IMG/VR virus record: IMGVR_UViG_3300045988_082442
Coordinates: 128,001-192,000 of that record
DNA from: a virus
Length of the DNA stretch: 64,000 nt
Strand: one strand, 5' to 3'
The notes below the pieces were generated by a model, which was not told the origin of the DNA, ran no database searches, and was given only the letters and a program-made list of their open reading frames with translations. Made by a program: the position numbers and the translations under genes. Positions 1 to 64,000 of this stretch are shown here, in pieces. Positions within the stretch are counted from its first letter, which is position 1; each line of letters starts with the position of its first letter.

Positions 1-73
1 TAAAAATGTTCAGTAAGATGTTAATAAGAATGTAAGTAAGTTTTCTGGTATCTTGATAAAAACCAGAATATAT

Positions 74-146
74 CTCCTTATGGTGTAATAGGCAAACACG
101 CTACTGAGTGGTGGTAGAATTATAGGTTCGAGCCCTGTTGGGGAGG
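74..146 (+). tRNA. tRNA-like gene with non-canonical anticodon loop (GUG/His if read at standard positions)
   Basis: Hand fold: acceptor CTCCTTA/TGGGGAG (two G-U), D arm GTGT-AATAGGCAA-ACAC, T arm ATAGG-TTCGAGC-CCTGT, anticodon stem CTACT/GGTAG. The loop GAGTGGT lacks U33. Confidence 0.5.
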
Positions 147-272
147 ATAAATTCTATATATAGAATAATGTGTTACGCAGTATCTGTATTATAAGGTGAC
201 AAGTACACAGGACGCTGTGGAGGGTTTCAATTCCTGGTAGTTGATTAGGTCTACAAAATACAGATATAATAT

Positions 273-344
273 CAGGTGGTAGTTGATAGGAAAACACTTC
301 TACTAATGTATGAAGAGATGCTGGTTCGAATCCAGCCCTCCTGA
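273..344 (+). tRNA. tRNA-like gene, degenerate (possible pseudo-tRNA)
   Basis: Canonical T arm GCTGG-TTCGAAT-CCAGC. Acceptor CAGGTGG/CCTCCTG has one T-T mismatch. D loop contains GG. Anticodon arm pairs only 3-4 bp (CTTC..GAAG) around an 11-nt loop. Confidence 0.35.
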
Positions 345-357
345 CCTTTTCAAAAAT

Positions 358-443
358 GCAAGTATATCTCAACGGCAGAGCAGCCTCCAGTTGGGGGTGA
401 AAAGTAGCATACGATTGTGTAGGTTCGAATCCTACTACTTGCA
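358..443 (+). tRNA. class II (long variable arm) tRNA-like gene, anticodon arm non-canonical
   Basis: Perfect acceptor GCAAGTA/TACTTGC, T arm GTAGG-TTCGAAT-CCTAC, D loop AACGGCA, variable-arm hairpin GTA-GCA-TAC. The anticodon region GCCTCCAGTTGGGGGT folds as 6 bp with a 4-nt loop rather than 5 bp with a 7-nt loop. No encoded CCA. Confidence 0.5.
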
Positions 444-446
444 ACC

Positions 447-489
447 TAAAAATGACACAGATGTAAAAGAATATATTCATAGGTTATAT
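447..489 (+). ncRNA. candidate tRNA-flanked guide RNA: orphan 3' half of the CRISPR repeat (447-469) plus a 20-nt unique sequence (470-489)
   Basis: TAAAAATGACACAGATGTAAAAG matches the last ~21 nt of the array repeats. It starts 4 nt after the tRNA-like gene ending at 443. The 20 nt AATATATTCATAGGTTATAT that follow abut the 5' end of tRNA-Trp at 490. Confidence 0.45.
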
Positions 490-564
490 AGGAGCTTGGT
501 GTCAATGGTAGCACGACAGTCTCCAAAACTGTGAGTGAGAGTTCAAATCTTTCAGCTCCTGCCA
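490..564 (+). tRNA. tRNA-Trp (anticodon CCA), CCA end encoded
   Basis: Acceptor AGGAGCT/AGCTCCT, D arm GTGT-CAATGGTA-GCAC, anticodon stem ACAGT/ACTGT with loop CTCCAAA, T arm GAGAG-TTCAAAT-CTTTC, discriminator G then CCA. Confidence 0.9.
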
Positions 565-778
565 ACATATCAATAATTCTAAATAAAATAAAAATAATCA
601 GATTGGGTTTGGTACACCTGTAAGTTTGGGTATAGATATGGTCCTAAAAGGTCAGTCTTGATTATGCACAGAGATGTGCTGGCGAACGGTGAATTATTGA
701 TATAAACAGATTGGATTATAACCTCTATAAGTTCAAGATAGAATGGGCTTGAAATACAATCTGTCAGTAATTTAATAT
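565..778 (+). ncRNA. candidate tracrRNA-like RNA between two tRNAs (anti-repeat at about 608-641)
   Basis: No ORF. 613-622 TACACCTGTA is the exact reverse complement of repeat bases TACAGGTGTA. Ungapped extension pairs about 23 of 30 positions with array-1 repeat 1. A repeat-like ATGCACAGAGATGTGC hairpin lies at 663-680. Confidence 0.35.
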
Positions 779-864
779 GGGTAGTTGGGTGAGTGGCTAA
801 AACCATCAGACTGTAAATCTGACCTCATTTGAGTTCCCTAGTTCGAATCTAGGACTACCCACCA
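779..864 (+). tRNA. tRNA-Tyr (anticodon GTA), class II, CCA end encoded
   Basis: Acceptor GGGTAGT/ACTACCC, anticodon stem TCAGA/TCTGA with loop CTGTAAA, variable-arm hairpin CTC-ATTT-GAG, T arm CCTAG-TTCGAAT-CTAGG, A then CCA. Confidence 0.9.
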
Positions 865-870
865 GTAAAA

Positions 871-910
871 GGGCAATTTTACAGCCCTTGCAGGAAACTG
901 TGAACTGTGT
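871..910 (+). promoter_or_regulatory. conserved double-hairpin leader motif, copy A
   Basis: GGGCAATTTTACAGCCC TT GCAGGAAACTGT GAACTGTGT. It lies 9 nt upstream of the first repeat of array 1. Related copies are at 3019, 13279 and 17196. Confidence 0.7.
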
Positions 911-919
911 ATTCTGATA

Positions 920-1144
920 TTTTTATAGCTATATGAAATAATACAGGTGTAAAAGTGTTCTAACTGTTTTAGAGTATAATCGTTTGTTTTACAGATATAT
1001 GAAATAACACAGGTGTAAAAGCTAGACTGTAAATCTGGTCTCATTTGAGTTACTTTGTAGTTATATGAAATAGCACAGATGTAAAATTGGATAATATGTT
1101 CTGAATTGTTTTATAGCTATACAGAAATGACATGGATGTAAGAG
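920..1144 (+). CRISPR. CRISPR array 1: four 36-37-nt repeats, three spacers (30, 30, 20 nt)
   Basis: Repeats at 920-955, 986-1021, 1052-1087 and 1108-1144, with a 66-nt period for the first three. Consensus is GTTTTATAGCTATATGAAATAACACAGGTGTAAAAG. Spacers are unique. The array is 57 nt upstream of the RuvC nuclease gene on the same strand. Confidence 0.8.
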
Positions 1145-1201
1145 TTACGGCTAGGTATAGACATCAATAGTGATAAATAATTTATTTGGGGGTTAAAAAA
1201 A

Positions 1202-3007
1202 ATGAAAAGAAAAGAGTTAAACGAAGGAGTTCACTGTGTAGAATATGCTTTAATGCACATACCAGATGAATATAAGGAATTGTTAGAAAGACAATATAAT
1301 TATATGGAAGATTTCAAGAATGGCTTTATTAGTTATATGTGGAGATATATTTCAAAGCAACGAAAGGAAAACGAAGAATTTGATAAAGCCATGGCTGAAG
1401 TTAGATACTTAAATACAAAGGAAGGAAGAATTATAAAGAAGGATGAACGCTCTAATAGACTAAGTAAAGCATATACAACAATAGGTAATTTTGTAAAAGA
1501 AACAAAGTTATTAGATTCTGGAAGTAGACGAAAAGAATACTACAGTACAGTAAAAAATGTTTATTATGCTTGGATACCAGATGATAGTAGGTCTTATGCA
1601 ATAGATGATGTTTTATCAGCATTTGAAGTATTCTTCTTTGATAGGGGTAAAGCAGTATTCCAAAAGAAATATGGTCATACAAAAATATTACAATTTAAAC
1701 CAGCATACAGTAGAATGAAGAGTACTGGTGAAATCAATACAATAGTACAAACACCTAGCAGAGTTGTATTTGAAAATGGAAATCCTTATTTTGAAATGTG
1801 GGATTTAAGAGATTTAAAAGATATACCAGAAGAAGAATGTCAAAAAGGTAAAAGACATAGTAAGATAAGATTTAGAATGTATTGTAATGATAAAGATGAG
1901 TTACAAAGTTATATAAAAACAAACCCATACATAGGTGGAACTAAGTTATTAAGATACTGGAAGAAGGGAAAATGGAGATATAGAGTTCAATTAAACTTTG
2001 AAGCAATATCACCAGCAGTAAAACAAATGAGCAACGAAGAGCATATAATGGGAATAGACTTAGGTACAGAAACAATAGCTTGGGTAAGAGATGATGGAGA
2101 ACAAGCAATATGGGAGTTATCACCAGATACACCAAGGGTAACAGAAGAAATAAAGGAAATAGATGTATATTTAGATAATTCAAGAAGGGCTATGAATCCA
2201 GAATTATTTAGGGAAGATGGTACTAGAATAAGTAATAGGGAAGCTAGGGAATTAGGATTAGAAGAAAAGCATTCAAAAAGATATATAAAAGCAGCAGCAA
2301 GAAGAAAAGAATGTTTTAGATATTTAGGAGAAAAAAGAAAACTAAATAACAGAATCCTAGCTAAAAAGTTATTTGAATTAGGTAATGAGTTTCATATAGA
2401 AAATAATAAGGTTTCATCTTGGATGTTAAAAAGATGTCACATGGCTCTTAAAACAGCAATGAAATATGCTTCTGGAGCAAGAGCAAGTGATTATGGGAAA
2501 GTTGTAGCAGATAGAGCCCCAGGAATGATAGATGCAAGATTATCTCAATTAGCAGGACAAAAAGGACTTTCATACCATAAAATTGAGAAGATAGAAGGTT
2601 TTAAATGCACAGAATATAATCATTTTACGGATAAGAATGATTTATTCCAATATCTAAATGACAGAATTGTAGTATTAGATGTTGACAGTGTAAATGATGT
2701 CTATAAAGAGTTTATTACTGATTTTGGTGATACAATTACTGATTTAAAAATAGACGGAAAAGACATAATACTACAAAGAGATTTATATGCAGCAGCAAAA
2801 TTAGTTTATTGCACACCATATAAAGAAACTATTGTGAATAGTAAAGGTAGAAAGGTAGAAGTAACAAGATATAAATTTGATAGAGAAGGGTTTAGCAAAT
2901 TCTTTGTTGAGAAATTTTATCCAAAACATTTAGAGTATATAATGAATCTAAGGGCTGAGTTAGCTAATGGTAAGAAGCTAAGTGGTACTGTATTTGGTAA
3001 TATTTAA
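1202..3007 (+). CDS. TnpB-like RuvC nuclease; candidate miniature type V (Cas12-like) CRISPR effector, 601 aa
   Basis: RuvC-I HIMGIDLGTE (about nt 2050), RuvC-II FHIENNKV (about nt 2399) and RuvC-III ILQRDLYAAAKL (about nt 2780) occur in TnpB/Cas12 order. About 280 aa precede RuvC-I. The zinc-ribbon cysteines are absent. RBS GGGGG. A CRISPR array is adjacent. Confidence 0.75.
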   Translation: MKRKELNEGVHCVEYALMHIPDEYKELLERQYNYMEDFKNGFISYMWRYISKQRKENEEFDKAMAEVRYLNTKEGRIIKKDERSNRLSKAYTTIGNFVKETKLLDSGSRRKEYYSTVKNVYYAWIPDDSRSYAIDDVLSAFEVFFFDRGKAVFQKKYGHTKILQFKPAYSRMKSTGEINTIVQTPSRVVFENGNPYFEMWDLRDLKDIPEEECQKGKRHSKIRFRMYCNDKDELQSYIKTNPYIGGTKLLRYWKKGKWRYRVQLNFEAISPAVKQMSNEEHIMGIDLGTETIAWVRDDGEQAIWELSPDTPRVTEEIKEIDVYLDNSRRAMNPELFREDGTRISNREARELGLEEKHSKRYIKAAARRKECFRYLGEKRKLNNRILAKKLFELGNEFHIENNKVSSWMLKRCHMALKTAMKYASGARASDYGKVVADRAPGMIDARLSQLAGQKGLSYHKIEKIEGFKCTEYNHFTDKNDLFQYLNDRIVVLDVDSVNDVYKEFITDFGDTITDLKIDGKDIILQRDLYAAAKLVYCTPYKETIVNSKGRKVEVTRYKFDREGFSKFFVEKFYPKHLEYIMNLRAELANGKKLSGTVFGNI

Positions 3008-3018
3008 TATAAATTATA

Positions 3019-3053
3019 GGGTAATTTTACAGCCCTTGCAGGAAACTGCAAAT
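3019..3053 (+). promoter_or_regulatory. conserved double-hairpin leader motif, copy B
   Basis: GGGTAATTTTACAGCCC TT GCAGGAAACTGC AAAT, 12 nt after the effector stop codon. Confidence 0.7.
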
Positions 3054-3062
3054 AAAATATCA

Positions 3063-3089
3063 TTTTAAAGCTCTATGATATTGTAAAAG
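3063..3089 (+). repeat. degenerate, internally deleted CRISPR repeat
   Basis: TTTTAAAGCTCTATGATATTGTAAAAG keeps the repeat's 5' TTTTAnAGCT and 3' TGTAAAAG ends. It lies 10 nt after leader copy B and is followed by hairpin AAACTGAT-TTAAA-ATCAGTTT (3090-3110). Confidence 0.45.
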
Positions 3090-3157
3090 AAACTGATTTA
3101 AAAATCAGTTTGTATATTCTTTTTATATTTTTTGAATATTTTTTCATTTTAATTTCT

Positions 3158-3191
3158 TTCTATAGCTATTTAAAATACTATAGATATAGAG
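3158..3191 (+). repeat. degenerate CRISPR repeat copy
   Basis: TTCTATAGCTATTTAAAATACTATAGATATAGAG matches 25 of 34 positions of array-2 repeat 6 without gaps. About 37 nt of unique sequence follow, then the terminator. Confidence 0.5.
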
Positions 3192-3228
3192 TTAAAGACA
3201 TCCTATATACAAAGAAATATTCTAATTT

Positions 3229-3254
3229 AAAGGCAGAGAAATCTGCCTTTTTAA
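3229..3254 (+). terminator. intrinsic terminator closing the tRNA-CRISPR-effector unit
   Basis: AAGGCAGA-GAAA-TCTGCCTT followed by TTTTT. Confidence 0.8.
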
Positions 3255-3269
3255 TTTATTAAAAAATGC

Positions 3270-3298
3270 TTGACAAAATTTAAAACTTATACTATACT
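3270..3298 (+). promoter_or_regulatory. sigma-70-like promoter (family consensus)
   Basis: TTGACA, 17 nt, TATACT, within AAAAATGCTTGACAAAATTTAAAACTTATAC. Confidence 0.7.
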
Positions 3299-3338
3299 TA
3301 TTATAATAAGATGTTAATATATAGGAGGGGTGATTATA

Positions 3339-3797
3339 ATGACAAATGATTTAATAATTAGAAAAATAAATAATATTGATATATACGATTTAGAAGATGA
3401 GCAGATATTTGAATTAAAAGATACAATAGTTAAAAATGTAAATTTAAAACAGTTAAGAGAATCAGTAAATAAAGCAGTCTTAAATTTATCAGGGGTTGGG
3501 GACCCTACTTGGAATGCAGACTTAAACTTCATAGCATTAGATAACCAGAAAAGATTAAATATAGTCTATATGCTTATAAGCAATTTGGAGATGTTTGAAA
3601 TTAGTGTTTCTAATATCAAGAAGAATAAATATGGTTGTGCAATGGATTCAGAACAGTCATTGAGATTTTTAGGAATAACAAAAGATTTAGTAGATACAGT
3701 CATCAAGTTTGGAGAGTTTAAAATAGATGAAGCATACCAGAATAAGCTAGAACTAGAAGAAAACAAGAGATTAGAATTAGAAGGAGGGAATAACTAA
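3339..3797 (+). CDS. hypothetical protein
   Basis: ORF-track frame. ATG at 3339 lies 8 nt after GGAGGGG and is preferred over the GTG at 3330. Confidence 0.7.
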   Translation: MTNDLIIRKINNIDIYDLEDEQIFELKDTIVKNVNLKQLRESVNKAVLNLSGVGDPTWNADLNFIALDNQKRLNIVYMLISNLEMFEISVSNIKKNKYGCAMDSEQSLRFLGITKDLVDTVIKFGEFKIDEAYQNKLELEENKRLELEGGNN

Positions 3798-3808
3798 TAG
3801 AACCAGAT

Positions 3809-3925
3809 ATGAAGAAGTTAGATTATGCTTACAAAGAAAATCAAAGAAAGAAGAATGTTAAAGAATATCAAGATAAGTTCTTTAAGAAAATAACAAAGAA
3901 TAAATACCAAGGAAAGAGGGTGTAA
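3809..3925 (+). CDS. small basic hypothetical protein (38 aa)
   Basis: An ATG..TAA ORF fills the gap between neighbouring genes. It is below the ORF-track length cutoff. Confidence 0.3.
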   Translation: MKKLDYAYKENQRKKNVKEYQDKFFKKITKNKYQGKRV

Positions 3926-3927
3926 AT

Positions 3928-4146
3928 ATGCAGACATTGAATAAAATATTAAAATTAAAAGAAGATACTTATAATAAACTATTACAATCAGGAATTACAG
4001 TTGATTTAGCAAAGCAAGCATCTGAACTAACATATCAAATAAATGTATTAAGTGCAACACCAGAAGATTTAAAGAATGATGCTAATCTAAAAGCAGAATT
4101 TGAAAGATTTTGTAGGGAGGCACAAAATGATGAAAATAGGGGATAG
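3928..4146 (+). CDS. hypothetical protein
   Basis: ORF track; RBS AGAGGG upstream. Confidence 0.6.
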   Translation: MQTLNKILKLKEDTYNKLLQSGITVDLAKQASELTYQINVLSATPEDLKNDANLKAEFERFCREAQNDENRG

Positions 4147-4312
4147 AATAATATCAGTAAGAACAGGTGAAACTGGTACTGTTGTTACAGGACCAGAAGA
4201 GATACTAGGTATAATAAATTACGGTATTGAGTTTGATAACCCAGAAGCAAGAAAGTTATTCAATCCATTTTATGTACCAGAAGAATTATTAGTAAGTTTA
4301 AAAGAATATTAG
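4127..4312 (+). CDS. hypothetical protein
   Basis: ORF-track frame. ATG at 4127 follows GGGAGG and overlaps the end of the previous gene. Confidence 0.55.
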   Translation: MMKIGDRIISVRTGETGTVVTGPEEILGIINYGIEFDNPEARKLFNPFYVPEELLVSLKEY

Positions 4313-4325
4313 GGGGGGTATTGTT

Positions 4326-4703
4326 ATGATAATAGAAACAACATTTAATGATAATGATTTCACACATATATTAGATGAATATTGGAGTAGGTTTAGATTT
4401 GTAAATTATTACTATGGACTAGATAGAATAGAAGACCCAGCAGTATATAGAGATGCAAGAATAGATATGGAAAGCTTAATTGAAAAAGCAGTGTATAATG
4501 ATTTAGACCAAGAAGAATCAAAAAGGTTTTTATTATATATTAAAACCAGCATATTGGAATTTATAAAGGATAACTATCGAGATGATTATATATATTTAAG
4601 TGATAATTTTAAAGTTGCAATTAAGAAGTCAGTAGAAGATAAAAATTATAATGGAGAAATAGTATATTATTTCTTAACTAATAATGTATATATAACTATG
4701 TAG
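4326..4703 (+). CDS. hypothetical protein
   Basis: ORF track; GGGGGG RBS upstream. Confidence 0.65.
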   Translation: MIIETTFNDNDFTHILDEYWSRFRFVNYYYGLDRIEDPAVYRDARIDMESLIEKAVYNDLDQEESKRFLLYIKTSILEFIKDNYRDDYIYLSDNFKVAIKKSVEDKNYNGEIVYYFLTNNVYITM

Positions 4704-4743
4704 ATGTTATACTTATTAGATAAATAATATTGGAGGTAGAAAA

Positions 4744-5916
4744 GTGAATTTATTAGATAGTGTAGAAATTCAGAAATTAGAAGAGGATATAAAAAGATAT
4801 GCAAAAGCGTACTACGAGGGAAAAGCTCAAATCTCTGACTATGAGTTCGACAAACTTACAGATAGATTAAGAGATTTAAAACCAGACTCAACTGTATTAA
4901 GAACACCGGGATGGGGATATGAACAAACTGGTACAAAAGTAAAACATAAATATCAAATAGTTAAAAGTTTGGATAAGTGCAGAACATTTGATGAAATTCC
5001 AGAAAGATTTACAAATAAATCAGTAGCATTATCACCAAAACTAGATGGTCTTACAGGTGTATTCTATTATAAAAATGGTAGACTTATAAAAGCAATAACA
5101 AGAGGAAATGGAACAGAAGGCAAGGATATTACAGATAAAGCAAGACTAATAGTAGGTAATGAAATATTAGATAAGAACTTTACAGGTGGTGTTAGAGGTG
5201 AACTTGAAATTTCTAATACTAACTGGGAAATAATAAAGAGCAAATACCCAGAAGCTAAGAATGCAAGGAACTTATGTGCAGGTTGGATAAATTCAAAAGA
5301 CTATAATCCAGATGAAATAAAAATGATAGATTTTATTACTTATAAGGTAACTGGACAAGAAAGAGAAGAAGGAAAAGAAGATATATTTTATGATTTATCA
5401 AAAGTAGATAATATTGGTGAGATATGCTTTAATAGCAATCCAACTAAGTTTAATGTTATAGACTGGCTATCATATAACTTTAAAAATACAATACCAAAGG
5501 TACAAGCAACATTAACAAGAGATGGGTTTCAAGAATTTATGCAAAAGGTATTTACTGAATTTAAAACAAGTGATAGATATAATTTAGATTACGAACTAGA
5601 TGGTATTGTTATATCTGATATAGATGTAATATATCATAGAGCAGAAAATTCATATATTTATGATGAGTGTGCCTTTAAATTTGCAGCTGAATCTGCTGAG
5701 GCTAAGGTTACAGGAATTACTTGGAATATGACAAGAACACAAAGATTAGTTCCCATTGTTCAGTTTGAACCTGTATTTTTATCTGGTGCTGTTTTACAAA
5801 ATGCTACTGGACACAATGCAAAGTTTATATTAGATAATGAAATAAAAATTGGTTCTACTATTGAGATTTGCAGAAGTAATGAAGTAATTCCTTATATAAA
5901 GAAGGTAGTTGATTAA
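4744..5916 (+). CDS. ligA: NAD-dependent DNA ligase, N-terminal fragment (Ia, adenylation and OB domains)
   Basis: LigA Ia-like YYEGKAQISDYEFDKL, adenylation motif I SPKLDGLTG, and ELDGIVISD. The fragment ends where an OB domain would end. GTG start after GGAGG. Confidence 0.8.
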   Translation: MNLLDSVEIQKLEEDIKRYAKAYYEGKAQISDYEFDKLTDRLRDLKPDSTVLRTPGWGYEQTGTKVKHKYQIVKSLDKCRTFDEIPERFTNKSVALSPKLDGLTGVFYYKNGRLIKAITRGNGTEGKDITDKARLIVGNEILDKNFTGGVRGELEISNTNWEIIKSKYPEAKNARNLCAGWINSKDYNPDEIKMIDFITYKVTGQEREEGKEDIFYDLSKVDNIGEICFNSNPTKFNVIDWLSYNFKNTIPKVQATLTRDGFQEFMQKVFTEFKTSDRYNLDYELDGIVISDIDVIYHRAENSYIYDECAFKFAAESAEAKVTGITWNMTRTQRLVPIVQFEPVFLSGAVLQNATGHNAKFILDNEIKIGSTIEICRSNEVIPYIKKVVD

Positions 5917-5917
5917 T

Positions 5918-6679
5918 ATGTATGGTTATATCTATTTAGTGCATGACAGTCTAAATAATAGACATTATATAGGACAACACAAATGGACAAAGTATGAATT
6001 ATTAGACGAAGATTACACAAGAGGGTCTGAAAAAGCATTTAGAGATTCCCATGGATTTGATTTATTTAAGATAGACCCAAATTATTTAGGTTCAGGAAAA
6101 CATTTACAAAATGCAATTAAAAAATATGGTAAGAATTATTTTTATATACAAGATATACTTGATATTGCAGAAACAAAACAGGAGTTGAATAAAAAAGAGA
6201 AAGAATGTATTAGACATTATAAATATGTATTAGGTTATAATCTATACAATATTAGTGAGGGTGGTGATGGAGGATATACTGGTAAAGATATTAGTGGTAA
6301 GAATAACCCAATGTATGGAAAACATCATACAGAAGAAACTAAACAGAAATTAAGAGAAATTATGAAATCTAAGGATTTTGAATATTTTAAAACAGACCCT
6401 AGATTTAGACATTATGGCAAAGATAATGGAATGTATGGTAAAAATCATACTGAAGAATCAAAGGAGAGAAACAGGAAAAAACATTTAGGAAAGAAAGTAT
6501 CTGATGAAACAAGAAATAAAATGAGAAAATCACATAACCCAAATAATATGCCCCCAAATCTACAAGGATATAGAGGAATGAATAATGGAATAATATATAC
6601 AAAAATACCACCAGATAAAATAGATAAATACTTGAGTGATGGTTGGAAGTTTGGAAGAATTAAAAAGGAGGATAAATAA
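5918..6679 (+). CDS. GIY-YIG homing endonuclease with NUMOD3-like repeats
   Basis: YGYIYLV..HYIGQH (GIY..YIG), YNISEGG, and two GK(N/D)NxMYGKxHTEE repeats. It sits between the two ligase fragments with overlapping stop and start codons. Confidence 0.8.
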   Translation: MYGYIYLVHDSLNNRHYIGQHKWTKYELLDEDYTRGSEKAFRDSHGFDLFKIDPNYLGSGKHLQNAIKKYGKNYFYIQDILDIAETKQELNKKEKECIRHYKYVLGYNLYNISEGGDGGYTGKDISGKNNPMYGKHHTEETKQKLREIMKSKDFEYFKTDPRFRHYGKDNGMYGKNHTEESKERNRKKHLGKKVSDETRNKMRKSHNPNNMPPNLQGYRGMNNGIIYTKIPPDKIDKYLSDGWKFGRIKKEDK

Positions 6680-7566
6680 TGAATAGATGTGTAAATTTAG
6701 AAGAGAGTGAATATTTACCTACACAATGCCCAGCCTGTGGACATAATTTGGAGTGGGTTGGTGTTGATTTAAAATGTGTAAACACAGAATGTCCACATAT
6801 AGCAGAGAGTGATTTGGAACAGTGGTGTACTATTGTAGGAGAAACAGATGGGTTAGCATGGGTAACAATGAAGCAATATTTAGATAAATTCAATATACAT
6901 AATACAGATGATTTATATAAGAATATAAATACAATGATAGCTACATTACAAGGTGGTAATGCTTCTATAACAGATAAAAAGATTGTAGAGTTTCTAAATA
7001 AGTTATATAAAGATATGATACCAGTAGAAAAAGCATTGATGGGATTAAATATACCAAGATTAAGTGAACAGACAGCAAAATTATTAAATAAAGAGAAAGA
7101 GTTAGTACATGATTTAATGACAATAGGTTCTCAATATACTACTGTAAAGGATAGAGATATGATTTCTATTCCAGATACATTAAAGAATAAACTATTAGGA
7201 TTAGTTAAAGAAGCAACAACAGAATCTATATTAAGTAATTTAGGAAAGTTGAACACACTACATTATTTATATGAACAAGATACACCTAGAATTATATTCA
7301 ATGACAATACTGATGAAATTATAAAGGTTGCTGTTACTGGCTCATTAGAGAGTATGAAAAGAAGTGCTTTTGAGAAGTATATACAAAGTTATGGATATGA
7401 ATTATCTAGTAGTATTAAATCTTGTAAATATTTAATAACTAATAATCCGAACAGTGGTTCAAGCAAGAATAAAGATGCCCAAAAATATGGTGTTGAAATC
7501 ATAACTGAAAAAGAATTTTTAGATAAATTAGGTAAGGTAACTACTAAATCTAATACATTGTTTTAA
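6679..7566 (+). CDS. ligA: NAD-dependent DNA ligase, C-terminal fragment (Zn finger, HhH, BRCT)
   Basis: CPACGHNL..CVNTECPH zinc-finger motif. BRCT-like VAVTGSL...YLITNNPNSGSSKNKDAQKYGVEIITEKEF. The ATG overlaps the TAA of the endonuclease gene. Confidence 0.8.
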   Translation: MNRCVNLEESEYLPTQCPACGHNLEWVGVDLKCVNTECPHIAESDLEQWCTIVGETDGLAWVTMKQYLDKFNIHNTDDLYKNINTMIATLQGGNASITDKKIVEFLNKLYKDMIPVEKALMGLNIPRLSEQTAKLLNKEKELVHDLMTIGSQYTTVKDRDMISIPDTLKNKLLGLVKEATTESILSNLGKLNTLHYLYEQDTPRIIFNDNTDEIIKVAVTGSLESMKRSAFEKYIQSYGYELSSSIKSCKYLITNNPNSGSSKNKDAQKYGVEIITEKEFLDKLGKVTTKSNTLF

Positions 7567-7576
7567 GGTATAAAGA

Positions 7577-7625
7577 GGGTTTTTACAAATTTATAACAAT
7601 TTTATAACAAATTTTGTAAAAACCC
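7577..7625 (+). terminator. long hairpin after ligA whose 3' arm abuts the next -35 box
   Basis: GGGTTTTTACAAA..TTTGTAAAAACCC. The loop carries the direct repeat TTTATAACAA twice. Confidence 0.55.
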
Positions 7626-7654
7626 TTGACATTTTTTAAAACTTATAATAATAT
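7626..7654 (+). promoter_or_regulatory. sigma-70-like promoter (family)
   Basis: TTGACA, 17 nt, TAATAT. Confidence 0.6.
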
Positions 7655-7681
7655 AAGCAAAGAGGTAGGAGGTGTAACACA

Positions 7682-10432
7682 ATGGGAAATTTATTTAATT
7701 TATTGAACAATCCACCTAAAAGTGAGTTACCAAAGTATTTGAAAGGAATTACAAAATCAGTTGATATTGAAAACTGTAGAACAATGGTAAATACATTTGT
7801 AGAAGGAGTTAATTTTACAGGGGATAAGTTAATTCAATATTGTATATCAAATAACATACCTTATTTTACAAGAGGTGAATATGATGTATTTACACTAGAA
7901 GAAGTTGAATATATAATAAATGATTTGAATACATTAAAAGCTTTAGAACTCGTTTTTGATGATTTTAAAAAGAAATTTCCAAAAAGACATATAGATATGT
8001 CATTAGAACAGTTTAAGAAGAAACTGTTAAAACTAGATTTAATAAAAGATGGAGAGGAGTTGAACAAATATATGAGGTACACAAATGATACAGTAGAGTA
8101 TGTCAGAAGATTAGGTACAGAACATACAATAGAAGAATGTTTGGAAATAATAAAAGTAGACAAACCTGAATTATCAATGACAGCAGATAGACTAAATGAG
8201 ATGAAGGATAGATACTTAATCAAATTTGTTAAAGATGAGGGGATGTTTACAGAATCACAGATTGAAATGATAAAAGTATTAGCAAGAACAGAAACAGTCA
8301 AAAATACATATTTAAGAATGAGAGAGTTATATGGAATACCATGTGGATACTTAGAGTTTATTGAACAAATAAGTAGATTAAAGGCATTATCAATATATAA
8401 CATTGGTACTATAACTACACATTTAACACCATTTGAAGAAGCATATATAGAGGAATTATTAGTTTCAGAAGATAGTAATGCTGTACTATATTCTAAATTT
8501 AATAAAGCATTTCCTAATAAATATCAATATCTACAATTTGTGAAATATTTAAACGAAATTAAAACATCAAAATACAGTAATAATGAAAGCACAAACAATG
8601 ATAAATATAAAGATTTAGAAAAACTTTTAGAATCATTTAAAGGGGAAAAGACAATACAAGAATGTTTAGATGAAGCACAGAAAGATGAAAGATTTAAAGA
8701 TTGTAATTATAAATCTATTTACAACTTTATACACAGAAGAAATATACCATTTAAACAAGCAAAAAAAGGAAGAGTAGCAGGTACAAAGAATATAGATAAA
8801 AAGGATAAGACAGTATCAAGAGCTAAGGGCAGAAAGAGCATACTAGATGATATTTATGATGATTTAGTTGAAACTTTAAGTAGGGTATCAATACCAAAAA
8901 CAATTATAGAATTAAAAGAAAGATATCCAGAGAAAGCAGATAGATTAAGTTATGGTTTAATAATGCACTATGCAAAAAATCATAATATTAAAACTAAAAA
9001 GGAGACACCAGAGGAAAGACAAGATAGAATGAATAAGATGAGAGGCATAAGGGGAACAAAGAAACAGGAACAGACACAATCAAAAGATGGTAAAGTAGAT
9101 GGTAGACAAGAATTGTCTAATAAGATTTATGATGACTTAAAATCATTGTGTAAAGATTATACAAAAATGGAATGCTTAAATATTATTCGTAAGAAATACA
9201 ATGTAGACTATACTGAGACTTATATACCAAATCTAATGAATAGAAAAGGAAAACTAAAATTTAAAGTATATACAGAGTTTACAGATGATATGAAAAAGAC
9301 AATAAGTGAATTAGAAGGAACAGTAGGAAATAAGGTAAATTTATATAGGAAATTTGCAAAAGTATATCCAGGTGCTGTGTCATTAAGACAATTTTGTAAT
9401 ATGTATAATGACATGGAAAAGGCATCAGAGGAAGATACAATACATAATACAGATACTATTGGGGTATCTGCAGATGAAATTGAAAGTAAACCTATTGTAG
9501 AACCAGTTACAGAACATATAGATACAATACCAGTTAAGGAAGAAGAGCATACTGAATTTGTTGAATCAATCCAACAAAAACAACCAGTACCTGTGGAAAA
9601 ATATCAACCAATAATAGATGAGGTAAATGCAACATTTGAAAGAAAATGTAGACAGTTAGGAGTATCAGAAGATACACATCAACATACAGATGAAATCATA
9701 AAAGCATTAGGTACTATTATACAATATGCAGATAGCAAGAAACTAAACAGAATATTAAATGACCATGAAGATATATTAGAGCAATATAGAAGAGAAGTGG
9801 AACATGAAATTGAAATAGAACCTTGGTCAGATGGTGATTCTTATTGTCATAATAAATTAAAAGCAATAGGAATGAGAAGAAGAGAAGTTAAATATGCTAG
9901 AGATGACATTAATGTAATGAAAGAATTACTTGACAATATAAATACTAATATTGAACTTTATAAAAAGACATTAGAAGATTTAGAGGAGAAAAAGTTACAA
10001 AGAGAGAACTCAATATTTATTCCATTGGTGGATTCATCAATGGTAGACAGACTAGATTGGTGTAAACATGCATCTTTAAGAAGCAAAAGAGCTTATACCC
10101 CAATACTAACAACTAATGCAAAGGAAGATAGAATAAAAAGATATAAAGCACAAGGAGACAGAGATTTATGGGTAGAAAAAGAACAGACACAACCTGTATT
10201 TCAAGATAATGTAAGTAAGTCAAATAAAAATTCCCATTTAAAATCAACATATAGAGTTAAGGCAGAATTTATGGTTTTAAAAGGAAACCCTTTTGTAAAT
10301 AAATATTATGATGTTGTAACAACTAATGAAGATTTAGCAAAGGACAAAGCAATAGAGTATTTTGACTTAATAAGCTCAAATAATAATAATGCAAAATATC
10401 AAATAGTATCTGTAACAAGATTAAATAGATAA
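7682..10432 (+). CDS. large hypothetical protein (916 aa) with repeated short helical modules
   Basis: ORF track; GGAGG RBS. Segments of the form ECL(E/D/N)..K...Y.....N recur at least four times. No catalytic motif recognised. Confidence 0.7.
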   Translation: MGNLFNLLNNPPKSELPKYLKGITKSVDIENCRTMVNTFVEGVNFTGDKLIQYCISNNIPYFTRGEYDVFTLEEVEYIINDLNTLKALELVFDDFKKKFPKRHIDMSLEQFKKKLLKLDLIKDGEELNKYMRYTNDTVEYVRRLGTEHTIEECLEIIKVDKPELSMTADRLNEMKDRYLIKFVKDEGMFTESQIEMIKVLARTETVKNTYLRMRELYGIPCGYLEFIEQISRLKALSIYNIGTITTHLTPFEEAYIEELLVSEDSNAVLYSKFNKAFPNKYQYLQFVKYLNEIKTSKYSNNESTNNDKYKDLEKLLESFKGEKTIQECLDEAQKDERFKDCNYKSIYNFIHRRNIPFKQAKKGRVAGTKNIDKKDKTVSRAKGRKSILDDIYDDLVETLSRVSIPKTIIELKERYPEKADRLSYGLIMHYAKNHNIKTKKETPEERQDRMNKMRGIRGTKKQEQTQSKDGKVDGRQELSNKIYDDLKSLCKDYTKMECLNIIRKKYNVDYTETYIPNLMNRKGKLKFKVYTEFTDDMKKTISELEGTVGNKVNLYRKFAKVYPGAVSLRQFCNMYNDMEKASEEDTIHNTDTIGVSADEIESKPIVEPVTEHIDTIPVKEEEHTEFVESIQQKQPVPVEKYQPIIDEVNATFERKCRQLGVSEDTHQHTDEIIKALGTIIQYADSKKLNRILNDHEDILEQYRREVEHEIEIEPWSDGDSYCHNKLKAIGMRRREVKYARDDINVMKELLDNINTNIELYKKTLEDLEEKKLQRENSIFIPLVDSSMVDRLDWCKHASLRSKRAYTPILTTNAKEDRIKRYKAQGDRDLWVEKEQTQPVFQDNVSKSNKNSHLKSTYRVKAEFMVLKGNPFVNKYYDVVTTNEDLAKDKAIEYFDLISSNNNNAKYQIVSVTRLNR

Positions 10433-10438
10433 TGTGAA

Positions 10439-10476
10439 TACATCTAACAGTACATATTTGTTAGATGTATATTTTA
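10439..10476 (+). terminator. intrinsic terminator
   Basis: TACATCTAAC..GTTAGATGTA followed by ATTTTAT. Confidence 0.6.
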
Positions 10477-10494
10477 TATATAGGAGGATTTAAT

Positions 10495-11289
10495 ATGGGA
10501 ATAGATTATAAAACAATAAGTCATGAATTACCAGACAATTTATTATGGCTGGAAGATAGAACAATATTACTAACAAAGGCAGGTTCATACATATATGGGA
10601 CAAACATAGAAACATCAGATACAGACTATAAAGGTGTTTGTATCCCACCAAAAGAATATTATTTAGGTTTAAAATCAATAAATGAATATAATAAATCTGG
10701 TGGTAAAAACTTTGGTGAAAGAAATACCAAAGATGATATAGATATAGTTGTATGTCATATAAATAAGTTTGTAAGAGATGCTATGAATGGTATTCCAAAT
10801 AATTTAGATATACTATTTTGTAGAGATGAGGATGTAATTTATATGGATGATTTTGGTAAGGAGTTAAGAGATTTTAGACATGAGTTCTTATCAAAAGAAG
10901 TATTCAAAAAGTTCTCAGGTTACGCTTTATCACAAAAACATAAAATAGAGACTAAAAAGAATCATGGAACTGGAAGAAGAGAATTAGTAGAAGAATTTGG
11001 GTATGACTGTAAATTTGCTTATCATGCTGTAAGACTAATATTAGGTGCAACAGAAATATTAGAAACACATGATTATCATTCATATAGACCAGAAAGGGAA
11101 TGGTTAGTAGAAATAAGAAAAGGTAAATATACACTAGAAGAAATATTTGATATAATAGAAGATTTAGATGCAAAACTAAAAAGTGCTTATGAAACAAGTA
11201 CATTAAGAGAAAAACCAGATTATCATAAAATAAATAAATGGCTAATAGGTTTAAATGAAAGAGCATTGAATTATGACTTTAAAAGGTAG
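10495..11289 (+). CDS. RlaP-like (RNA-repair-associated, pol-beta-fold) nucleotidyltransferase
   Basis: AGSYIYGTNIETSDTDYKGVCIPP resembles the GS..YG....SD.D..G signature of this family. ATG at 10495 after AGGAGG. Confidence 0.55.
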   Translation: MGIDYKTISHELPDNLLWLEDRTILLTKAGSYIYGTNIETSDTDYKGVCIPPKEYYLGLKSINEYNKSGGKNFGERNTKDDIDIVVCHINKFVRDAMNGIPNNLDILFCRDEDVIYMDDFGKELRDFRHEFLSKEVFKKFSGYALSQKHKIETKKNHGTGRRELVEEFGYDCKFAYHAVRLILGATEILETHDYHSYRPEREWLVEIRKGKYTLEEIFDIIEDLDAKLKSAYETSTLREKPDYHKINKWLIGLNERALNYDFKR

Positions 11290-11297
11290 TCAGCTGC

Positions 11298-11324
11298 CGT
11301 CAGGATTCCCTAGAAATGATTTTA
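11298..11324 (+). repeat. GC-rich conserved intergenic element, copy 1
   Basis: CGTCAGGATTCCCTAGAAATGATTTT is identical to 56975-57000 except for one base. Confidence 0.6.
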
Positions 11325-11388
11325 AATGTTTAGACATAAAATTATAAGGTTGTAAATAAAATAGTCTTAAATATTGTTCAAAAAATGC

Positions 11389-11417
11389 TTGACAAAACTT
11401 AAAACTTATAGTATATT
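11389..11417 (+). promoter_or_regulatory. sigma-70-like promoter (family)
   Basis: AAAATGCTTGACAAAACTTAAAACTTATAG then TATATT. Confidence 0.65.
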
Positions 11418-11445
11418 TATAGAAACGAAGGGAGATGGGTTTTAA

Positions 11446-12213
11446 ATGGGAAATTCAAGAATAAAAACATTAAGTGATAGAATGAAAGATTATGAGTTAG
11501 CATCTGATTACAGACTAACAAAGAAAACACCTGTAATAGTGAGAATAGATGGTAAATCATTTCACACCTTTACAAAAGGATTAGATAAACCTTTTGATAG
11601 TATATTATCAGAAGCAATGAACTATGTTTGTAGAAAATTAGTAGAAACAGTACAGGGCTGTAAGTTTGCATATACACAATCAGATGAGATAAGTTTATTA
11701 TTAACAGATTGGGATAAATCAACAACAGATTGTTATTTTGATTATAGGGTACAGAAAATGGTATCAGTATTAGCTTCAGCAGCAACTATGTATTTTAATC
11801 AGTATATAGTATCAAGAGTTTTATACTGGCAAAAAGGAGAGTCAGAATTATCAGAAAAGTTATTTGATAAATGGGCTGCAAAAGCTGGTTGTGCAATGTT
11901 TGATGCAAGAGCATATAATTTGCCAAAAGAAGAAGTATGTAATTACTTTATATGGAGACAAGAAGATGCAAGCAGAAATTCTATACAGTCATTAGGCAGA
12001 AGTAGATTTTCATTTAAGCAAATGTTAAATAAAAAGAACAATGAAGTACAAGATATGCTGTTTAATGAATATGGTATAAATTGGAATCGTATAGATACTA
12101 AATGGAAAAGAGGATTTGCAGTATGTAGAGATAAAGATGGTATAAAATCAGACTTTGAGATACCATTATTTAAAAAAGATAGAGCATTTATAGACAAATA
12201 TCTTATAGTATAA
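11446..12213 (+). CDS. Thg1-like protein (tRNA 3'-5' nucleotidyltransferase / tRNA-His guanylyltransferase family)
   Basis: VIVRIDGKSFHTFTKG and YTQSDEISLLL match the two conserved Thg1 catalytic segments. The size (255 aa) fits. Confidence 0.7.
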   Translation: MGNSRIKTLSDRMKDYELASDYRLTKKTPVIVRIDGKSFHTFTKGLDKPFDSILSEAMNYVCRKLVETVQGCKFAYTQSDEISLLLTDWDKSTTDCYFDYRVQKMVSVLASAATMYFNQYIVSRVLYWQKGESELSEKLFDKWAAKAGCAMFDARAYNLPKEEVCNYFIWRQEDASRNSIQSLGRSRFSFKQMLNKKNNEVQDMLFNEYGINWNRIDTKWKRGFAVCRDKDGIKSDFEIPLFKKDRAFIDKYLIV

Positions 12214-12242
12214 GATGTTTATAATGATGAAAGGATATAAAA

Positions 12243-12392
12243 ATGTTTATATGTGATAAATGTAGAACTTGTAGTAAGTTTCCATTTTGCACAGTAACAG
12301 AGAGTAAAGATGGAAATTGTGGTGAATATTCCAAAAGAAATATTTACAAGTTTATAGAAGATAAATTAAAAGATATTGAGAATAAGAGGTAG
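12243..12392 (+). CDS. small Cys-rich protein (49 aa)
   Basis: ATG..TAG ORF with CDKCRTC..C..C; fills a gap; below the track cutoff. Confidence 0.35.
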   Translation: MFICDKCRTCSKFPFCTVTESKDGNCGEYSKRNIYKFIEDKLKDIENKR

Positions 12393-12395
12393 AAC

Positions 12396-13013
12396 ATGCT
12401 TGAATTAGAGTTATATGGACGTTGTTATAAAAAGAATAACAATATAAAAATAAATAAAGGTATTACAGTTTTAACTGGACCAAATGGGTGTGGTAAATCT
12501 TATGCTTGTCAGCAAATAAGAGATTACCTAAAAGAAAATAATAAGAAAGTATATTTTGTAGATGTATATTCAGAGGGTAAAACTATATCACAACAATATT
12601 TAGAATATGGAGATATGGAATCATTAGCAAAGCATACAGTAGCATCAGAAGGTCAAAGAGTATTTGATACACTTATAGATAATCATGCATCAAAATTAGG
12701 GGAATTTGTTAGACAACTAATAGATAATAACCTAAAAGAAGGATATATAATTATAGATGGTGCTGATAGTGGTGTTAGTATTGATTTAATGATGTCATTG
12801 AGAAGTTTATTTAGTATGATAGAAGAGGATTGTGTAGACAGTGGAATAGATATATACATAATTATAACTTCAAATAGTTTTGAATTATGTAGAAATTACG
12901 ACTGTATCTGGATACCTACAATGGAACATTATAAAAGAGGAGATGAAGCAGATGCCTATGATTTGTGGAGACACCAATATGAAAAAATCTACAAAGAAAG
13001 AAACAAGAAATAA
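12396..13013 (+). CDS. P-loop ATPase (ABC/AAA-like, small)
   Basis: Walker A GPNGCGKS and Walker-B-like YIIIDGADSG. Confidence 0.65.
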   Translation: MLELELYGRCYKKNNNIKINKGITVLTGPNGCGKSYACQQIRDYLKENNKKVYFVDVYSEGKTISQQYLEYGDMESLAKHTVASEGQRVFDTLIDNHASKLGEFVRQLIDNNLKEGYIIIDGADSGVSIDLMMSLRSLFSMIEEDCVDSGIDIYIIITSNSFELCRNYDCIWIPTMEHYKRGDEADAYDLWRHQYEKIYKERNKK

Positions 13014-13269
13014 GATTGTAGAAGAATATAAAAGAATATACAGTAGAAAGTATAGAAGAGCTCATTATAAGAGTAAATGGGTATTACAATCTGGTAATCA
13101 ACTAGCAGAAGAAGATTTTAAATCTTGGTGTCAAGAATCAAAAGTTATAATGAGAAAGCATAAAGTTGGATTAATTACTGATGATGATATGTTGGGGTAT
13201 ATAAATAAATGGATAGAACAAGATGTTAAGATAAAAGAAGAAATAGATATACTTGCTTTGAGCAAGTAA
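12978..13269 (+). CDS. basic hypothetical protein
   Basis: ORF-track frame 12880-13269. ATG at 12978 after GGAGA is preferred. It overlaps the end of the ATPase gene. Confidence 0.5.
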
Positions 13270-13278
13270 TAGATATAA

Positions 13279-13315
13279 GGGTAATTTTATAACCCTTGCA
13301 GGAAACTGCGAACTA
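13279..13315 (+). promoter_or_regulatory. conserved double-hairpin leader motif, copy C
   Basis: GGGTAATTTTATAACCC TT GCAGGAAACTGC GAACT, 10 nt after a stop codon. Confidence 0.7.
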
Positions 13316-13334
13316 TTTTTAATAGATATAAAAG
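13316..13334 (+). repeat. strongly truncated CRISPR-repeat remnant
   Basis: TTTTTAATAGATATAAAAG keeps the repeat's 5' end and its terminal AAAG. It is followed by the palindrome AAAAGCTTTT and a T-run. Confidence 0.3.
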
Positions 13335-13390
13335 CTTTTTTCGATACCCCAATTTATAAGATAAATAAAACAGAATAGAGGTAGGAAGTT

Positions 13391-15859
13391 ATGAGAAATT
13401 TAGTAGTATTAAGAGGATGCCCAGGTGCAGGGAAATCAACTTGGATAAAAGAAAATGGTTTAGAGCCTTATACATTATGTCCAGATACAATAAGGACAAT
13501 GGTAAGTGCTCCAGTATATACAGAAGAACATGATACTGAGATGACTATATCTCAGCAAAATGAAACTTATACATGGAATTTATTATTTGAATTACTTGAA
13601 AATAGAATGAAGAATGGTGATTTTACAGTAATAGATGCAACACATAGCAGGTCATCAGATTTTAGTAGATATAACGATTTATGTTCTACATATAGATATA
13701 GAAGATATACTGTATCATTTACAGATGTACCAGAAGAAGTATGTAAACAAAGAAATCTGGAAAGAGATGCCTATAAACAGGTACCACCTGAAGTTATAGA
13801 AAAGATGTATGCTAGATTTGCAACACAAAATAAAACAAGTGGATGGACAGAAATTCCAAGAGATAAATTCTGGGAAGTATTTAGTAATAAAGTGTTTGAT
13901 TTTAATAAGTATGAAAAAGTTCATATATTTGGTGATATTCATGGATGTTATGACCCACTAGAACAATATATAGTAGATAGCTATAATGGAGATGATGTAC
14001 ATGAAGATTTAAGCCCAGAAACATTAAAGAATTTATTAAATAAAGATGAGGCTTATATATTTGTAGGTGATTACTTAGATAGAGGATTACAAAATAAAGA
14101 AGTTTTAAAATTTATGATTTCAATATGTCAATTAGATAATGTTTTATGCTTAGAGGGAAATCACGAAAGATATTTATGGTATTGGGCTAATGAACAAGAT
14201 AATGAAATAAGAAGTAAAGAGTTCTTTAATCATACAGTACCACAAATAAGAGGTATATCTCCATCTGATATAAGACAATTTTATAGAAAATTAGGACAAA
14301 TGGCATTATTTACATTTAATAATGAAACATATTTTGTAACACATGGTGGATTATCATTATTACCAGAACACTTACCATTAGTATCAACAAATTGTCTAAT
14401 AAATGGTACAGGAAGATTTAAGTTTCCAATAGATGAAAGATATACAGAAAATATGCAAGGTAAAAATGTATTACAAGTACATGGTCATAGAAATATGGAA
14501 TGTGATTATAAAGGAAAACTACCTTTATCATTCTCACTAGAAGATAGAGTTGAGTTTGGTGGTAATTTTGTAGTATTAGAAATAAATGAGAAAGGTAATT
14601 ACTTCCATAGAATAAAGAATGATACATTTAGGGAACCTGATTATGACAATAAAGAAGAAGAAATAATACCAGCATTTGATATGACAATGGACAATATTGT
14701 AGAAAGAATGAGATTGAATAAGAACATAAAAGAAACAGTGCTACCAGATGGTATATCATCTTTTAACTTTACTAGACAAGCATTTGAAAAAGATAGATGG
14801 AACTCAGAAACAGTTAAAGCAAGGGGATTATTTATAGATACTGAAAACAATAAAATAGTTGCAAGAGGATATGAGAAGTTCTTTAATATAAATGAACAAG
14901 AAAACTGTAAATTATTTAATCTAAAATCATTATTTAATACAGGATTACCTGTAATTGCATATAAGAAGTATAATGGATTTTTAGGAATATTAAGTTATTA
15001 TCATGATGAGTTAAAATTCCATTCAAAATCTACTAATATAGGTGATTATGCAAACTACTTTAAAGACCTATTTTATAAAAGATTTACTGACAAACAAATA
15101 GATATGATTACAGATTATTTAAAGAATAATAATGTATCAATGGTATTTGAAGTTATAGACATAGACAATGACCCACATATCATAGAAGAAAAAGAAAGCA
15201 GAGTAGTTTTATTAGATATAATCAGAAATGAAGTAGAGTTTAGCAGATTACCTTATGACCAGTTATTACTTTTAGCAAACTTATGGGGAATAAAAGAAGA
15301 TGGTGTAAAACAAATATATAAAGAATTTACATCATACAGAGAGTTGACTGAGTTCTATGAAATACATAAAGATGATAAAAACTTTAATGATATTGATATA
15401 GAAGGAGTTGTAATAGAATGTGGTAACTTTATGACAAAGCTTAAATTTAATTATTATAGATTCTGGAAGGGTATGAGAAGTGTTGCAGAAAAATTACAAA
15501 GTGGAAGAGATAATGTAAAATTAAGTATGTTATACAATGCAACTGCAAACTATTTCTATAAGTTTGTAAAAGATATGGTAGAAGAAAAACAGTTAGAACT
15601 TCTAAAAATAAAAGATACATTAGGATTGGGAGATATAAATGCTGGTGATTTAAGAAGAGCAGAATTAGACTTTGAAAATAATATGATTACAATTCATAAA
15701 AGAGATAGAAGAGCTTATTATATAGGAAATGATATTACAGCAGAAAATGTTATTACAGCAACAACAACCCCAGAAATAATGAACAAACTATCAGAACTAC
15801 AAAAATCAAAGGATATAATAACATTAAGAAACGAATATTATAGAAATGGTGGTGTTTAA
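13391..15859 (+). CDS. pnkp: polynucleotide kinase-phosphatase-ligase (bacterial Pnkp-type RNA repair enzyme)
   Basis: N-terminal P-loop GCPGAGKST. Central calcineurin-type motifs GDIHGC, GDYLDRG, GNHE and VHGH. C-terminal nucleotidyltransferase motifs KKYNGF (I), MVFEV (III), IEGVVI (IV) and KLKF (V). Confidence 0.8.
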   Translation: MRNLVVLRGCPGAGKSTWIKENGLEPYTLCPDTIRTMVSAPVYTEEHDTEMTISQQNETYTWNLLFELLENRMKNGDFTVIDATHSRSSDFSRYNDLCSTYRYRRYTVSFTDVPEEVCKQRNLERDAYKQVPPEVIEKMYARFATQNKTSGWTEIPRDKFWEVFSNKVFDFNKYEKVHIFGDIHGCYDPLEQYIVDSYNGDDVHEDLSPETLKNLLNKDEAYIFVGDYLDRGLQNKEVLKFMISICQLDNVLCLEGNHERYLWYWANEQDNEIRSKEFFNHTVPQIRGISPSDIRQFYRKLGQMALFTFNNETYFVTHGGLSLLPEHLPLVSTNCLINGTGRFKFPIDERYTENMQGKNVLQVHGHRNMECDYKGKLPLSFSLEDRVEFGGNFVVLEINEKGNYFHRIKNDTFREPDYDNKEEEIIPAFDMTMDNIVERMRLNKNIKETVLPDGISSFNFTRQAFEKDRWNSETVKARGLFIDTENNKIVARGYEKFFNINEQENCKLFNLKSLFNTGLPVIAYKKYNGFLGILSYYHDELKFHSKSTNIGDYANYFKDLFYKRFTDKQIDMITDYLKNNNVSMVFEVIDIDNDPHIIEEKESRVVLLDIIRNEVEFSRLPYDQLLLLANLWGIKEDGVKQIYKEFTSYRELTEFYEIHKDDKNFNDIDIEGVVIECGNFMTKLKFNYYRFWKGMRSVAEKLQSGRDNVKLSMLYNATANYFYKFVKDMVEEKQLELLKIKDTLGLGDINAGDLRRAELDFENNMITIHKRDRRAYYIGNDITAENVITATTTPEIMNKLSELQKSKDIITLRNEYYRNGGV

Positions 15860-15860
15860 T

Positions 15861-16076
15861 ATGGGGTTAATAGGATACTATATATCTAACCTATTGTGTA
15901 ATATACTTATACTAGCAATGGTTGTAGTGGTGTTGATTATTTCAATACCACTTGCAGTTATAATATCATTATGTGAGGTTGTAGGTACATTAGGTATATT
16001 CCTAAATAAGTTATTAGATAGCCTTATTCAGAAAACAGATAATTTAATAAAAGTATTAAAAACAAAGGAGAATTAG
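15861..16076 (+). CDS. small membrane protein
   Basis: Two hydrophobic stretches. ATG at 15861 lies within the track ORF. Confidence 0.5.
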   Translation: MGLIGYYISNLLCNILILAMVVVVLIISIPLAVIISLCEVVGTLGIFLNKLLDSLIQKTDNLIKVLKTKEN

Positions 16077-16078
16077 AA

Positions 16079-16258
16079 ATGGAAGATTGGTTAAATAGAA
16101 TTGTAAAATGTCCATGGTGTAAGCAAGATGTTAGAGATGGTGATAGAATTTGGTTAGATGGGGAATGCCTATGTCCAGAATGCTATCAGCATAAAAGACA
16201 GAAATATGATGACTTAAAAAGAAGTGGTTATGAACAAGCAAAGAAAGAATCAAGGTAA
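16079..16258 (+). CDS. zinc-ribbon protein (59 aa)
   Basis: CPWC...CPEC. ATG 2 nt downstream of the upstream stop codon. Just below the track cutoff. Confidence 0.45.
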   Translation: MEDWLNRIVKCPWCKQDVRDGDRIWLDGECLCPECYQHKRQKYDDLKRSGYEQAKKESR

Positions 16259-16275
16259 TACAGAGGAGTGATATT

Positions 16276-16815
16276 ATGTTTATAGGAAAAGAGTTAAGAA
16301 GTGTAAAAACTGGAAAACAAATATTAGTACCATTTTGTAATGAATGTAATTCACAGAATATAGAAACTATACAAGTATGTCGTAACTGTGGCTCGCATAA
16401 TATAAAGGTAGACTGGCAAGATGATAGAAGCATAAAAGATGAATATGAGGATAGATGTGCTTATATCTATAAATGTGATTCATGTGGGGAAGAATATGAT
16501 GGATTACAACATGCTAATGTTATATCTTATTCAACAGGTGAATTTATAAGTGGGGAATCTGAATATTCAGAAAAGAAATACAGCATGAAGAGAGATTTAT
16601 GTCCAAAGTGTACTAAAATGCTTATCAACACATTAAATGCTAGAATAGAAGAAATTATAGATGAGGATAATGTTATGAATATAGCAGATAATATCACAGA
16701 TAAAACAGAAACTAAAGAAAGTGAACAATGTCAAACCTGTGCAAAATATGAATATTGCACAATGAGAAAAGATAAAGAGTTCTGTTATGAATATGATAGA
16801 GAGGGTGATTTATAA
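16276..16815 (+). CDS. multi-zinc-ribbon protein
   Basis: CNEC..CRNC, CDSC, CPKC and CQTC pairs. Confidence 0.6.
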   Translation: MFIGKELRSVKTGKQILVPFCNECNSQNIETIQVCRNCGSHNIKVDWQDDRSIKDEYEDRCAYIYKCDSCGEEYDGLQHANVISYSTGEFISGESEYSEKKYSMKRDLCPKCTKMLINTLNARIEEIIDEDNVMNIADNITDKTETKESEQCQTCAKYEYCTMRKDKEFCYEYDREGDL

Positions 16816-17186
16816 TGAGTTTTGCAGTAACTGGTTTGACACATTGTTCTAGTTGTGGAACACCATTAGGCATGAACGAATATGGATATTGTGCAAGTTG
16901 TCAGGAAAAGATAGATAAACAAAAAGAAAAGGATAAAAAACAACATGAGAAAGATATGTTTAAAGCAGAAATTTTAGGCGAGGTTAAAGAAGTTCTAAAC
17001 AAGAACATATTAGATGAATTAGCTAAAATGAGAGGTACTATAAATGAGATGAATATACCAACTAGAAAACCAGATGATATAGATTGGGATAGATGGTATG
17101 CAGATATTGGGCAACAGGTAGTATCAGAATCATTAAAAGGTAATAAATGTATCTTAGTAAATTTTATCAATAATAAAAATAAATAA
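16815..17186 (+). CDS. zinc-ribbon protein
   Basis: CSSC...CASC; start overlaps the upstream stop. Confidence 0.6.
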   Translation: MSFAVTGLTHCSSCGTPLGMNEYGYCASCQEKIDKQKEKDKKQHEKDMFKAEILGEVKEVLNKNILDELAKMRGTINEMNIPTRKPDDIDWDRWYADIGQQVVSESLKGNKCILVNFINNKNK

Positions 17187-17195
17187 TAAATATAA

Positions 17196-17235
17196 GGATA
17201 ATTTTACAATCCTTACAGGAAACTGTGAACTGTGT
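17196..17235 (+). promoter_or_regulatory. conserved double-hairpin leader motif, copy D
   Basis: GGATAATTTTACAATCC TT ACAGGAAACTGT GAACTGTGT, 8 nt upstream of array 2. Both stems carry compensatory changes relative to copies A-C. Confidence 0.75.
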
Positions 17236-17243
17236 AATTTAAT

Positions 17244-17665
17244 ATCCTATAGCTATATAAAATGACACAGATGTGAAAGTATTGCAACATTAAAATACCC
17301 TATTTTTGGGGTTTTATGGCTATATAAAATAACACAGATGTGAAAGAGGGATTTTGTTTTGTTAGCATTTATTTCTGTTTTATAGCTATATAAAATGACA
17401 CAGATGTGAAAGTCTGGAACAAATCTTGAAAAGTCCAGCTTTGTTTTATGGCTATATAAAATAACACAGGTGTGAAATAATTCAAAGTATTGTTCAAATA
17501 GTTTCTGTGTTTTATAGTTATATAAAATGACACAGATGTGAAAGGAATACTAAAATAAAGTAGCAATTGAGCTAGTTCTATAGCTATATAAAATGACACA
17601 GATATGAAAGTTAAGCTCATGAATGATAGCAACAATAGTTTTATAGATATATAAGAAGCAGAAAG
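17244..17665 (+). CRISPR. CRISPR array 2: seven repeats (last one degenerate), six spacers of 27-31 nt
   Basis: Repeats at 17244, 17311, 17377, 17443, 17509, 17575 and 17638, with a 66-67-nt period. Consensus is GTTTTATAGCTATATAAAATGACACAGATGTGAAAG (36 nt). All spacers are unique. Confidence 0.9.
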
Positions 17666-17676
17666 GAGAAAATTAA

Positions 17677-18111
17677 ATGAAAGAAAGATTAATATGTGAT
17701 TTAAAGGAAGCAATGAAGAATAAAGATGTAATTGCTAAAAATACAATACAAAGTATTAGGGCTTCTATACTACAGTATGAAAAAGATAATCATACAGAAG
17801 CAACTAATAAACAAATAGAGGATATATTGGTTAAAGAAAGGAAGAAAAGAGTAGATGCATTAGAACAATTCCAAAAAGCAAATAGGGAAGATTTAATACA
17901 TCAAACAGAAATGGAAATACAAATAATAGAGGGATATTTACCAGAGCAAATGTCAGAAGAAGAAATAAGAGAAAGACTATCTGAAACAATATCTCAAATG
18001 AATGCTGATAAATCAATGTTTGGACAAATAATGAAAATGGCAAAAGAAGAATTTGGAAATACAGCAGATGGTAAGACACTTAGTACAATATTGAAAGAAT
18101 TATTAAACTAA
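17677..18111 (+). CDS. GatB/YqeY-domain protein
   Basis: End-to-end resemblance to YqeY: L..DLKEAMK.KD, ...ILVKERKKR..., IIEGYLP, GQIMK...G.ADGK. Confidence 0.7.
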   Translation: MKERLICDLKEAMKNKDVIAKNTIQSIRASILQYEKDNHTEATNKQIEDILVKERKKRVDALEQFQKANREDLIHQTEMEIQIIEGYLPEQMSEEEIRERLSETISQMNADKSMFGQIMKMAKEEFGNTADGKTLSTILKELLN

Positions 18112-18133
18112 TAAATATTGAGGGGGTTAAATA

Positions 18134-19057
18134 ATGAGTGAAGATGCAGTAAGTAAGATGAGGGATATAATGGATAGATTTGCAAAAATTTATACACCAG
18201 AATATCTAGCAGAATTAAGCTTAAGGAGTTATATAGAAGATAGAGAATATCCAGAAAACTTCTCAAACTGGTACCCACATATATTAAATTTTGGAAAATT
18301 TAGTAATGCAGAGGTTATATCTAATCAAATATTGACACATGGGCAAGTAGAAATATTACAAGAAACAGATGATATAAACAATGTAAATTGGGATAAATGT
18401 GCAGAAGTATTTAAACCTACATTGGATGTAATGAAACCAAATGTAATATATAGTATAAAGAATGGTTGCTTTTCAAATAAGTTTGACTTTGAAACCTGTG
18501 TTACAGATAAGAGAGACTTTGTAGAGAAAATGTGGAAAATAAATTATGCATCATCAATGTTTGAAACAGGTGGATATACAGAAGTAGTAGTTAGAAAATA
18601 TATACCATCAGACCCAAGTAAGTATTTAACTATATATAATGGTATGCCTTTAAGAACAGAGGTTAGAGTATTTTATAATATGATAACAAAGAAAATAGAA
18701 TACATAAAAGATTACTGGGATTATGATTACTGTGTTGACAATATACATAACTTAACAGATAAAGTAGCCTTTAACTATTTTCATAATAAAATGGCTATGA
18801 GTAGTGATTTGGTTATAAATCTTTTTAGACATGAGGCAGAACTAGATAAAGTAAAAGATTTCATAATAGACAATATTGAAACATTAAGATTTGATGGGGA
18901 GCTAGGTAAGATAGAACCTATATGGAGTATTGACTTTATGTATGATGCTGATACAGAAGATGTTTATTTAATTGATATGGCAAGAGGGTTTAGGTCAGCA
19001 TATTGGGATGTAAATCTATTAAGTAAAGAAACACAGGAGGAATTACAAAAGAGGTAG
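18134..19057 (+). CDS. possible ATP-grasp-fold enzyme
   Basis: TEVRVFY and IWSIDFMYD..DVYLIDMA resemble ATP-grasp C-terminal strands. Weak, by eye only. Confidence 0.35.
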   Translation: MSEDAVSKMRDIMDRFAKIYTPEYLAELSLRSYIEDREYPENFSNWYPHILNFGKFSNAEVISNQILTHGQVEILQETDDINNVNWDKCAEVFKPTLDVMKPNVIYSIKNGCFSNKFDFETCVTDKRDFVEKMWKINYASSMFETGGYTEVVVRKYIPSDPSKYLTIYNGMPLRTEVRVFYNMITKKIEYIKDYWDYDYCVDNIHNLTDKVAFNYFHNKMAMSSDLVINLFRHEAELDKVKDFIIDNIETLRFDGELGKIEPIWSIDFMYDADTEDVYLIDMARGFRSAYWDVNLLSKETQEELQKR

Positions 19058-19086
19058 AATAATATACTAAAATGGAGGTAATTTAT

Positions 19087-20088
19087 ATGAGTAAGGGTAT
19101 TGAAGAAAGTAAAAGTATTGAAGAAGTAAAAGATACTAGAGATAACAGAAAGTCTAAAATAAATATGACAAAACTGTTAGGCAGTATTAGTGGAATTAAG
19201 GTAAATCAAAACAGGAGTGAGAAAGTTTCAGTTTATAGAATTACTGGGAAAGATGGTAAAAAGGTGATTTTATCATCAAGACAGCTAGTTTCAAATAGCA
19301 TATCTAAGTTTAAAGAAACTTATTCTTATTTTTGGAGTAAGTTAGCTGAGTATGGACCTAAAGAATTTAAGGCAGAGGTTATAGCAGAATTTCCAGCAAA
19401 GTATCCAGATAGTGATACAAAAAATGTAAGAGGTATAAAAAGTAGGATAGAAAAGATTATCTGGGATGAATTAGCATTTTATAATTTAAATCCCAATTAT
19501 GTTGTAAGGGGGAGCAACAGAACTGGTTATACACCCCTATTTATTAGTGTTGTAAATTATCACAAAACAGATATGCAAGAAGAGTCTAAGGTTATAGCAG
19601 ATAAAGCAGGTATAAGTGAATCTGAGATAAGTTTAATAGTAAATGGTAAAAAGGGTAATTGTCAACCTATGGAACTTATATCAAATAATGGTAACATACC
19701 TTATTGTTATATAAAAACAGCGTTAAATAATACCAAATCTAGTGAGGTAGATAATAATGCAGATAGTACTGAGGTTATAAATGCTAGTAATGAAGCAGAT
19801 ATTAAAATAAGTCAGACACCAGATAAGTTTATATATGAGGTTAAAGATGGTGCAATATCTGAATATAGGGTATTAAATAAAAAACAATGTACCTTATATT
19901 ATTTAGATAGACCATTAAATGGAAAAACAATATTAGAGGAAGATAAGATATTAGAAAATGCTTTATTATTTACAAATAGGGAAGAAGCTGAGAATATGTT
20001 AAATAATCAAATTGATGAATTTAATAAAAGAATAAGTGGTTTGCCAAGGTGGTTTGTAAAGAAAGCATTATCAAAGGAGGAAAACTAA
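19087..20088 (+). CDS. hypothetical protein
   Basis: Track frame; ATG at 19087 is 7 nt after GGAGGT. Confidence 0.65.
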   Translation: MSKGIEESKSIEEVKDTRDNRKSKINMTKLLGSISGIKVNQNRSEKVSVYRITGKDGKKVILSSRQLVSNSISKFKETYSYFWSKLAEYGPKEFKAEVIAEFPAKYPDSDTKNVRGIKSRIEKIIWDELAFYNLNPNYVVRGSNRTGYTPLFISVVNYHKTDMQEESKVIADKAGISESEISLIVNGKKGNCQPMELISNNGNIPYCYIKTALNNTKSSEVDNNADSTEVINASNEADIKISQTPDKFIYEVKDGAISEYRVLNKKQCTLYYLDRPLNGKTILEEDKILENALLFTNREEAENMLNNQIDEFNKRISGLPRWFVKKALSKEEN

Positions 20089-20345
20089 TGTCAAAGAACA
20101 ATTCATATAAAATAGGTGATAAGTTTTATAGATATAATAAAAAGACAAAAGAATTAGAAGAATTAGAGATAGCCAACATACAATATGTCTTTAATAAGAA
20201 AATAGGTTCTAGGGCGAATTTCACAACAGATGAAATACATAAATTGTTAGAGGATGGAGTAGTAACAAATAATATTGATATTCTAAAAAGAGAGGCAATA
20301 TCAAAATTAGAGGAACAGTTTGGAATAAAACTAAAAGAAGTATAA
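20088..20345 (+). CDS. hypothetical protein
   Basis: Track frame; ATG at 20088 follows AGGAGG and overlaps the upstream TAA. Confidence 0.6.
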   Translation: MSKNNSYKIGDKFYRYNKKTKELEELEIANIQYVFNKKIGSRANFTTDEIHKLLEDGVVTNNIDILKREAISKLEEQFGIKLKEV

Positions 20346-20358
20346 GGGGGTTATAATT

Positions 20359-20820
20359 ATGAGTGATTCAAAAGTATGGGTAAATTTAAAAGAAGTATGT
20401 GATATAGCAGAATTAAAACCAGACCAAATGATATGGTGTATAGGAGATGATGGAGATTTTCTAACAGAAGCACACTCTATAAAAGAAACAATAGGAAGTT
20501 TTGATTGGAATGGTATTCAATTTGCATTAGTATCATCAGGTAATGAAAAAGATGAAGGTGAAAAAGTAATAGCAGAGGAAAACCCAGATAAAACAGTAGA
20601 ACCAAGTGCAGATGGATTTCAAATATCTAAAAGAAGAACCAGACAGGCAGTAAAGATATTTAAAGGTGCAGATAGTGAAATATTAGAAGAGAAGATAAAT
20701 GAGTTCTTAGATACTTTATCAGAAGTAGTAAATATAAAATATTCAACATCTGTTGCATCAAGAGGAAATGTAGATGTTATGATGTATTCTGTTTTAATTC
20801 ACTATCTAAAGGAGGATTAA
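20359..20820 (+). CDS. hypothetical protein (Cse60-like C-terminal segment?)
   Basis: ORF track. KIFKGADSEILEEKINEFL is reminiscent of small sporulation protein Cse60. Low certainty. Confidence 0.5.
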   Translation: MSDSKVWVNLKEVCDIAELKPDQMIWCIGDDGDFLTEAHSIKETIGSFDWNGIQFALVSSGNEKDEGEKVIAEENPDKTVEPSADGFQISKRRTRQAVKIFKGADSEILEEKINEFLDTLSEVVNIKYSTSVASRGNVDVMMYSVLIHYLKED

Positions 20821-20823
20821 TCA

Positions 20824-21273
20824 ATGGGGATGTATGATACAATAAACCCTGCATTAGCAAAAAGAATAATAACACATTGTCCTATTTGTGATAAGTACCT
20901 ATATAATAGTGATGATGTAGAATGGCAAACAAAATGTTTTAGTAATATTTTAAAAGAAATAAATTTAGAGGATATACATCGTGATACATTTGAAATGCAT
21001 GTAATATGCCCTAATTGTAATCAATATTTTAGTATAGACGTAAATTTAAAAGAAGGTAATTTTACTGCACAGAGTAACTTTGATTTTGATGTAGGGGATA
21101 CCTATATTAGACCTTTTGAAGATACATCTTTAACATCAGATTATATAGTTTTAAAAAGTCAAAGGCTATTCAATAATGGTATTAAAGAATGGCTAGAGTT
21201 AAATTCAGTAGATATATGTGATATGGAAGGATTTTATATTATACCTAAATCAGTATTAAATAAAAATGCTTGA
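20824..21273 (+). CDS. zinc-ribbon protein
   Basis: CPICDK ... CPNC. Confidence 0.6.
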   Translation: MGMYDTINPALAKRIITHCPICDKYLYNSDDVEWQTKCFSNILKEINLEDIHRDTFEMHVICPNCNQYFSIDVNLKEGNFTAQSNFDFDVGDTYIRPFEDTSLTSDYIVLKSQRLFNNGIKEWLELNSVDICDMEGFYIIPKSVLNKNA

Positions 21274-21328
21274 CAGAAAAATACTTGACAAAAAAATGCT
21301 TGACATAATATCAAATTTATTATATAAT
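21270..21328 (+). promoter_or_regulatory. promoter with three tandem TTGACA boxes
   Basis: TTGACA at 21270, 21285 and 21300. Only the third is 17 nt from TATAAT (21323-21328). Confidence 0.6.
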
Positions 21329-21412
21329 ACAATTAGGGAATGTAAATCCCCAAGAAATGATATTATATAAGTATATAGAATACTATGTCAGATGTAAGGA
21401 GGTGTAATACAA

Positions 21413-21928
21413 ATGGAAGGAAAAAGAGGTAGACCTAGAAAAGGTGTCATCATAGAAAAGGATATAGAATATTCTAATGCAAGAGTAAAAATAGCACATT
21501 ATGTAAGAAGAAACAATATAGAAAAGAAATGTGTAATATGTGGTAAAGAAGGAGAAATAATGCACAATAGAGAAAATCCATATATGATAGCATTTATCTG
21601 TAACGAATGTAGAAAAGACCCAAAGAAAGAAAAGTTAGCAGAGAAAAGAAGATTTGATATTAGAAATAAAGTATCTAAAAAAGGTACACATATATTAAAA
21701 ACAAGTACAGATGAGTATATTACAAAAGTAGTGGACGATTATCTAAAAGATGTATTACCAATTAGAGAATATTGTGATAAAATAGGGGTTTCTAATAGAC
21801 AATTCCATACAATATTAAACAGATATAAAGAGATACATCCAAATCAACCAGTAGATGACTTTATAAAAAGTCATAGAAATACAGTACACAGAAAGAGAAT
21901 AGAAGCATATAAACAAGTAGATGTATAA
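21413..21928 (+). CDS. putative DNA-binding regulator (AT-hook-like N-terminus, zinc ribbon, HTH-like segment)
   Basis: GKRGRPRKG; CVICGK...CNEC; IREYCDKIGVSNRQFHTILNRY. Confidence 0.45.
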   Translation: MEGKRGRPRKGVIIEKDIEYSNARVKIAHYVRRNNIEKKCVICGKEGEIMHNRENPYMIAFICNECRKDPKKEKLAEKRRFDIRNKVSKKGTHILKTSTDEYITKVVDDYLKDVLPIREYCDKIGVSNRQFHTILNRYKEIHPNQPVDDFIKSHRNTVHRKRIEAYKQVDV

Positions 21929-21938
21929 TTAGATAAAA

Positions 21939-21969
21939 TTGTAGATAAAAAATATCTACAATTTTTTTA
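21939..21969 (+). terminator. intrinsic terminator
   Basis: TTGTAGATA-AAAAA-TATCTACAA followed by TTTTTTT. Confidence 0.75.
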
Positions 21970-21978
21970 TTTTATCTA

Positions 21979-22007
21979 TTGACAAATAAAAATATCTATT
22001 ATATAAT
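21979..22007 (+). promoter_or_regulatory. sigma-70-like promoter flanked by AAATATCT palindromes
   Basis: TTGACA, 17 nt, TATAAT. Confidence 0.65.
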
Positions 22008-22067
22008 ACAACCAGAGTTAAAAATATCTAAAAAGATATTTAAGATATTTATTAGGAGGTAGTATTT

Positions 22068-22976
22068 ATGAAAGAAAAGAAATTAGTGATTACGCCAGAA
22101 AAGTATAATTGGAGAGAGGAAGGATTTAACTTTACAAAGGTATTAAAATTAGAGTGTTTTAGAGAGGATAAACCTTTAATAATAGTAAAACAACCAAAGA
22201 CATGGGCAGGATTAGCAAGGGAAGTAATAAGAACATTTGACTATATAATAGAAGCAGAAGTTCAAAACAATCAAATGCTATTTATGGACAAGTTTAATGA
22301 AGCATTACATGGGGTAATAAAAGAATCAGGAGTAAGACCAAATACAAGTTTTTCAGAAGATTTATTTATATTTCCAACTAATGCAGAAATAAATACATCA
22401 AGAGGAATATATCCAGACCATTTACATAGTACAGTTTATATGAATAATGCAAATAGCTTATTAAAGATATTTGAAATACCAGATTCAACATTGTCAGCAT
22501 ATATAACAGCAGTATATAGTGGAGAAGTTGTGTGGGTTATAAATGCACTTATAAAAGCATTAGCTCAATATGATGTTAAAGTAGTAATAACATATATGGA
22601 TAGAGAAAAAGTAAACACAGAAAAACCAGTTCAAATGAGTATAGATGAGATAGAAACAAATAATGAGGAAAAAGTAGAAGATAAATCATTGAAAGAACAA
22701 CTAAATGATATAATAACAACACTAGAAATAGTAGCAGATGCATCTAGTGAAAAACTAAAAAGAACAGTAACATCAGCTAATGAGATAGACTTAGCAAATA
22801 GGGAGATGAGATTAGCATTAAGCCATCCAGAAGAAACAGACAATGAACTATTAAATGAGTATCAAAAATCAATAGATGAGGGAAGTATATCAATGTTAGA
22901 AAATATGGCATATTTAAGGGCATCAATATATTGTATTAAGACTAATTTAAACAATATAAAAGAACTTCTTTCTTAA
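22068..22976 (+). CDS. hypothetical protein
   Basis: ORF track; AGGAGG RBS. Confidence 0.7.
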   Translation: MKEKKLVITPEKYNWREEGFNFTKVLKLECFREDKPLIIVKQPKTWAGLAREVIRTFDYIIEAEVQNNQMLFMDKFNEALHGVIKESGVRPNTSFSEDLFIFPTNAEINTSRGIYPDHLHSTVYMNNANSLLKIFEIPDSTLSAYITAVYSGEVVWVINALIKALAQYDVKVVITYMDREKVNTEKPVQMSIDEIETNNEEKVEDKSLKEQLNDIITTLEIVADASSEKLKRTVTSANEIDLANREMRLALSHPEETDNELLNEYQKSIDEGSISMLENMAYLRASIYCIKTNLNNIKELLS

Positions 22977-22996
22977 TCATAGATAATATAAAGTTG

Positions 22997-23012
22997 GTAA
23001 AATATTAATGAG
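22997..23012 (+). promoter_or_regulatory. late-promoter-like motif GTAAAATATTAATGAG
   Basis: One of 10 copies. Here it is also the 5' arm of hairpin AAATATTAATGAGG..CCTCATTAATATTT. Confidence 0.5.
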
Positions 23013-23063
23013 GAATATGTAAAACCTCATTAATATTTTTTATTTTGTAAAGGAGAGTGTAGA

Positions 23064-26000
23064 ATGGCATCAGTTACAACACCAACTATAAATAAGATAA
23101 TTAGATTAAAGAATTATGATTTACTAGGTACACAATGTAAGAAATACAATATGTATATGTGCCTAGATACACTTCAATTATGGTATGACGAATCTGATTC
23201 AAAGAGAGTATTATATGCCTATGTAGGGGTAGACACAGTAAATGATTTACAGAAAAATTTAATACCAGAATTAGGAACAACATATTACTGTTGGGAGAGT
23301 AATTCATTATGGTTATGGATGAACAGATGGATATGTTTATATACAGATGGTAAATACCCTAGTGCATATAGAACAGATAACGGTTATATAGAAGAAGTAT
23401 ATTTAAGTGATGACCAACCAACAATAGTAGATAATAATGGATTATTGAGAGATGGCTCTGTTGTTGTTAGGGATGCTAATAGAATAATCAAAGGTAGATT
23501 ATATATAAGTGATAGCATGGATAATCTAGTTATATCATCATATTTAGGTGGTGGTGTAAGAATACTTCCAAATGGTGCATTCTCAAGTGATGGGGAATTA
23601 TACATAGATGATGATGCTAGAGCATATATTAGGGGAGAATGGAATGTAAGAAACCATGAAATTTATGTAGACTATACAGAAAAGCCAAATGAGGATAAAA
23701 ATGAATATAGAGATAGTACACATAGATATAGAGTATGGCATGAAGGAAACCTAAAATTATCTAGCTTTGATTTAACAGGAGAGAATATTTATAATAAGAT
23801 TATAGATGCACAAAAGAATGGAACATTACCAGACCCATTAGTATTAAATGTAGATAGATTAAATGGATTACATTCAACAGATTTTGCATTGAAGAGTCAT
23901 GTGCATACAACTAGCGAAATATCAGACTTTAAGGAAGCAACAGAAGCAGCAGCAGAAGCAGTATTAAAGAATAGATTAACAAATATGATATTCAAAGGTG
24001 CAAAAATAACATGGGTAGAAGCATCAAAGAAGTTTATGTTAAGTACAGATAACTTCATATTAACATTAACAGGTGGAGTTACAGGACAAGGTACTGTTAC
24101 AAATAATACAAATACAACAATAGCAGTAACAGTAGACCCAAATAAACATAAGCACAAAGATATAACTGATAGATTAGATAAATTAGAAAAAGGTGGAGGA
24201 GCAGACTTATCAAACTACTATAATAAACAAGAGGTAGATAAAAATATAAGTGATATGTTCTCAGCAACACCAATACAAGGAAAAGCATTATTAGTAGATA
24301 AAAATAAGAATTTACCAGGAAATGCTTTAACAGCAAGTGATTTAGACCATGATACGGAATTAGAATTAGATGGAGATATAACAGGAGCAGTTACATTTGG
24401 TTATGATTTAACTAGATTAACATTAACAACAGATGCATCAAAAATAGTATCAGATACAGCAACAGCAGGAAAAGCATTAAAATTAGATAGTAATGCAGAA
24501 TTACCAGCAACCTCATATAAAGCGAAACAATTAGACCATGATATAGAATTTAATATAGCAGGAGCAGTAACTGGAAGAGCAACATTAGATACATCTCAAT
24601 CATCATTTACAATAAATACAACAATACCAGCAGGCTCAAAGATACTAACAAAAGATGATTTAGGTGTAACAGTAGCATCATTAGGAAGTGATGGAAAAGT
24701 ATTAAGTTCACAATTACCAGATACAGCAATAGGTGGTATGAAAATAGTAGATACATGGTCAGGAGGAATAGCACCAAGTACAAAGCCAGGAGAAGGTAAT
24801 GTATGGTATGTAGATACAGACTGCACATTTAATGGAAAGAGCTATAAAGCAGGGGACTGGATTTATTATCATAATTCAAGTTGGAATAGAGCAGACTTAG
24901 GAGTAAGTGTTAAATCTGTAAATGGAAAATCAGGAGAAAGTATTACACTAACACCAGCAGATGTAAAAGCAATATCAGAAGATTATATAGACTATACAAT
25001 AGGTGCAGATATACCACAAAATAAAATAGTAGTCACAGATAAAGATAGGCATATAGCAGGAGCAACAGTTGATAAATTAACAAAAGAATTTTCAATAGGA
25101 AGTACTAATGGGGATGTTTCAATAAGTGCAACAAAGAGTACAAATTTAAAAACAGATGGCTCAAAGAACTTAAATTTAACAATGGAAATAACACAGGATG
25201 GATATGATAACATAGCAAAAAATGTTAGAAGAGATATAAAAAACAATAATTCAAATGTACCATTTAGAAAGAATTTGAACTTTGTTGACTTTGCCATAGC
25301 AGATGATAGTGGAACGAATACAGTTACAATTAAACCTGATTATACTAATGTTGATGAAATATTATATTTTAATGGAACGCTTACAGATGATTTTAAGAAA
25401 AGATTAACTAATAACTATTATAATAAAAATGACAGACCTTTTTATATAGCATATAGAGATGCTAACAATAGAATACAATTAGTTGGAATAAATGGAAGTA
25501 TTGCAGACGCAGCAGATAATACAACTATTTCTATACCAACAGGAGAATACTCTACAGTATTAGAAAGTAATAAAGTTATAACTAAAGTAGCAACAGCTAA
25601 TATAACATTTGATTCTGGTGGGAATATATCTAATTTTACAATAACAAGAACTAATTCAACAGAGGCATTACCAATATCTGGTGGTACATTAACAGGAAAT
25701 ATAACATTATCAAAATCATCAGGAGATGTAAGTTATTATGCCAAAAGAAGTGATACAGGAACTCAAGTTTGGATGGGTATAGGTTCAGGTGGTGTTAATC
25801 ATGGATTATACTCTAATAAGTTAAATAAATGGATGGTATATGCAGATGCAACAAATGTTTATCTAAATGGAAATGCCACATCAGCAACAAAAGCAACTCA
25901 AGATAGTGATGGAAATGCAATAAATACAACATATTTGAAAAAGTCAGGTGGCACAATGACAGGTACTATTACAACAAGAGCACTAACACCATCAGCAAAC

Positions 26001-26159
26001 AATACTTATAGTGTAGGAACAAGTAGTGCGAGATATAGTAATGGTTACTTTACAAATACAAATACAACAAATCTAATTGTAAATGGAAGAAAAGTATTTC
26101 TACAAAGTGGTACACCATCAGGAGCATCAAATGGTGATATATGGATAGTAACAAAGTAG
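23064..26159 (+). CDS. tail fibre protein
   Basis: 1031 aa, T/N/G-rich. GGT(L/M)TG(N/T)IT repeats near the C-terminus are typical of phage fibres. Confidence 0.7.
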   Translation: MASVTTPTINKIIRLKNYDLLGTQCKKYNMYMCLDTLQLWYDESDSKRVLYAYVGVDTVNDLQKNLIPELGTTYYCWESNSLWLWMNRWICLYTDGKYPSAYRTDNGYIEEVYLSDDQPTIVDNNGLLRDGSVVVRDANRIIKGRLYISDSMDNLVISSYLGGGVRILPNGAFSSDGELYIDDDARAYIRGEWNVRNHEIYVDYTEKPNEDKNEYRDSTHRYRVWHEGNLKLSSFDLTGENIYNKIIDAQKNGTLPDPLVLNVDRLNGLHSTDFALKSHVHTTSEISDFKEATEAAAEAVLKNRLTNMIFKGAKITWVEASKKFMLSTDNFILTLTGGVTGQGTVTNNTNTTIAVTVDPNKHKHKDITDRLDKLEKGGGADLSNYYNKQEVDKNISDMFSATPIQGKALLVDKNKNLPGNALTASDLDHDTELELDGDITGAVTFGYDLTRLTLTTDASKIVSDTATAGKALKLDSNAELPATSYKAKQLDHDIEFNIAGAVTGRATLDTSQSSFTINTTIPAGSKILTKDDLGVTVASLGSDGKVLSSQLPDTAIGGMKIVDTWSGGIAPSTKPGEGNVWYVDTDCTFNGKSYKAGDWIYYHNSSWNRADLGVSVKSVNGKSGESITLTPADVKAISEDYIDYTIGADIPQNKIVVTDKDRHIAGATVDKLTKEFSIGSTNGDVSISATKSTNLKTDGSKNLNLTMEITQDGYDNIAKNVRRDIKNNNSNVPFRKNLNFVDFAIADDSGTNTVTIKPDYTNVDEILYFNGTLTDDFKKRLTNNYYNKNDRPFYIAYRDANNRIQLVGINGSIADAADNTTISIPTGEYSTVLESNKVITKVATANITFDSGGNISNFTITRTNSTEALPISGGTLTGNITLSKSSGDVSYYAKRSDTGTQVWMGIGSGGVNHGLYSNKLNKWMVYADATNVYLNGNATSATKATQDSDGNAINTTYLKKSGGTMTGTITTRALTPSANNTYSVGTSSARYSNGYFTNTNTTNLIVNGRKVFLQSGTPSGASNGDIWIVTK

Positions 26160-26172
26160 GAGGTAGGTAAAT

Positions 26173-26928
26173 ATGGCTTTACAAGAAGTAACTACATTTG
26201 GAGCAACAGGTTATACACCTTATCATAATCATGCATCTACAACTACCTATGATGTACAAAGTAATTTAAGGGTTAGAAATGGACCAGGAGTTAATTACAC
26301 ACAATTATATTACAGATACCCAGGAGATTGGTGGACAGTTGCAGAAAACTATAATGGATGGTGTAGGGTACCAAATGCAAATGAATGGACATCTAATTCA
26401 TATATGAGTAACCCAAACCCATCTCAGCCAACACCAGGTGAGTTTAGAGTAAATTCATTTAAAGTAACAGCAACCAGAGAAACTGCAAGTACAAAGCAAA
26501 TATCTGTAAAGTATGAATGGTGGTGGAATAATGTAGGTGGTACAACAGAAACTTATTATCATTGGAGAGTATATTGCTTTGCACGTAAAAATGGTGGTGA
26601 GGCACAGTATAATATTCACGGAGATACACAAAGCATAGGTAGAGATGGTAGTGGTTATTTTACAGAAACATGGACAATGGACGAAACATCTGGAAATACT
26701 ACATTACACTTTGGTAATTATGGTGTATGGTACACAAGTTATGGTGGTTATTGGAATCCTGGGGGTGGTGTAGGAAATAGCTTTACATTTAATATACCAA
26801 AGTACCAACCAAGCCCAGTAAGACAATTAGTAAATGGTACCTGGGAAACAATACCTATTAGACATACATCAGATAATTCAAATGTAGTAATAAAACAATT
26901 CAATGGTTCAAGTTGGATAGATTTATAG
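26173..26928 (+). CDS. SH3b-like domain protein (fibre/adhesion associated)
   Basis: LRVRNGPGVNYTQ...GDWWTVAENYNGWCRV resembles a bacterial SH3 domain. Confidence 0.5.
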   Translation: MALQEVTTFGATGYTPYHNHASTTTYDVQSNLRVRNGPGVNYTQLYYRYPGDWWTVAENYNGWCRVPNANEWTSNSYMSNPNPSQPTPGEFRVNSFKVTATRETASTKQISVKYEWWWNNVGGTTETYYHWRVYCFARKNGGEAQYNIHGDTQSIGRDGSGYFTETWTMDETSGNTTLHFGNYGVWYTSYGGYWNPGGGVGNSFTFNIPKYQPSPVRQLVNGTWETIPIRHTSDNSNVVIKQFNGSSWIDL

Positions 26929-26936
26929 AATATGAA

Positions 26937-26967
26937 AAAGACTACAAATAATGTAGTCTTTATTTTT
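26937..26967 (+). terminator. intrinsic terminator
   Basis: AAAGACTACA-AATAA-TGTAGTCTTT followed by ATTTTT. Confidence 0.75.
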
Positions 26968-26968
26968 A

Positions 26969-26984
26969 GTAAAATATTAATGAG
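26969..26984 (+). promoter_or_regulatory. late-promoter-like motif
   Basis: GTAAAATATTAATGAG, 30 nt upstream of the ATG at 27014. Confidence 0.5.
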
Positions 26985-27013
26985 TAATAAGTATTATAGA
27001 AAGGAGATTATAT

Positions 27014-29218
27014 ATGGCAGATGTTTGGTGTGATAATGGTTGGCATACTGGTGGAGCACCTAGAAGAAAAGTATCTGGAACTTTAAGTGCTAATTATTCA
27101 GGTTTAACCATAAGTGCTTCTTTTAGTGGAAATCAAGTATTAACTGCTTCAGGTTTCTCTTCAATGTCAGATACAGCAAGACTTTACATAGATGGTAATC
27201 AGGTTGGCAGTACAACAGTTGCAATGACTGGTGGTGGAATATCTATGTCAGGTTCTTTAAATGTAGGTGCTGGAAATCATACAATTTCAGTAACTATGGA
27301 ATGTCCTGATGTTACAAATGGAAGACATTGTTCTGCCAGTCTAAGGGGACCTATAACTATTGGTTCATTAACATTATATGTACCAGACCCATATTCTCCC
27401 CCTTCTTATGATATATGGAGTGCTACCCAAATTGTAAAGGTTGATAGGGATAAAGTAGATGTAAACTATAAAATAGATGGTGGTACAAATGGACTTGATT
27501 GGGTTATTGCAAGAGTAGACGGTGTAAAGGATTTTAATGCAAGTAAAAATAAAGGTGGTTCTTTATGGACATCTTTCTACCCAACATGGGGTGATGGCTT
27601 TAGACATGGAAGCTCTTATAATGTTAGAATAAGATTTAGCGATAATCATGCAGAATATCAAACAGGACATAAGACCTTTTATACATATCAAGAACCTAAA
27701 CTTACAGGAGTATCTGTAAGTCCATCATCTGCAAATGCACAAAACCAATCTATAACATTTACACAATCAGGAATAAACGATAGAGCTTGGTCAACATTAG
27801 AACAAAAATTCTATACATTAGCACATTGTACAGCTGGTGGTTCAAATGTAGGTAATGGATGGACACAAGTAGGTACAGTGGGAAACAATGCTTCATTTAC
27901 ATTAAACGGAGCATCATTAAGGGGATTTGTACCAAAGGCTTATGATAATCAAACAGTAACAATGCATGTTAAAAGAAGGAACAGTTCAGCAAACTGGGAA
28001 AGTGCAGAGCAAACTTGCACATTTAAAGTTATATATAGACCTCAAAAAGGTGTAACCTGTGCTAATACATCATACAAGAAGAATAACTCATTTGGTGCTG
28101 CAGTAGGTAAGGGGGCATTAGTAATAAATGATAATACTACAACTGGAATACATATATCTTGGAATTATGATACAACAACATCTGATGCAGGATATACACA
28201 GGGTTATAGAATAAGATTATATAATACATCTAAAGTAGTAGTAAAAACATATTATACATCTAGCAAGAACTATACAATACCTAAAGCAGATATACCTAAA
28301 ATGCAGAATACTTATATAGATATAACTCCATATTTTGCAAATGACCAAAGTAGTGTTGCTTCATCAGCTGTTGCAGGAAATTATTGGTATTTTGCAAACC
28401 CAGTTAAATGTGATTTTGTAGTGTTGGCTACTAAATTGAGCAAACCAACAATAACATACCCAGTAGAAGGAAGTGAGTGGATAAATACAAAATTTAGAGT
28501 TTGTTTCCAATTACCATCAGATGGAGATAAGGGTGCAGAACTAGAAACATATCATTATGAGGATATAGAGGTAAGTGTAAATGGAAAAGTATTTAGAATG
28601 ACATCAAATCCAGAAGGTTTAACATCTGGTGGAGTTCAAGCAGCTGGAGCATTTAGTTCAACAGCATCAAATTTAACATATACAAAAAAGATAGTTGTTG
28701 CACCATTTAAAGCATCTAATTTCCCTACAGCATCAACATATCAAATAAGGGTAAGAGTTAAAAAGAAATATACAACAGTAAAGAATAACTGGAGCCCATG
28801 GAGTGATGTTAGAACATTTAGAGTAAAGACAGCTACATTTACACCAGCAGTAGGAGATATAATTTATGCTTCCCACTATAATGATTCTAAAAAGGTTATA
28901 GATAGGGTAAGAAAAACATATAGTGTAGCTTGGAATACAAAACCATCAGATGTAGCAAGAGGAACAGAGATATTAAGAACACAATATCCATATACAAATT
29001 TATATAGTATTATTGTTGATACTAAAAAGAAAGTAAATAACTATGCAACATTTGATTCTTCTCAAACATCTGTAAAATTTGATAGCACAAATGCAATACA
29101 AGAAAACTTTACACAATATGTTGAATTGGTAACAGCAGCGAGTAATGAAAGCAAGTCTGATGCAAGTGGTAGAAACTATATGAGAATAGTTTACGATAGA
29201 TGCAACAAGTTAATTTAG
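27014..29218 (+). CDS. tail/receptor-binding structural protein
   Basis: 734 aa, beta-rich S/T/N/G composition, located in the fibre cluster. Confidence 0.5.
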   Translation: MADVWCDNGWHTGGAPRRKVSGTLSANYSGLTISASFSGNQVLTASGFSSMSDTARLYIDGNQVGSTTVAMTGGGISMSGSLNVGAGNHTISVTMECPDVTNGRHCSASLRGPITIGSLTLYVPDPYSPPSYDIWSATQIVKVDRDKVDVNYKIDGGTNGLDWVIARVDGVKDFNASKNKGGSLWTSFYPTWGDGFRHGSSYNVRIRFSDNHAEYQTGHKTFYTYQEPKLTGVSVSPSSANAQNQSITFTQSGINDRAWSTLEQKFYTLAHCTAGGSNVGNGWTQVGTVGNNASFTLNGASLRGFVPKAYDNQTVTMHVKRRNSSANWESAEQTCTFKVIYRPQKGVTCANTSYKKNNSFGAAVGKGALVINDNTTTGIHISWNYDTTTSDAGYTQGYRIRLYNTSKVVVKTYYTSSKNYTIPKADIPKMQNTYIDITPYFANDQSSVASSAVAGNYWYFANPVKCDFVVLATKLSKPTITYPVEGSEWINTKFRVCFQLPSDGDKGAELETYHYEDIEVSVNGKVFRMTSNPEGLTSGGVQAAGAFSSTASNLTYTKKIVVAPFKASNFPTASTYQIRVRVKKKYTTVKNNWSPWSDVRTFRVKTATFTPAVGDIIYASHYNDSKKVIDRVRKTYSVAWNTKPSDVARGTEILRTQYPYTNLYSIIVDTKKKVNNYATFDSSQTSVKFDSTNAIQENFTQYVELVTAASNESKSDASGRNYMRIVYDRCNKLI

Positions 29219-29233
29219 TAAAATATTAATGAA
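29218..29233 (+). promoter_or_regulatory. late-promoter-like motif (variant GTAAAATATTAATGAA)
   Basis: Overlaps the stop codon of the upstream gene. Confidence 0.45.
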
Positions 29234-29260
29234 TGAAATTTTAATAAAGGAGAGGTTGAA

Positions 29261-30301
29261 ATGATAAAAGATTATAGTAAAGTACCTCGTACATTTAGTG
29301 TTACAAATAACACAGGAGCAGACAAGGAGATAGATTTAAGATTTATCAAATTAGTAGTTAAAAATGAAGAAACAATATCTGTAAAAGTAGAGGTAAGCGA
29401 ACACCTTGCATTATTTACAGCAAGAGCAAATGAATTAGGTTTAGAGTTAGGAGAACCAGCAACAGAAGTAACTGATGAAGCTTCTATGAAAGAAGCATTA
29501 GTAGATGAAAATGTTAAAGAAGTTGTATTGTCAGCAGATTTAGAATTAGCAGAAGCATTAGTACCTACACATGATATAACAATAGATGGTAATGGAAAAA
29601 CAATAACATCTACTAAAAGAATCGCAAATGCTGAAGGTGTTACAGTTGAATTAAAAAATGTTAATGTAAATGTTACAGAAGACACAGCAGTTAGAGCATC
29701 AAAAGGTGGAAAAGTAATTATAGGAAGTGATGCTAAAATAACTAACACAAAAGGTTGGGGTGTAACAGCATTTGAAGAAGGAACAACAGTAGAAATAAAT
29801 GGAACTATTGAAACTGGTTCAGAACCTTGTATTGCAGGAAATGGTTCAGCAGGTAAAGGAAATACAAATATAGTAATAAATGAAGGAGCTAAATTAGTGT
29901 CTGATGATATAACTATATTCATACCACAAGACGGAACAGTTACAATCAATGGTGGTGAAATAGTAGGTAAAACTGCAATAGGTATAAAAGCAGGTACACT
30001 TAACATAAATGGTGGTACATTGACAGCAAATGGTGAAAAAGTAGAAACACCAAAAGCAAATAACAATGGTATGGCTGCTTGGGGAGATACAATAGCAATA
30101 GAAGTAAATAAAGGATATGCTGGTGGAAAAACAGATAAGAACATCAAAGTAAATGTATCAGACAAAGCAGTATTAACTTCAGCAAACGCAGAAGTAATAA
30201 GAGAATTCAACCCACTAAAAGAAACAATATCAACAGAAGTAACAGGTGCTTATGCAAATAAAGAAGAAGTTGCAGAAAACATATTTGTATATACAAAATA
30301 A
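29261..30301 (+). CDS. beta-helix-like structural protein
   Basis: Repeated (I/V)NGG / GxG turns with short beta strands; located in the fibre cluster. Confidence 0.45.
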   Translation: MIKDYSKVPRTFSVTNNTGADKEIDLRFIKLVVKNEETISVKVEVSEHLALFTARANELGLELGEPATEVTDEASMKEALVDENVKEVVLSADLELAEALVPTHDITIDGNGKTITSTKRIANAEGVTVELKNVNVNVTEDTAVRASKGGKVIIGSDAKITNTKGWGVTAFEEGTTVEINGTIETGSEPCIAGNGSAGKGNTNIVINEGAKLVSDDITIFIPQDGTVTINGGEIVGKTAIGIKAGTLNINGGTLTANGEKVETPKANNNGMAAWGDTIAIEVNKGYAGGKTDKNIKVNVSDKAVLTSANAEVIREFNPLKETISTEVTGAYANKEEVAENIFVYTK

Positions 30302-30319
30302 TAATGAAATAGATATATG

Positions 30320-30354
30320 AACAAGGGATATGTAATAGTATCCCTTGTTTTATT
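30320..30354 (+). terminator. intrinsic terminator
   Basis: AACAAGGGATA..TATCCCTTGTT followed by TTATT. Confidence 0.7.
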
Positions 30355-30359
30355 ATTTG

Positions 30360-30375
30360 GTAAAATACTAATGTA
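30360..30375 (+). promoter_or_regulatory. late-promoter-like motif (variant GTAAAATACTAATGTA)
   Basis: Same position relative to the terminator as the other copies. Confidence 0.4.
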
Positions 30376-30402
30376 AAGGAAATTTAAGGAGGAGGTAATC
30401 AA

Positions 30403-30441
30403 ATGGCAAATTCAGTAGCATATTATGCTAAGATGTTGTAG
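30403..30441 (+). pseudogene. 12-codon remnant duplicating the 5' end of the fibre gene at 32107
   Basis: 30390-30427 equals 32094-32131 (38 bp, one mismatch), covering the RBS, ATG and first 8 codons (MANSVAYY versus MANPVAYY). Confidence 0.7.
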
Positions 30442-30457
30442 TAAGTAGGAGGAAGAG

Positions 30458-32026
30458 ATGGGTAATAATAGAGTAAAGCTAAATGACAAGATTTTGTCAG
30501 ATGAGGAGTTAAAGAACGAGATAATAAAATATTATATAAATAATAATCATACAATACAAGAAACAGCAGATTACTTTGACGTGAATATAACAACCATTAC
30601 TAGAAAGTTAAAGAAGTTCAAAATTAGAAAATCAAAAGAACTTATAGAAGAATCTAAAAAGATGAGAAATAGAGAAAAATATGGTGTAGATTACCCTCTA
30701 CAATTAGAAGAGACTACAAGGAAAAGGGAGCAAACCAATTTAGAGAAATATGGTTATAAAAATCAATTTCAAAGACCAGATATAATAGAAGATATACAAG
30801 ATGCTAGAAGTGAAAAGATGGACAAGATTGTATCTAAAACAAAAGATACTTGGAATAAAAGATACGGTGGGCATCCATTATCAAATAAAGGGGTACAGCT
30901 TAAAGCAAAACAAACTAACTTAAAAAGATATGGTGTAGAATATTCATCCCAAAATGATGATATAAAGAAGAGGAAGAAAATTTCCAGAATAAAATACTTT
31001 GAGGAAAATTCAGAAGAATATAATCTGTTAAGAGATAAAGAGAGATTTAAACAAATAGTATTAAGTATTCCTTACGAAGAAAGAACATCAACATCATGTG
31101 CAGAAAAAATGGGCATACATACAACTACATTTAATAAGTGGTTTAAGCTTCATAATCTTAAAGAAGAGATTTCAATGAACTTTCAAAGAAGTAGACAGGA
31201 ACAAGAAATAACAGAATATATAAAATCATTTTATACAGGTATTGTAATAAATAACTATAAGCTAGATATGGAACTAGACATTTATTTACCAGAATTAAAA
31301 TTAGGAATAGAGTTTAATGGAACATATTATCATGATGTGGAACATAAAGGAAAAGGTTACCATCAAGAGAAATCATTCTATTTTAAAGAAAAAGGAATAT
31401 TTGTATATCATATATATGAATGGGAATGGGAAGATGATATAAAAAGAGAAATAATAAAAAATAGTTTAAGAAGAATGATACTAAACGATAACAAAGTTAT
31501 CTATGCAAGAAAATGTGAACTTAAAGAAGTAGGTTCATCTGAATCATCTAAATTCTTAAATCAATATCATATACAAGGTAATGTAAATGCAACTATAAGA
31601 TATGGTTTATATTATGAAGATACCCTTGTAGAGATAATGACATTTTCAAAAGCAAGATATACAGACGGATATGAAATAATAAGATTGTGTTCTAAATCAG
31701 ATATAAATGTAGTAGGTGGAACAGAAAGATTATTTAAGCATTTTATAGAACAATATAATCCTAGTAGAATTATCTCATATTGTAACATAGATAAGTTTAA
31801 GGGAACAATATATGAGAAAGTAGGCATGAAGCTGGACAAGATAAATCCACCAAATTATAAATGGGTAAATTGTAATGATAATGATGTTAAGTCAAGATAC
31901 CAATGTCAAAAGCATCTAATAAGGGAAGATGAAAATGATACTAGAACTGAATCAGAAATTATGAAATCAAGAGGATATATAAAAGTAGAAGACGCTGGGA
32001 CTTATAGATTTATATTGGAGAGATAA
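30458..32026 (+). CDS. homing-endonuclease-like protein (HTH N-terminus, repeated KYG modules, Vsr/PD-(D/E)xK-like core)
   Basis: IQETADYFDVNITTITRKL. Four (K/R)YG(V/Y/G) repeats. LDIYLPELKLGIEFNGTYYHD resembles the Vsr-like nuclease core. It sits between duplicated gene starts. Confidence 0.55.
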   Translation: MGNNRVKLNDKILSDEELKNEIIKYYINNNHTIQETADYFDVNITTITRKLKKFKIRKSKELIEESKKMRNREKYGVDYPLQLEETTRKREQTNLEKYGYKNQFQRPDIIEDIQDARSEKMDKIVSKTKDTWNKRYGGHPLSNKGVQLKAKQTNLKRYGVEYSSQNDDIKKRKKISRIKYFEENSEEYNLLRDKERFKQIVLSIPYEERTSTSCAEKMGIHTTTFNKWFKLHNLKEEISMNFQRSRQEQEITEYIKSFYTGIVINNYKLDMELDIYLPELKLGIEFNGTYYHDVEHKGKGYHQEKSFYFKEKGIFVYHIYEWEWEDDIKREIIKNSLRRMILNDNKVIYARKCELKEVGSSESSKFLNQYHIQGNVNATIRYGLYYEDTLVEIMTFSKARYTDGYEIIRLCSKSDINVVGGTERLFKHFIEQYNPSRIISYCNIDKFKGTIYEKVGMKLDKINPPNYKWVNCNDNDVKSRYQCQKHLIREDENDTRTESEIMKSRGYIKVEDAGTYRFILER

Positions 32027-32046
32027 AAGTATCTCTCTTTATTTAT
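32018..32046 (+). terminator. hairpin overlapping the stop codon
   Basis: GAGAGAT-AAAAGT-ATCTCTC followed by TTTATTT. Confidence 0.55.
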
Positions 32047-32048
32047 TT

Positions 32049-32064
32049 GTAAAATATTAATGAG
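32049..32064 (+). promoter_or_regulatory. late-promoter-like motif
   Basis: GTAAAATATTAATGAG. Confidence 0.5.
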
Positions 32065-32106
32065 AGACATCAAGATAATAGATGTTATTATAAAGGAGGT
32101 AATCAA

Positions 32107-34647
32107 ATGGCAAATCCAGTAGCATATTATGATGGAGGTAATATAACTTGTTTCCCATCATCTAATGCAAAAGACTTTGGTAAGTTGCATACAGAATTTA
32201 ATGAAGCAAGATTTGTAACAAGAGTAGCAAAAAAGAACTTTTGTATAAAGAATCCTAGTTTTACATTAAAAGCAGCAGTAGATATAACAACAAATACACC
32301 AATGCTTGAAATATCAGAAGGTGAGGCTTCTATAAATGGTATGGATATAATAGCATCAGTACCAATTCAAATAGCACCCCCAGGAACAGCAGGTAAATGG
32401 TATGTTGCATTTAAACTAGGTAGAGATAATTTAGGTAGAGATTTTAAAGTAGGAAAATATAAATTAAAAGGTAATGTTTTAGGAGACCTAGTAGTAGGTG
32501 TTACAAAAACATTTGAGGGTATGTATTTAACATATTTTGATAAAAGATTAGATGAGGGTGATGAAGACCCAGATATGTTATATTTAGGTAGTATATATTG
32601 GGATGGTCATGATTTCTCAGATATAAAAGAAGACCCTCAAAAATATACTAGAATAGAAGCAGAAGATGTAGGATGTTACATAAAAGACCCAAAACATGCA
32701 GATATAACATATATGGATTTACAAAGTTTAATATACAAACTTCCTGACTGGTATTTCTCAAAAGAGGGAGATGTATGTTATGGAGAGATAAATGTAGTTC
32801 CAGGTAGAGGTTCAGCTCCATCTCCTTATAATGACCCAATGCCAGGATTCCAATTAAGAGCTTATGATGGCAATACGACTAAAATGGTTATTAAAGCATC
32901 TAGTATAGAAAACAGTACATTGATGAGATATGGAGATATAAATAATGATGGTGTTATAGACCAAGCAGATTTAGATTTAGTAACAAAGTTTGTTAATGGA
33001 ACAGTAAAACCAACACCTTTACAAAAAGAACTAGCTTGTGTAAGTGGAAATAGAGAAGGAAAGCTAACTGATAATGATGTTACTATGATTAAGAATTATG
33101 TAGCAGGTGAAAGACCAGTTGGTAAGAAAGGTGAAAAGAACCCAATAGGAAAAACAGGTTGTATCTATGGTATAGGGGATATAGAGAATGGAATGACATT
33201 ATATTCTTCAAATTCTAAATCAGAAATAGATATGGACCATGCACAATTATATACTAACTTTGATGATGATATATTCCATATACACAATCCAGAAGGTATA
33301 TGTGTTGAATCTGGTGGTGGAAATATCAAGTTAGAAGCATATAATGATATTATAATGAAAAGATTTGATTCTCATGCACCAACATTAAAATTAACTGGAA
33401 ATGTTCTTCAAATGACAGACCCAGATACACCAAACTTAAAATGGAAGCTTGATTTTATATTAGATAATAAGAAAGAGAAATTACAACAAACAATAGGTAA
33501 ATCAATACTACAATATGATTTATCAAATAAATACCTATCATTATTAGGAACAGATACATCAAGATTTGATATAATACCACCATTCTATATGGAAAATGCA
33601 GTAAATAGATGTATAGGAACATTATACTTTGGACCAGAAGATGGTAATAATGATAACTACATGAGAAAAAATGAGATACAATTAGATAGTAATGCAGCAG
33701 ATAAGGTTGAACTAAAAATGACTGACAGATTTATATATTTAAAAGATGAAAATAAAGGTTCAACAAATAGCTACTTCAAAGTAGGTGCAGCAGATGATAA
33801 TAACTATGTTAAAATAAATTCTAATGGAAATACAGAAATAAAAAATACAACAGGAACAGCAGAGATTAAATTTGCAGGTAGTGGAACAAATACAGCAAGA
33901 ATATATCATAATCATAATGACAACTATATCAGAATAGATACTAATTTATGGGTTAAAAATGATATAGAAGCAGGTGGTGATGGATACTTTAATGGTGGAG
34001 ATGTTCATATCAAAAATGCAGGTGGACAATCTAATCTATACTTTACAGATGGAAGCAAAACATATAAGATTTATCATATTAATGGTGAAACTGTATTAAG
34101 AATGAATACTACACTTAATATGAACAATAACAATATAGAAAATGTAAACAATATAAAAACAACTACATTAAATGTAGGAACAGGCTATAATAAATTGACA
34201 GTTGATAAAGATGGTAACTTAAATACAACAGGAACAATTACTGGTAAAAAGGTATATGGAGCTGTATATAATGGATTTGGTGAGATATTTAAGAAAGCCA
34301 AAGATGAAGTTATTGAATATGGATACATTGTATATATGGGAACTGATGGACTAGTTCATAAGGTATCTAAAAAAGAAGACCTAAATTCTATTGTTGGTAT
34401 ATGTTCTAATACAATAGGTATGGAGATGGCTGGTGATGCTCAAAACTTAGCTGAAGATGAAAAAGTAGAAGTAGAAATGTTAGGTAAAATATGGGTTAAA
34501 TCAGAAGATACATCTATAAAACCAGGAGATATGATAATGGCATTAGAAGATGGTACAATAGCAAAAACAATAGTTAAAGAAGATAAGTTCGGTATTGCAA
34601 TGACATCAAATATAGATGGTAAAGTAAGAATAGTTTATAATGGCTAA
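32107..34647 (+). CDS. tail fibre/spike protein with internal dockerin-like module
   Basis: 846 aa. GDINNDGVIDQADLDLVTKFVNG plus a degenerate second segment, LTDNDVTMIKNYVAG (nt 32932-33108). Confidence 0.65.
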   Translation: MANPVAYYDGGNITCFPSSNAKDFGKLHTEFNEARFVTRVAKKNFCIKNPSFTLKAAVDITTNTPMLEISEGEASINGMDIIASVPIQIAPPGTAGKWYVAFKLGRDNLGRDFKVGKYKLKGNVLGDLVVGVTKTFEGMYLTYFDKRLDEGDEDPDMLYLGSIYWDGHDFSDIKEDPQKYTRIEAEDVGCYIKDPKHADITYMDLQSLIYKLPDWYFSKEGDVCYGEINVVPGRGSAPSPYNDPMPGFQLRAYDGNTTKMVIKASSIENSTLMRYGDINNDGVIDQADLDLVTKFVNGTVKPTPLQKELACVSGNREGKLTDNDVTMIKNYVAGERPVGKKGEKNPIGKTGCIYGIGDIENGMTLYSSNSKSEIDMDHAQLYTNFDDDIFHIHNPEGICVESGGGNIKLEAYNDIIMKRFDSHAPTLKLTGNVLQMTDPDTPNLKWKLDFILDNKKEKLQQTIGKSILQYDLSNKYLSLLGTDTSRFDIIPPFYMENAVNRCIGTLYFGPEDGNNDNYMRKNEIQLDSNAADKVELKMTDRFIYLKDENKGSTNSYFKVGAADDNNYVKINSNGNTEIKNTTGTAEIKFAGSGTNTARIYHNHNDNYIRIDTNLWVKNDIEAGGDGYFNGGDVHIKNAGGQSNLYFTDGSKTYKIYHINGETVLRMNTTLNMNNNNIENVNNIKTTTLNVGTGYNKLTVDKDGNLNTTGTITGKKVYGAVYNGFGEIFKKAKDEVIEYGYIVYMGTDGLVHKVSKKEDLNSIVGICSNTIGMEMAGDAQNLAEDEKVEVEMLGKIWVKSEDTSIKPGDMIMALEDGTIAKTIVKEDKFGIAMTSNIDGKVRIVYNG

Positions 34648-34707
34648 TATAAAAAGAGGAAGTAAACTTACTTCCTCAATCATTTATAGATAGGAGGTAT
34701 CTGTGTA

Positions 34708-34815
34708 TTGAACTGGAGAGATAGAGTTTTATTATTACTATTATTTATATACTGCATAACATTCTGGGTACTTATTATAGGTGCAGCAAACTTCCTATTA
34801 CAAATAATATTTTAG
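34708..34815 (+). CDS. 35-aa hydrophobic peptide (TTG start)
   Basis: AGGAGGT lies 9 nt upstream. One predicted transmembrane stretch. Below the track cutoff. Confidence 0.3.
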   Translation: MNWRDRVLLLLLFIYCITFWVLIIGAANFLLQIIF

Positions 34816-34836
34816 TATATAGGGAGATGGAATATT

Positions 34837-35340
34837 ATGAGTGATAACAAGTCAGCTAGAATGGAATTAGAGAAAATATTTGGCAAAATATGTATGATAG
34901 AAGAAGCTGGTATAAGATATATTCCAAAAGAGAAGAGAAAGAAAATAAAAGGTTATACAAAATATGATGAAGTACTGACATATCATCATATAAAAGAGAA
35001 GCATACTGGTGGTAAAGCAACTTTTGAAAATGGGGCTTTGATAAGGGGTTATAATCATAGATGGTTACACTCATTACCAGAAGATGAGAAAGAGTTAGTA
35101 AACCAACAATTACAAGAATATAAAATGAGAATTATGACATTACAGGGAAATGGTCAAGTAACAGATAGTAAATCAATTAGTTTAGATTTTAATATGGATG
35201 ATTGCATCACTATTCCTGTATATAATAATAAGAATAAACATAGGGGTTCAGCAAAGAAAAGACAGGCATTAGATAGAGAAGAAAGAAAATTAAGAAAATA
35301 TAATAAATTAACACTTGACGATGATGATTATGAGTTATAA
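34837..35340 (+). CDS. HNH endonuclease
   Basis: LTYHHIKEKHTGGKATFENGALIRGYNHRWLH (H-N-H spacing). Confidence 0.65.
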   Translation: MSDNKSARMELEKIFGKICMIEEAGIRYIPKEKRKKIKGYTKYDEVLTYHHIKEKHTGGKATFENGALIRGYNHRWLHSLPEDEKELVNQQLQEYKMRIMTLQGNGQVTDSKSISLDFNMDDCITIPVYNNKNKHRGSAKKRQALDREERKLRKYNKLTLDDDDYEL

Positions 35341-35357
35341 ATGGGGGTAGATAAATT

Positions 35358-35453
35358 ATGGGATTTATAATATTTATGATAGGATTGATAATTGGATTGC
35401 TTTCAGGAGTTTCAATAATATGTTTATTAAATGCAGGAAAGGATGAAGATTAA
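35358..35453 (+). CDS. 31-aa membrane peptide
   Basis: MGFIIFMIGLIIGLLSGVSIICLL; fills a gap. Confidence 0.35.
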   Translation: MGFIIFMIGLIIGLLSGVSIICLLNAGKDED

Positions 35454-35455
35454 TT

Positions 35456-35755
35456 ATGTGTGAAAAATGTGGAAGAACAATATTATTACAATCACATGAT
35501 GGTAGAGAACATGTAGATATAAAAGATAATGAAATCAGACTTAGACGTTTTTCTTTTGAAGAAGGATATGAATATACAATGGAGTCAGAGACATTGAATT
35601 ATTGTCCAATATGTGGAAATAAAATTGGAAATAAACCAGTAGAAAAATATGTAATTGCTAGTAATAATGACGATGATGATGAAGATTGGGATGACGACGA
35701 AGACAACGAAGATGTTGAAGACTGGGATGAAGAAGATGATGACGATAAAGACTAA
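35456..35755 (+). CDS. zinc-ribbon protein with poly-acidic tail
   Basis: CEKCGR...CPICGN; C-terminus DDDDEDWDDDEDNEDVEDWDEEDDDDKD. Confidence 0.65.
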   Translation: MCEKCGRTILLQSHDGREHVDIKDNEIRLRRFSFEEGYEYTMESETLNYCPICGNKIGNKPVEKYVIASNNDDDDEDWDDDEDNEDVEDWDEEDDDDKD

Positions 35756-36002
35756 TAATGAACAATCAGCAAAACAACAAATAATAAATAGATTATTTAA
35801 TGTATTACAAGGACAAGGTATGTATGTTAGAGAAGATGGAACATTATCACCAAATGACAAATTAGAACAAACAAGTATATTAGTAGATACAGTGAAGTTT
35901 TTAAAAGACTATGATGAAAACATAAAAGTATTAAATAAATATTGGTTAGATAAGCATAGAAAAGAAAAGTTTAGTAAACCAGAGGAAGATATTGAAAGAT
36001 AG
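35655..36002 (+). CDS. hypothetical protein, paralog of 36080-36304; true start uncertain
   Basis: From about 35754 onward, the product (EQSAKQQIINRLF...) aligns with MDKLEAKQQMLKTML of the next gene. There is no in-frame ATG at that point. Confidence 0.45.
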   Translation: MLVIMTMMMKIGMTTKTTKMLKTGMKKMMTIKTNNEQSAKQQIINRLFNVLQGQGMYVREDGTLSPNDKLEQTSILVDTVKFLKDYDENIKVLNKYWLDKHRKEKFSKPEEDIER

Positions 36003-36079
36003 TATGAGATTCTTATGAGATTCAATTTCTAGGCATTTTTATATAATAAATATATAATTTTATATCAGGAGGTATAAAT

Positions 36080-36304
36080 ATGGATAAACTAGAAGCTAAA
36101 CAACAGATGTTAAAAACAATGCTAGGTACAATAAAAGATGAAGCTATGCAAGTTAAGGATTCCACAATACCAGACAAAGATAAATTAGAGAAAGTAAATG
36201 TGCTGTTAAACATTATGTATTATGTTCAAAACTATAATGAATATACACAGGTTATAGCAGAATATAAAAGAAAGAAATCAAGACTAATGGGAAGGGAGAT
36301 ATAG
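36080..36304 (+). CDS. hypothetical protein
   Basis: ORF track; AGGAGG RBS. Confidence 0.65.
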   Translation: MDKLEAKQQMLKTMLGTIKDEAMQVKDSTIPDKDKLEKVNVLLNIMYYVQNYNEYTQVIAEYKRKKSRLMGREI

Positions 36305-36307
36305 ATA

Positions 36308-36895
36308 ATGAGTTTTAATCAAGTATTGAATAATAGACTAAATAAAGCTAATTTACCAGAAAATACAAATATAGTAGTATTATCATTAGTTCCAGAGTTA
36401 GATTATGTAGATGACTATATATTTGTATTTAGAAAAGAATATCAAGATACTAAAACTCATATCTATAATCTAAAAAGAGTATATGTCATCAAATGTAGTA
36501 CATTATTTTATGATAATAGAGTAATAATAACAAAATTGTTAGATTGTGTTAATGAAGCTTGGGAATCATATAATACTTTTGGAAATAAGGTATATGTTGA
36601 AAGATATAACTGGGGAAGTACATCTGATATAGCAATTGTAGAATTTGAAGAATTAGATATAATATATCAATATGAAAACACAGAAGGAAACCTTACAGAA
36701 GGAGATATAAAGAGCTATACCTTAAATGAAAAGAAGAGTATAAATAAATTTTTAGGAAGTGCAGTTGTATATCAATACGGAGCAGATGTAACAATAGAGC
36801 TAGAATATGATAAAAAACCAACAGAATCCAAATTTAAAAAAGATATTATAGCTGAATACGAAAAGACACATACTAAGAAAGGGGATACCAAATGA
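36308..36895 (+). CDS. hypothetical protein
   Basis: ORF track. Confidence 0.65.
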   Translation: MSFNQVLNNRLNKANLPENTNIVVLSLVPELDYVDDYIFVFRKEYQDTKTHIYNLKRVYVIKCSTLFYDNRVIITKLLDCVNEAWESYNTFGNKVYVERYNWGSTSDIAIVEFEELDIIYQYENTEGNLTEGDIKSYTLNEKKSINKFLGSAVVYQYGADVTIELEYDKKPTESKFKKDIIAEYEKTHTKKGDTK

Positions 36896-37272
36896 ATTTA
36901 GTAGATATAACCAGAAATATGATGTTAGAGGATTATGACTATTACGATGATGACGATGATTGGTCATATACACCATCAGAAGAGGAAATAAAATCTGAAA
37001 AAACTAAGAGAGCAAAAAGACTATTCCCAATGGAATATAAGACAACAGAAAAAGAAGAAATAAATGTAGATAATTGGGATTTAAAGGATTGTGTAGAAGA
37101 AGCTGAGAAATTAGCAAATAAATATAAAACAATACTTCTAAATGAATATAATCTTACTATAAATGACTTACAAAGAGCTAGTTATTCTAATACTGATAAA
37201 AGCATTATGGATATTATAGTATGCTGGAAAAGATGGAATAACTTTATACTATCATTTAAAAGATATGTATAA
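36892..37272 (+). CDS. hypothetical protein (acidic N-terminus)
   Basis: ORF track; 4-nt overlap with the upstream gene. Confidence 0.65.
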   Translation: MNLVDITRNMMLEDYDYYDDDDDWSYTPSEEEIKSEKTKRAKRLFPMEYKTTEKEEINVDNWDLKDCVEEAEKLANKYKTILLNEYNLTINDLQRASYSNTDKSIMDIIVCWKRWNNFILSFKRYV

Positions 37273-37277
37273 AATAC

Positions 37278-37306
37278 TTGACAAAATTTAAAACTTATAT
37301 TATAAT
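37278..37306 (+). promoter_or_regulatory. sigma-70-like promoter (family)
   Basis: TTGACA, 17 nt, TATAAT. Confidence 0.7.
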
Positions 37307-37342
37307 GAATTTAGGTTATAATATGAGAAGGAGTATTTTATA

Positions 37343-37776
37343 ATGAAAGATGTAATTGAAGAAACAAAAAGATTGATATTAAATAATAATAGAAAAAATT
37401 TAACAGAAATGGCTAGAATTGGTTATTTATATGATAAGAAAGGAAGAAAGGAAGACCAGAAGAGCAGTTTGAAGTATATGTAAATACAAATGATGATGGG
37501 GATAGACCACACTTTCATTTAAGATATGAACCAGACTGGGATGAATTTCATATCTGTATTAGAATTGACTGTTGTGAATACTTTGAACACGAGGGAAAAG
37601 AGAGTACTTTAAATAGTAGTATGAGAAAAAGGTTAGTAAACTTTCTAACATCTATAAATGAGGATGATGATAGCAAAACAAACTGGCAAGTTTTAGTTAT
37701 TGAATGGAACAGAAATAACTCTAATCAAAAAGTAGATAAAGATATTGAGATGCCAGATTATTTGAATTTGAAGTAA
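37343..37776 (+). pseudogene. frame-disrupted gene (46-codon ORF, then -1 frame open from 37438 to 37776; DUF4160-like PHFH segment)
   Basis: Frame 1 stops at 37481. The second frame reads ..FEVYVNTNDDGDRPHFHLRY.. with no start codon. The switch must lie in the purine-rich stretch 37438-37480. Confidence 0.5.
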
Positions 37777-37788
37777 AATATTAATGAA
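37773..37788 (+). promoter_or_regulatory. late-promoter-like motif (variant)
   Basis: GTAAAATATTAATGAA, followed by hairpin GCAGGTAG..CTACCCGC. Confidence 0.35.
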
Positions 37789-37839
37789 AGCAGGTAGGAC
37801 ATACAAATTCTACCCGCTTTAAACTTTTAAGAAAAATGC

Positions 37840-37868
37840 TTGACAAAATTTAAAACTTATAATATACT
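37840..37868 (+). promoter_or_regulatory. sigma-70-like promoter (family)
   Basis: TTGACA, 17 nt, TATACT. Confidence 0.7.
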
Positions 37869-37898
37869 ATCAACAGTTTAAGTTTGGGGGTATAAATA

Positions 37899-38030
37899 AT
37901 GAATTTGGAAGAATTTATAAATGATATAAAAGAACAAGAATTAAACTTATATAGAAATTGCATAGAGGCACTAAAAACAGAATATAACACAGGTAAATAT
38001 AATGGAGATTTACAATCATTTTGGAGATGA
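37899..38030 (+). CDS. small hypothetical protein (43 aa)
   Basis: ATG after a GGGGG RBS; below the track cutoff. Confidence 0.35.
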   Translation: MNLEEFINDIKEQELNLYRNCIEALKTEYNTGKYNGDLQSFWR

Positions 38031-38139
38031 TTATTCTTTTGAAGGTGAAAAGGGAAGTTGTGTAATTGAAGTAATTTGGGCAGGAGGATATAATATACAA
38101 AGACTTCATACTAGATGGATAGTTAAGAATAGTTTATAG
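38002..38139 (+). CDS. small hypothetical protein (45 aa), overlapping the previous ORF in another frame
   Basis: ATG..TAG ORF. It could be the continuation of 37899 after a frame change. Confidence 0.3.
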   Translation: MEIYNHFGDDYSFEGEKGSCVIEVIWAGGYNIQRLHTRWIVKNSL

Positions 38140-38153
38140 GAGATATATAAGAT

Positions 38154-38432
38154 ATGAAAATATTAAAGATGTATTACGAAAGATTAAAAGGGAATATGCC
38201 ATATAATAAAGCAAAAGAAGCATTATATAACTTTGGAGATTTATTAGAGAAACATGGTTGGGTAAATGATATGATGGAAGCTGGTTATGTTTCCCCAGAT
38301 TTAAGTACAATATTCTATTATGGAAGAAGTCCTTATAATGGACAATTTGTTCAGTTTACAGCAGGAACAAAAGCAAATAATAAGTATGTAGAAATACAAG
38401 AAAGATATTCAGAATACTTTGTAGAGGTATAG
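38154..38432 (+). CDS. hypothetical protein
   Basis: ORF track; GGAG RBS. Confidence 0.65.
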   Translation: MKILKMYYERLKGNMPYNKAKEALYNFGDLLEKHGWVNDMMEAGYVSPDLSTIFYYGRSPYNGQFVQFTAGTKANNKYVEIQERYSEYFVEV

Positions 38433-38512
38433 AAATAAATAAGTAGATTTAGATGTTAATATAAGTAGAACACCAATCTTTAAAAAAAATTAAAAATATT
38501 TTACAAAAATGC

Positions 38513-38541
38513 TTGACAAAATTTAAAACTTATAATAATAT
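38513..38541 (+). promoter_or_regulatory. sigma-70-like promoter (family)
   Basis: TTGACA, 17 nt, TAATAT. Confidence 0.7.
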
Positions 38542-38577
38542 ATGTGCATAATAAAAATACAAAGGAGGTAAATGTAA

Positions 38578-38888
38578 TGAAAAGAGGTAGAAGAGAAAGT
38601 GTTGGGGAGGCTATTGAACAGCTTCAAAAAATGAAAAGAAAGGTAGATACAGAACATAAAAGATATAAAGAAATGTATATAACAGAAACTGTAAAAGAAT
38701 CCCAAAACACTGTAAGAAGGCTTTCATCTAAATTAGAAACATTACAAGGGAAAGAAACAAACGAGGAAACAATACTAAAAGTAGTTGATGAATTATTTAG
38801 CATATTGTTTGAAAGTCATAAAAACTTAGATAAGATTGAAGATAATTATACATTTTATAAAGACCTTGATGATAAGTTCAATCAATAG
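38578..38888 (+). CDS. hypothetical protein
   Basis: Track frame. ATG at 38578 follows AAGGAGG. The track start at 38544 lies immediately downstream of the promoter -10. Confidence 0.65.
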
Positions 38889-38905
38889 TTTAGGAGGAAA
38901 CTAAA

Positions 38906-39734
38906 ATGATAAAAAGAAATAAGAGAAAATCAACAACAAACAGAAGATTTAAAGATACTAAAAGGAGTAGTCACCTGAGAAGGAACAATAAGTTTAGTGT
39001 AAAGAAAGGTTTTAAAAAGCCACATTTAAGAATAGACAGAATAATATTAGTTATAATGATTATAGTTTTTATAATATTAATACATAATCAATATAAGAAA
39101 CAACATGAAACAGACAATACATTAAATAAAATGATAAATACTTTAGAAACAATACAGACAGAGCTAGAAGATATGACTGATAAACAAGTGCAATTAGAAG
39201 AGAAACAAAAAGAGTTAGAAGTATCAAAAGCTCAAAAGAAAGAAGAGAAAGCAAGATTAGCAAGGGAAGCAGAAGAAAAGGCTAGAATTGCTAAGGAAGA
39301 AGCTAGAAAAGCAGAAGAAGCTAGAAAAGCAGAAGAAGCTAAGAAACAAGAACAAATAAGAGTTGCCAGTACAAAACCAGTTACATCAAGAGGTGGAACA
39401 ACAGTAAGGGAATCAAGCTCTAGTTCTAAATCAGGATTACAATCTTATGCACATGATTTATGTATAAATACTTATGGTTGGTCAGAAAATGATTATCAAT
39501 GTTTAGTTAAATTATGGAATAGAGAATCAGGATGGAATCCAAATGCCCATAATAAATCATCAGGATCCCATGGTATTCCACAGTCATTACCAGCATCTAA
39601 GATGGCTAGTGAAGGTTCTGATTATTATACAAATGGAAAAACCCAGATACGCTGGGGATTACGGGTATATTAAAAATAGATATAGCAATCCTTCTAGTGC
39701 CTGGGCTCACTCACAGCAGACAGGGTGGTATTAA
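38906..39734 (+). CDS. membrane-anchored coiled-coil protein with C-terminal transglycosylase-like domain; apparent +1 frame break near 39662
   Basis: WNRESGWNPNAHNKSSGSHGIPQ ... QIRWGL in frame 1 stops at 39673. YIKNRYSNPSSAWAHSQQTGWY continues in the next frame to 39734. Confidence 0.6.
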
Positions 39735-40270
39735 TGGAAATATGGAAAGATATTAAAGGCTATGAAGGTTACTATCAAGTAAGTAATCAAGGAAGGGTTA
39801 AAAGTCTAAGCAGAACTGTAAGTAAGAATTATAATCCAAGAAGAATAAGGGAAAGAATACTAAAAGTGAGACCAGATAAAGACGGTTATCTTTGTGTTAC
39901 ACTATCTGTTGATAATGTTAAAAAGGGTTTCCCTGTCCATAGGCTTGTTGCAATGACTTTTATTCCAAATCCAGAAAATAAAAGAACTGTAAATCACATA
40001 GATGGAGATAAAACTAATAATTGTGTTGAAAATTTAGAGTGGGCTACTGATTTAGAACAAACAGTTCATGGAATCAGGCTTGGGATTATAAATCCACATC
40101 ATACAAAGAATAGAAGACGTAGAAGGGTTATAAGGAGTGACGGTATTATTTATGATTCTATAAAGGAGGCTGCAGAGAAAAATAATCTTTTTACTTCTAA
40201 TATAATTGTATGCTGTCAAGGTAAGGTAAATTCTATTGGTGGCTATCATTGGGATTATTATAGTGGTTAA
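39734..40270 (+). CDS. HNH homing endonuclease with NUMOD4-like N-terminus
   Basis: WKDIKGYEGYYQVSNQGRVKS; HRLVAMTF..VNHIDGDKTNNCVENLEW. The ATG overlaps the TAA of the shifted transglycosylase frame. Confidence 0.75.
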   Translation: MEIWKDIKGYEGYYQVSNQGRVKSLSRTVSKNYNPRRIRERILKVRPDKDGYLCVTLSVDNVKKGFPVHRLVAMTFIPNPENKRTVNHIDGDKTNNCVENLEWATDLEQTVHGIRLGIINPHHTKNRRRRRVIRSDGIIYDSIKEAAEKNNLFTSNIIVCCQGKVNSIGGYHWDYYSG

Positions 40271-40273
40271 AGT

Positions 40274-40303
40274 AAGGAAGTGTAAAATACACTTCCTTTT
40301 TCT
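40274..40303 (+). terminator. intrinsic terminator
   Basis: AAGGAAGTGT-AAAA-TACACTTCCTT followed by TTTC. Confidence 0.7.
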
Positions 40304-40316
40304 TTGTGTTATTTGT

Positions 40317-40332
40317 GTAAAATATTAATGAG
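40317..40332 (+). promoter_or_regulatory. late-promoter-like motif
   Basis: GTAAAATATTAATGAG, followed by a TTGACA box (40341) that has no usable -10. Confidence 0.5.
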
Positions 40333-40379
40333 GGAAAACCTTGACAAAATTTAAAATTAGAGGTAGGAGGAAGATATCC

Positions 40380-40853
40380 ATGAAACAATTAACAAAACAA
40401 GATATTTTAAACAAATTGTATGAAATTGCAGAGAAAGAAGGATTAGATTTTACACGAGAGGTACAAAAAACAATAAGAAATGAAGTAGTGCCAATGGAGG
40501 TTATTAAGATTTTAAACAAATATGATAAGTCTTTTTTACCAATATATGATACATATAACACAGTGTATTTAAAAAGGTTTAAAAACCCATTATATAGAAA
40601 TCTAAGAAACCCATACATAGAAGAAGCAGAGGCAGCAATAGCATTAAGTTCATTAGTAACTAAGATGCTAATAAGCATTAGTATGATGAAAGAGGAAGAT
40701 GTAAAGATATTCTCTGCTGTAATGAATATACAAGGAATAAATGAAGCTCTAACTGATTATGCCTTAAATAGAGATGCAGAAGGTATTATGGAACGACACA
40801 GACAAGTTAGAGAATTGTTAGAATTGTTATTTTTAGAAGATAAGGAGGCATAA
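40380..40853 (+). CDS. hypothetical protein
   Basis: Track frame; ATG at 40380 after GGTAGGAGG. Confidence 0.65.
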   Translation: MKQLTKQDILNKLYEIAEKEGLDFTREVQKTIRNEVVPMEVIKILNKYDKSFLPIYDTYNTVYLKRFKNPLYRNLRNPYIEEAEAAIALSSLVTKMLISISMMKEEDVKIFSAVMNIQGINEALTDYALNRDAEGIMERHRQVRELLELLFLEDKEA

Positions 40854-40854
40854 A

Positions 40855-42771
40855 ATGGGGTTTAGAGATAGAATGCAAAACTTTATGGAAAGCACATTCA
40901 AAGTCAGAATAATACCTAAACAAACACCAAGAGAAGGAATGGCTATTACATCTGAAAAGAACTCTTTACCAAACCAATTAGATGAAGCTGTTGAATCTGG
41001 AAAAAGGATTGACCTATCTGGATTAAGAGATTTAATGTCATTAAAAACAGATAGAAATGAGCAATATAAAGCTTACGAAGAAATGGTTGCAGATGGACGT
41101 ATAGGTGCAGCTGTTGAGATGTATGCTAACGATACAGTACAACAATCTCCAGAGGGTAAAGTTATTTGGGTAGAAAGCGATAATGCTGATGTAGCATCCT
41201 ATGGAAATAAACTATTAGAAGATTTAGGTGTTGCACAAAATCTTTGGAGTTGGGCATACTGTTTATGGTTATATGGTGACGTGTATTTAGAGTTATTTGA
41301 AAATACTTCTACATTAGGAAATAAACCAACATTATTGACAGAACCAGTAAATCATAATGCTAATTTCCAAAAACAAGTTCCTATTGAAGGAGCATATCTT
41401 GAAAGATATGTGGAAAAGGTTCCAAACCCAGCAGATGTATATGACCTACAATTCAAAGGTAAGACATCTGGATTTGTTAAATCAAGAGAACCATTAACAC
41501 CAACATATAAAAATAGAATAAACACATATAATGTTACATCATCAACTGAAAAGATAGATATATTATCTCCTATGAAGTTTGTTCATATATGTTTATCACC
41601 TAATATTTCAAGATACCCAGAGAAATTTAGTATAGTACAAGAAACACCAGATAATAAGAATGTGCATACAACTGGTGGAGATGCAATAAATGAAAATTCA
41701 GTAGGTGGATCTACTTATACTGTATTAAGAGGACAATCAATGTTAGAGAATGTATATGGACCATATCAAGCATTGAAACTAAAAGAAGATAGTATATTAT
41801 TAGAAAGAATAACAAAAGCTTCCATTACAAGAATTATACAAATAGAGCTAGGTGATATGCCAGAAAGTCAAAAAGACAGGGTATTAAGGGATTTAAAGGA
41901 ACAAATAGAACAACAACTTCAAATGAATAAATTTACTGGTGATATAAATAGCAGAGCAAGTGCTAACCCATCAGAGAATATAATCTACACAACTACTAAA
42001 AATGGTAAGGGTGTAATTAATACAGTAAATATTGGTGGAGAAGCAGATTTAGGTAATATAGAAGATATTACACAATCTGAGAATAAACTATATGGTGCTT
42101 TACAAGCTAATAAAGCAGCTTTAGGTGCAGATATGGATGGTACTGGATTATCAAATGGTGGTTCATTAACAGAATTAAACTCAATATATGCTAGAAGAAT
42201 AGTTAGAGGGCAAACAGCACTAACATCTGGAATAACTACTTTAATAAATATATTTGCATTAAAAGAAGGACTTGCAGTTACTCATGTAAATAACTTTAGA
42301 GTTAGAATGGTTAAACCAGTAACATCAGAAGATACAAGAAGAGATGATTTATTATCTAATAAGATTAGAAATGTAAGTGATTTACTAAATCTATTAAATG
42401 ATAAAGATATAATTGACTCAGTATCAAGATTAAAGATTATAGCTAACTTAATGGTTAACTACCTATCTCAACAAGATATTGCAGATGTATTAAATGAAAT
42501 ACTTGAATCTCAAGAAGCAGAAGTTGAAGATACAGATAAGGGAGATGGTGATGATACATTTGATGATATTACAACACATGGGGGTTCTGGAAGTAGTTTA
42601 AGAGAACCACCATCAGGAGGGGAAGCACCTAGTAAACCAAATAGCCCAGATTTAGATACTGAAACAGATACTGAAACAGAACCTAATACGCCAGATTTAG
42701 AATCTAATGTAGGAGCAGGTTCTACTGATGATATAGACTTATCAGAAATAGAAGGTAAAGATTTATTATAG
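40855..42771 (+). CDS. possible portal protein
   Basis: 638 aa. YKAYEEMVADGRIGAAVEMYANDT resembles a portal N-terminal segment. Acidic, low-complexity C-terminus. By eye only. Confidence 0.4.
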   Translation: MGFRDRMQNFMESTFKVRIIPKQTPREGMAITSEKNSLPNQLDEAVESGKRIDLSGLRDLMSLKTDRNEQYKAYEEMVADGRIGAAVEMYANDTVQQSPEGKVIWVESDNADVASYGNKLLEDLGVAQNLWSWAYCLWLYGDVYLELFENTSTLGNKPTLLTEPVNHNANFQKQVPIEGAYLERYVEKVPNPADVYDLQFKGKTSGFVKSREPLTPTYKNRINTYNVTSSTEKIDILSPMKFVHICLSPNISRYPEKFSIVQETPDNKNVHTTGGDAINENSVGGSTYTVLRGQSMLENVYGPYQALKLKEDSILLERITKASITRIIQIELGDMPESQKDRVLRDLKEQIEQQLQMNKFTGDINSRASANPSENIIYTTTKNGKGVINTVNIGGEADLGNIEDITQSENKLYGALQANKAALGADMDGTGLSNGGSLTELNSIYARRIVRGQTALTSGITTLINIFALKEGLAVTHVNNFRVRMVKPVTSEDTRRDDLLSNKIRNVSDLLNLLNDKDIIDSVSRLKIIANLMVNYLSQQDIADVLNEILESQEAEVEDTDKGDGDDTFDDITTHGGSGSSLREPPSGGEAPSKPNSPDLDTETDTETEPNTPDLESNVGAGSTDDIDLSEIEGKDLL

Positions 42772-42789
42772 AAAGGAGAGAGGGTTTGT

Positions 42790-43212
42790 ATGAAAGTTAA
42801 TATTATAAATGAATGTGATGGTGGCTTTACACAACCCTCTGCTATTTCTGGAATAAGGCAAGATATATTTAAAAGAAAAGTAGAGGAAGCTTCTATTGAT
42901 AGAAATTCAAAAGATGCTGGTATTCAGTTTAGAGATTTGGTAGAAAAGACACAGGATGAACTTAATGATTATATAGATATATCAGGATGGGACAATATAC
43001 CACAGAAAAATAAGGTTATAATAAAGAAATTTCAAGGTGAATTTGATAATATAATGAATAGCTATAGTACACCACCTAGAGATTTACCATTATATAAACT
43101 TTGGGATTTACTATCAGAAAAAGAACAAACTAAACTACTATATGAAATAGAAGAAATAAACAAACTTTTAGATAGGGGTTATGTAGTCAAGAAAGAAATA
43201 AAAAGAGTTTAA
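42790..43212 (+). CDS. hypothetical protein
   Basis: ORF track. Confidence 0.65.
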   Translation: MKVNIINECDGGFTQPSAISGIRQDIFKRKVEEASIDRNSKDAGIQFRDLVEKTQDELNDYIDISGWDNIPQKNKVIIKKFQGEFDNIMNSYSTPPRDLPLYKLWDLLSEKEQTKLLYEIEEINKLLDRGYVVKKEIKRV

Positions 43213-43220
43213 TAAAATGC

Positions 43221-43249
43221 TTGACAAAATTTAAAACTTATAATAAAAT
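43221..43249 (+). promoter_or_regulatory. sigma-70-like promoter (family)
   Basis: TTGACA, 17 nt, TAAAAT. Confidence 0.7.
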
Positions 43250-43287
43250 GTTATAAAGTTAAATTAAGAGATTGGAGGAATTATATA

Positions 43288-43641
43288 ATGGAAGAAGTAA
43301 ACATCTTAAATCCAGAGGATAAAGATTACTATGAAGGTAAACTATTTAGAGTTTGTATTTGGAGTGGTATGGGTTACAGTTTATACTCATACGATGTATA
43401 TGCAAATCACGAAGAAGAAGCTTTGAATCTTGCTGTTAAATATGCAGAAAGAGAAGGAGACCCAATTTTATTTAGCTGGGATGAAGTTGAACAAGATGCA
43501 GAGGAAAATGATGAGGGTGATGATGCAGAATCATATATAGATGAATATTATGTTTATGTAGATGCAACTATGGAGGGAGCAGAGAATCCTTGGTTTATAT
43601 TAAGGGAAAATTTAAGAATAGAAAGATTGGAGGAAAATTAA
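43288..43641 (+). CDS. acidic hypothetical protein
   Basis: ORF track; GGAGG RBS. Confidence 0.65.
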   Translation: MEEVNILNPEDKDYYEGKLFRVCIWSGMGYSLYSYDVYANHEEEALNLAVKYAEREGDPILFSWDEVEQDAEENDEGDDAESYIDEYYVYVDATMEGAENPWFILRENLRIERLEEN

Positions 43642-43642
43642 A

Positions 43643-44794
43643 ATGGCAAATGTAAATAAGATTGCAAAATTTCTAAAAGATAGTGTTGAAGAACTTATTA
43701 AAATAGACGAGGGTTGCTGTGAGCTTAAACTTGATGATGACTTATCATTATTTGTAGGTTGGTCAGGTGGTTATGATAATCAACCAGACAATACAATAAT
43801 TCAAAGCAAAAATGACCCAGAATATGCTATAAATGCTGGTATTAAATCAAACCATGAATATCTAAAAACAGACTTTGATTGGTTAAATTATCCTTATGAA
43901 GAGGAAAGCGGAGAAGTTTGGGATTCAGGAATAACAATATCTCCAAATGAAGATTATGAAAAAGATGCTCAATGGTTTGTAGACCAATATGCAGAAATAA
44001 GAACAGCATTAGATAAAGGTGAAATAGTATTAGAAAGTAAGAAAGTAGAAAATGTATATAAAAGTGAAGATATAACATTTCAAGAAATAGAAGCAAGAAT
44101 GGATAATGCTGAAGACTATGCAGATTTATATGAGGCAGCAAGTCTAATAGCAGATACAAGTTTAAGAATAGATGTAGAAAATCTAATTGGACAATGTGAA
44201 GATGATGAAGATGAAATAGACCAAGCAGTATCAATTATATGTAGTGATTTATTAGACGCTTATGCAAATGAAGAAAATGTAGAACATTTTGAAGAAAGCA
44301 AAAAAGTAGGAGAAAAGAAACTACAAGAAGATTGGGCAGAGGATGTTGACTTTGTTGCAGACTATGTATTAGCAAATGTAGATGGAAAAGACAATGTTGA
44401 ATTTGAAGATTTAAGAAATATCATACATGATGGTTTAAAAGAATTTTACCCAGAAATGAGTGAAGAAGAATTAGAAGATAAAGAATCTGATATAGAACCA
44501 GATATAAGAACTATATTATCTTTAAATGGTTATGGTACAGACTTTGTAACAGGGAATGTAACAACAGACATTGATAGTTTAGAAGAAGGCAAGAAGATAG
44601 AAGAAAAAGATACTAAACAAGAATATCAAGACTATTGTAAAGATTTAAAAATAGATGCTAATAAGAAATCTTCTGTAAATAAATTCTTAAATGACTATGC
44701 TCAAAATTATACTAAAATGAATGGTGTGTCTAATCTACAATCAGAAATTGACAGAGTTAAGAAAGAACTAAGAGAAAGTATTACAAGAAAATAA
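43643..44794 (+). CDS. acidic hypothetical protein
   Basis: ORF track; D/E-rich. Confidence 0.65.
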   Translation: MANVNKIAKFLKDSVEELIKIDEGCCELKLDDDLSLFVGWSGGYDNQPDNTIIQSKNDPEYAINAGIKSNHEYLKTDFDWLNYPYEEESGEVWDSGITISPNEDYEKDAQWFVDQYAEIRTALDKGEIVLESKKVENVYKSEDITFQEIEARMDNAEDYADLYEAASLIADTSLRIDVENLIGQCEDDEDEIDQAVSIICSDLLDAYANEENVEHFEESKKVGEKKLQEDWAEDVDFVADYVLANVDGKDNVEFEDLRNIIHDGLKEFYPEMSEEELEDKESDIEPDIRTILSLNGYGTDFVTGNVTTDIDSLEEGKKIEEKDTKQEYQDYCKDLKIDANKKSSVNKFLNDYAQNYTKMNGVSNLQSEIDRVKKELRESITRK

Positions 44795-44864
44795 TAAATA
44801 ATTACCAGTAAAGAGGATTTATATAAAATCCTCTTGAATGGGATTTATATAAAGGAGTAATGAT

Positions 44865-45158
44865 ATGGCAAAGCAAATTGTTGAATATAAAGTAAAAGAC
44901 AGAGCTTCTTTAAATGAACTTGAAAATAAAGTAAAGAATGCCAGAAATAGTAACGATTATATCCTTATCAAGTTTGGTAGAAAAGGAGAATTTATTAGAG
45001 TAGATTTTGCAAAAGACCAAACTTATGGTGTTTCACATAACCTATACAATATGGAATTTATAGTTAAGTTAAATGTTATGACAAGACAATATAAAGTAGT
45101 AAATATTAGAAAGATTGCTGATTTCATATTTGATTGGGTTAATAGATTAAATCGTTAG
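44865..45158 (+). CDS. hypothetical protein
   Basis: ORF track. Confidence 0.6.
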   Translation: MAKQIVEYKVKDRASLNELENKVKNARNSNDYILIKFGRKGEFIRVDFAKDQTYGVSHNLYNMEFIVKLNVMTRQYKVVNIRKIADFIFDWVNRLNR

Positions 45159-45182
45159 GCGTCAGGTTCGGTTCTGTGCCAA
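45158..45182 (+). repeat. GC-rich intergenic element, partial copy
   Basis: GGCGTCAGG shared with 56973-56981, followed by TTCGGTTCTGTGCC. Confidence 0.35.
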
Positions 45183-45225
45183 TTTAATTACATAGGTAAT
45201 AAATTTATATAGGAGGTTAGTAAAA

Positions 45226-47277
45226 ATGGAAAATAATCAAAAAGAAATCATTGACATTGCATTAGATAGACTAAACCAAGAAGGATTATGGTTTACTACA
45301 AAAGAAGATAAACTATATGCTAATGCAAAAGATTTATACAAACTAGATAAGTTTGGTGAACTAGAAGATAAATCAAAAGAAAGACTAATTGCTGAAGTGG
45401 AATCATATTTAGGCGATGGAGCTACATTTATTATAGAAGCAGTAGACCAATGGATAGAGGATAATATTGCAGAAGGATTATTAGGTTATGTAGATACATT
45501 AGCTATGGATTTTGAAATTCCAGAAGCAGTTGAAAATACAAATTCTTATTCTGAACAAGGTGTTGATAATTTAGAAACAACAGTTGCTAAAGAAGCAGAC
45601 AAAGCTAAAAAAGAAGAAGGAAAAAAGATAGTGGAAGATAACGATAGAGATTTTGATGTATATCAACAATACATAATGAGTAATGTTTATTGTGATAATG
45701 AAACAATGATGACAAGCCCAGAAATAATAGAAGATAATGCTGGTTTAATAGCAGAAGATGCTGCTAAAGAAGTTGTTGCACAAATATTTGATGGGAAAGA
45801 ACCAGAGGGAATATATCAAGCAACATTAGAAGATTATACAGAAGAAATAAAAAGAGTTATCTTAGCAAATATTGACAGAATTGTATATCTTCAAAATACA
45901 GAACAAGAAGAGTTAAATGCAAAACTAACAGAAGCAAAAGCAGATGGTTATTCAAAACCAGTTAAAGTAGATGGTAAATGGTTTAGATATAATTATAAAT
46001 ATAATGAATTAGAATATATAACACATTCTAGTAATGAATTTGGACCTATTGAAGTAATAGATAGTATAGGTGTTGACCCAGAAGATTGGAGAGAAGATAA
46101 AGACTTATGTATTCAAAGATTTTTAGAAGATATTAAATCAGAAGAAGATGTAGATATATCAGAATTTGATAGTTTATTTCCTAAAAAATTAAAAGAAATA
46201 AGCAGTAAAGTAAATTGTATGCACTATGCTTATAATGAACCAAATGTATATAGGTATATGTTTACAAATAAGAAAGATGCTGAAGAAGCTAAATCTATTT
46301 TAGGTCAATACGGAAAAGTAGAAGAAGTAGACCCTATGGAATTTTCTGAATATGAAGATAAGAAAGACTTAGATAAAGCAAAAGCATGTCTTGTAGTTAC
46401 ATTTAATTCTGGTGTTTTAACTGAAAGTAAGAAAGAGGAAGATGCTGGTAGTGATGATAATACATTATCAATGGATGTAATTAAATTCTTAAAGAATACA
46501 ACATATAAAAATAAACCAGTTGCAGTATTAGATTATGAAGGTGTTGAAGATACATTTGGAAATGAATATATAGTTAGAATGAGAGTTTATATTGAAGAAG
46601 CAGATGGAGATTATAGACTTGTAATTAAAGGCTCTTATACTAATGAAAATGGAACACCTTTTGCTTGGAGCAATGGTGGTTGGGAAGATAAATCAGGTTA
46701 CACAAGGGAATTTACTATAAATGAAGCTGAAGTAGAACAACTATGCCAAGCTATTATAACAAAAGACGAAGATGAATTATATGGTTTCCTTGAAACATAC
46801 GATAACAATTTCAGAGATGACTTTGCTTCTTATCTTGCAAAAGGTTATGACAAATATAGTGATGAAGGAAAGAAGGATAAATCTGTAAATTTTAATGAAG
46901 CCCTTGATGTTAAATCTAACAGAAAGGCTCTAACAGAGGGGGCTAGAGAAAGACTTGATGAAAGAAATGAACAAAGTGCCTCTATCATAGATAAAGCTTT
47001 ACAAGGAATATCAGAAGATACATCTGATAAAGAAAGTGGAATAATAATTAAAACAAGTGAACTATTTAAGAAACTATCAGACAGGGGATATGACGTACAA
47101 GTAAGTTTTGATAATGGGGAAAGTACAAGTTCAATAGCTATTGGACAACAAGGTGCAAATGTTCTTATAACAATAACAGATGCTGACCAACCATTAAGAG
47201 CCTTTATTAGTGGAAATCTTGAAATAAATGATGACAGTTTAAAAATGATAAAGAGTATAATGGAGGTGCTTAAATAA
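45226..47277 (+). CDS. large acidic hypothetical protein
   Basis: ORF track; 683 aa; D/E-rich. Confidence 0.7.
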   Translation: MENNQKEIIDIALDRLNQEGLWFTTKEDKLYANAKDLYKLDKFGELEDKSKERLIAEVESYLGDGATFIIEAVDQWIEDNIAEGLLGYVDTLAMDFEIPEAVENTNSYSEQGVDNLETTVAKEADKAKKEEGKKIVEDNDRDFDVYQQYIMSNVYCDNETMMTSPEIIEDNAGLIAEDAAKEVVAQIFDGKEPEGIYQATLEDYTEEIKRVILANIDRIVYLQNTEQEELNAKLTEAKADGYSKPVKVDGKWFRYNYKYNELEYITHSSNEFGPIEVIDSIGVDPEDWREDKDLCIQRFLEDIKSEEDVDISEFDSLFPKKLKEISSKVNCMHYAYNEPNVYRYMFTNKKDAEEAKSILGQYGKVEEVDPMEFSEYEDKKDLDKAKACLVVTFNSGVLTESKKEEDAGSDDNTLSMDVIKFLKNTTYKNKPVAVLDYEGVEDTFGNEYIVRMRVYIEEADGDYRLVIKGSYTNENGTPFAWSNGGWEDKSGYTREFTINEAEVEQLCQAIITKDEDELYGFLETYDNNFRDDFASYLAKGYDKYSDEGKKDKSVNFNEALDVKSNRKALTEGARERLDERNEQSASIIDKALQGISEDTSDKESGIIIKTSELFKKLSDRGYDVQVSFDNGESTSSIAIGQQGANVLITITDADQPLRAFISGNLEINDDSLKMIKSIMEVLK

Positions 47278-48071
47278 TGAATATTACAGATTTAATTGGG
47301 GAAGATAAAGTTGATAGTATGATAAGAAATAACCCTTGCTTTGGTTTTGTAGAAAATTATACAATAGATGGTGATATTCTTACTATCAAATCAAAAATGT
47401 CAATTACCTATTATAGACTAAAAGAAGATAACGGAGTTATGTATGCCTATATGATAGGATTAGATGGTAGCCAATTAGGGGATGAATTTCCCCTTGATTG
47501 GCAAGAGGCAGAAGCTGATGGTTTAGTAGAAGAAAAAGAATTACCTGAAGATTTCAATGAAGATGAGTTAGATAGCAGAAAACAAAACCTACAAGAAAGT
47601 GTAAATTGGAGTTACTTTGACAAATTTAGAGATGTAATAGATAAATTTATGCCAGACCAAGGAGAGGGAGAAACTTATGCTTCTCAAATAGCAACTGCCA
47701 TAAATAAATTAGTTTATAAATGGTACAATGATGGTGATGTTTATGATAACAGCTGTTATTTAGAAGGATGGGCTAATGATTTATCTGACTATGCAAACTG
47801 GTTAGCAAAAAATGTTGACGGTGCAAAAGATATACTTGACAATATCTTTGAAGCTAGAAACGATAGTGATTACGAAAACATTTTAAAAGCACTTGCAGAC
47901 AATTATTTATCTATGGAATTTTTAGATAGAGCATCTGAAAAATCTAAAACTGGAAGCATTTATGATTGTGCTGGAGATTATAGTTTTGATGAACATAGAT
48001 GGGATGAAGATGAGGACGACTATTGGGAAGATGATTATGATGAAGATGAGGAAGATGAGGAGGATTACTAA
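47277..48071 (+). CDS. acidic hypothetical protein with poly-D/E tail
   Basis: ORF track; ends WDEDEDDYWEDDYDEDEEDEEDY. Confidence 0.7.
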   Translation: MNITDLIGEDKVDSMIRNNPCFGFVENYTIDGDILTIKSKMSITYYRLKEDNGVMYAYMIGLDGSQLGDEFPLDWQEAEADGLVEEKELPEDFNEDELDSRKQNLQESVNWSYFDKFRDVIDKFMPDQGEGETYASQIATAINKLVYKWYNDGDVYDNSCYLEGWANDLSDYANWLAKNVDGAKDILDNIFEARNDSDYENILKALADNYLSMEFLDRASEKSKTGSIYDCAGDYSFDEHRWDEDEDDYWEDDYDEDEEDEEDY

Positions 48072-48658
48072 TGGATGAGGTTGCAGATTATATAAATAAT
48101 ATGGAACAAGATATGCCAGTAGAATATTCTACACTTCTATTCAATAATAAATGGGAGTATCTATTAGATGCAGCAAAAGATAGAAAGAGAGCAATAAATA
48201 AAGCATTTAAAGATAAAAGTTGTAGATACTCTGATTCTTTTCTAAGAACTCAACTAGACATAACAGAAAGAGCAATAGATGAGTTAAAGAGAAGAAGTAA
48301 GGAGGAAACTATGAAAAAGGAAAATCTAAACGAAGCAGTTGATAAAGATATATTTGATGAAAGAGATAAAAAGATATTCCAAGATTTAAAAGATAAAGAA
48401 GAACCAGAAACTGTTTATGATTTACTTGTTGCAAGAATTGGACAAGAAATAACAGTTGGAGAATTAAATACAGTTCTACAAAGCATCTTTGGTAAATATG
48501 ATGATATATTCTTACTTGAAAATGATTTGTATAATGCAGATAGAGACCAATTACAAGATTTAGTAATTTGGGATGACGATGATGAATATACACTTACATT
48601 TAAAGTAATTGATATGTTAGATGGAACTATTGAACTTACTGATGTCAATGTGGAATAA
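48071..48658 (+). CDS. acidic hypothetical protein
   Basis: ORF track; start overlaps the upstream stop. Confidence 0.65.
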   Translation: MDEVADYINNMEQDMPVEYSTLLFNNKWEYLLDAAKDRKRAINKAFKDKSCRYSDSFLRTQLDITERAIDELKRRSKEETMKKENLNEAVDKDIFDERDKKIFQDLKDKEEPETVYDLLVARIGQEITVGELNTVLQSIFGKYDDIFLLENDLYNADRDQLQDLVIWDDDDEYTLTFKVIDMLDGTIELTDVNVE

Positions 48659-48687
48659 AACAAATACCATAAGTTTTGAAAAACCCC

Positions 48688-48716
48688 TTGACAAGATTTA
48701 AAACTTATGGCATTAT
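48688..48716 (+). promoter_or_regulatory. sigma-70-like promoter (family, weaker -10)
   Basis: TTGACA, 17 nt, CATTAT. Confidence 0.5.
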
Positions 48717-48744
48717 TCATATAATAATTTAAGGAGGTAAGTGT

Positions 48745-51093
48745 ATGAGATTAGAAGAAAGTCATTTAGATGATTACCTTGCAGACAATGAATATGCAGT
48801 AACTTACATAGACGGGGAAGGTAAAGAAAAACAGATTAAATTTAAACCTAATAAGAACACTAATATTGCAGGTATTCAAAAACAATTAGGTGAAACATAT
48901 AAAGATTTCTTTAAGTTAAAAGAAATCAAAGGAGGAGAAAAAATGCAAGAAAGTAAAAATATTAAGGACTTAACATTAGCAGAAAGAATATTGTTAAATG
49001 CAATCAAGACAGTAAATAGTGCTTATGATTTAGATAATGTAGTTTGCACAACGATACCATCTACTGGAGATGTATTAGTATCAACTAAAGATGGTAAGGA
49101 TATATGCACAATAGCAAGACATAAATTTGCAATAAATGGTGATGACACAGAACTTATTGATGAATTAAGATTTAATGGTTATTGGAAAGAACCAGACTTT
49201 GAGGATAAAGATACATTAGAGGAAGAAGTTTTAATTGAAAAAGATGGTAAATACGATACAATGGCATTTGCACAATGGCTACCAATGTCATTTACAGATT
49301 ATGTTGATAGTCATATTAAAGATGATTATGAAGAAATGGGAAGTAACTATAATAAGATAGAAAACTTTATTGAAGATTATGTATTACAATATCAAGAGGA
49401 CCATTTAGATGCAGAAGAGCAAGAAGAGTTTGAATATGATTTAGCAAAAGATTATGTTAGATATAAATTAGATAATATTGAAAAGAAGGAAGAAAAAGTA
49501 TTAACATTATCAAATGGTAAATTCAAAAAAGGAGACATATATGTAAATGGTAATGGTGCATTGATTAGAATAACAGATTATACAAAATCAGGAACACCTC
49601 AATATGATATAGGTATGCCAACAGATTTTGCAATGGGTACTCACACTTGTAAAGGAATGGCAAGTGATGAGGAATTACAAGCACTTTTAGATAATAATGG
49701 ATATAGAAAGATAAGTGAAAGCAGGGAAATCAAAACAGAAGCATCTGCTTTATCAGCAAAAGACGAAGCAAATACAGTTATAGTAAATAAAAATCAATTT
49801 GGGTATAATACAATAGCAATAATAATAGATGACACAAATAAAAGATACCAATTAGTATCTGGACAATCATTACCAAATGGAAGATATAAGAAAGCATCAA
49901 AGAAAGCAATTAGACAAAAAGCTGAAGATTTAAAAGCATCTGGTTATACAGAAGTTAAAGGTCCTAATAGTTTAAGTGAATCAGTAGAACTAAAGACTGG
50001 TTCTGCTGAAGATATAATGAAAGGTAAAGCATTCTCTGTAAAAGATACAGAAATATTAAATACAGTTATGGATGCTTTAAAATCAGAATTAGGTCCAGAT
50101 TGGGAAGGAAAATCATTGATAGATATTGAAGATATAACATTTAATACTATTGATGAATATTCAAAAGACCATAATGAAGATATAGACCCACAACCATACT
50201 ATACACAACTAAAGATGTTGATTGGTAGAAATGATTTATCAGAAGGTAAAGATACAAAATCAGATGAATTGAGTAAAGAAGATATTGTTAATTTATTAGA
50301 TAATGGTCATATCTTAACTGCTGGTAAAAAGAACTATACACCAACAGAGTTCTTATCTGAAAAAGGTAAGATTTACTTTAACAATAGAGAAATTAGCTTT
50401 GGTTGGCAAGAACATCCTAGCTTAAAAACTGCTGATGATTTAGCAGATTTCCTATTAAATTTACAAAAAGAAGGATTTGAAGTAACACATAGTGATAGAA
50501 CAGAAAAGGACACAATTACTGAGAGTGCTTCAAAAGAAGATACACTAACAAAACTTGCAAATAAGATACTAGATTTCTATGGGGAAGATATGGGAAATTA
50601 TTTTGATGAGATAGCAGGAAAAGAAGAAGATGTTTTTAATAATATACTTTCTTCACTAGAAAATAAAGATGAAAGTGATATAAATAAGTTTATAGAAGAT
50701 ATGGAAGAAGACGAAGGTAATGAAGATACTGTAAATCAACTTAAATCTATATTAAATGAATGTAAAGAAACACTTATAGAAAAAGATGAAGTAGATGAAC
50801 CAGATACAGTAATTGAGTATGGTATATTATTTGAAAATGGTGATGATGAATTTTATTCAGATAAAGAAGAAGCTGATAAAAGATTTCAAGAAATTATAGA
50901 TAATGGAAACCTAGAAGATGTTGTTCAATACTATAAGAAAGAATGGATAAAAGGGGAAAAAGATTACGAAGAAGGAGATGTAGAGGTATATTACACAGAA
51001 GGTGATATTCTACATGAAGAATTATTTGGTGCTTCTGACAAAGTATATCAAGATAGTAAAGAAAAAGGTTTATATTCAGAAAACTTAAAATAA
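48745..51093 (+). CDS. large acidic hypothetical protein
   Basis: ORF track; 782 aa. Confidence 0.7.
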   Translation: MRLEESHLDDYLADNEYAVTYIDGEGKEKQIKFKPNKNTNIAGIQKQLGETYKDFFKLKEIKGGEKMQESKNIKDLTLAERILLNAIKTVNSAYDLDNVVCTTIPSTGDVLVSTKDGKDICTIARHKFAINGDDTELIDELRFNGYWKEPDFEDKDTLEEEVLIEKDGKYDTMAFAQWLPMSFTDYVDSHIKDDYEEMGSNYNKIENFIEDYVLQYQEDHLDAEEQEEFEYDLAKDYVRYKLDNIEKKEEKVLTLSNGKFKKGDIYVNGNGALIRITDYTKSGTPQYDIGMPTDFAMGTHTCKGMASDEELQALLDNNGYRKISESREIKTEASALSAKDEANTVIVNKNQFGYNTIAIIIDDTNKRYQLVSGQSLPNGRYKKASKKAIRQKAEDLKASGYTEVKGPNSLSESVELKTGSAEDIMKGKAFSVKDTEILNTVMDALKSELGPDWEGKSLIDIEDITFNTIDEYSKDHNEDIDPQPYYTQLKMLIGRNDLSEGKDTKSDELSKEDIVNLLDNGHILTAGKKNYTPTEFLSEKGKIYFNNREISFGWQEHPSLKTADDLADFLLNLQKEGFEVTHSDRTEKDTITESASKEDTLTKLANKILDFYGEDMGNYFDEIAGKEEDVFNNILSSLENKDESDINKFIEDMEEDEGNEDTVNQLKSILNECKETLIEKDEVDEPDTVIEYGILFENGDDEFYSDKEEADKRFQEIIDNGNLEDVVQYYKKEWIKGEKDYEEGDVEVYYTEGDILHEELFGASDKVYQDSKEKGLYSENLK

Positions 51094-51096
51094 ATC

Positions 51097-51112
51097 ATAA
51101 AATATTAATGAG
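51097..51112 (+). promoter_or_regulatory. late-promoter-like motif (variant ATAAAATATTAATGAG)
   Basis: Overlaps hairpin AATGAGGGCTG..CAGCCCTCATT. Confidence 0.4.
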
Positions 51113-51163
51113 GGCTGTATATGTCTTGCAGCCCTCATTTTAAATAAGATAGGAGGAATTATA

Positions 51164-54100
51164 ATGTCTAACAAGCTAATTGAAGCATTAGAAGTACATG
51201 ATGAATTAAATCCAGTACTTTGGGATGGAATGGAATTAAAAGATGAAGTTAAAAATAAACTATTAGAGATTGCTGATACCTTTATAAAGGGGCTAGAATA
51301 TCCAATAAATGTAGCTGATATAAGATTTTTAGGTTCAAATGCTAGTTTTAATTACAATGAAAACTCTGATATAGACTTACATATTATTTCTAATTTTGAT
51401 TTAACTTACATAGATAAGAACATATTACAACTATTGTATAATTCTAGTAAGAATAACTTTAATAACAATCATGATATATCTATACATGGTATTCCAGTAG
51501 AAATTTATGTTGAAGATATGAACAGTATGAATGCTACAAATGGTTCTTATAGTTTAATAAAAGATGAGTGGGTTAAGATACCAAAACCAATAGACTATGT
51601 CATTCCAGATTATTCCAAAGAGTTAAATGATTATTTAGATGAATATAATCAAGTTATGAAAGATGGAACATTAGATGAAATAGAAGAACTAATAAACAGA
51701 ATTTATATTGGAAGAAAAGATGGTTTAGCAACTGAGGGGGAAGCAAGTATTGGAAACTGTGTATTTAAAGAATTAAGAAATAGAGATGTTATTAGTAATT
51801 TAAGAGATAGATTACATGAATTAGAAAGCGAAGAACTTACACTTGAAAACAAGAAACTTGAGGAAGATGTAATTGACGATGTTGCTGTTGAAATGCAAGA
51901 CGAACCAACACCAGAGCAAATAAAAGAAAAAGAAGATGAATATACTGAATATATAGAAACACATATAAAAAATGTAAGAAAAGCTTATGATAGAATTGTA
52001 AAAGATTTAATCAAAGATGAATTTACTGATACACAACTAAAACAGTTAGAAGATAATTTAGAAGTACACGATAAAGATAAATATATACCATTTATGTTTG
52101 ATGCTTATAGAAGAGACCATTTACCAGTAAATGAAAAAGAAAAACAAGAAGCCAAAGAGGATTATGATATTGCCTGGGATTATCATAAGCATAATAATAC
52201 TCATCATTGGGAATATTGGTTAAATAGTGCTGGTGAGTTTGCTCAAAACATAGATGGGGAAGCAATGAAACTTGCTTATGCAGAAATGTTTTGTGATTGG
52301 TTATCTTTTGGTTTTAGAAAGGAAGAAACATCAGCTACTGGTGAGTCTACTGAATTTAAAACATGGTATGGTGAGAGTGGTAAGAATATAAAAATACATC
52401 CACAATTAAGAGAATGGTTTGATGATAAAGTTGATACTATTATAAAATATATTGACGAGAATAAAGATACTATTTATGTAGATAAAGAACAAGAAGGAAA
52501 ATGCTTGACAAAATTTAAAAATTGTAATAAAATAGAAGAAGATGATAATATTAATAGAGAGGTAGGTGAAAATATTATGTCTAATGAAGATAAAGAAAAA
52601 GAATTAAAAAGAATGCAAGAATGGGTAAATAAAGTACTAGAAAACAGAAAACTTGAAGAAAGCTCTATGAGTAAAGTAGCAGAATATATTTCTCATTACC
52701 AAGTTGGGTTTATAACAGCTTTTAGACAAGGTAATACAAAAGCAGTAAATCAAGATAATAATCACTGGTTAAAGCTAGATATAATACAAGATTTAGATAA
52801 AACAAAATTATCTTATATAAAAGTAGATGGTACTTATCCAGAACAAAAGAAGAATGCAGATGGTACAGACGCTGAAGGAGAATATGTGCAAATATTTGAA
52901 GAAACTTTTGCAGTAATAAATGACCAATATAGAAGTGATGACTTTATAAAAATTATGTGCAGTCTAGTTAAGAAATATAATCAAGATAGTACATTGATAG
53001 TATTCCCACCATCAAATGATTCTAAAAAGATAGAGGATAATATAACAGCAGCTGAATATGATGGAGATGGTAATAAGAAAGCAACATATAAAGGTTTTAC
53101 TGTTAGTGTTTATGACAAATATAAGGATAAAAATACTGCAGTTGAAGAATATTACACAAAAGTTGGAAACAAGAAACTAAGTTTCACTAATAGACAAGAA
53201 GTAAAAGAATGTATTGATAAAGAACCAGAATATGATGTTTACACTTATAGATTAAAGAAACAAGGAAATCAAGGAAGTATGCTAGAATCCCAAAGAAAAC
53301 ATATCTATGTAGAAGGATTATTAAATGAATTTAATAAGTTAGAAGAAAGTAGTATGTCAAGGATATTACAACTAATTCAACAAGGATATTTTGCAACAGT
53401 AAGTGCTGATATTAGTATTATAAGATATGCTTTCTATGTAGCAAAAGATGAAGAATTTATTAAATTAGTTGATAATGATATTCAAAACTTTAATAAACTA
53501 GACAACCAAGAAGAAATAGAAAGTGAACTAAGCTCTAAATATGGTAAAGATTTATTGACATATAATAAAGATGCTTATAAGCAATTACAAGAATCTGTAA
53601 GAAATACTGGATTAGGATATGTTCCAATAGAAGGAGTTTATACTTACTCTGATAGCAATCAAGAAAGTACAGAACCATCATTGTTCATATCTATATCAAA
53701 AGACAAACGAGCTTCATTTGAGGACTTTAAAAATACTATAATAGATATAGGTAATACTTACTATCAAGAAAGTGTTGTTATAGGCAATTCTGATAAGTCT
53801 GACAATGGGGATATAAAAGCAGATAATGATGGAAAAATAACTATTGATGCTTCTTTATATGATTGTGAAACAGGTTCAGTCATAGCATCAGAGTATTATG
53901 ATACAGAATATAATAAAATTAAGTTATCTGATTTTTCAGGTTTCTTATCAAGATTAGTTAAAGATAAGAATAAAGCATTTGCAATGTATAAATTTGATGA
54001 AAGTGTAGAAGTATTTAATGGTATTGATACATCTTCATATACAAAATGTTTACAAGCAGGTGGAGTACATGAAAGATGGAAACAACATATAAACCCAGTA

Positions 54101-54694
54101 GCAAATAAAATGACAGAAAAATATTCTAAGCTACAAGAAGATTATGATGACTATAGAAGTAAAGTTAAGTTTGATTTGGAATATAGAGTAATAGCTCCTA
54201 TTACTGTAAAACAAGAAGATGAATTTGACACATACGGAAAATATGACCAAGAAATGGACATTGATATAGATAGTCTTTATGAATCTTATGAAGATGTAGC
54301 TAAACAAATTCAAGACTTAGTTGATGATGAAGATTTATTAAAAGAAATCTTCCCTAATGTAGGTTTAGGTAGAGTATATGTTGGAAATATTGAACTTGAT
54401 GAAGATAAACTTGATTTTGATATTGGTTTCAGTAGTATAGTAGACCCAGTAGAGAGAGGTAATGATATAAAACTTGATGAAGATGAGATTAAAGAACAAA
54501 TAAAAGATTTAGTTATTTGTATCATTGAAAATGTTGATTATGTATCAGCAAAGCAAGTATATACAGAATATACTGGGGAAGTAGATGAGGATGGAGAACC
54601 TATTGAAGAAGAAATTACTTCTGATAATGAAATAAGCTATTCTATAAATCTTGATAAATCAAAAGATATTGAAATACACAAAATAAGTGAATAG
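51164..54694 (+). CDS. 1176-aa composite protein: N-terminal pol-beta-fold nucleotidyltransferase region plus C-terminal region with two related modules
   Basis: GSNASFNYNENSDIDLHI (GS..D.D). HDKDKY...HHWEYW. LEESSMSKVAEYI and LEESSMSRILQLI mark a duplicated module. A promoter, RBS and ATG lie in frame at 52505-52579. Confidence 0.6.
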   Translation: MSNKLIEALEVHDELNPVLWDGMELKDEVKNKLLEIADTFIKGLEYPINVADIRFLGSNASFNYNENSDIDLHIISNFDLTYIDKNILQLLYNSSKNNFNNNHDISIHGIPVEIYVEDMNSMNATNGSYSLIKDEWVKIPKPIDYVIPDYSKELNDYLDEYNQVMKDGTLDEIEELINRIYIGRKDGLATEGEASIGNCVFKELRNRDVISNLRDRLHELESEELTLENKKLEEDVIDDVAVEMQDEPTPEQIKEKEDEYTEYIETHIKNVRKAYDRIVKDLIKDEFTDTQLKQLEDNLEVHDKDKYIPFMFDAYRRDHLPVNEKEKQEAKEDYDIAWDYHKHNNTHHWEYWLNSAGEFAQNIDGEAMKLAYAEMFCDWLSFGFRKEETSATGESTEFKTWYGESGKNIKIHPQLREWFDDKVDTIIKYIDENKDTIYVDKEQEGKCLTKFKNCNKIEEDDNINREVGENIMSNEDKEKELKRMQEWVNKVLENRKLEESSMSKVAEYISHYQVGFITAFRQGNTKAVNQDNNHWLKLDIIQDLDKTKLSYIKVDGTYPEQKKNADGTDAEGEYVQIFEETFAVINDQYRSDDFIKIMCSLVKKYNQDSTLIVFPPSNDSKKIEDNITAAEYDGDGNKKATYKGFTVSVYDKYKDKNTAVEEYYTKVGNKKLSFTNRQEVKECIDKEPEYDVYTYRLKKQGNQGSMLESQRKHIYVEGLLNEFNKLEESSMSRILQLIQQGYFATVSADISIIRYAFYVAKDEEFIKLVDNDIQNFNKLDNQEEIESELSSKYGKDLLTYNKDAYKQLQESVRNTGLGYVPIEGVYTYSDSNQESTEPSLFISISKDKRASFEDFKNTIIDIGNTYYQESVVIGNSDKSDNGDIKADNDGKITIDASLYDCETGSVIASEYYDTEYNKIKLSDFSGFLSRLVKDKNKAFAMYKFDESVEVFNGIDTSSYTKCLQAGGVHERWKQHINPVANKMTEKYSKLQEDYDDYRSKVKFDLEYRVIAPITVKQEDEFDTYGKYDQEMDIDIDSLYESYEDVAKQIQDLVDDEDLLKEIFPNVGLGRVYVGNIELDEDKLDFDIGFSSIVDPVERGNDIKLDEDEIKEQIKDLVICIIENVDYVSAKQVYTEYTGEVDEDGEPIEEEITSDNEISYSINLDKSKDIEIHKISE
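52505..52533 (+). promoter_or_regulatory. family promoter located inside the 1176-aa ORF
   Basis: AATGCTTGACAAAATTTAAAAATTGTAA then TAAAAT. GAGAGGTAGGTGA and an in-frame ATG at 52577 follow. Confidence 0.55.
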
Positions 54695-54699
54695 AAATA

Positions 54700-54727
54700 A
54701 AAGACAGGTTATAACCTGTCTTTTTAT
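54700..54727. terminator. bidirectional terminator between convergent genes
   Basis: AAAGACAGGTT-ATA-AACCTGTCTTT flanked by A-runs and T-runs. Confidence 0.8.
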
Positions 54728-55125
54728 ACTTCTGGTTTTGGTTTAAATTTAACATTACCTTTTACTGATTTTTCCATAAGGTAAGAGTTAAACTTTTCTT
54801 CTCCTAAATCTTCTTTTAATTTATCTTGGTCTAATTCTTTCTTTGTATAGGCATGTGTTAGATTTGCTATTATTGACATTCCTTCAAGGTAATCAATATC
54901 AGAAGCTTCCATACCTTCATACATATTTTTCTTTGCATCATTATAAATTATGTTATTATCTTCTAGTTTCTTTTGTAATGCTAGATATTCTTGTAATACC
55001 TCATTATCCCTATTCTTTTCTAGTAGTTCTTCTAGCATTACCTCTATTTGATTATTCTCAGTAGCTGCGTTATCAGCTTTGATAAACTCCTCTTTAAAAT
55101 CATATACAACTTTCTTCTTTGCCAT
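54724..55125 (-). CDS. hypothetical protein (only minus-strand gene in the window)
   Basis: ORF track. AGGAGG RBS and a family promoter on the minus strand. Confidence 0.7.
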   Translation of the reverse strand: MAKKKVVYDFKEEFIKADNAATENNQIEVMLEELLEKNRDNEVLQEYLALQKKLEDNNIIYNDAKKNMYEGMEASDIDYLEGMSIIANLTHAYTKKELDQDKLKEDLGEEKFNSYLMEKSVKGNVKFKPKPEV

Positions 55126-55197
55126 TGTACTTTACCTCCTACATAAATATTTCTATAATAACAACATCTTCTGTGTTGCTTTATTTTAACTATAACC

Positions 55198-55226
55198 ATC
55201 TTACTATAAGTTTTAAATTTTGTCAA
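55198..55226 (-). promoter_or_regulatory. sigma-70-like promoter (family), minus strand
   Basis: The reverse complement reads AAAATGCTTGACAAAATTTAAAACTTATAG then TAAGAT. Confidence 0.65.
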
Positions 55227-55268
55227 GCATTTTTATAAAATATTTTAAACTTATATTATTACTATTTT

Positions 55269-55284
55269 GTAAAATATTAATGAG
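55269..55284 (+). promoter_or_regulatory. late-promoter-like motif
   Basis: GTAAAATATTAATGAG, 27 nt upstream of the ATG at 55311. Confidence 0.5.
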
Positions 55285-55310
55285 AGATATTATTCAAGGA
55301 GGTTTTGAAA

Positions 55311-55499
55311 ATGTTTATATTTCTAAATGATGGTAGAAAAGTTAATATGATGTGGGTAGCAACATTTTACCAAGAAAAGAATGAAGTTATATATGAAATG
55401 GTTAAAGGACAAACAGTAAAAGTAGTAGAATCTTTTGGAACAGAAGCTGAAGCCAAAGCAAGAATAGATGAATTAGAGGATATTTATTTATATCATTAG
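55311..55499 (+). CDS. small protein homologous to the N-terminus of the 58127 fibre protein
   Basis: MFIFLNDGRKVNMMW...ESFGTEAEAKARIDELE versus FIKLKDGRKLNLFYL...EGYATPEEAEARVKEVD. Confidence 0.6.
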   Translation: MFIFLNDGRKVNMMWVATFYQEKNEVIYEMVKGQTVKVVESFGTEAEAKARIDELEDIYLYH

Positions 55500-55510
55500 G
55501 AGGGATTAAA

Positions 55511-56026
55511 ATGGCTGTAAAATATAGAAAACAAAAACCAGAAGAAATAATAGAAACAGGTCATGTGGTTATGATTTCCCCAGATACTTCTTTTGTTACA
55601 AAAGCTCAAAGGGACCCTTTTGGAATAAATGAAAGATTAGTAGTAGGTGTTGCTGATAATACAGATAATAAAACACCTGTACCTATTGAGTTTAAATGTG
55701 GTAATGCAAAAGAAGTAACAGCATTAAATATAAATGGTGGAAATTCTAGTTCTAATAGTACATTAAACATAAATGGTGGAAATTCTTTAATAAGTTCAAG
55801 AGAATATATAGACACTGTTGAATATGGAATTGTTACAATGACTATTGATGTACCACCTTGTTCAAGGGTTAGAGTAGGAGATAAACTAGCAATAAGTAGA
55901 AAAAATGCTGGTAATATAGAAGTTATGAGGGTTACTAATAACCATCCCTTTGGGAATAGAAGTGTTGGTAAAGTAATTAAAATTATAGATGGAACACATG
56001 TAGAAGTTCTATTGAATATAGAATAG
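55511..56026 (+). CDS. structural protein, paralog of 56598-56966
   Basis: Shared C-terminal signature RSVGKV(I/V)...LLNI(E/K). Confidence 0.55.
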   Translation: MAVKYRKQKPEEIIETGHVVMISPDTSFVTKAQRDPFGINERLVVGVADNTDNKTPVPIEFKCGNAKEVTALNINGGNSSSNSTLNINGGNSLISSREYIDTVEYGIVTMTIDVPPCSRVRVGDKLAISRKNAGNIEVMRVTNNHPFGNRSVGKVIKIIDGTHVEVLLNIE

Positions 56027-56041
56027 GAGGATTTATAGATT

Positions 56042-56572
56042 ATGGAAGATGAAAATAAGCCTGTTGTTGTAATAACACCAGAAGAAATAAAAAAGGCAGT
56101 AGAAGATTATTTTAAAGATGTAGTATGTGTTATAATACCTAGACACGATACATCTTCAAATTGGGTATTAAATGATACTATATTATCTAATGGAGAATAT
56201 GGTATTGAGGATGATACACATAGAGTAAAAAGAGGAAATGGTACTGATAAATGGTCTGACCTAGATTATGAAACATTTGGAATAGAACACTTAATGACAG
56301 CAAAAGCAGAAGATGTTTCTTATAATAATACAACATCTGGAATATCAAAAGTAAATGTTCAAGAGTGTTTAGATTATATTATAGATAGTCAGTTACAATT
56401 AAAACAAATTCTAAGTGCTCAAGAAAGTGTAAAGAATAAAGTTTATAACATTGACGCTGATAAAATATCTAGTAGCAGTTACCCATCAGCTAGAGCTGTT
56501 ATGGAATATGTAAATAATATCACATCTCAATATGAAGATAGAATAACAAGACTAGAAAATAAATTAAAATAA
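56042..56572 (+). CDS. hypothetical structural protein
   Basis: ORF track. Confidence 0.6.
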   Translation: MEDENKPVVVITPEEIKKAVEDYFKDVVCVIIPRHDTSSNWVLNDTILSNGEYGIEDDTHRVKRGNGTDKWSDLDYETFGIEHLMTAKAEDVSYNNTTSGISKVNVQECLDYIIDSQLQLKQILSAQESVKNKVYNIDADKISSSSYPSARAVMEYVNNITSQYEDRITRLENKLK

Positions 56573-56597
56573 AAGCATTAGAATAGTAGGTGATAAA

Positions 56598-56966
56598 ATG
56601 AGTGAAATTCTAAAATATAAAGCAGAAGAAGATATACAAATAGGTGACTTGATTGCAATGGACCAAGTTTCAAATTTAGTACATAAAGCAACTATGCTTG
56701 ATAGAAAAAAAGTTATAGGTGTATGTGCTGATGTATTTCCAGATACAGAAGAAGTTTTAATCTGTAATCAAGGTGTTATAGATGTTAATGTTACTGGTAT
56801 AATTTGTCTAGGAGACCATATAGGTGTATCACAGAAGCCAGGAAAAGCAGAAGCAATAAACTATGAAATACAGGAAGAAAGACAATTTGATGTTAGAAGT
56901 GTAGGTAAAGTAGTAGGTTTATATGATGTCTATTCCAAAGCAAGAGTGCTACTAAATATTAAGTAA
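56598..56966 (+). CDS. structural protein (DUF2190-like decoration/fibre-tip fold?)
   Basis: 122 aa with pattern IGDL...VIGVC....GVIDVNV.G....GD.IGVS..PGKAE. By eye only. Confidence 0.45.
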   Translation: MSEILKYKAEEDIQIGDLIAMDQVSNLVHKATMLDRKKVIGVCADVFPDTEEVLICNQGVIDVNVTGIICLGDHIGVSQKPGKAEAINYEIQEERQFDVRSVGKVVGLYDVYSKARVLLNIK

Positions 56967-56974
56967 TTCTGGGG

Positions 56975-57000
56975 CGTCAGGATGCCCTAGAAATGATTTT
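56975..57000 (+). repeat. GC-rich conserved intergenic element, copy 2
   Basis: CGTCAGGATGCCCTAGAAATGATTTT, within the possible hairpin GGGC-GTCAGGAT-GCCC. Confidence 0.6.
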
Positions 57001-57052
57001 TATATTTAATTAGATAAATTATATTACTAAACTAGAAAGGTAGGAAATAAAT

Positions 57053-57412
57053 ATGAGTTTAGAAGGATTTGATACTGATATATCTAATAAGGAAGTAATG
57101 AGAGCAATTCCAGAGGAGATTAAAAGAAAAATAAATGAACATGGAGCAATATGTGATTATTTAAAAGATTTATATAAAACTAAAAATGCTGATTATGGGG
57201 ATTGTATGCACCCACTATTTAAAGAATATGGTTTAACTGCATTCTTAGTAATGTTAGACATAAAGTTAAGTAGAATAAAATCATTACAATATAAATCTAA
57301 TCATTATGAAAGTCTTGAAGATAGTTTGTTAGATTTAGCTAATTATGCTATGATAGCAGTAACAGAATTAAGAGATAAGAAAAATAATCATAAAACACTT
57401 GACAAAATTTAA
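57053..57412 (+). CDS. DUF1599-like helical protein
   Basis: KNADYGD...LDIKLSRIKSL...EDSLLDLANYAMIA pattern. Confidence 0.45.
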   Translation: MSLEGFDTDISNKEVMRAIPEEIKRKINEHGAICDYLKDLYKTKNADYGDCMHPLFKEYGLTAFLVMLDIKLSRIKSLQYKSNHYESLEDSLLDLANYAMIAVTELRDKKNNHKTLDKI

Positions 57413-57427
57413 AACTTATTGTATAAT
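57399..57427 (+). promoter_or_regulatory. sigma-70-like promoter (family) overlapping the last codons of the upstream gene
   Basis: TTGACA, 17 nt, TATAAT. Confidence 0.7.
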
Positions 57428-57467
57428 TGTCTTAAAATAAGTTTATAATAAGTGAAAGGTGATTGAG

Positions 57468-57908
57468 ATGAAAAAAGAGGATATAGTTACAAAAGAAACA
57501 ATGAGGATGATAATTGAAGAAGAAAAAGAACAATTATTTGAAATGGCTAACTTACAACCAAGAACAACAGGACTAAAAACAGTATTATACTCAACATTCG
57601 ATGGTGACGAAGAAAGTTATCAACATAGTAGTCCGAGAGTTAAAATAAAAACAATAAATGCAGGAAGATTTCCAATATTATTAGAACCTAATGTAGAGCC
57701 ATTAAATAGTAATGGTGAATATAATAGATTAAAAAATGAAGACTTAAAAATAGTAGATGAAGCCGTTGAGTATGTTAAAGAAAATAAAGAATCTTTTCTA
57801 TCTCATTGGTATGGTAGAATAGGTGATGAGCAATTGAGAAAAGTATTGACTGGAATAATGTCATTAAAAGAAGCAGAAGAAGATGCAATGCAAAATGGAG
57901 TTGAATAA
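57468..57908 (+). CDS. hypothetical protein
   Basis: Track frame; the ATG at 57468 is preferred over the GTG at 57459. Confidence 0.6.
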   Translation: MKKEDIVTKETMRMIIEEEKEQLFEMANLQPRTTGLKTVLYSTFDGDEESYQHSSPRVKIKTINAGRFPILLEPNVEPLNSNGEYNRLKNEDLKIVDEAVEYVKENKESFLSHWYGRIGDEQLRKVLTGIMSLKEAEEDAMQNGVE

Positions 57909-57925
57909 ATAAATTTAATTTTTAA

Positions 57926-57960
57926 AAAGTATCTAAAATTATTAGATACTTTCTTTTTTG
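57926..57960 (+). terminator. intrinsic terminator
   Basis: AAAGTATCTAA..TTAGATACTTT followed by CTTTTTT. Confidence 0.75.
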
Positions 57961-57965
57961 TTTTT

Positions 57966-57981
57966 GTAAAATATTAATGAG
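57966..57981 (+). promoter_or_regulatory. late-promoter-like motif
   Basis: GTAAAATATTAATGAG, followed by an unusually long leader (about 145 nt). Confidence 0.5.
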
Positions 57982-58068
57982 GCGAATAGTCTATACAAAA
58001 TTAAATACTTTGGTATGGTGGGAAAGGCTCTGGGATACAGAGATGTCATACATATATAATATAAATTC

Positions 58069-58102
58069 AAGACCCTAGTTCTATCCCATCGACTAGGGTC
58101 TT
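58069..58102 (+). other. stable hairpin in the 5' leader of the fibre operon
   Basis: AAGACCCTAGT-12 nt-ACTAGGGTCTT, 24 nt upstream of the GTG start. Confidence 0.6.
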
Positions 58103-58126
58103 ATTATATGAAAGGAGGAAACTTAA

Positions 58127-59854
58127 GTGTTTATAAAACTTAAAGATGGAAGAAAGCTAAATCTATTTTATTTATCAGATTGTTTCATTGGTAAACATGA
58201 TAAGACAGTAGTTATCTTTTATTTAGTAAATAGTGTGAAAATAATAGAAGGATATGCAACACCAGAAGAAGCTGAGGCGAGAGTAAAAGAAGTTGATTTA
58301 GCAATGGAAGCAGCAAGAGGTGGAGGATTAATTCAAAAAGATACTTTTTCAGATTTTCCTGATAAAGGAAATAAAGGATTTGTTTATATAGCAAAAGATA
58401 CAGGTCAAACATATTATTGGGATGAAATAACAAAAACATACATCTCAACAGGTACTGCTGGTAGAACTGGTGTTTATTCTACTGATATTGCTTTACCTGT
58501 AACAATAGGTTCTGAAATTAAAATAAATAAGTCAGACCTAACTGAAATATTAAAACCAACAGTAGATTATTCAGATGGTTCTGAAATAATAGGAAATAAT
58601 AATATGCATGGTATTATTGTAGGAAGTGATGCTACGACAGTTACTGTAAAAACAATAACTGACTTAACAATAGATAGCTTTCAACAAGTAGAAACACTAT
58701 CTGATTTACCAGCAACAAATACACCTAATGTTTTATACTATGTTAAAGATATAGACGAGTTTAGAGTTTGGGACGATACAACAAATTCATGGGTAGAACC
58801 ATTCCACCCTATAATATTTGGTACTGTAAATGTAGCAGATGCTAGAACAGGAACATTGTATGTTGAAGATGGTGTTGCTAAGTACACAATTGACAATGTA
58901 AATTGGATTGAATTAGATAAACATGTCTTTGAGTATAATAAAGATACAGATTATCTAAAAGATACTTTTGTGTATGTAGGTGATTTAACTGCAAGAGTTG
59001 TAGCTGATTATAAATCAGATAATACGAAACCAACAATAGCAGAATCATTTGAAAAAGATATAGCAGATGGTAAATTAGCACTAGTAAGTGCATCAGCAGA
59101 ATTAGAAAGGGACATTACTTCAAATGTTGACTGTGGTGCAGCTCCAAAAGGTTCTTTCTTCCCAGAAGGAATGTCATTTACAGATTTTGCTGAAAAGATA
59201 CTAAGAAAAGATATAGTACCAACAATAAGTACTTCATTCTCAAATTCTGGAGTAAAACAAGTTGGCTCAACAGTAAATAATACATTAATGAAATTAACAA
59301 TAACAAATTTAGCTGATGTTACAGTAGGAGTAAATACAATAGATTTCTATATAGGAACTACATTAGTTGATAGTCAACCATTTGTAGCAGGTCAAAATGT
59401 ATATCAATATAATTACACAACACCTATTACATCTAATACACCAACAACAATCACTGCGAAAGCAGTATTGACATATCAAACAAGTAAAAAAGCTCAAGGA
59501 ACTGGAAACTTTATATTTGTTTACCCATCATATTCAGGAGTTACAAAATTAGCAACAATTACAGATGCTGATGCAACAGGATTCCAAACAACATTTACTA
59601 AAAATGTTAAAACAGCAAAAGGCTATACATGGAACAATATAACTGTAAATGATGAAAGATTCTGTTATATGTACCCAAAATCAATGGGAGCTTTAACAAG
59701 TATTATAGATGGAAATGGATTTAATCAAATGGATTCATATACAAGATTTACAGTAAATGTTACAGACGCTACTACAAGTAATGTAGAACCTTATTATGTT
59801 TATTTATTAACTGACCCAACAACAGGTACAGGATTTAAACAAGTATATGCTTAA
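58127..59854 (+). CDS. tail fibre-like protein (GTG start)
   Basis: 575 aa. Shares the Y.KD..VY.G.L.ARVVADY.SDNTKPTI module with the next two genes. Confidence 0.65.
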   Translation: MFIKLKDGRKLNLFYLSDCFIGKHDKTVVIFYLVNSVKIIEGYATPEEAEARVKEVDLAMEAARGGGLIQKDTFSDFPDKGNKGFVYIAKDTGQTYYWDEITKTYISTGTAGRTGVYSTDIALPVTIGSEIKINKSDLTEILKPTVDYSDGSEIIGNNNMHGIIVGSDATTVTVKTITDLTIDSFQQVETLSDLPATNTPNVLYYVKDIDEFRVWDDTTNSWVEPFHPIIFGTVNVADARTGTLYVEDGVAKYTIDNVNWIELDKHVFEYNKDTDYLKDTFVYVGDLTARVVADYKSDNTKPTIAESFEKDIADGKLALVSASAELERDITSNVDCGAAPKGSFFPEGMSFTDFAEKILRKDIVPTISTSFSNSGVKQVGSTVNNTLMKLTITNLADVTVGVNTIDFYIGTTLVDSQPFVAGQNVYQYNYTTPITSNTPTTITAKAVLTYQTSKKAQGTGNFIFVYPSYSGVTKLATITDADATGFQTTFTKNVKTAKGYTWNNITVNDERFCYMYPKSMGALTSIIDGNGFNQMDSYTRFTVNVTDATTSNVEPYYVYLLTDPTTGTGFKQVYA

Positions 59855-59872
59855 GAAGGGAGGAGTTAAATA

Positions 59873-62662
59873 ATGGCTATTAAAATAGCAGATAACTTTT
59901 TATATCAAGGTAGAAAACCCTTGGACAATAGAATTTTAATAGATACAGTGGCTGATATGGTGGCAATGATTCCAGCAATTATATATGATGGTATGATTGC
60001 ATATGTTAAAGATACTAAAGAATACTATATGTATGATTCAACAAACACAGTTGACCCCGTATTAGCTAAATGGAGATTATTCTCAGATGGACAACCATCA
60101 TTAAAAGAATATCTACAAAATACTAAATATAAAAAAGATGACCTTGTATATTTAGGCGAAAGTTTAGCAAGAGTAGTATCAGATTTTACATCAGATAATA
60201 CTAAATCTACAATAGATGGTTCATTTGAATTTGATATTGATAATGCAAAACTAATACCAGTTGGAGCTACAACTGAGTTTAAAATATATAAGAGCAATAA
60301 TGCTTTAGATACTAATATTGATGGTATATCAACACTTCAATTTACAGATTTAGTAACTGCAGGAATTACAATAGATGATATAGAAGTTAATCAATTAGTA
60401 TATGACATCGATGGTACAGTTGCTAAAGTAGACAGCATAAATATAGGTGCTTCAACTCTAACTGTAACAACTATTACATCTAGTGGTAGTGGTGCTTCTG
60501 GAATATATTTAAGTAATGATATACTAAATAAAACAATACTAGGTACTACATCTGTATCAATTTTAAATTTATCATGTGTAGGAACACCATCAGCATTAGA
60601 AATAAATACTCACGTATATGATAGTGAGGGTACAGTTGCTAGAGTAAAAGGAATTAATACTGCTGGAGATATTATAGATTTAGAAACAATAACTATTTCT
60701 GGAAAAGATTATTCTATATATAGAAGCACTAAAGAATTAAGTAGTGTTATAACAGATACTTCAATTTTATCTTTTACAGATATTATAACACCAATGGGAA
60801 CTACAATAGCAGATTTAAAAGTAAATCAAATAGTATTTGATGAGAAAGGAACAGTTGCAAAAATAGATGCAGCTGATGAGGTTAATGGTAAATTTACAGT
60901 TACAACTATGACAACCGCAGACAATATAAATCACATGCCTATCGCACCAGATACTAAAGAGTTAAAGATAAATAATGGTGGTTCAGGTTATCAAGTAGGA
61001 GATATAGTTGAAACAACCGAAACAGGTGTATTTGCAGAAATAACTTCTGTTATAGCAAGTGGTGTTATAGATGGTGTTAAGTATTCAACTAGCACAACTC
61101 AAACAACTACTGGTACAGGTGCAATAATTGATAATAAACAAGTTATATATGGTGGTTATGGAAGTAATTGGGCTGCATTATCTGAGGCAGCAGTATTAGT
61201 TGCACAAACACTAGTTGACCAATTTGACTATGAAGTTGGATATAGTTTTGAAATTACAGCACAAGGTACAGGATATGTAGTAGGTGATGTAGTAAGTACA
61301 GATACTACAGGACAATTTGTTAAGGTAACTAAAATAGGTACTGCAGGTGAAATTCTTGAAGTTGAATATACAAGAAATTTAACAGCAACTACAAGTGGTA
61401 CGGGTGCAGTAATCAAAGCAACTTTAGATACAAATGTATTTAAAATACCAGACCAATATTGGAATGCTGGGTTATCATTATTCTATCTAACAAATGATGA
61501 TGGTGCTAGTGTTCAATATTATAGAACAGGAGATATTCTAGTTAAATATAATGCTGGTAATAATAACCAGGTTTTTGAATTTACATTTAACGAAGTAAAT
61601 GGAACTATTACACAAAAAGTAACAACAGCAGGAGGAACTACAAAAGGTTCATCTATGAAAGAATATCAAACAACTGCTACGATTAGTAGGACAATAAATG
61701 ACTTAACTATAATAAATGTAACAGATATACCAAGTGTTACAGTAGTTGCAGATTTAGAAGTAGAACAACTAGTATATGACATTAAAGGTACAGTTGCTAA
61801 AATTACAAGTATTGATACAACAACAGGAGATATTGCATTACAAACTATGACTATTTCAGGTGCTGATGGTGATTTATTTATGCCTATTGCACCAGACACA
61901 AAGGAATTGAAAATTAAAAATTCTGGTAATGGTTATGTAGTAGGAGATATAATTGAAACTACAACTACAGGTATATTTGCAACAGTAGATAGTGTTGATG
62001 CAAATGGTTCAATAACTCAAGTATCATTATCTTCAGCAACTACTCAAAGTGTAACAGGTACAGATGCTATAATTTCTTATGAACAAGTAATTTATGGTGG
62101 TTATAACAATCAATGGGCTCCTTTAATAGATGCAGCTGTTTTAAATGCAAAAGTAGTAGCAGATATTGATGGTTACGAAATTGGTTATGATTACACAATA
62201 GCAAATGCAGGTACAGGTTATCAAGTAGGAGATATAGTTGCAACAGATATAGCTGATGTATTTATAGTAGTTAATTCTGTTGGTGCTTCTGGGGAAATTA
62301 CAGATGTTGGATTTACAAGATTAAAAGCACCAAATACAACAGGCACAGGTGCAAATATAACTGCTGTACAAAATACAGATAAATTAGTTATACCTGATAT
62401 TCAATGGAATGGTGGCTGCACAATATTTGGTTTAACAAATAATGATGGTGCTTCTACCGAGTTCTGTAGAACAGGTGATATAAACACTAAATATGGTGTG
62501 AGTGAAAATAATATATATAAATTTGAATATGATGATGTTAATGGAATAATTACACAAACTGCACTTCCTTTTGGAAATGGTTGTAGTTGTGATTCAGACT
62601 CACTAACTGATGCTGATATAGACGCAGCAATACTAGATTCATTGACAACATTAAATATATAG
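59873..62662 (+). CDS. tail fibre-like protein with an internal tandem duplication of about 270 aa
   Basis: MPIAPDTKELKI(N/K)N(G/S)G(S/N)GY(Q/V)VGDI(V/I)ETT occurs twice. G(T/S/N)GY.VGD occurs four times. Confidence 0.7.
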   Translation: MAIKIADNFLYQGRKPLDNRILIDTVADMVAMIPAIIYDGMIAYVKDTKEYYMYDSTNTVDPVLAKWRLFSDGQPSLKEYLQNTKYKKDDLVYLGESLARVVSDFTSDNTKSTIDGSFEFDIDNAKLIPVGATTEFKIYKSNNALDTNIDGISTLQFTDLVTAGITIDDIEVNQLVYDIDGTVAKVDSINIGASTLTVTTITSSGSGASGIYLSNDILNKTILGTTSVSILNLSCVGTPSALEINTHVYDSEGTVARVKGINTAGDIIDLETITISGKDYSIYRSTKELSSVITDTSILSFTDIITPMGTTIADLKVNQIVFDEKGTVAKIDAADEVNGKFTVTTMTTADNINHMPIAPDTKELKINNGGSGYQVGDIVETTETGVFAEITSVIASGVIDGVKYSTSTTQTTTGTGAIIDNKQVIYGGYGSNWAALSEAAVLVAQTLVDQFDYEVGYSFEITAQGTGYVVGDVVSTDTTGQFVKVTKIGTAGEILEVEYTRNLTATTSGTGAVIKATLDTNVFKIPDQYWNAGLSLFYLTNDDGASVQYYRTGDILVKYNAGNNNQVFEFTFNEVNGTITQKVTTAGGTTKGSSMKEYQTTATISRTINDLTIINVTDIPSVTVVADLEVEQLVYDIKGTVAKITSIDTTTGDIALQTMTISGADGDLFMPIAPDTKELKIKNSGNGYVVGDIIETTTTGIFATVDSVDANGSITQVSLSSATTQSVTGTDAIISYEQVIYGGYNNQWAPLIDAAVLNAKVVADIDGYEIGYDYTIANAGTGYQVGDIVATDIADVFIVVNSVGASGEITDVGFTRLKAPNTTGTGANITAVQNTDKLVIPDIQWNGGCTIFGLTNNDGASTEFCRTGDINTKYGVSENNIYKFEYDDVNGIITQTALPFGNGCSCDSDSLTDADIDAAILDSLTTLNI

Positions 62663-62676
62663 GAGGTGAGATATAG

Positions 62677-64000
62677 ATGAATTTAGCACAAGTTAAAAAA
62701 TATGTAGAAGGAGTTCTAAAAGGTTGGTTTCAAAATAAGAAAATATTAGACAAATTAAGTGTAAATACAGATGGTAATCTTACCTTCGATGGTAGTGAAA
62801 TTAAAGGTGGCTCTGCATCAATACTAGAATACACACAAGGAACACAATATGCAAAAGATAATCTAGTTTATGTTGACGAGGTATTAGCAAGAGTTGTTGC
62901 AGATTATACATCAGATAATTCAAGACCTACACTACAAGATAGTTTCCAATACGATATAGACAATGGTGCATTGGTTGAGGTATCATCAGAATTAGCATCA
63001 TGTTTAGGAAATGTAAGAGATGATAATACATCAAGTTTCCCTACTACAGCAAATAATGGAGATTGGGTATTAGTAGAAGATTGTGTTAACAATTTCCCAG
63101 GAGAAGCTGGTATAGCAGTATTTGATGGTGTTAGTTGGATAGTGTATAAAATACCAAGACCATCAAGTAGTTTCCCAGAACCAAGTGCTGATGGTAAGAA
63201 TTACTTTAGAACATTAGATGTTGGAAATACAGTGGGTACTTGGACATTATTTGATAAAGTATCTGGAGATGAAATAGAGATAACATTAAAAACTATGAAT
63301 AGTTCTGATGTATCTTATGTTCCAAAGAAAGGTGAACTTATATTCTTACAAGATACTGGAAAATTAGTATTAGGTGATGGAACAAGTAGTTTAGGTTTAT
63401 TAAAACCATTTTATGAAGGAACACTAACAAGTGCTGATGTAATTTCAGCATTAGGGTATCAACCAGAAGATGCAAGTATGAAAGGACAACCTAATGGTTA
63501 TGCTCCTTTAGGTGCAGATGGCAGAGTACCAAATGCAAACTTACCTGCAAGTTTAACAGATACTTATTCAAAATCTGAAATAGATAATAAAGATACTACA
63601 ATTCAAAATGCTGTAACTACTTTAATAAATAATGAAGCAACAACAGCAAGAGCAGCAGAAACAGCTTTAAGAACAGATTTAGATGCACATACAACAAATA
63701 ATGCAATACATGTAACTCAAACAGAAAAAGATACATGGAATGATAAAGTAGATGATGCAGATTTAGTACCATTTACAAATCATATATCAGATACAGCTAT
63801 ACACGTAACACAGGCAGATAAAGATAAGTGGAATGGTATGAATAAAGCAGTATATGTTACAGATATAGCAGATTTACCTATGACAGATAATGAAGTAGGA
63901 AATATGGGTTATGTTCAAGTTTCAGAAGCAGGAGTAACACCCATAGTATGTGATACTTATATATGGGATGGAACTGCTTGGCAACTAATGGACGTAGACC
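62677..64000 (+). CDS. tail fibre protein, 3' end outside the window
   Basis: ATG at 62677 after GGAGGTGAG, open to the window end, and not in the ORF track. KGELIFLQDTGKLVLGDGTSSLGLL is a fibre-type motif. Carries the same ARVVADYTSDN module. Confidence 0.7.
   Translation, partial: MNLAQVKKYVEGVLKGWFQNKKILDKLSVNTDGNLTFDGSEIKGGSASILEYTQGTQYAKDNLVYVDEVLARVVADYTSDNSRPTLQDSFQYDIDNGALVEVSSELASCLGNVRDDNTSSFPTTANNGDWVLVEDCVNNFPGEAGIAVFDGVSWIVYKIPRPSSSFPEPSADGKNYFRTLDVGNTVGTWTLFDKVSGDEIEITLKTMNSSDVSYVPKKGELIFLQDTGKLVLGDGTSSLGLLKPFYEGTLTSADVISALGYQPEDASMKGQPNGYAPLGADGRVPNANLPASLTDTYSKSEIDNKDTTIQNAVTTLINNEATTARAAETALRTDLDAHTTNNAIHVTQTEKDTWNDKVDDADLVPFTNHISDTAIHVTQADKDKWNGMNKAVYVTDIADLPMTDNEVGNMGYVQVSEAGVTPIVCDTYIWDGTAWQLMDVD

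What the first reader, a model, noticed from the sequence alone, without database searches (positions are those of the whole stretch)
74..443. Three tRNA-like genes with intact acceptor, D and T arms but aberrant anticodon arms
- All three keep canonical T loops (TTCGAGC or TTCGAAT) and GG-containing D loops.
- None has a standard 5-bp stem with a 7-nt loop and U33. The loops are GAGTGGT, 3-4 bp with an 11-nt loop, and 6 bp with a 4-nt loop.
- The two neighbouring tRNAs (Trp, Tyr) are textbook, so this is not an artefact of folding by hand.

Possible explanations:
- pseudo-tRNAs;
- anticodon-loop variants that resist host anticodon nucleases, as established for some phage tRNAs;
- decoys;
- pure RNase P/Z processing scaffolds for the interleaved guide-like RNAs.

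The same genome carries a tRNA-repair gene set (10.5-15.9 kb). The first gene reads GUG (His) at positions 34-36 but has no encoded G-1, while a Thg1-like enzyme is encoded nearby. That link is speculative.
Basis: partly seen in the sequence, partly recalled or inferred. Interest (0 to 1): 0.65.

Follow-up and report, generated by a model that had tools for sequence, protein, structure and literature searches.

The report
Anticodon-less tRNA look-alikes in a phage
Three phage genes fold like tRNAs but carry a sealed hairpin where the anticodon loop should be, and related phages keep the same oddity, so they are conserved non-decoding tRNA mimics, not broken or disguised tRNAs.

Summary
Window 74-146 (t1), 273-344 (t2) and 358-443 (t3) score as tRNA (38-46 bits) with intact acceptor, D and T arms. 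None has a normal anticodon arm. t1 is 6 bp + 5 nt, or 5 bp + 7 nt with A33. t2 is a bulged 7-bp stem + UAAU. t3 is 6 bp + AGUU.

Each belongs to a family found in 4-7 related phage genomes. For t2 and t3, compensatory changes keep every helix, including the sealed arm. The apparent anticodons are not conserved (t1 family: GUG, GCU, CUU, GGU, CAG) and do not fit the identity elements. All true tRNAs nearby encode CCA; only 5 of 21 look-alikes do.

So they are neither decaying pseudogenes nor nuclease-resistant decoders. The His/Thg1 link fails: a relative has a canonical tRNA-His with G-1/C73 and also the Thg1-like gene.

The families also occur in relatives without CRISPR arrays, so they are not CRISPR-specific.

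The function is unresolved. My best guess (0.35) is RNase P/Z-processed punctuation modules in a dense small-RNA island. A near-equal rival (0.3) is a stable tRNA mimic that acts in trans.

The parts
74..146 (+). t1: tRNA-shaped RNA. The anticodon arm is 6 bp + 5-nt loop AGUGG, or formally 5 bp + GAGUGGU with A33. Discriminator G146, U at -1, no encoded CCA.
   Evidence: Family members sharing the D arm GGUGUA..CAC are in L008, L020, L021, L022 and L023.
273..344 (+). t2: tRNA-shaped RNA. The anticodon arm is a 7-bp stem with U311 bulged and a UAAU tetraloop (304-307). There is one U.U mismatch in the acceptor stem. The 3' trailer is CCU.
   Evidence: Orthologues are in L008, L015, L017, L021, L022 and L023.
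358..443 (+). t3: tRNA-shaped RNA. The anticodon arm is a 6-bp stem (383-388/393-398) with an AGUU tetraloop. It has a conserved 20-nt variable region (399-418), discriminator A443 and no CCA.
   Evidence: Orthologues are in L015, L020 and L022.
188..262 (+). ncA: conserved small non-coding RNA between t1 and t2, with core GGUGACAAGUA...GGGUUUCAAUUCC...GAUUAG.
   Evidence: 92% identical to L015 101-163. Also present in L008, L020 and L021. By eye, two hairpins in L021 appear to carry compensatory changes; the formal consensus fold of three copies was weak.
447..489 (+). Solitary 3' half of the CRISPR repeat (447-469) plus a 20-nt spacer-like stretch (470-489). It sits exactly between the t3 trailer and the 5' end of tRNA-Trp.
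   Evidence: p = 0.0005 against shuffles. The counterpart after t3 in L015 is not significant.
490..564 (+). Canonical tRNA-Trp(CCA) with encoded CCA. Used as an internal control.
779..864 (+). Canonical tRNA-Tyr(GUA) with encoded CCA. Used as an internal control.
   Evidence: It is 98.9% identical to L015 654-743.
921..1144 (+). CRISPR array 1 (context): four 35-36-nt repeats at a 66-nt period, downstream of a conserved leader (866-920).
1202..3007 (+). Compact Cas12-type effector gene, 601 aa (context).
   Evidence: PHROG 506, with GIDLG read by eye as a RuvC-type motif. Weak TnpB match. Fold closest to Cas12m2 and Cas12f.

Best explanation
What they are (shown). t1, t2 and t3 are members of three conserved families of tRNA-derived RNAs. 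Each keeps the whole tRNA body: acceptor stem, D arm, T arm, elbow nucleotides, and an anticodon-arm helix of about normal length. In each, the decoding loop has been replaced by a sealed 6-7-bp stem with a 4-5-nt loop. They cannot read codons.

How they most likely work (inferred). They sit in a densely packed small-RNA island that is probably transcribed as one precursor with the true tRNAs and several conserved small RNAs. In the window these are ncA and a solitary crRNA-like unit; relatives also carry ncB, ncC and ncD. Host RNase P would cut at the 5' end of each look-alike; the same ATAT/ATAC leader precedes both true tRNAs and look-alikes. RNase Z would cut after the discriminator, because most look-alikes lack the encoded CCA that every true tRNA here has. 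Their excision would then set the ends of the neighbouring small RNAs. In this reading they act as punctuation, and sealing the anticodon keeps these extra tRNA bodies out of translation.
For: Structure under selection.
- t3 family, 4 genomes: 96.6% of 88 pair cells are paired and 8 pairs show compensatory change, 3 of them in the sealed 6-bp arm. Slid controls reach at most 54%.
- t2 family, 6 genomes: 91.2% of 136 cells are paired and 12 pairs are compensatory, including all 7 acceptor pairs.
- The sealed arm recurs in every family: loops of 3-5 nt in 6 of 6 t1, UAAU in 6 of 7 t2, and tetraloops in 4 of 4 t3 MFE folds (for L015 the MFE hairpin differs from the conserved register). True tRNAs give 7-nt loops.

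No decoding.
- The t1-family 'anticodons' are GUG, GCU, CUU, GGU and CAG.
- t1 has U-1/G73, whereas bacterial tRNA-His needs G-1/C73. t3 has A73, whereas tRNA-Asn needs G73 (PMC9976931).

Processing signals.
- U or C lies at -1, within an ATAT/ATAC leader, for 15 of the 19 tRNAs and look-alikes listed.
- CCA is encoded in 8 of the 8 true tRNAs tabulated, and in every further true tRNA whose 3' end I read. It is encoded in only 5 of 21 look-alikes.

Punctuation-like anatomy.
- In the window, a half-repeat plus 20 nt fills exactly the gap between t3 and tRNA-Trp.
- ncB abuts the 5' end of t2 in L008, L017 and L021.
- The last spacer of an L012 array ends at the 5' end of tRNA-Thr.

Precedents. 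[quoted passage not shown] MHV68 vtRNAs are not aminoacylated and are cotranscribed with miRNAs (PMC4337559).
Against: - RNase P and RNase Z do not need the anticodon arm. Yet the arm is always kept as a stable helix, and in t2 its sequence (CU[A/G]C-UAAU-GUAG) and the D arm are more conserved than the acceptor and T stems. The t3 variable region is also conserved. That suggests a partner reads the lower half of the molecule.
- t2 and t3 are only 13 nt apart in the window, with no RNA between them to release.
- True tRNAs could serve equally well as punctuation.
- The crRNA-like unit after t3 is not significantly conserved in L015.
- There are no expression or end-mapping data, and the single-precursor model is inferred.
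- Orthology within t1 rests on synteny and a shared D arm, not on overall identity.
Confidence: 0.35

Rival explanations
1. Trans-acting tRNA mimics. The mature look-alike is itself the product: a nuclease-proof tRNA body with no single-stranded anticodon loop. It would engage a protein that recognises tRNA shape, acting as a decoy or sponge for a host tRNA-targeting defence, or as a cofactor or regulator for phage proteins. Candidate phage partners are the flanking RNA-repair enzymes and the YqeY/GatB-tail-like tRNA-binding protein. The hairpin at the anticodon end may be a displayed recognition element.
For: - Parts irrelevant to RNase P/Z are conserved: the t2 anticodon hairpin and D arm, the t3 variable region, and the length of the arm.
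- The families are more constant across the clade than the set of true tRNAs.
- The island lies among RNA-repair genes: RlaP, a Thg1-like protein and a Pnkp-Rnl fusion downstream, and in relatives a metallophosphatase upstream whose distant homologues carry an RlaP domain.
- A YqeY-domain protein is encoded at 17677-18111, and next to the Cas12 gene in L014 and L019.
- RNA-repair systems with tRNA-like partner RNAs are known (Ro/Y RNA; PMC7824862).
Against: - No partner has been identified.
- Known anticodon nucleases read the anticodon loop, and these loops resemble no natural anticodon loop, so a decoy for such nucleases is unlikely.
- The loop sequences of t1 and t3 vary freely.
- No TROVE/Ro gene was found among the 29 window ORFs scanned.
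Confidence: 0.3
2. Decoding tRNAs whose anticodon loops have been altered to escape host anticodon nucleases. Examples would be A33 in a tRNA-His(GUG) or tRNA-Asn(GUU) escaping a colicin E5-like enzyme.
For: - t1 can formally be drawn as 5 bp + 7 nt with GUG at 34-36 and A33.
- L015 t3 can be drawn with a CUGUUAG loop.
- Loop mutations in phage tRNAs at nuclease sites have been proposed (PMC10264068).
- The phage carries a tRNA-repair module.
Against: - The t2 and t3 arms are 18 and 16 nt. Covariation supports the tetraloop register.
- L022 t3 cannot pair at all in the 7-nt-loop register (my reading of the sequence).
- The five t1-family members with a 17-nt arm read five different triplets, all with a purine at 33.
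- The identity elements do not fit: U-1/G73 for 'His', A73 for 'Asn', and no long arm for the 'Ser' of L008.
- Most lack the CCA that every true tRNA here encodes.
Confidence: 0.05
3. Decaying tRNA pseudogenes with no function.
For: - Some look-alikes in relatives do appear degraded. L008 8661-8738 has a 3-bp T stem and a 12-nt loop, and neither tool calls it.
- Scores are lower than for true tRNAs.
Against: - Every helix in t2 and t3 is kept by compensatory substitution across 4-6 genomes whose neighbouring Cas12 proteins, where present, are only 49-55% identical.
- The sealed arm is itself maintained.
- Tertiary nucleotides (U8, A14, G18G19 and the T loop) are intact.
Confidence: 0.07
4. Dedicated parts of the phage CRISPR-Cas12 RNA machinery: a tracrRNA-like scaffold, or a handle fused to guides.
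For: - In the window they lie just upstream of an array and a compact Cas12 gene.
- t3 is followed by a half-repeat plus a 20-nt unit.
- A sealed-arm look-alike follows an array in L012.
- CRISPR arrays are interleaved with tRNA genes in L008, L012 and L014.
Against: - The t1, t2 and t3 families occur in L020-L023, whose islands have no arrays; no Cas12-sized gene was called in L020-L022.
- No complementarity to the repeat was found above shuffled background.
- The closest folds include Cas12m, whose solved complexes contain crRNA only.
Confidence: 0.05

Closest known systems
Phage-encoded tRNAs, including variants proposed to evade anticodon nucleases (van den Berg et al. 2023, PMC10264068)
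   Same: They are encoded in a phage tRNA cluster, have a full cloverleaf body with a canonical T loop and a D loop containing GG, and sit in a genome with a tRNA-repair module.
   Different: As I understand it, the proposed variants keep a 7-nt loop and a usable anticodon with point changes at the cleavage or recognition site; I did not check the loop geometry in the paper. Here the loop is closed to 4-5 nt, the arm is 16-18 nt long, the triplet is not conserved among family members, and identity elements and encoded CCA are missing.
MHV68 vtRNAs in TMERs (tRNA-miRNA-encoded RNAs; PMC4337559)
   Same: They are virus-encoded tRNA-like RNAs that are not aminoacylated, lie in a cluster, and are cotranscribed with other small RNAs. 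The vtRNA itself also has a function.
   Different: That is a eukaryotic herpesvirus whose tRNA-like part also carries the Pol III promoter. Here the host is bacterial, no promoter role is expected, and neither processing nor lack of charging has been shown.
Haloferax t-elements and engineered tRNA-flanked guide RNAs (icrRNA, PMC4326828; polycistronic tRNA-gRNA arrays, from my own knowledge)
   Same: A tRNA-like structure recognised by RNase P and tRNase Z defines the ends of a neighbouring RNA. The window's layout, t3, then a half-repeat plus 20 nt, then tRNA-Trp, has the same design as an engineered tRNA-gRNA unit.
   Different: As I recall, t-elements are minimal mimics. Here a complete L-shaped body with a conserved sealed anticodon arm is kept. 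The families also exist without any CRISPR, and cleavage has not been tested.
Phage T4 stable RNAs C and D (species 1 and 2) in the tRNA gene cluster (my own knowledge, not verified here)
   Same: They are small stable non-tRNA RNAs encoded among phage tRNA genes, matured with them, and of unknown function.
   Different: As I recall, the T4 RNAs are larger and only partly tRNA-like. I found no sequence relationship: no similar DNA in 50,697 GenBank phage records apart from tRNA-Tyr.
Y RNA / YrlA tRNA-like modules of Ro-RtcB RNA-repair operons (mentioned in PMC7824862)
   Same: They are tRNA-mimicking non-coding RNAs genetically linked to RNA-repair enzymes, also in some large phages.
   Different: In YrlA the 5' and 3' ends form a Ro-binding stem and the tRNA-like part is internal (my own knowledge). 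Here the ends form a normal acceptor stem. There is no Rfam Y RNA match and no TROVE protein among the ORFs scanned.

Membership tests
Decoding (elongator) tRNA | Cloverleaf with a 7-bp acceptor stem, a D arm with G18G19, a T arm with a UUCRANY loop, and U8/A14 | tested here: met
   All three score 38-46 bits on RF00005, and the helices pair 6-7/7 and 5/5.
Decoding (elongator) tRNA | 5-bp anticodon stem with a 7-nt loop, U33 and a purine at 37 | tested here: not met
   t1 has A33 and a pairable 32-38. t2 is a bulged 7-bp stem + UAAU. t3 is 6 bp + AGUU. Covariation supports the sealed registers.
Decoding (elongator) tRNA | Anticodon conserved among orthologues and matched by identity elements (bacterial His: G-1, C73; Asn: G73; Ser: long variable arm) | tested here: not met
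   The t1 family reads GUG, GCU, CUU, GGU and CAG. t1 has U-1/G73 and t3 has A73. The identity rules are from PMC9976931.
Decoding (elongator) tRNA | 3' CCA end encoded, as in the co-resident tRNAs of this phage group | tested here: not met
   CCA is encoded in 8 of the 8 true tRNAs tabulated and in every further true tRNA 3' end I read. It is encoded in 5 of 21 look-alikes and in none of the window's three: their trailers are AUA, CCU and ACC.
Decoding (elongator) tRNA | Aminoacylated and used on the ribosome | not testable with these tools
   Needs acid gels or periodate tRNA sequencing of infected cells.
Anticodon-nuclease-evading phage tRNA | Functional anticodon loop that differs from the host isoacceptor at the nuclease cleavage or recognition positions | tested here: not met
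   No functional 7-nt loop exists in t2 or t3. The t1 triplet is not conserved. The host tRNAs are unknown, so no host comparison was possible.
tRNA pseudogene | Neutral decay: helices break, there is no compensatory change, and distribution is patchy | tested here: not met
   91-97% of pair cells are paired, with 8-12 compensatory pairs per family, against at most 54% in slid controls. By my reading, t1 is present in 6, t2 in 7 and t3 in 4 genomes.
tRNA-like processing element (t-element, vtRNA, mascRNA type) | Acceptor-T minihelix plus elbow sufficient for RNase P and RNase Z | tested here: met
   The leader motif is shared with the true tRNAs.
tRNA-like processing element (t-element, vtRNA, mascRNA type) | Boundary coincides with the end of another functional RNA | tested here: inconclusive
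   This holds for the window's solitary half-repeat unit and for ncB-t2 in three relatives. It does not hold for t2-t3, which are 13 nt apart, and the L015 counterpart of the crRNA-like unit is not significant.
tRNA-like processing element (t-element, vtRNA, mascRNA type) | Actually cleaved by RNase P and RNase Z | not testable with these tools
   Needs end mapping or in vitro cleavage.
tracrRNA or guide scaffold of the adjacent Cas12 system | Anti-repeat complementarity and co-occurrence with the cas gene | tested here: not met
   No duplex with the repeat above shuffled background. The families are present in the islands of L020-L023, which have no arrays; no Cas12-sized gene was called in L020-L022.
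Y RNA / YrlA | Ro-binding terminal stem and a linked TROVE (Ro) protein gene | tested here: not met
   No Rfam match. No TROVE domain in the 29 window ORFs scanned.

The most novel reading that the evidence does not exclude
A clade of large, AT-rich phages maintains several families of 'anticodon-less tRNAs'. These would be complete tRNA bodies used as nuclease-proof scaffolds that display a small hairpin instead of an anticodon. The mature RNAs would act in trans, for example by occupying a host tRNA-targeting defence protein, or by partnering the phage's own tRNA-binding or RNA-repair proteins (YqeY-like, RlaP, Thg1-like, Pnkp-Rnl). This would be an RNA-level counter-defence or regulatory layer not yet described for phages.
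Probability: 0.3. Interest if true: 0.8.

Novelty: new variant of a known kind. Interest (0 to 1): 0.62.

Why it matters
Phage tRNA clusters are usually read as sets of decoders. Calls with odd loops are discarded as pseudogenes or flagged as 'undetermined'. Here such calls turn out to be conserved RNA families under selection for the tRNA shape but against decoding. They are more constant across the phage group than the true tRNAs.

If they are processing modules, this is a natural bacterial-virus counterpart of mitochondrial tRNA punctuation and of engineered tRNA-guide-RNA arrays. In the window it includes a crRNA-like unit framed by tRNA-type ends.

If they act in trans, they would be a new kind of phage RNA tool in the conflict over tRNAs, alongside repair enzymes and replacement tRNAs.

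Either way they give a concrete, testable entry point. The RNAs are short, the conserved positions are defined, and candidate protein partners are encoded nearby.

Tried and rejected
- Relatives in public phage collections. GenBank phages match only tRNA-Tyr. IMG/VR gave nothing by protein or by four DNA patterns; the seven 17-mer hits contain no tRNA. The one JGI metagenome hit is a chance match inside a coding region. Relatives came only through protein look-ups in Logan, ENA and NCBI assemblies and one GTDB MAG contig.
- tracrRNA or anti-repeat reading. Duplex energies with the repeat do not exceed shuffles.
- Antisense or kissing-loop targets of the three loops. No complementary sites in the 64-kb window above chance.
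- Self-target of the solitary 20-nt spacer-like stretch. None convincing.
- Suppressor tRNA reading of t2. The CUA inside the loop is CCA in L008, and ORFs read normally in code 11.
- Intron reading of t3. By my hand analysis, no excision restores a 5 bp + 7 nt arm.
- Thg1 link to t1. Rejected.
- First t1 alignment (A3). It included L015 990-1062, which by its D arm and pairwise identity belongs nearer to t3. Its 100% pairing therefore shows three well-formed cloverleaves rather than covariation in one lineage. I redefined the family by D arm and synteny. MAFFT could not align the arms of that set, so for t1 I report the per-sequence folds instead.
- Conservation of the crRNA-like unit after t3. 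I first took it as conserved in L015, but the test gave p of about 0.2-0.4, so the claim is limited to the window.
- Consensus fold of ncA. Weak.

Full report
**1. The observation**

The window opens with a 1.2-kb non-coding stretch on the + strand. ARAGORN finds five tRNA-type genes there: 73-147 'His(gtg)', 273-346 'Ile(aat)', 357-446 'tRNA-???' with a 2-nt anticodon, then Trp 490-564 and Tyr 779-864. Rfam's tRNA model scores them 38.3, 46.1, 38.7, 54.8 and 58.6 bits.

In the three low scorers the model leaves the anticodon loop unaligned. Trp and Tyr align from end to end.

T loops are UUCGAGC or UUCGAAU, D loops contain GG, U8 and A14 are present, and acceptor and T stems are intact. The anticodon arms are abnormal:
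- t1: loop GAGUGGU with A33. G106.U112 can add a sixth pair.
- t2: 4 bp + 11 nt. This refolds into a 7-bp stem with U311 bulged and a UAAU tetraloop.
- t3: 6 bp + AGUU, at -8.8 kcal/mol against at least +0.4 for a 7-nt-loop register. A 20-nt variable region follows.

**2. Context**

The region is part of a phage; a portal gene lies at 40855-42771. Downstream lie a CRISPR array (921-1144; 35-36-nt repeats at a 66-nt period) and a 601-aa protein. That protein matches a TnpB-type PHROG and folds most like Cas12m2 and Cas12f. A second array lies at about 17244-17610.

**3. Relatives**

Nothing similar exists in GenBank phages, IMG/VR or the JGI metagenome set.

The Cas12-like protein has only eight homologue clusters among 5.8 billion proteins. 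Their contigs (L008-L019) carry the same kind of island. A metallophosphatase gene lies upstream of the island in L008. Using it as a query led to L020, L021 and L022. A DNA pattern taken from t2 found L023, a 220-kb contig binned with an uncultured Bacilli MAG.

L020-L023 have the island but no CRISPR repeats, and no Cas12-sized gene was called in L020-L022.

**4. Three conserved families**

*t2* occurs in seven genomes. Across the six aligned, 91.2% of 136 pair cells are paired. Twelve pairs changed on both sides, including all seven acceptor pairs. Slid controls give at most 51%. The anticodon arm is always a 5-7-bp helix closed by UAAU (CAAU in L008). The arm and the D arm are more conserved than the acceptor and T stems.

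*t3* occurs in four genomes. Here 96.6% of 88 cells are paired and eight pairs are compensatory, three of them in the 6-bp anticodon stem. The loops are AGUU, UGUU, UUGA and UAUU. The 7-nt-loop register cannot pair in L022. The variable region (GAAAAGUAGCAU..GAUUGUG) is conserved.

*t1* is defined by synteny with ncA (window and L008) and by the D arm GGUGUA..CAC. It has six members. Five have a 17-nt arm with a purine at 33, G at 37 and a pairable 32-38. The sixth has 7 bp + UUAU. Their triplets at 34-36 are GUG, GCU, CUU, GGU and CAG. Overall identity within t1 is no higher than between unrelated tRNAs, so for t1 I rely on the recurrence of the pattern, not on formal covariation. The first alignment is discounted for that reason.

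A fourth sealed-arm family (x0) is present in L008, L012, L015 and L023. Some relatives also carry tRNA genes with large insertions in the anticodon arm.

**5. What this excludes**

*Decaying pseudogenes* do not keep every helix by compensatory change.

*Nuclease-resistant decoders* would keep a 7-nt loop and the anticodon, and the acceptor end would match the anticodon. Here:
- The t2 and t3 arms are 18 and 16 nt long.
- The triplet varies freely in t1.
- t1 has U-1/G73, whereas bacterial tRNA-His needs G-1/C73.
- t3 has A73, whereas tRNA-Asn needs G73.
- L008's 'Ser' lacks a long arm. The identity rules come from PMC9976931.

There is also a clean split at the 3' end. Every true tRNA whose 3' end I read in these islands encodes CCA; only 5 of 21 look-alikes do.

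The Thg1 idea fails. L008 has a canonical tRNA-His with encoded G-1 and C73 and also the Thg1-like orthologue, at 59% identity. The enzyme belongs to the repair module, as described for large phages (PMC7824862).

A tracrRNA or guide-scaffold role is not supported. There is no anti-repeat signal, and the families occur in islands without arrays.

**6. What they most likely do**

Shown: they are conserved, non-decoding tRNA bodies.

Inferred: how they act. The island is densely packed. Besides tRNAs it holds conserved small RNAs:
- ncA (window 188-262): 92% identical to L015. By eye, two hairpins in L021 appear to carry compensatory changes, but the formal consensus fold was weak.
- ncB, ncC and ncD in relatives, and tmRNA in three relatives.

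Tabulated tRNAs and look-alikes mostly share the leader ATAT or ATAC at -4 to -1, in 15 of 19. That is consistent with common RNase P processing. Lack of CCA points to RNase Z.

Several boundaries look like punctuation:
- The window's solitary half-repeat plus 20 nt fills the space between t3 and tRNA-Trp (p = 0.0005 for the half-repeat).
- ncB runs up to the 5' end of t2 in three relatives.
- An L012 array ends at the 5' end of tRNA-Thr.

Precedents exist in Haloferax t-elements and in the MHV68 vtRNAs. I therefore rank 'processing modules whose sealed arm keeps them out of translation' first, at 0.35.

The near-equal rival (0.3) is that the mature RNA is itself the effector. RNase P and RNase Z do not need the anticodon arm, yet its helix, the t2 tetraloop and the t3 variable region are conserved. 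t2 and t3 sit 13 nt apart with nothing to release between them. The island is embedded among RNA-repair genes. A YqeY/GatB-tail-type tRNA-binding protein is encoded at 17677-18111, and beside the Cas12 gene in L014 and L019. No partner could be identified with these tools.

**7. Novelty and score**

Non-decoding tRNA-like RNAs are known in a herpesvirus, in archaeal rRNA operons and, from memory, among T4 stable RNAs. The kind is therefore known. I found no description of conserved families of complete tRNA bodies with sealed anticodon arms across a phage clade.

I rate this a new variant of a known kind, with interest 0.62. The anatomy is solid and unusual. The mechanism is open but directly testable.

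Noticed in passing
window 921-1144 and 1202-3007: A CRISPR array (four 35-36-nt repeats, about 30-nt spacers) lies next to a 601-aa Cas12-type gene. The gene has only eight homologue clusters in 5.8 billion proteins and no PDB sequence match. Its predicted fold is closest to Cas12m2 and Cas12f, with a distant match to Cas12p. This is possibly an undescribed compact type V subtype carried by phages.
   Followed up: partly
window ~17244-17610 and 17677-18111: A second CRISPR array (six repeats, 66-nt period) is followed directly by a full-length YqeY/GatB-tail-like protein (Pfam E = 4e-35). From my own knowledge, this domain binds the tRNA elbow. A YqeY gene also sits beside the Cas12 gene in L014 and L019.
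   Followed up: partly
window 1022-1052 versus 808-842; L012 2770-2796 versus 2797-2872: One spacer of array 1 is about 86% identical to the phage's own tRNA-Tyr (anticodon and variable arm). In L012 the last spacer of an array repeats 16 nt of the D arm of the tRNA-Thr that follows. Either spacers are taken from the tRNA genes of related phages, or there are partial tRNA duplications at array ends.
   Followed up: partly
window 447-489: A solitary 3' half of the CRISPR repeat plus 20 nt sits framed by the t3 trailer and the 5' end of tRNA-Trp. This is the layout of an engineered tRNA-guide-RNA unit. No convincing target was found in the window.
   Followed up: yes
window 188-262; L015 95-169; L008 8906-8982; L021 7790-7860; L020 ~7830: ncA is a conserved small RNA of unknown family with an invariant GGGUUUCAAUUCC. 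By eye, two hairpins appear to carry compensatory changes. It is present with or without CRISPR. The consensus fold from three copies was weak.
   Followed up: partly
L008 9073-9252, L017 172-382, L021 8480-8682; L021 7600-7770 = L015 313-480; L015 1355-1500 = L022 11236-11381 = L023 4324-4440: Three further conserved non-coding RNAs (ncB, ncC, ncD) are interleaved with tRNAs in the relatives. ncB always abuts the 5' end of t2. None matches an Rfam family.
   Followed up: partly
window 4744-7566: The NAD-dependent DNA ligase is split. The adenylation and OB domains (4744-5916) and the Zn-finger and BRCT domains (6679-7566) are separated by a GIY-YIG/NUMOD3 homing endonuclease gene (5909-6679). 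L008 has the ligase as one 670-aa gene.
   Followed up: no
L012 3098-3219; L014 9258-9341; L021 7967-8042: These tRNA genes have large insertions or extended hairpins in the anticodon arm, for example about 50 nt in L012. The anticodon arm seems to be a variable 'cargo' site in this phage group.
   Followed up: no
window 72-73, 268-272, 353-357, 485-489, 774-778 and the equivalent sites in relatives: Most of the 19 tabulated tRNAs and look-alikes (15 of 19) are preceded by ATAT or ATAC at -4 to -1. This is a shared leader motif, possibly an RNase P preference or another processing signal.
   Followed up: partly
window 3308-3320, 4701-4713, 30430-30442, 32079-32091; L022 7825-7840 and 11578-11592: The motif AAGATGTTATAAT (like an extended -10 element) recurs 10-25 nt upstream of start codons and, in relatives, just upstream of some tRNA genes. 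It may be a phage-specific promoter. In the whole window the count was not clearly above chance (21 against 14.6 expected).
   Followed up: partly
L014 3855-4215, L019 3829-4181, L022 10203-10567: Relatives encode their own tmRNA, with tags ANEELVAA and ANNYAEKVAA, inside the same small-RNA islands.
   Followed up: no
L008 6948-8510 and its homologues: The gene that precedes the island in relatives is a 520-aa metallophosphatase. Its more distant homologues carry a fused RlaP (RNA-repair nucleotidyltransferase) domain. The island is therefore flanked by RNA-repair functions on both sides. The window starts just downstream of where this gene would lie.
   Followed up: no

Follow-up and report, generated by a model that had tools for sequence, protein, structure and literature searches.

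The question raised by this locus is what a gene for a TnpB-like protein, set among short direct repeats, does for the phage that carries it. The locus lies in a 64-kb stretch of phage DNA (hereafter the window) taken from a scaffold of 213,644 bp, of which the 64 kb and another 8.8 kb were looked at. The source, a gut phage of the human-gut jumbo phage class, has a genome of ~214 kb with a GC content of 29.3%. A megablast search of window positions 1-8000 against the INPHARED phages gave no match, which indicates that no isolate related to this phage has been sequenced. The effector family is represented in IMG/VR by a single locus, and homologues with 34-56% identity sit in other phage contigs of ~200 kb. 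The effector gene is single-copy, and its place between a tRNA region and a DNA ligase gene is kept in divergent phages. An Rfam scan of positions 1-18000 found tRNAs only, and neither CRISPR-DR nor any other known family. The arrays described below are interspersed with tRNA genes, and a half-repeat (447-469) is located between two of the tRNAs.

The effector gene (1202-3007, + strand) encodes a 601-aa protein that AF2, Foldseek, PHROG and hhalign together characterize as a TnpB-derived, Cas12-like protein without a zinc finger. An earlier note on this DNA had reported three RuvC segments in TnpB/Cas12 order and a missing zinc ribbon, and both observations were borne out. The motifs GIDLG (residues 284-288), HIENN (398-402) and QRDLYAAAKL (525-534) follow one another in that order and each supplies one putative catalytic residue (D286, E400 and D527), and CxxC..CxxC is absent between motifs II and III. 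The RuvC fold itself was recovered by structure prediction. The AF2 model, which is based on a 58-sequence alignment (pLDDT 89.8, pTM 0.85) and replaced a 9-sequence model of low quality in its RuvC half (pLDDT 63.9), has a TnpB/Cas12 fold, and its best 41 Foldseek matches in the PDB were all Cas12 (Cas12f, Cas12m or Cas12p), TnpB, Fanzor or TranC. Scores included E 4.6e-11 and TMt 0.63 for AsCas12f, TMt 0.65 for ISDra2 TnpB, and TM 0.48/0.49 over the full length at 10% identity for Cas12m2; structural alignments to Cas12f and Cas12m had 9-14% identity. On the predicted structure, the 601-aa protein is a member of the TnpB/Cas12 group of RNA-guided-nuclease folds. Its BFVD matches were TnpB-like 'transposases', and PHROG 506 ('transposase') matched at 3e-11. 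Pfam gave no match, including PF07282 (Cas12f1-like_TNB) and OrfB_IS605, and sequence searches of the PDB with the single sequence and with a profile gave no meaningful match. Against the NCBIfam model guided_TnpB the protein scored 17 bits, compared with a cut-off of 100.

A search with the family profile retrieved 1078 relatives; those of ~500 aa match guided_TnpB at 1e-24 to 3e-8, and one of them adjoins a Y1 TnpA. Aligned by hhalign with a zinc-finger-less TnpB branch of ~500-580 aa, the effector family showed full-length homology (probability 100%, E 2.6e-59, 488 columns), with an 'SxYNH' segment in place of the CxxC motifs and the RuvC-III motif QRDLY(A/S)A. These profile comparisons show that the effector derives from the zinc-finger-less IS200/IS605 TnpB branch; among gut phages of ~200 kb, it has become a fixed component of a clade. 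The missing zinc ribbon was inherited from that branch and is not a transitional state. The suggestion that the protein might be an undescribed or intermediate lineage holds in part: 'undescribed' is reasonable given the lack of Pfam and PDB sequence matches and the low guided_TnpB score, but 'intermediate' is not supported. Within the family, the catalytic D/E/D residues are retained in the window protein and in 6 of the 15 other full-length members, and the first two are N and D in about half of the family, which implies that nuclease activity is not universal among its members.

The window gene differs from its transposon relatives in several respects. It is array-flanked and syntenic and lacks a TnpA, and its product has an extra insertion (~488-524) and a C-terminal beta-hairpin plus helix; it does not pass the curated TnpB models, and the homology is real but distant. 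No Y1 transposase is present in the window, and the 3' flank of the gene is a leader and a decayed array. The TnpB relative P0039, in contrast, adjoins a Y1 TnpA and is followed by a GC-rich 3' region without repeats, in which no resemblance to the leader or the repeat was found.

Array A (920-1144, + strand) precedes the effector gene and has repeats at 920-955, 986-1021, 1052-1087 and 1108-1144, the last of which is degenerate, is 37 nt long and ends 57 nt before the effector ATG. A 25-nt repeat core occurs five times in the window and was absent from 100 shuffles. Four repeats 57 nt upstream of the gene, separated by spacers of 30, 30 and 20 nt, had been described previously. The four repeats and the two 30-nt spacers (956-985 and 1022-1051, both + strand) stand, and these two are replaced in the related loci L008 and L009, but the 20-nt element is no spacer. 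This piece (1088-1107, + strand) recurs with 19 of its 20 positions conserved where the upstream array of the phage L001 ends (9888-9907), although the L001 effector is only 51% identical, and the stretch from the degenerate fourth repeat through the start codon is near-identical in L008 and L009. Because of this conservation, the 20-nt piece and the fourth repeat are best regarded as a fixed terminus, and array A therefore has two true spacers. Within a single array the repeats diverge from one another at several positions, an uncommon state for an array that is actively taking up spacers.

Immediately after the effector stop codon is a second two-hairpin leader (3018-3050, + strand; found by motif search and covariation), and beyond it are degenerate repeat-like units (3056-3228, + strand) that comparison with L008, L001 and L015 identifies as a decayed array (array C). 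L008 has one extra 53-nt unit here, and in L001 and L015 the position is occupied by an intact array. The region at ~3056-3228 is thus leader and decayed array rather than a plain 3' UTR. The unit closes, as had been noted, at a strong intrinsic terminator (3229-3256, + strand; hairpin 3229-3250 followed by a T run), the sole terminator-like site in 600-3500, downstream of which is a sigma-70-like promoter for the next operon (3270-3298, + strand).

The leader of array A (870-919, + strand) consists of hairpin 1 (870-888), hairpin 2 with a GAAA loop (889-902) and a tail (903-919). That a conserved leader precedes the unit was correctly seen in the earlier note: the motif AATTTTACAGCCCTTGCAGGAAACTG at 875-900 recurs at 3023, 13283 and 17200, with 0 copies expected by chance. 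Every array is preceded by such a two-hairpin leader, and the leader tail is complementary to the repeat. Among 17 leaders from 6 phages, 93.9% of cells were paired and 8 of 10 pairs changed on both sides, compared with at most 60% paired in slid alignments. The pairing between tail and repeat reached 83% of cells with 4 covarying pairs (slid controls, 37-47%) and was also predicted by the MFE fold. The anti-repeat in the leader is on the same strand as the repeat, is 10-12 nt long and pairs with repeat positions 17-28. As the resulting duplex (~10-12 bp) overlaps the 3' arm of a hairpin within the repeat, itself 85% paired, the two structures are mutually exclusive. The G-U pairs in the leader covariation point to + strand RNA. 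A role for the leader as a sigma-70 promoter was considered and rejected, since it has no credible -35/-10 pair and its covariation, which includes G-U pairs, indicates an RNA. A search with a repeat HMM for an opposite-strand anti-repeat (tracrRNA) found none. Leader, repeat and effector diverge in parallel across lineages.

The phage has at least five arrays. Array B with its leader (17193-17673, + strand) belongs to the array A repeat family, has 7 repeats (the last degenerate) and 6 spacers, and lies 14 kb from the effector gene; an orphan copy of the leader with nothing but a repeat remnant behind it (13272-13330, + strand; found by motif search) marks another decayed array. The effector gene is flanked by arrays or leader-repeat units in the window and in L001, L005, L007, L015/16/18 and L024, and in all loci long enough to show both flanks, arrays adjoin it on each. 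Arrays of the homologues have 36-nt repeats and 30-nt spacers, and spacer length is exactly 30 nt in 45 of 56 unique spacers. L008 and L009, near-identical phages from other samples, have an effector 99% identical to that of the window phage, yet their spacers differ while repeats and flanks are fixed, and L015 and L016 have identical effectors and entirely different upstream spacers. Recombination between arrays, not acquisition, is behind some of these differences, as in a fusion in L016. Variation among related phages, which the earlier note had singled out as the means of telling an array from a structured-RNA locus, confirms at the level of sequence comparison that the repeats form a true CRISPR array. 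As had also been claimed, no Cas1, Cas2 or Cas4 is encoded in the 64 kb, as judged by HMM scans of its 58 ORFs against PADLOC and Pfam.

What do the spacers match? Spacer 2 of array A (1022-1051, + strand) matches tRNA-Tyr at 29 of 30 positions in the same sense as the tRNA. The match, with 28 contiguous bases, is to tRNA-Tyr genes on the chromosomes of four low-GC Clostridia MAGs, where the neighbours are housekeeping genes (e.g., cytidylate kinase and acyltransferase). The phage has its own tRNA-Tyr(GTA) adjacent to the array (779-864, + strand; ARAGORN, Rfam tRNA 58.6 bits), which is identical to the MAG tRNA-Tyr at 76 of 86 positions, with the differences at stem positions, and matches spacer 2 at 26/30. 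The possibility that spacer 2 is a drifted copy of the phage tRNA was rejected, as the bacterial gene is closer and the spacer has the bacterial 3' anticodon-stem arm. The one mismatch to the bacterial gene is at spacer position 2, which in Cas12 enzymes would fall in the PAM-proximal seed. A spacer of a sister array has a 30/30 match inside a 512-aa ORF (codons 34-44) that matches the replication protein phrog_702 at 1.7e-5; homologues of this ORF sit in a small element with serine recombinases, that is, an integrative element. Target GC is 25-29%, compared with 29.3% for the phage. Relative to transcription, the strand that is matched differs between the two protospacers, as would fit targeting of DNA rather than RNA. 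A 5'-CCR flank is beside both (n = 2) and also beside the phage's own tRNA-Tyr.

Two spacers were matched in all, and the other 10 searched spacers of this phage and 45 of related phages had no match. No protospacer was found for 11 spacers of the phage in INPHARED (chance-level hits only, E = 5) or PLSDB, for 19 related-phage spacers in INPHARED, or by exact-pattern scans of IMG/VR with spacers of the phage. When all 56 spacers were compared with the window and with the loci of related phages, allowing up to 7 mismatches, the tRNA-Tyr similarity was the only one to emerge. The earlier proposal, that competitors or the host are what the system acts against, is directly supported by the two protospacers, one in a bacterial tRNA-Tyr gene and one in a replication-protein gene with homologues in an integrative element.

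Taken together, a split RuvC effector, conserved adjacency of arrays, and variable spacers with matches to foreign DNA are the features of type V, and we consider it likely that the phage encodes here a functional CRISPR system of class 2, type V-like, for which we infer cleavage, the PAM and the guide RNA form. A single + strand transcript ending at the terminator at 3229 would run from the tRNA cluster through array A and the effector gene to the decayed array C. The crRNA would consist of a repeat-derived 5' handle and a 3' guide, an arrangement that, to our knowledge, is common to all TnpB/Cas12 systems. The repeat can fold on itself; in addition, the leader hairpins and anti-repeat could form a single-guide-like scaffold with the first repeat, and the leader could act as a tracr-like RNA for the remaining repeats. 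The RuvC site (D286/E400/D527) would cut DNA that matches the guide, possibly beside the 5'-CCR motif, the presumed targets being bacterial host DNA and the DNA of rival mobile elements, including the host tRNA-Tyr and the integrative-element replication gene. The phage tRNA-Tyr, 160 nt upstream of the array, may be a mismatched replacement copy for the targeted host gene. New spacers are probably inserted by a Cas1-Cas2 integrase of the host, which we propose because the phage DNA covered here showed no such integrase and the spacers keep tightly to a length of 30 nt.

Such a system is a new lineage of a known kind, the phage-encoded, adaptation-less type V. The nearest parallel is the Cas12r-CRISPR of Thermus Lalka phages, in which a phage-encoded effector from a TnpB branch previously without a link to arrays is associated with short arrays of degenerate repeats; these phages also lack adaptation genes, their spacers vary among close relatives and match host integrative elements, and host tRNA genes are part of the conflict (bioRxiv 10.64898/2026.04.20.719267). 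Cas12r differs in coming from another, thermophile-specific TnpB branch, in having 29-bp repeats in a single array downstream of the gene, and in using crRNA only, with no tracr-like RNA reported (bioRxiv 10.64898/2026.04.20.719267). The window phage, on the other hand, is a ~214-kb gut phage with at least 5 dispersed arrays, structured leaders, 36-nt repeats and a zinc-finger-less protein, and one of its spacers matches a tRNA gene itself.

Cas12f and Cas12m provide the best structural matches, and Cas12m2 is of about equal length, but the window protein has no sequence match to any solved Cas12f or Cas12m. Without a Pfam Cas12f1-like_TNB match or CxxC motifs it does not belong to V-F by sequence. 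V-F is also marked by a separately encoded tracrRNA with a long anti-repeat; here the search found no opposite-strand anti-repeat, and each leader has the covarying same-strand one of 10-12 nt. V-M is marked by an impaired RuvC, whereas the D-E-D residues of the window protein are intact and its similarity to Cas12m is structural only, with no match to a Cas12m sequence in the PDB. The CasPhi (Cas12j) and CasLambda (Cas12l) systems are likewise compact, single-effector type V systems of huge phages without adaptation modules, and were reportedly proposed by Al-Shayeb et al. in 2020 and 2022 to target competitors or host genes. These effectors are larger (about 700-800 aa); CasLambda is a weak structural match that ranks below TnpB (E 6.5e-4 to 7e-5, TM 0.19-0.31), and no CasPhi entry is among the structural matches listed or matches by PDB sequence. 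The type I-F CRISPR of ICP1 also has phage spacers that match an integrated host-resident element, the PLE satellite, but the ICP1 system belongs to class 1, has several subunits and brings adaptation genes of its own.

An alternative mechanism is that the effector binds without cutting and blocks transcription or replication at the host tRNA-Tyr gene and the rival rep gene. Cas12m, which is mostly plasmid-borne and does not cut DNA, and the TnpB-derived TldR repressors bind matching DNA in this way. Cas12m2 is among the best structural matches, the tRNA gene body and rep codons 34-44 would suit a roadblock, and the family members with N-D-D still keep leader and repeat units, which suggests that the family can work without canonical catalysis. 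We nevertheless consider binding alone improbable for this phage: all three RuvC acidic residues are present, in canonical motifs, in the window protein and in the relatives closest to it, the target strand differs between the two protospacers, and interference by Cas12r needs the RuvC aspartate (bioRxiv 10.64898/2026.04.20.719267).

Much less probable is that the gene is an ordinary transposon TnpB, carried as selfish cargo beside orphan, host-derived arrays that serve another effector such as a host Cas9 or Cas12. The repeats, which we take to resemble type II-A repeats, start with GTTTTAG and combine 36-nt repeats with 30-nt spacers; some arrays (e.g., array B) are distant from the gene, and the nearest non-CRISPR relatives of the protein are IS605 TnpBs. 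Against this reading, no TnpA or IS ends were seen, the position is syntenic in divergent phages, arrays adjoin both sides of the gene wherever the locus extends far enough, leader, repeat and effector have diverged in parallel, and the score against the NCBIfam TnpB model is far below its cut-off. That the units are structured regulatory or processing RNA elements with arbitrary linkers, in a small-RNA region of the phage, might be suggested by the interspersed tRNA genes, the folding of the repeats and the half-repeat between two tRNAs, but is largely refuted and highly implausible, as linkers are wholly replaced between otherwise identical phages with fixed repeats and flanks, mostly have the same 30-nt length, and in two cases match foreign DNA (29/30 and 30/30).

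Returning to the type V-like CRISPR system, a more ambitious but doubtful reading is that it is an undescribed type V subtype that jointly combines its own tracr-like scaffold for each array, takeover of the host and attack on a satellite-like element. The two hairpins and anti-repeat of each array would then represent a still-existing step on the way from a single omega-RNA to a CRISPR array. The host tRNA-Tyr would be cut or silenced while an immune, stem-recoded tRNA-Tyr is supplied from the array-adjacent gene. The attack on the satellite-like integrative element would be directed at its replication gene.

The locus would add to the RNA-guided nucleases a compact (601 aa), zinc-finger-less and apparently active lineage from human-gut jumbo phages, and its traceable TnpB ancestor makes it a further datable example of the path from TnpB to Cas12. 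With a structured leader and anti-repeat before every array, the splitting of an omega-RNA into scaffold and repeat becomes directly testable, and the 601-aa protein is a candidate small genome-editing enzyme. The spacer against tRNA-Tyr, together with the mismatched phage tRNA-Tyr, suggests that phage tRNAs may replace host genes that the phage itself targets, and the rep-gene match points to a conflict of this phage with an integrative element in gut Clostridia.

The repeats beside the gene for the 601-aa effector (1202-3007, plus strand) are CRISPR arrays belonging to that protein. The source is a metagenomic scaffold of 213,644 bp (ENA ERZ28663717, ZEEV15-1_SAMEA3664998 scaffold_17) from a phage with a GC content of 29.3%, and the T4-like portal, tail sheath, T4-type RNA ligase, Thg1 and RlaP encoded in the window identify it as a jumbo phage. 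Five tRNA genes (73-864), ending with tRNA-Tyr (779-864), are followed by a 50-nt leader that begins at 870 and by the four repeats of array A (920-955, 986-1021, 1052-1087 and 1108-1144). A gap of 57 nt, which holds a GGGGG ribosome-binding site, separates the array from the effector start codon. Downstream of the gene are a second copy of the leader (3018-3050), degenerate repeat-like units that extend to about 3228, the sole terminator-like site of the region (3229-3250) and a strong sigma-70-like promoter (3270-3298) that starts the next operon. The four-repeat array at 920-1144, the leader before the unit and the terminator at its end are all present as the earlier note described them. 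Chance does not explain the repeat core or the leader motif, neither of which occurred in any of 100 shuffles. Further along the window, the NAD-dependent DNA ligase is split (4744-7566), its adenylation/OB part (390 aa) and BRCT part (295 aa) standing on either side of a 256-aa GIY-YIG/NUMOD3 homing-endonuclease ORF. The DNA ligase of the related phage L001 is one 670-aa ORF.

Arrays of 36-nt repeats with a period of 66 flank every one of the effector's homologues at 34-56% identity, which were found on further phage contigs, the longest of 195-199 kb. The arrays lie mostly on both sides of the effector gene and also occur elsewhere amid tRNA genes. The window phage has at least five, comprising array A, the decayed array C that follows the effector gene, array B (17244-17673) and two further arrays in the 8.8-kb stretch that precedes the window (5858-5959 and 6899-7124 of locus L010). 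Spacer length is exactly 30 nt in 45 of the 56 unique spacers, and spacers vary among related phages, as a true array requires. L008/L009, from other samples, are 99% identical to the window phage in the effector and nearly so in the flanks, yet their spacers are completely different; L015 and L016 share an identical effector and the same leader and repeats, and differ in both upstream spacers. The variation is partly recombinational, as the downstream array of L016 (8393-8626) joins the first unit of one L015 array to the last units of another (11881-13113 in L015), indicating that recombination between dispersed arrays reshapes these genomes. The 173-aa gene between the two L015 arrays is deleted in the fusion. 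The 20-nt third 'spacer' of array A (1088-1107), which the earlier note had taken to be unique, is conserved in L001, and the degenerate last repeat together with the region 3' of it is near-identical in L008/L009. Thus, the 20-nt piece and the degenerate repeat form a fixed terminus of the array, and the piece is no acquired spacer.

Parts of arrays also stand alone in the window. An orphan two-hairpin leader with only a repeat remnant behind it (13272-13330), directly 5' of an 822-aa ORF, resembles a decayed array that has kept its leader. A solitary 3' half-repeat (TAAAAATGACACAGATGTAAAAG) occupies 447-469, between a tRNA gene (357-446) and tRNA-Trp (490-564), with about 20 nt separating it from the latter. 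One possibility is that RNase P and RNase Z, in maturing the tRNAs on either side, would free a crRNA-sized RNA from 447-469, which would make the arrangement a natural counterpart of engineered tRNA-gRNA arrays. The half-repeat may instead be a relic.

Positions 2-13 of the repeat form an imperfect palindrome with positions 24-35. In a set of 50 distinct repeats, pairing holds for 85% of cells, against 28-62% in slid controls, and 34 cells are changed on both sides. The leader is more striking still. A pair of neighbouring hairpins, of which the second mostly has a GNRA-type loop, is common to 17 leaders from six phages, with 93.9% of cells paired (slid controls at or below 60%) and both-side changes in 8 of 10 pairs. 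The structure has many G-U pairs, which exist on the plus strand only and so place it in RNA. The 3' tail of the leader (AAYTRTGTAATTT) is an anti-repeat, complementary to repeat positions 17-28, and co-varies with the repeat between lineages (CTGTGT/ACACAG, ATATGTAATTT/AAATTACATA, CTATGTTAAA/TTTAACATAG and ATGTAAAAT/ATTTTACAT). The proportion of paired cells is 83% here (slid controls 37-47%), with both-side changes in 4 pairs, statistics that are supportive and not conclusive since the pairing was spotted by eye before it was tested. When leader B and its first repeat are folded together without constraints, the MFE structure has the same pairing, and no anti-repeat was found on the opposite strand. 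In locus L024 the units are single, each with one leader, one truncated repeat and one spacer, and resemble omega-RNA or single-guide units.

Searches of Pfam and of PDB sequences with the effector returned no match, the NCBIfam guided_TnpB model scored only 17 bits, and PHROG 506 ('transposase') matched at 3e-11. A word-indexed search found only 8 homologues, and an exhaustive profile search about 32 close clusters and more than 1000 distant relatives of about 500 aa. These relatives match guided_TnpB at 1e-24 to 3e-8, their profiles match TnpB, TranC and 'Transposase' structures, and one of them (P0039) is encoded immediately 3' of a Y1 TnpA. Profile-profile comparison joins the effector family to this TnpB branch over 488 columns (probability 100%, E 2.6e-59). 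The CxxC..CxxC zinc finger, correctly reported as missing from the 601-aa protein, is absent from the effector family and the ~500-aa branch alike, and in both an 'S-x-Y-N-H' segment replaces it; its loss is thus ancestral to the TnpB branch. Zinc-finger loss has been reported in some large TnpB branches, and Cas12 has arisen from TnpB about 50 times (Altae-Tran et al. 2023, PMC10691335). In the 195-kb relative L005 (10001-11831), gene calling splits the effector into two overlapping ORFs (476 and 153 aa), for which a frameshift, pseudogene formation or misassembly may account.

An AlphaFold model of the effector, built from a 58-sequence alignment, has a pLDDT of 89.8 and a pTM of 0.85, with disorder confined to residues 492-514. 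The proposed TnpB/Cas12 identity held in a Foldseek search of the model against the PDB, in which all 41 matches at E <= 1e-3 belong to the TnpB/Cas12/Fanzor/TranC superfamily. The top matches were AsCas12f (E 4.6e-11, TMt 0.63), Cas12m2 (TM 0.48/0.49) and ISDra2 TnpB (TMt 0.61-0.65); CasLambda was a weak match. The three RuvC segments are likewise in place, with D286, E400 and D527 in canonical motifs. Among 16 aligned full-length members the motif III Asp is invariant and the triad is D-E-D in 7 and N-D-D in 7, with N, R and D in motifs I to III of P0009 and H-G-D in P0020. The N-D-D members (P0005, P0012-P0014, P0016, P0017 and P0019) have Asn and Asp at the equivalents of residues 286 and 400, substitutions that may mean dead or altered nuclease chemistry. 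L024, the sole N-D-D locus inspected, retains leader-repeat-spacer units.

What do the spacers target? Four low-GC Clostridia MAGs in GTDB (CAMPBS01, JAGAED01, CAMNMV01 and CANRHX01) contain the 28-nt core of spacer 2 (1022-1051) exactly, and the full spacer matches the MAG tRNA-Tyr at 29/30 positions and the phage's own tRNA-Tyr at only 26/30, the phage gene being mismatched at spacer positions 1, 2, 17 and 18. Phage and bacterial tRNA-Tyr are identical at 76/86 positions and differ at stem positions. In each MAG the site is a tRNA-Met/tRNA-Tyr pair amid housekeeping genes, with cytidylate kinase, acyltransferase, peptidase M16 and an AMP-binding enzyme among the flanking genes. Since spacer 2 is in the tRNA sense, the predicted guide could pair with DNA only and not with the tRNA itself. 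Alternatively, this spacer may derive from the attachment site of an element that inserts in the anticodon loop of tRNA-Tyr; under either origin, the guide matches the bacterial tRNA-Tyr gene. A second spacer, from a sister array (L010 5894-5923), has a 30/30 match on a 132-kb metagenomic contig (GC 24.9%, measured over 4.4 kb), antisense within codons 34-44 of a 512-aa ORF that weakly matches phage replication proteins (phrog_702, 1.7e-5; G2P C-terminal, 0.006). A 72%-identical homologue of this ORF is part of a compact module, made up of HTH regulators and small ORFs with serine recombinases at its end, which adjoins a chromosomal AhpC gene; the module is an integrative element. CCR precedes both protospacers (TTTTCCA and AAAACCG, each ending at the protospacer), and with two sites this candidate flanking motif is only a lead. 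The other spacer searches gave no matches. A type I dockerin domain is found in one window protein (Pfam 2.1e-6) and a pectate-lyase-like adhesive domain in one. This hints that the host is a cellulosome-bearing member of the Clostridia, in keeping with the MAGs matched by the tRNA-Tyr spacer.

Genes for tRNA repair and maturation cluster at 10465-15859, close to the tRNA and array region, and include RlaP (10465-11289) and Thg1 (11446-12213). By analogy with a 751-aa protein of L005, the RNA ligase, AAA_33 and Metallophos domains of the window probably belong to the 822-aa ORF at 13391-15859. The cluster suggests a phage in conflict centred on tRNA. Two unusual phage tRNAs lie at 273-446, a tRNA-Ile with anticodon AAT and a 90-nt tRNA that has a 2-nt anticodon according to ARAGORN and is still a tRNA in Rfam (38.7 bits).

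The absence of Cas1, Cas2 and Cas4 from the 64 kb was upheld for the 58 window ORFs and extends to the genes called in the preceding 8.8 kb, the two stretches covered of the 213,644-bp scaffold. The 36+30 geometry and GTTTTAG start of the phage repeats resemble type II-A repeats, which is only a lead. Spacers kept so tightly to 30 nt imply an integrase that measures length, for which host Cas1-Cas2 would be the most economical source, as has been proposed for Cas12r (bioRxiv 10.64898/2026.04.20.719267).

In function, the system is of the same kind as CasPhi, CasLambda and, most of all, the Cas12r system of Thermus phages, with which it shares a TnpB-derived effector, short degenerate arrays, a lack of detected adaptation genes and spacers aimed at host-resident elements. 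In sequence, the effector is a member of no named subtype and fails the curated TnpB and Cas12f models. Its family was not found in the literature searched, and may be one of the V-U variants that large surveys have left unnamed. What distinguishes the system is a zinc-finger-less lineage, many dispersed arrays and a structured leader that contains an anti-repeat, together with a tRNA-gene spacer that is paired with a phage copy of the tRNA.

Follow-up and report, generated by a model that had tools for sequence, protein, structure and literature searches.

In the 64-kb stretch of phage DNA analysed here (the window), small repeated elements consisting of two adjacent hairpins stand ahead of CRISPR repeats or their remnants, which raises the question of what role such an element plays. 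An earlier note on this sequence had described four double-hairpin copies; these are present at the positions it gave, all on the + strand, and a covariance model run over the window with its filters off found just these four (56.7-66.2 bits), the next best match scoring 12.7 bits. Similarly, a 30-nt consensus with three or fewer mismatches allowed gave three matches in the window and none in 100 shuffles. Hairpin 1 is formed by positions 870-874/884-888 in copy A (loop 875-883), 3018-3022/3032-3036 in copy B, 13278-13282/13292-13296 in copy C and 17195-17199/17209-17213 in copy D. Its loop has the previously reported sequence, AATTTTA(C/T)A, and its stem is five base pairs long, including a flanking A-T pair, rather than the four originally described. 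Hairpin 2, closed by a GAAA loop, occupies 889-902, 3037-3050, 13297-13310 and 17214-17227 in copies A to D, respectively.

The surroundings of the four copies largely agree with the same description. Each lies just after a tRNA gene or a stop codon: copy A follows a tRNA-Tyr gene (779-864, + strand), the 3' end of which is 5 nt before hairpin 1, copy B follows the stop codon of an effector gene (3007), and copies C and D follow ORF stops at 13269 and 17186. Arrays are found after two of the copies (four repeats after A, six to seven after D) and shortened repeat remnants after B and C. A repeat does lie downstream of every copy, but the proposed spacing of up to 10 nt was too short, as the first repeat begins approximately 17-20 nt past hairpin 2; the linker of this length contains an anti-repeat, a sequence complementary to the 3' half of the repeats in the array that follows.

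The two array-bearing units share one organisation. Unit A runs on the + strand from 870 to 913 and includes hairpin 1, with the bases TTTTAC at 877-882 available for a pseudoknot, the hairpin 2 stem at 889-893/898-902 and an anti-repeat at 905-913, in which CTGTGT pairs with repeat 1 at ATACAG (941-946) and with repeat 2 at ACACAG. Array A (920-1144) comprises repeats at 920-955, 986-1021 and 1052-1087 and a degenerate repeat at 1108-1144, with spacers at 956-985 and 1022-1051; the 20 nt at 1088-1107 are a conserved element that is not a spacer. The repeat tail GTAAAA (949-954) is complementary to the loop of hairpin 1. In unit D (17195-17240), the pseudoknot bases are 17202-17207, the hairpin 2 stem is 17214-17218/17223-17227 and the anti-repeat CTGTGTAATTT (17230-17240) pairs with AAATGACACAG (17260-17270) in repeat 1. 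Array D (17244-17672) has six 36-nt repeats, the first at 17244-17279 and the last at 17575-17610, separated by 30-nt spacers and followed by a degenerate seventh from 17641; its tail, GTGAAA (17273-17278), base-pairs with the loop of hairpin 1, one G.U pair included.

The other two copies head solo units, the anti-repeats of which do not match the real arrays. Unit B (3018-3111) starts 11 nt past the effector stop codon and has its hairpin 2 stem at 3037-3041/3046-3050, a short third hairpin formed by AATATCAT (3056-3063) and ATGATATT (3075-3082), and a tail, GTAAAAG (3083-3089), which pairs with loop bases 3025-3030; the position of a guide is occupied by a hairpin at 3090-3111. An operon terminator is predicted further downstream at 3229-3250, with the next predicted promoter at 3270. 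Unit C (13278-13334) lies upstream of a Pnkp/RNA-ligase gene (13391-15859), with its hairpin 2 stem at 13297-13301/13306-13310 and a miniature third hairpin of CTATT (13313-13317) and AATAG (13321-13325). Its tail ATAAAA (13328-13333) pairs with the loop sequence TTTTAT (13285-13290), a compensatory change relative to the other three copies. Solo units retaining all the helices are also found in relatives, at 1371 in L029 and at 1891 and 2020 in L008. The possibility that B and C act as regulators with a fixed guide was considered and rejected, the top internal matches being 14 nt for B (at 2738, in the effector gene) and 11 nt for C, which are estimated to be compatible with chance in AT-rich DNA.

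The proposal that both hairpin stems covary held up when extended to 17 copies from relatives: 98.1% of cells are paired and seven of the ten pairs have changed on both sides. None of 500 shuffles attained the observed covariation, and partners slid by one to three columns pair in just 24-50% of cells. Covariation inside the window itself is modest, consisting of C-G to U-A and G-C to A-U changes plus G.U pairs; the wider range of hairpin 2 stems comprises GCAG/CTGC, ACAG/CTGT, GCGG/CCGC, ACGC/GCGT, GCGC/GCGC, ACGG/CCGT and ACAA/TTGT. One pair of hairpin 1 is G.U in 19 of 26 copies, so this hairpin would work on the + strand only.

Two further pairings join the element to the repeat. Hairpin 3, formed between anti-repeat and repeat, is 83.7% paired, with five of ten pairs changed on both sides, and the pseudoknot, which joins UUUUAC in the loop of hairpin 1 to GUAAAA at the end of the repeat, directly 5' of the spacer, is 98.7% paired across 26 units, with three of six pairs changed on both sides; in each case 0 of 500 shuffles attained the observed value, these counts being made on concatenated segments picked by the analyst, with the variable loop removed. 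The variable pseudoknot pair is C-G nine times, G-C six, U-A six and U.G three. Matched anti-repeats and repeats also differ between arrays of a single genome, as in the pairs TGTGTTAAAT/ATTTAACACA, TATGTTATT/AATAACATA and ATGTAATT/AATTACAT. The linker pairs with the second repeat of its own array better than do about 86-100% of local 18-mers, and in 14 of 20 units fewer than 5% of local 18-mers attain its energy. RNAfold predicts a common three-hairpin fold with a free tail of approximately 10 nt in 11 of 15 units. On the evidence of sequence and covariation, the three helices, the pseudoknot and the strand on which they lie are established.

The distribution of the element ties it to one nuclease family. 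Searching relatives with the covariance model gave 27 matches above 30 bits, at least 14 of them outside the training set, all on the effector strand and all adjoining arrays or the effector. All copies in 10 loci adjoin the effector or its arrays, and further copies adjoin effectors of just 35-37% identity. In nine loci (the window, L001, L005, L007, L008, L010, L011, L029 and L034) a copy starts within approximately 12 nt of the effector stop codon, and a diverged copy, recognised by eye and scoring 13.5 bits only, is found at the same place in L033. L005 carries six copies in approximately 10 kb, compared with the four in the window, and some relatives have a repeat-less copy in the 5' untranslated region (UTR) of the effector gene, with its own pseudoknot partner present; such copies lie at 9926-9990 in L001, 455-520 in L011 and 5936-6000 in L029. 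The near-identical strains L031 and L032 showed no differences in units A and B, and thus yielded no data on microevolution. Across the loci compared, the element is associated exclusively with arrays of this effector family, copies in relatives being found at the effector and its arrays only. No Rfam family fits it, with tRNAs alone found in 1-20000 at E-values up to 1. Pattern scans gave no real match in the genomes of 185,579 species (GTDB), where a single chance match was without the hairpin 1 stem, and 15 matches in IMG/VR, all by chance and likewise without this stem.

The effector itself, encoded at 1202-3007 on the + strand, is a RuvC-only, TnpB/Cas12f-like protein of 601 aa with the RuvC motifs GIDLG, ENN and QRDLYAAAK. 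Searches with this protein gave no Pfam match and no sequence or profile match in the PDB; tblastn found it to be 25-32% identical to IS200/IS605 TnpB across about half its length, PADLOC matched it to Cas12f (E 4e-7 over 194 residues) and Cas12u3 (E 6e-6), and the NCBIfam guided_TnpB model scored 17 bits against a cut-off of 100. The top Foldseek matches of an AF2 model (pLDDT 84) were AsCas12f, Cas12m2, TnpB, Cas12p and LaTranC, the best (8j12_A) having a TM score of 0.48 normalised to the query and 0.64 normalised to the target, and this predicted structure places the effector in the Cas12f/TnpB/Cas12m/Cas12p/TranC fold class. It is a small, phage-encoded and previously unannotated nuclease that is most likely RNA-guided. 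The idea that effectors with an N-D-D RuvC site are found with solo units only, as might be expected of repressors, was discarded, as L033 and L034 have both N-D-D effectors and arrays.

Taken together, the double hairpin is probably the scaffold with which the guide RNA of the adjacent 601-aa nuclease begins at its 5' end, equivalent to a tracrRNA or to the corresponding half of an omega-RNA. From 5' to 3' on the + strand, a unit would consist of hairpin 1, hairpin 2 (usually GNRA-capped), one to three unpaired nucleotides, an anti-repeat pairing with the 3' half of the next repeat (hairpin 3, corresponding to R:AR-2) and a repeat tail of 9-10 nt, the last bases of which would form the pseudoknot with the hairpin 1 loop (R:AR-1), followed by the spacer as guide. 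The guide RNAs of TnpB and of all Cas12 proteins have been reported to share a conserved guide-pseudoknot-stem layout (PMC10097598), and, given this layout as in TnpB omega-RNAs and Cas12f-type tracrRNA:crRNA, the best reading of the element is that of a scaffold resembling a tracrRNA and fused to the first repeat. The omega-RNA analogy drawn in the earlier note is thereby strengthened by the anti-repeat stem, the covarying pseudoknot, the copies at effector stop codons and the TnpB/Cas12f-like fold, while its suggestion of a leader or processing signal stands only loosely, in that the element sits in a predicted transcribed leader.

Because the scaffold is directly upstream of the first repeat, the leader, first repeat and first spacer would constitute a natural single-guide RNA. 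The effector would bind the scaffold fold, and the ends of the RNA would be set by tRNA or tmRNA processing (RNase Z/P) or by processing of the effector mRNA 3' UTR. Internal repeats fold alone into a stem between their 5' end and 3' tail in 14 of 18 cases; the same scaffold may pair with these in trans, or over long range within the transcript, displacing that stem, and solo units B and C would be decayed or fixed-guide single guides. Against this stand the shortness of the conserved scaffold, approximately 45 nt before the anti-repeat, and the provision of one scaffold per array of up to eight spacers, a ratio ill suited to a classical tracrRNA acting in trans. The self-folding of internal repeats also means the effector might use self-contained crRNAs, with the leader module serving the first unit only or some other purpose. 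The fold derived from covariation, with two short hairpins, an anti-repeat stem and a 6-bp pseudoknot in approximately 90 nt, amounts to a single-guide design for an uncharacterised family of 600-aa nucleases.

One close likeness is to the omega-RNA (reRNA) of TnpB in IS200/IS605 elements such as ISDra2 (PMC10097598), a continuous RNA in which tracrRNA-like 5' and crRNA-like 3' parts are joined by a loop. Both have a pseudoknot formed from the bases that directly precede the guide, a copy starting where the nuclease gene ends and a RuvC-only effector of TnpB size. By contrast, a true CRISPR array comes after the 3' part here, its 30-nt spacers being variable, there are several units per genome away from the gene, often in tRNA clusters, no transposase was found among the scanned ORFs of the window or in the gene tables of neighbouring loci, nor are there transposon ends, and the scaffold, which does not overlap coding sequence, is shorter: approximately 45 nt plus the anti-repeat, compared with approximately 100-120 nt or longer in characterised Cas12f, TnpB and Cas12p. 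Similarly, the tracrRNA:crRNA pairs of the miniature type V systems Cas12f (V-F), the 'hacker' Cas12p and the TranC intermediates (Jin et al., Cell 2025, as cited, for example, in bioRxiv 10.64898/2026.03.27.714800) have an anti-repeat pairing with the 3' part of the repeat, 36-nt repeats and few spacers, and Cas12p and CauTranC9 are phage-encoded, as is the effector here. Pseudoknots between repeat tail and tracrRNA have been reported for Cas12p and other Cas12s (bioRxiv 10.1101/2025.01.20.633832), the tail pairing with the tracrRNA 5' region being AAAC in Cas12p and AAAAG here. Unlike those systems, the present effector has no sequence or profile match to any solved Cas12f, Cas12p or TranC chain, and its tracr-like module is not one separate gene: it heads every array, co-varying privately with it, and in the lineage of the window abuts the first repeat.

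The pairing of linker and first repeat would itself admit another explanation. In Cas13 arrays a leader-repeat hairpin suppresses an extraneous crRNA (PMC13187072), and the element could in the same way, or in the manner of Cas9 leader RNA, pair with the first repeat only and block or prioritise its processing, lying outside the effector-bound guide. This mechanism is established in type VI systems (PMC13187072), in 11 of 15 units the pairing in cis is predicted to be the fold of lowest energy, and internal repeats are able to fold alone. Pairing of the leader with the first repeat is a feature in common with those systems, and solo repeat-like units next to cas genes and in phages are likewise found among standalone repeat-like regulatory RNAs (PMC10120712). 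We nevertheless think this explanation rather unlikely, as it leaves unaccounted for hairpins 1 and 2 and the covarying pseudoknot with the repeat tail, the array-less units that keep all the helices, the repeat-less copies in effector 5' UTRs and the anti-repeat 70-90 nt upstream of the array in the L027 lineage. The guide positions of the solo units are also without a convincing partial target, unlike in the published mechanisms. Furthermore, the polarity of TnpB and Cas12 guides, repeat then guide, implies that the first repeat heads a genuine crRNA (by extension from PMC10097598), in which case there would be nothing extraneous to block.

It is quite improbable that the double hairpin is instead a binding site for another factor, whether an RNase, a protein for antitermination or stabilisation, or adaptation machinery acting on DNA, that marks only the start of a CRISPR transcription unit and has no part in the effector complex. 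Such a site would suit the constant position of the element, which begins each unit and comes after a tRNA, a tmRNA or a stop codon, the ATATA box found upstream of many copies, and the spacer turnover seen in the arrays despite the absence of cas1 and cas2 from the window. However, a generic signal would have no need of a pseudoknot and an anti-repeat that match, base for base, the repeat of the array they belong to, the G.U pairs favour RNA over duplex DNA, and the four copies in 64 kb include none at other operons.

Very improbable, and largely refuted, is the remaining set of readings, as relics of the subterminal (LE/RE) DNA hairpins of an IS200/IS605 element, for which the TnpB-like effector speaks and which the earlier note had suggested from the bracketing of array and gene by copies A and B, or as a promoter or intrinsic terminator: copies are too many per genome for a bracketing pair, each is fitted to the repeat of its own array, and a partner Y1 TnpA transposase was found neither among the 46 scanned ORFs of the window nor in the gene tables of neighbouring loci. 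The resemblance, by eye, of TTGCAG and a TA-rich hexamer 16-18 nt further on to a weak sigma-70 promoter was set aside since the would-be -35 box varies freely from copy to copy (ATACAG, TAGCAG, and GC-only stems in L029); L029 has a canonical TTGACA-N17-TGATATAAT promoter upstream of the element, which would therefore be transcribed. As for a terminator, the T-run after hairpin 2 of copy C, the only hairpin flagged as terminator-like, has no counterpart after the hairpins of the other copies. Over a longer evolutionary distance, the scaffold may derive from an omega-RNA at the right end of a transposon.

In the current model for the origin of type V systems, the omega-RNA of TnpB was split into a tracrRNA and a crRNA. 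With the double hairpin taken as a guide scaffold, its position in front of each array, instead of in a separate gene, looks intermediate between the guide RNAs of transposons and those of ordinary CRISPR systems. In the lineage of the window, the scaffold runs on into repeat 1 without an intervening terminator. In the L027 lineage, the effector of which is 32% identical, the hairpins differ, yet the loop UCUUUAU or UCUUUAC fits the tail AUAAAG or GUAAAG in four of four arrays, and a T-run comes after the distant anti-repeat, 60-70 nt ahead of the array. It may be, as a tentative suggestion that we hold less probable than the scaffold role itself, that these phages preserve an unsplit type V stage, in which the scaffold stayed joined to the repeat, the array grew by duplication of the crRNA-like 3' part and each mini-array consequently carries its own privately co-evolving scaffold, L027 representing the split state; copies in effector leaders would be possible autoregulatory decoys. 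A scaffold still fused to its array, beside a sister lineage with apparent separation, would make the order of these events testable on living examples.

The same proposal extends to the tRNA genes with which the units are associated. Units often begin 2-7 nt past a tRNA or tmRNA gene, this order of tRNA or tmRNA then unit being found in L005, L029 and L027 as well as in the window, and the L029 unit at 1371-1460 sits between two tRNAs. For unit A, tRNA 3' processing likely makes the 5' end of the scaffold and, with units embedded in tRNA or tmRNA operons, the guides would be released by host RNase P and RNase Z. In engineered polycistronic tRNA-gRNA arrays, guide units are flanked by tRNA genes. 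The units lying between tRNAs (1371-1460 in L029) or following them (447-489 and from 866 onwards in the window) here are a suggested natural counterpart, for which release by RNase P/Z is conceivable; unlike in the engineered arrays, the arrangement is natural and the processing is predicted from it. The unit at 447-489 on the + strand is an orphan resembling a crRNA, situated between two tRNA genes and consisting of 23 nt from the 3' end of a repeat (CCTAAAAATGACACAGATGTAAAAG, 447-469) and a further 20 nt (470-489), with tRNA-Trp starting at 490. Lacking a scaffold, it would need one supplied in trans, and it suggests that scaffolds may be used in this way.

Comparison of the spacers with all loci compared and with 50,697 phage records found no full-length target, and hence no PAM. 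One spacer resembles a phage tRNA-Tyr gene, and jumbo phages (~210 kb) carry several mini-arrays. The combination of several mini-arrays and a spacer similar to tRNA-Tyr in jumbo phages would point to the targeting of one phage by another.

The window holds four copies of the double hairpin, all on the + strand, as the earlier note had recorded: copy A at 871, 3' of tRNA-Tyr (779-864) and heading a four-repeat array (920-1144); copy B at 3019, beginning 11 nt past the stop codon of the 601-aa ORF (1202-3007) that encodes the TnpB/Cas12f-like effector; copy C at 13279, between an ORF stop codon and the downstream Pnkp/RNA-ligase gene; and copy D at 17196, after an ORF stop codon and heading an array of 6-7 repeats (17244-17672). 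Each follows a tRNA (A) or an ORF stop (B, C and D), as had been claimed. The sequence is phage DNA, with a portal protein at 40855-42771. A 30-nt consensus allowing up to three mismatches recovered three of the four copies, and nothing in 100 shuffles, while a 14-nt core recovered all four. Hairpin 1 has 5 bp, counting a flanking A-U pair, around the 9-nt loop AAUUUUA(C/U)A; hairpin 2 has 4-5 bp and a GAAA loop.

Covariation of both stems, originally noticed from these copies, was upheld when relatives, fetched contigs encoding effector homologues of 32-56% identity, were included. Across a 17-sequence alignment 98.1% of cells were paired, with both-side changes in 7 of 10 pairs; none of 500 shuffles reached this value, and slid controls paired at 24-50%. 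A covariance model built from this alignment returned no window matches besides the four copies (56.7-66.2 bits, against 12.7 for the runner-up) and made 27 matches above 30 bits in relatives, all on the effector strand and 14 of them outside the training set; further copies adjoin effectors of 35-37% identity. Hairpin 2 stems are swapped whole between relatives (GCGG/CCGC, ACGC/GCGT, GCGC/GCGC, ACGG/CCGT, ACAA/TTGT and GAGTA/TACTC), the loops staying mostly GNRA-like despite this replacement. In 19 of 26 copies one of the hairpin 1 pairs is G.U, which would read A.C on the opposite strand, so the structure is that of the + strand RNA. Rfam contains no family matching the double hairpin, and scanning IMG/VR and GTDB (one genome for each species) for the pattern returned chance matches only, which rules out a generic terminator.

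The 10-14 nt past hairpin 2 form an anti-repeat that is complementary to the array's own repeat, in its 3' half. For instance, CTGTGTAATTT in unit D (17230-17240) pairs with AAATGACACAG (17260-17270), and CTGTGT in unit A pairs with ATACAG or ACACAG. The two partners change together (TATGTAAAAT/ATTTTACATA, TATGTAATTT/AAATTACATA, TGTGTTAAAT/ATTTAACACA and TATGTTATT/AATAACATA), even among different arrays within one genome. When the anti-repeat and repeat segments are concatenated and scored, the resulting hairpin 3 is 83.7% paired, with both-side changes at 5 of 10 pairs (0/500 shuffles), even though three sequences are shifted by one base. RNAfold predictions for 11 of 15 units show hairpins 1 and 2, 3 nt of spacer, then a long hairpin 3 and ~10 nt of unpaired tail. 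Pairing of the linker with the second repeat of its own array beats ~86-100% of local 18-mers, and its energy is reached by <5% of local windows in 14 of 20 units. In two relatives the leader anti-repeat is tandemly duplicated (L005 7856-7886 and L029 7867-7895), ATGTAATTTT occurring three times in the former and twice in the latter.

The hairpin 1 loop is in turn complementary to the final repeat bases, directly 5' of the spacer, forming a pseudoknot: UUUUAC/GUAAAA in A and B, UUUUAU/AUAAAA in C and UUUUAC/GUGAAA, with one G.U, in D, with further matched sets UUUUAG/CUAAAA, UUUCAU/GUGAAA and CUUUAG/CUAAAG. Pairing in this helix reaches 98.7% over 26 units, with both-side changes at three of six pairs and four types at the variable pair (C-G 9, G-C 6, U-A 6, U.G 3); no shuffle in 500 reached the observed value, and slid controls were 44-64% paired. 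The hairpins differ in the L027 lineage (32% identity), yet there a UCUUUAU or UCUUUAC loop fits an AUAAAG or GUAAAG tail in all four arrays. Complementarity between loop and tail persists at the variable position where that between the repeat 5' end and the tail has been lost (L005 4627 and 7816; L007 3080; L009 978), which argues for selection on the pseudoknot itself.

According to Nakagawa et al. (PMC10097598), all Cas12 guide RNAs share with TnpB omega-RNA a conserved guide-pseudoknot-stem arrangement; they describe omega-RNA as a natural single guide in which a loop joins tracrRNA-like and crRNA-like parts, and propose that its splitting gave rise to tracrRNA:crRNA pairs. Similarly, Cas12p, a phage-encoded effector of 500-700 aa, combines a tail-tracrRNA pseudoknot (AAAC:UUUG) with a repeat:anti-repeat duplex (bioRxiv 10.1101/2025.01.20.633832). 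The phage unit has exactly the topology of the TnpB/Cas12 guide RNAs, its scaffold directly preceding repeat 1, and in nine loci it begins within ~12 nt of the effector stop codon, the position of an omega-RNA. Together with the anti-repeat and the covarying pseudoknot, this supports the earlier suggestion of an omega-RNA-like scaffold: the double hairpin is a putative TnpB/Cas12-type guide scaffold, predicted to be bound and used by the effector. It differs from known scaffolds in being array-fused, multi-copy and located inside tRNA operons, alongside an unannotated effector family. In L027 a T-run follows the anti-repeat, which lies 60-70 nt ahead of the array, an arrangement that looks like a split state of scaffold and array.

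A pure leader-repeat regulatory hairpin (PMC13187072) is an unlikely explanation, since it accounts neither for hairpins 1 and 2 and the pseudoknot nor for the existence of solo units and of copies in 5'-UTRs. Relics of IS200/IS605 ends, also suggested earlier, were discarded given the many copies, each base-paired to a repeat, and the failure to find a transposase among the 46 window ORFs scanned or in the gene tables of the related loci. Reading the element as a promoter or terminator was likewise rejected.

The effector matched no Pfam family, and no PDB entry by sequence or profile. It carries RuvC motifs GIDLG, ENN and QRDLYAAAK, is 25-32% identical to IS200/IS605 TnpB across about half its length, and gives weak PADLOC matches to Cas12f and Cas12u3. 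The top PDB matches of its AlphaFold model (pLDDT 84, pTM 0.77) are AsCas12f, Cas12m2, ISDra2 TnpB, Cas12p and LaTranC, at ~10% identity. The family is small, with 8 matches in a search of 5.8 billion proteins and 23 cluster representatives at E <1e-30, below which lies a tier of TnpB-like proteins of ~500 aa; members of the effector's 90% cluster lie on 150-216 kb contigs and are annotated only as 'hypothetical protein'. In alignment A3 the RuvC sites (window residues ~286, 400 and 527) read D-E-D in the window protein, P0002-4, P0007, P0012 and P0016, and N-D-D in P0005, P0010, P0011, P0013-15 and P0018, a coordinated swap at two catalytic positions; N-D-D effectors are still accompanied by arrays.

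Internal repeats have no scaffold of their own, and in 14 of 18 their own 5' end (GUUUUAN) forms a stem with the tail. As most thus self-fold, self-contained crRNAs could serve the effector for internal spacers; alternatively, internal repeats could be invaded by the scaffold in trans. An orphan unit at 447-489, consisting of a repeat 3' half (…AAAATGACACAGATGTAAAAG) and 20 nt exactly between a tRNA (357-446) and tRNA-Trp (490-564), looks like a crRNA releasable by tRNA processing; having neither scaffold nor repeat 5' end it would, if functional, need a scaffold in trans. Pairing in cis or within the same transcript is favoured by the way each scaffold covaries privately with its own array, and by the number of short arrays in each genome. 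In the solo units (B and C; L029 1371; L008 1891 and 2020) every helix is retained, though hairpin 3 is shorter, and unit C has a compensatory change in the pseudoknot; solo units may be fixed guides or decayed arrays, and a search of their guide positions gave no convincing target.

In the window, L005, L029 and L027, units begin 2-7 nt 3' of a tRNA or tmRNA gene, and two tRNAs exactly flank a solo unit of L029 whose guide position spans 22 nt; because of this adjacency, RNase Z and RNase P could define unit ends. No internal terminator was predicted in the segment that runs from the tRNA cluster to unit B and includes array A and the effector; it ends at a terminator (3229-3250) immediately before a consensus promoter (3270).

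A protospacer search with all spacers, against the fetched loci and 50,697 phage records, found none, hence no PAM was derived. Array A spacer 2 (1022-1051) is identical at 26 of 28 positions, both mismatches adjacent, to the anticodon and variable-arm region of the phage's own tRNA-Tyr gene (807-834), and may be directed at a rival phage's tRNA-Tyr gene, sparing the phage's own copy. The 20 nt between array A repeats 3 and 4 (TGGATAATATGTTCTGAATT, 1088-1107) are no ordinary spacer; in L001 (~9888-9908; effector 49-51% identical) a near-identical sequence comes after the final repeat of the homologous array, where it makes up the 5' arm of a hairpin of 11 bp, AATAATATGTT/AACATATTATT. The spacer start TCTGGAACAAATCTTGAAAA is common to window 17413-17442, L010 1592-1614 and L033 ~3543-3567, whose effectors are 37-53% identical; it matched nothing in the phage database, and could represent a conserved target or a common 'housekeeping' guide.

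Repeat-less hairpins 1 and 2 also occur in effector 5'-UTRs, 35-45 nt before the start codon (L001 9926-9990, L011 455-520, L029 5936-6000), with altered hairpin 1 loops that pair with a purine box after hairpin 2 (UUCUC/GAGAA, UUCUUC/GAAGAA, CUCUCAUU/AAUGAGAG); the window 5'-UTR has only a remnant, AGGTA at ~1151. These may be scaffold mimics through which the effector controls its own mRNA. Around the arrays the phages carry a large RNA-repair and tRNA toolkit (in the window at 13391-15859, at 17677-18111 and among the other scanned ORFs), comprising a Pnkp-phosphoesterase-RNA ligase fusion, Thg1, RlaP, YqeY, NAD-dependent DNA ligase, dozens of tRNAs and a tmRNA gene (the last in L007, L009, L027 and L029). 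The tRNA-like gene at 357-446 (Rfam tRNA, 38.7 bits), given an undetermined, two-base anticodon by ARAGORN, could be an atypical tRNA or one that contains an intron. In L005, ~250 nt of GC-richer, possibly structured non-coding sequence (5900-6150) after the solo unit at 5846 had no Rfam match at the gathering threshold. The box AAAAATGCTTGACAA, found at window 3262-3298, 21262-21305 (tandem at 21262) and 38492-38521 and at L001 12190, L029 4290 and L027 7715, is probably a phage early sigma-70-type promoter consensus.
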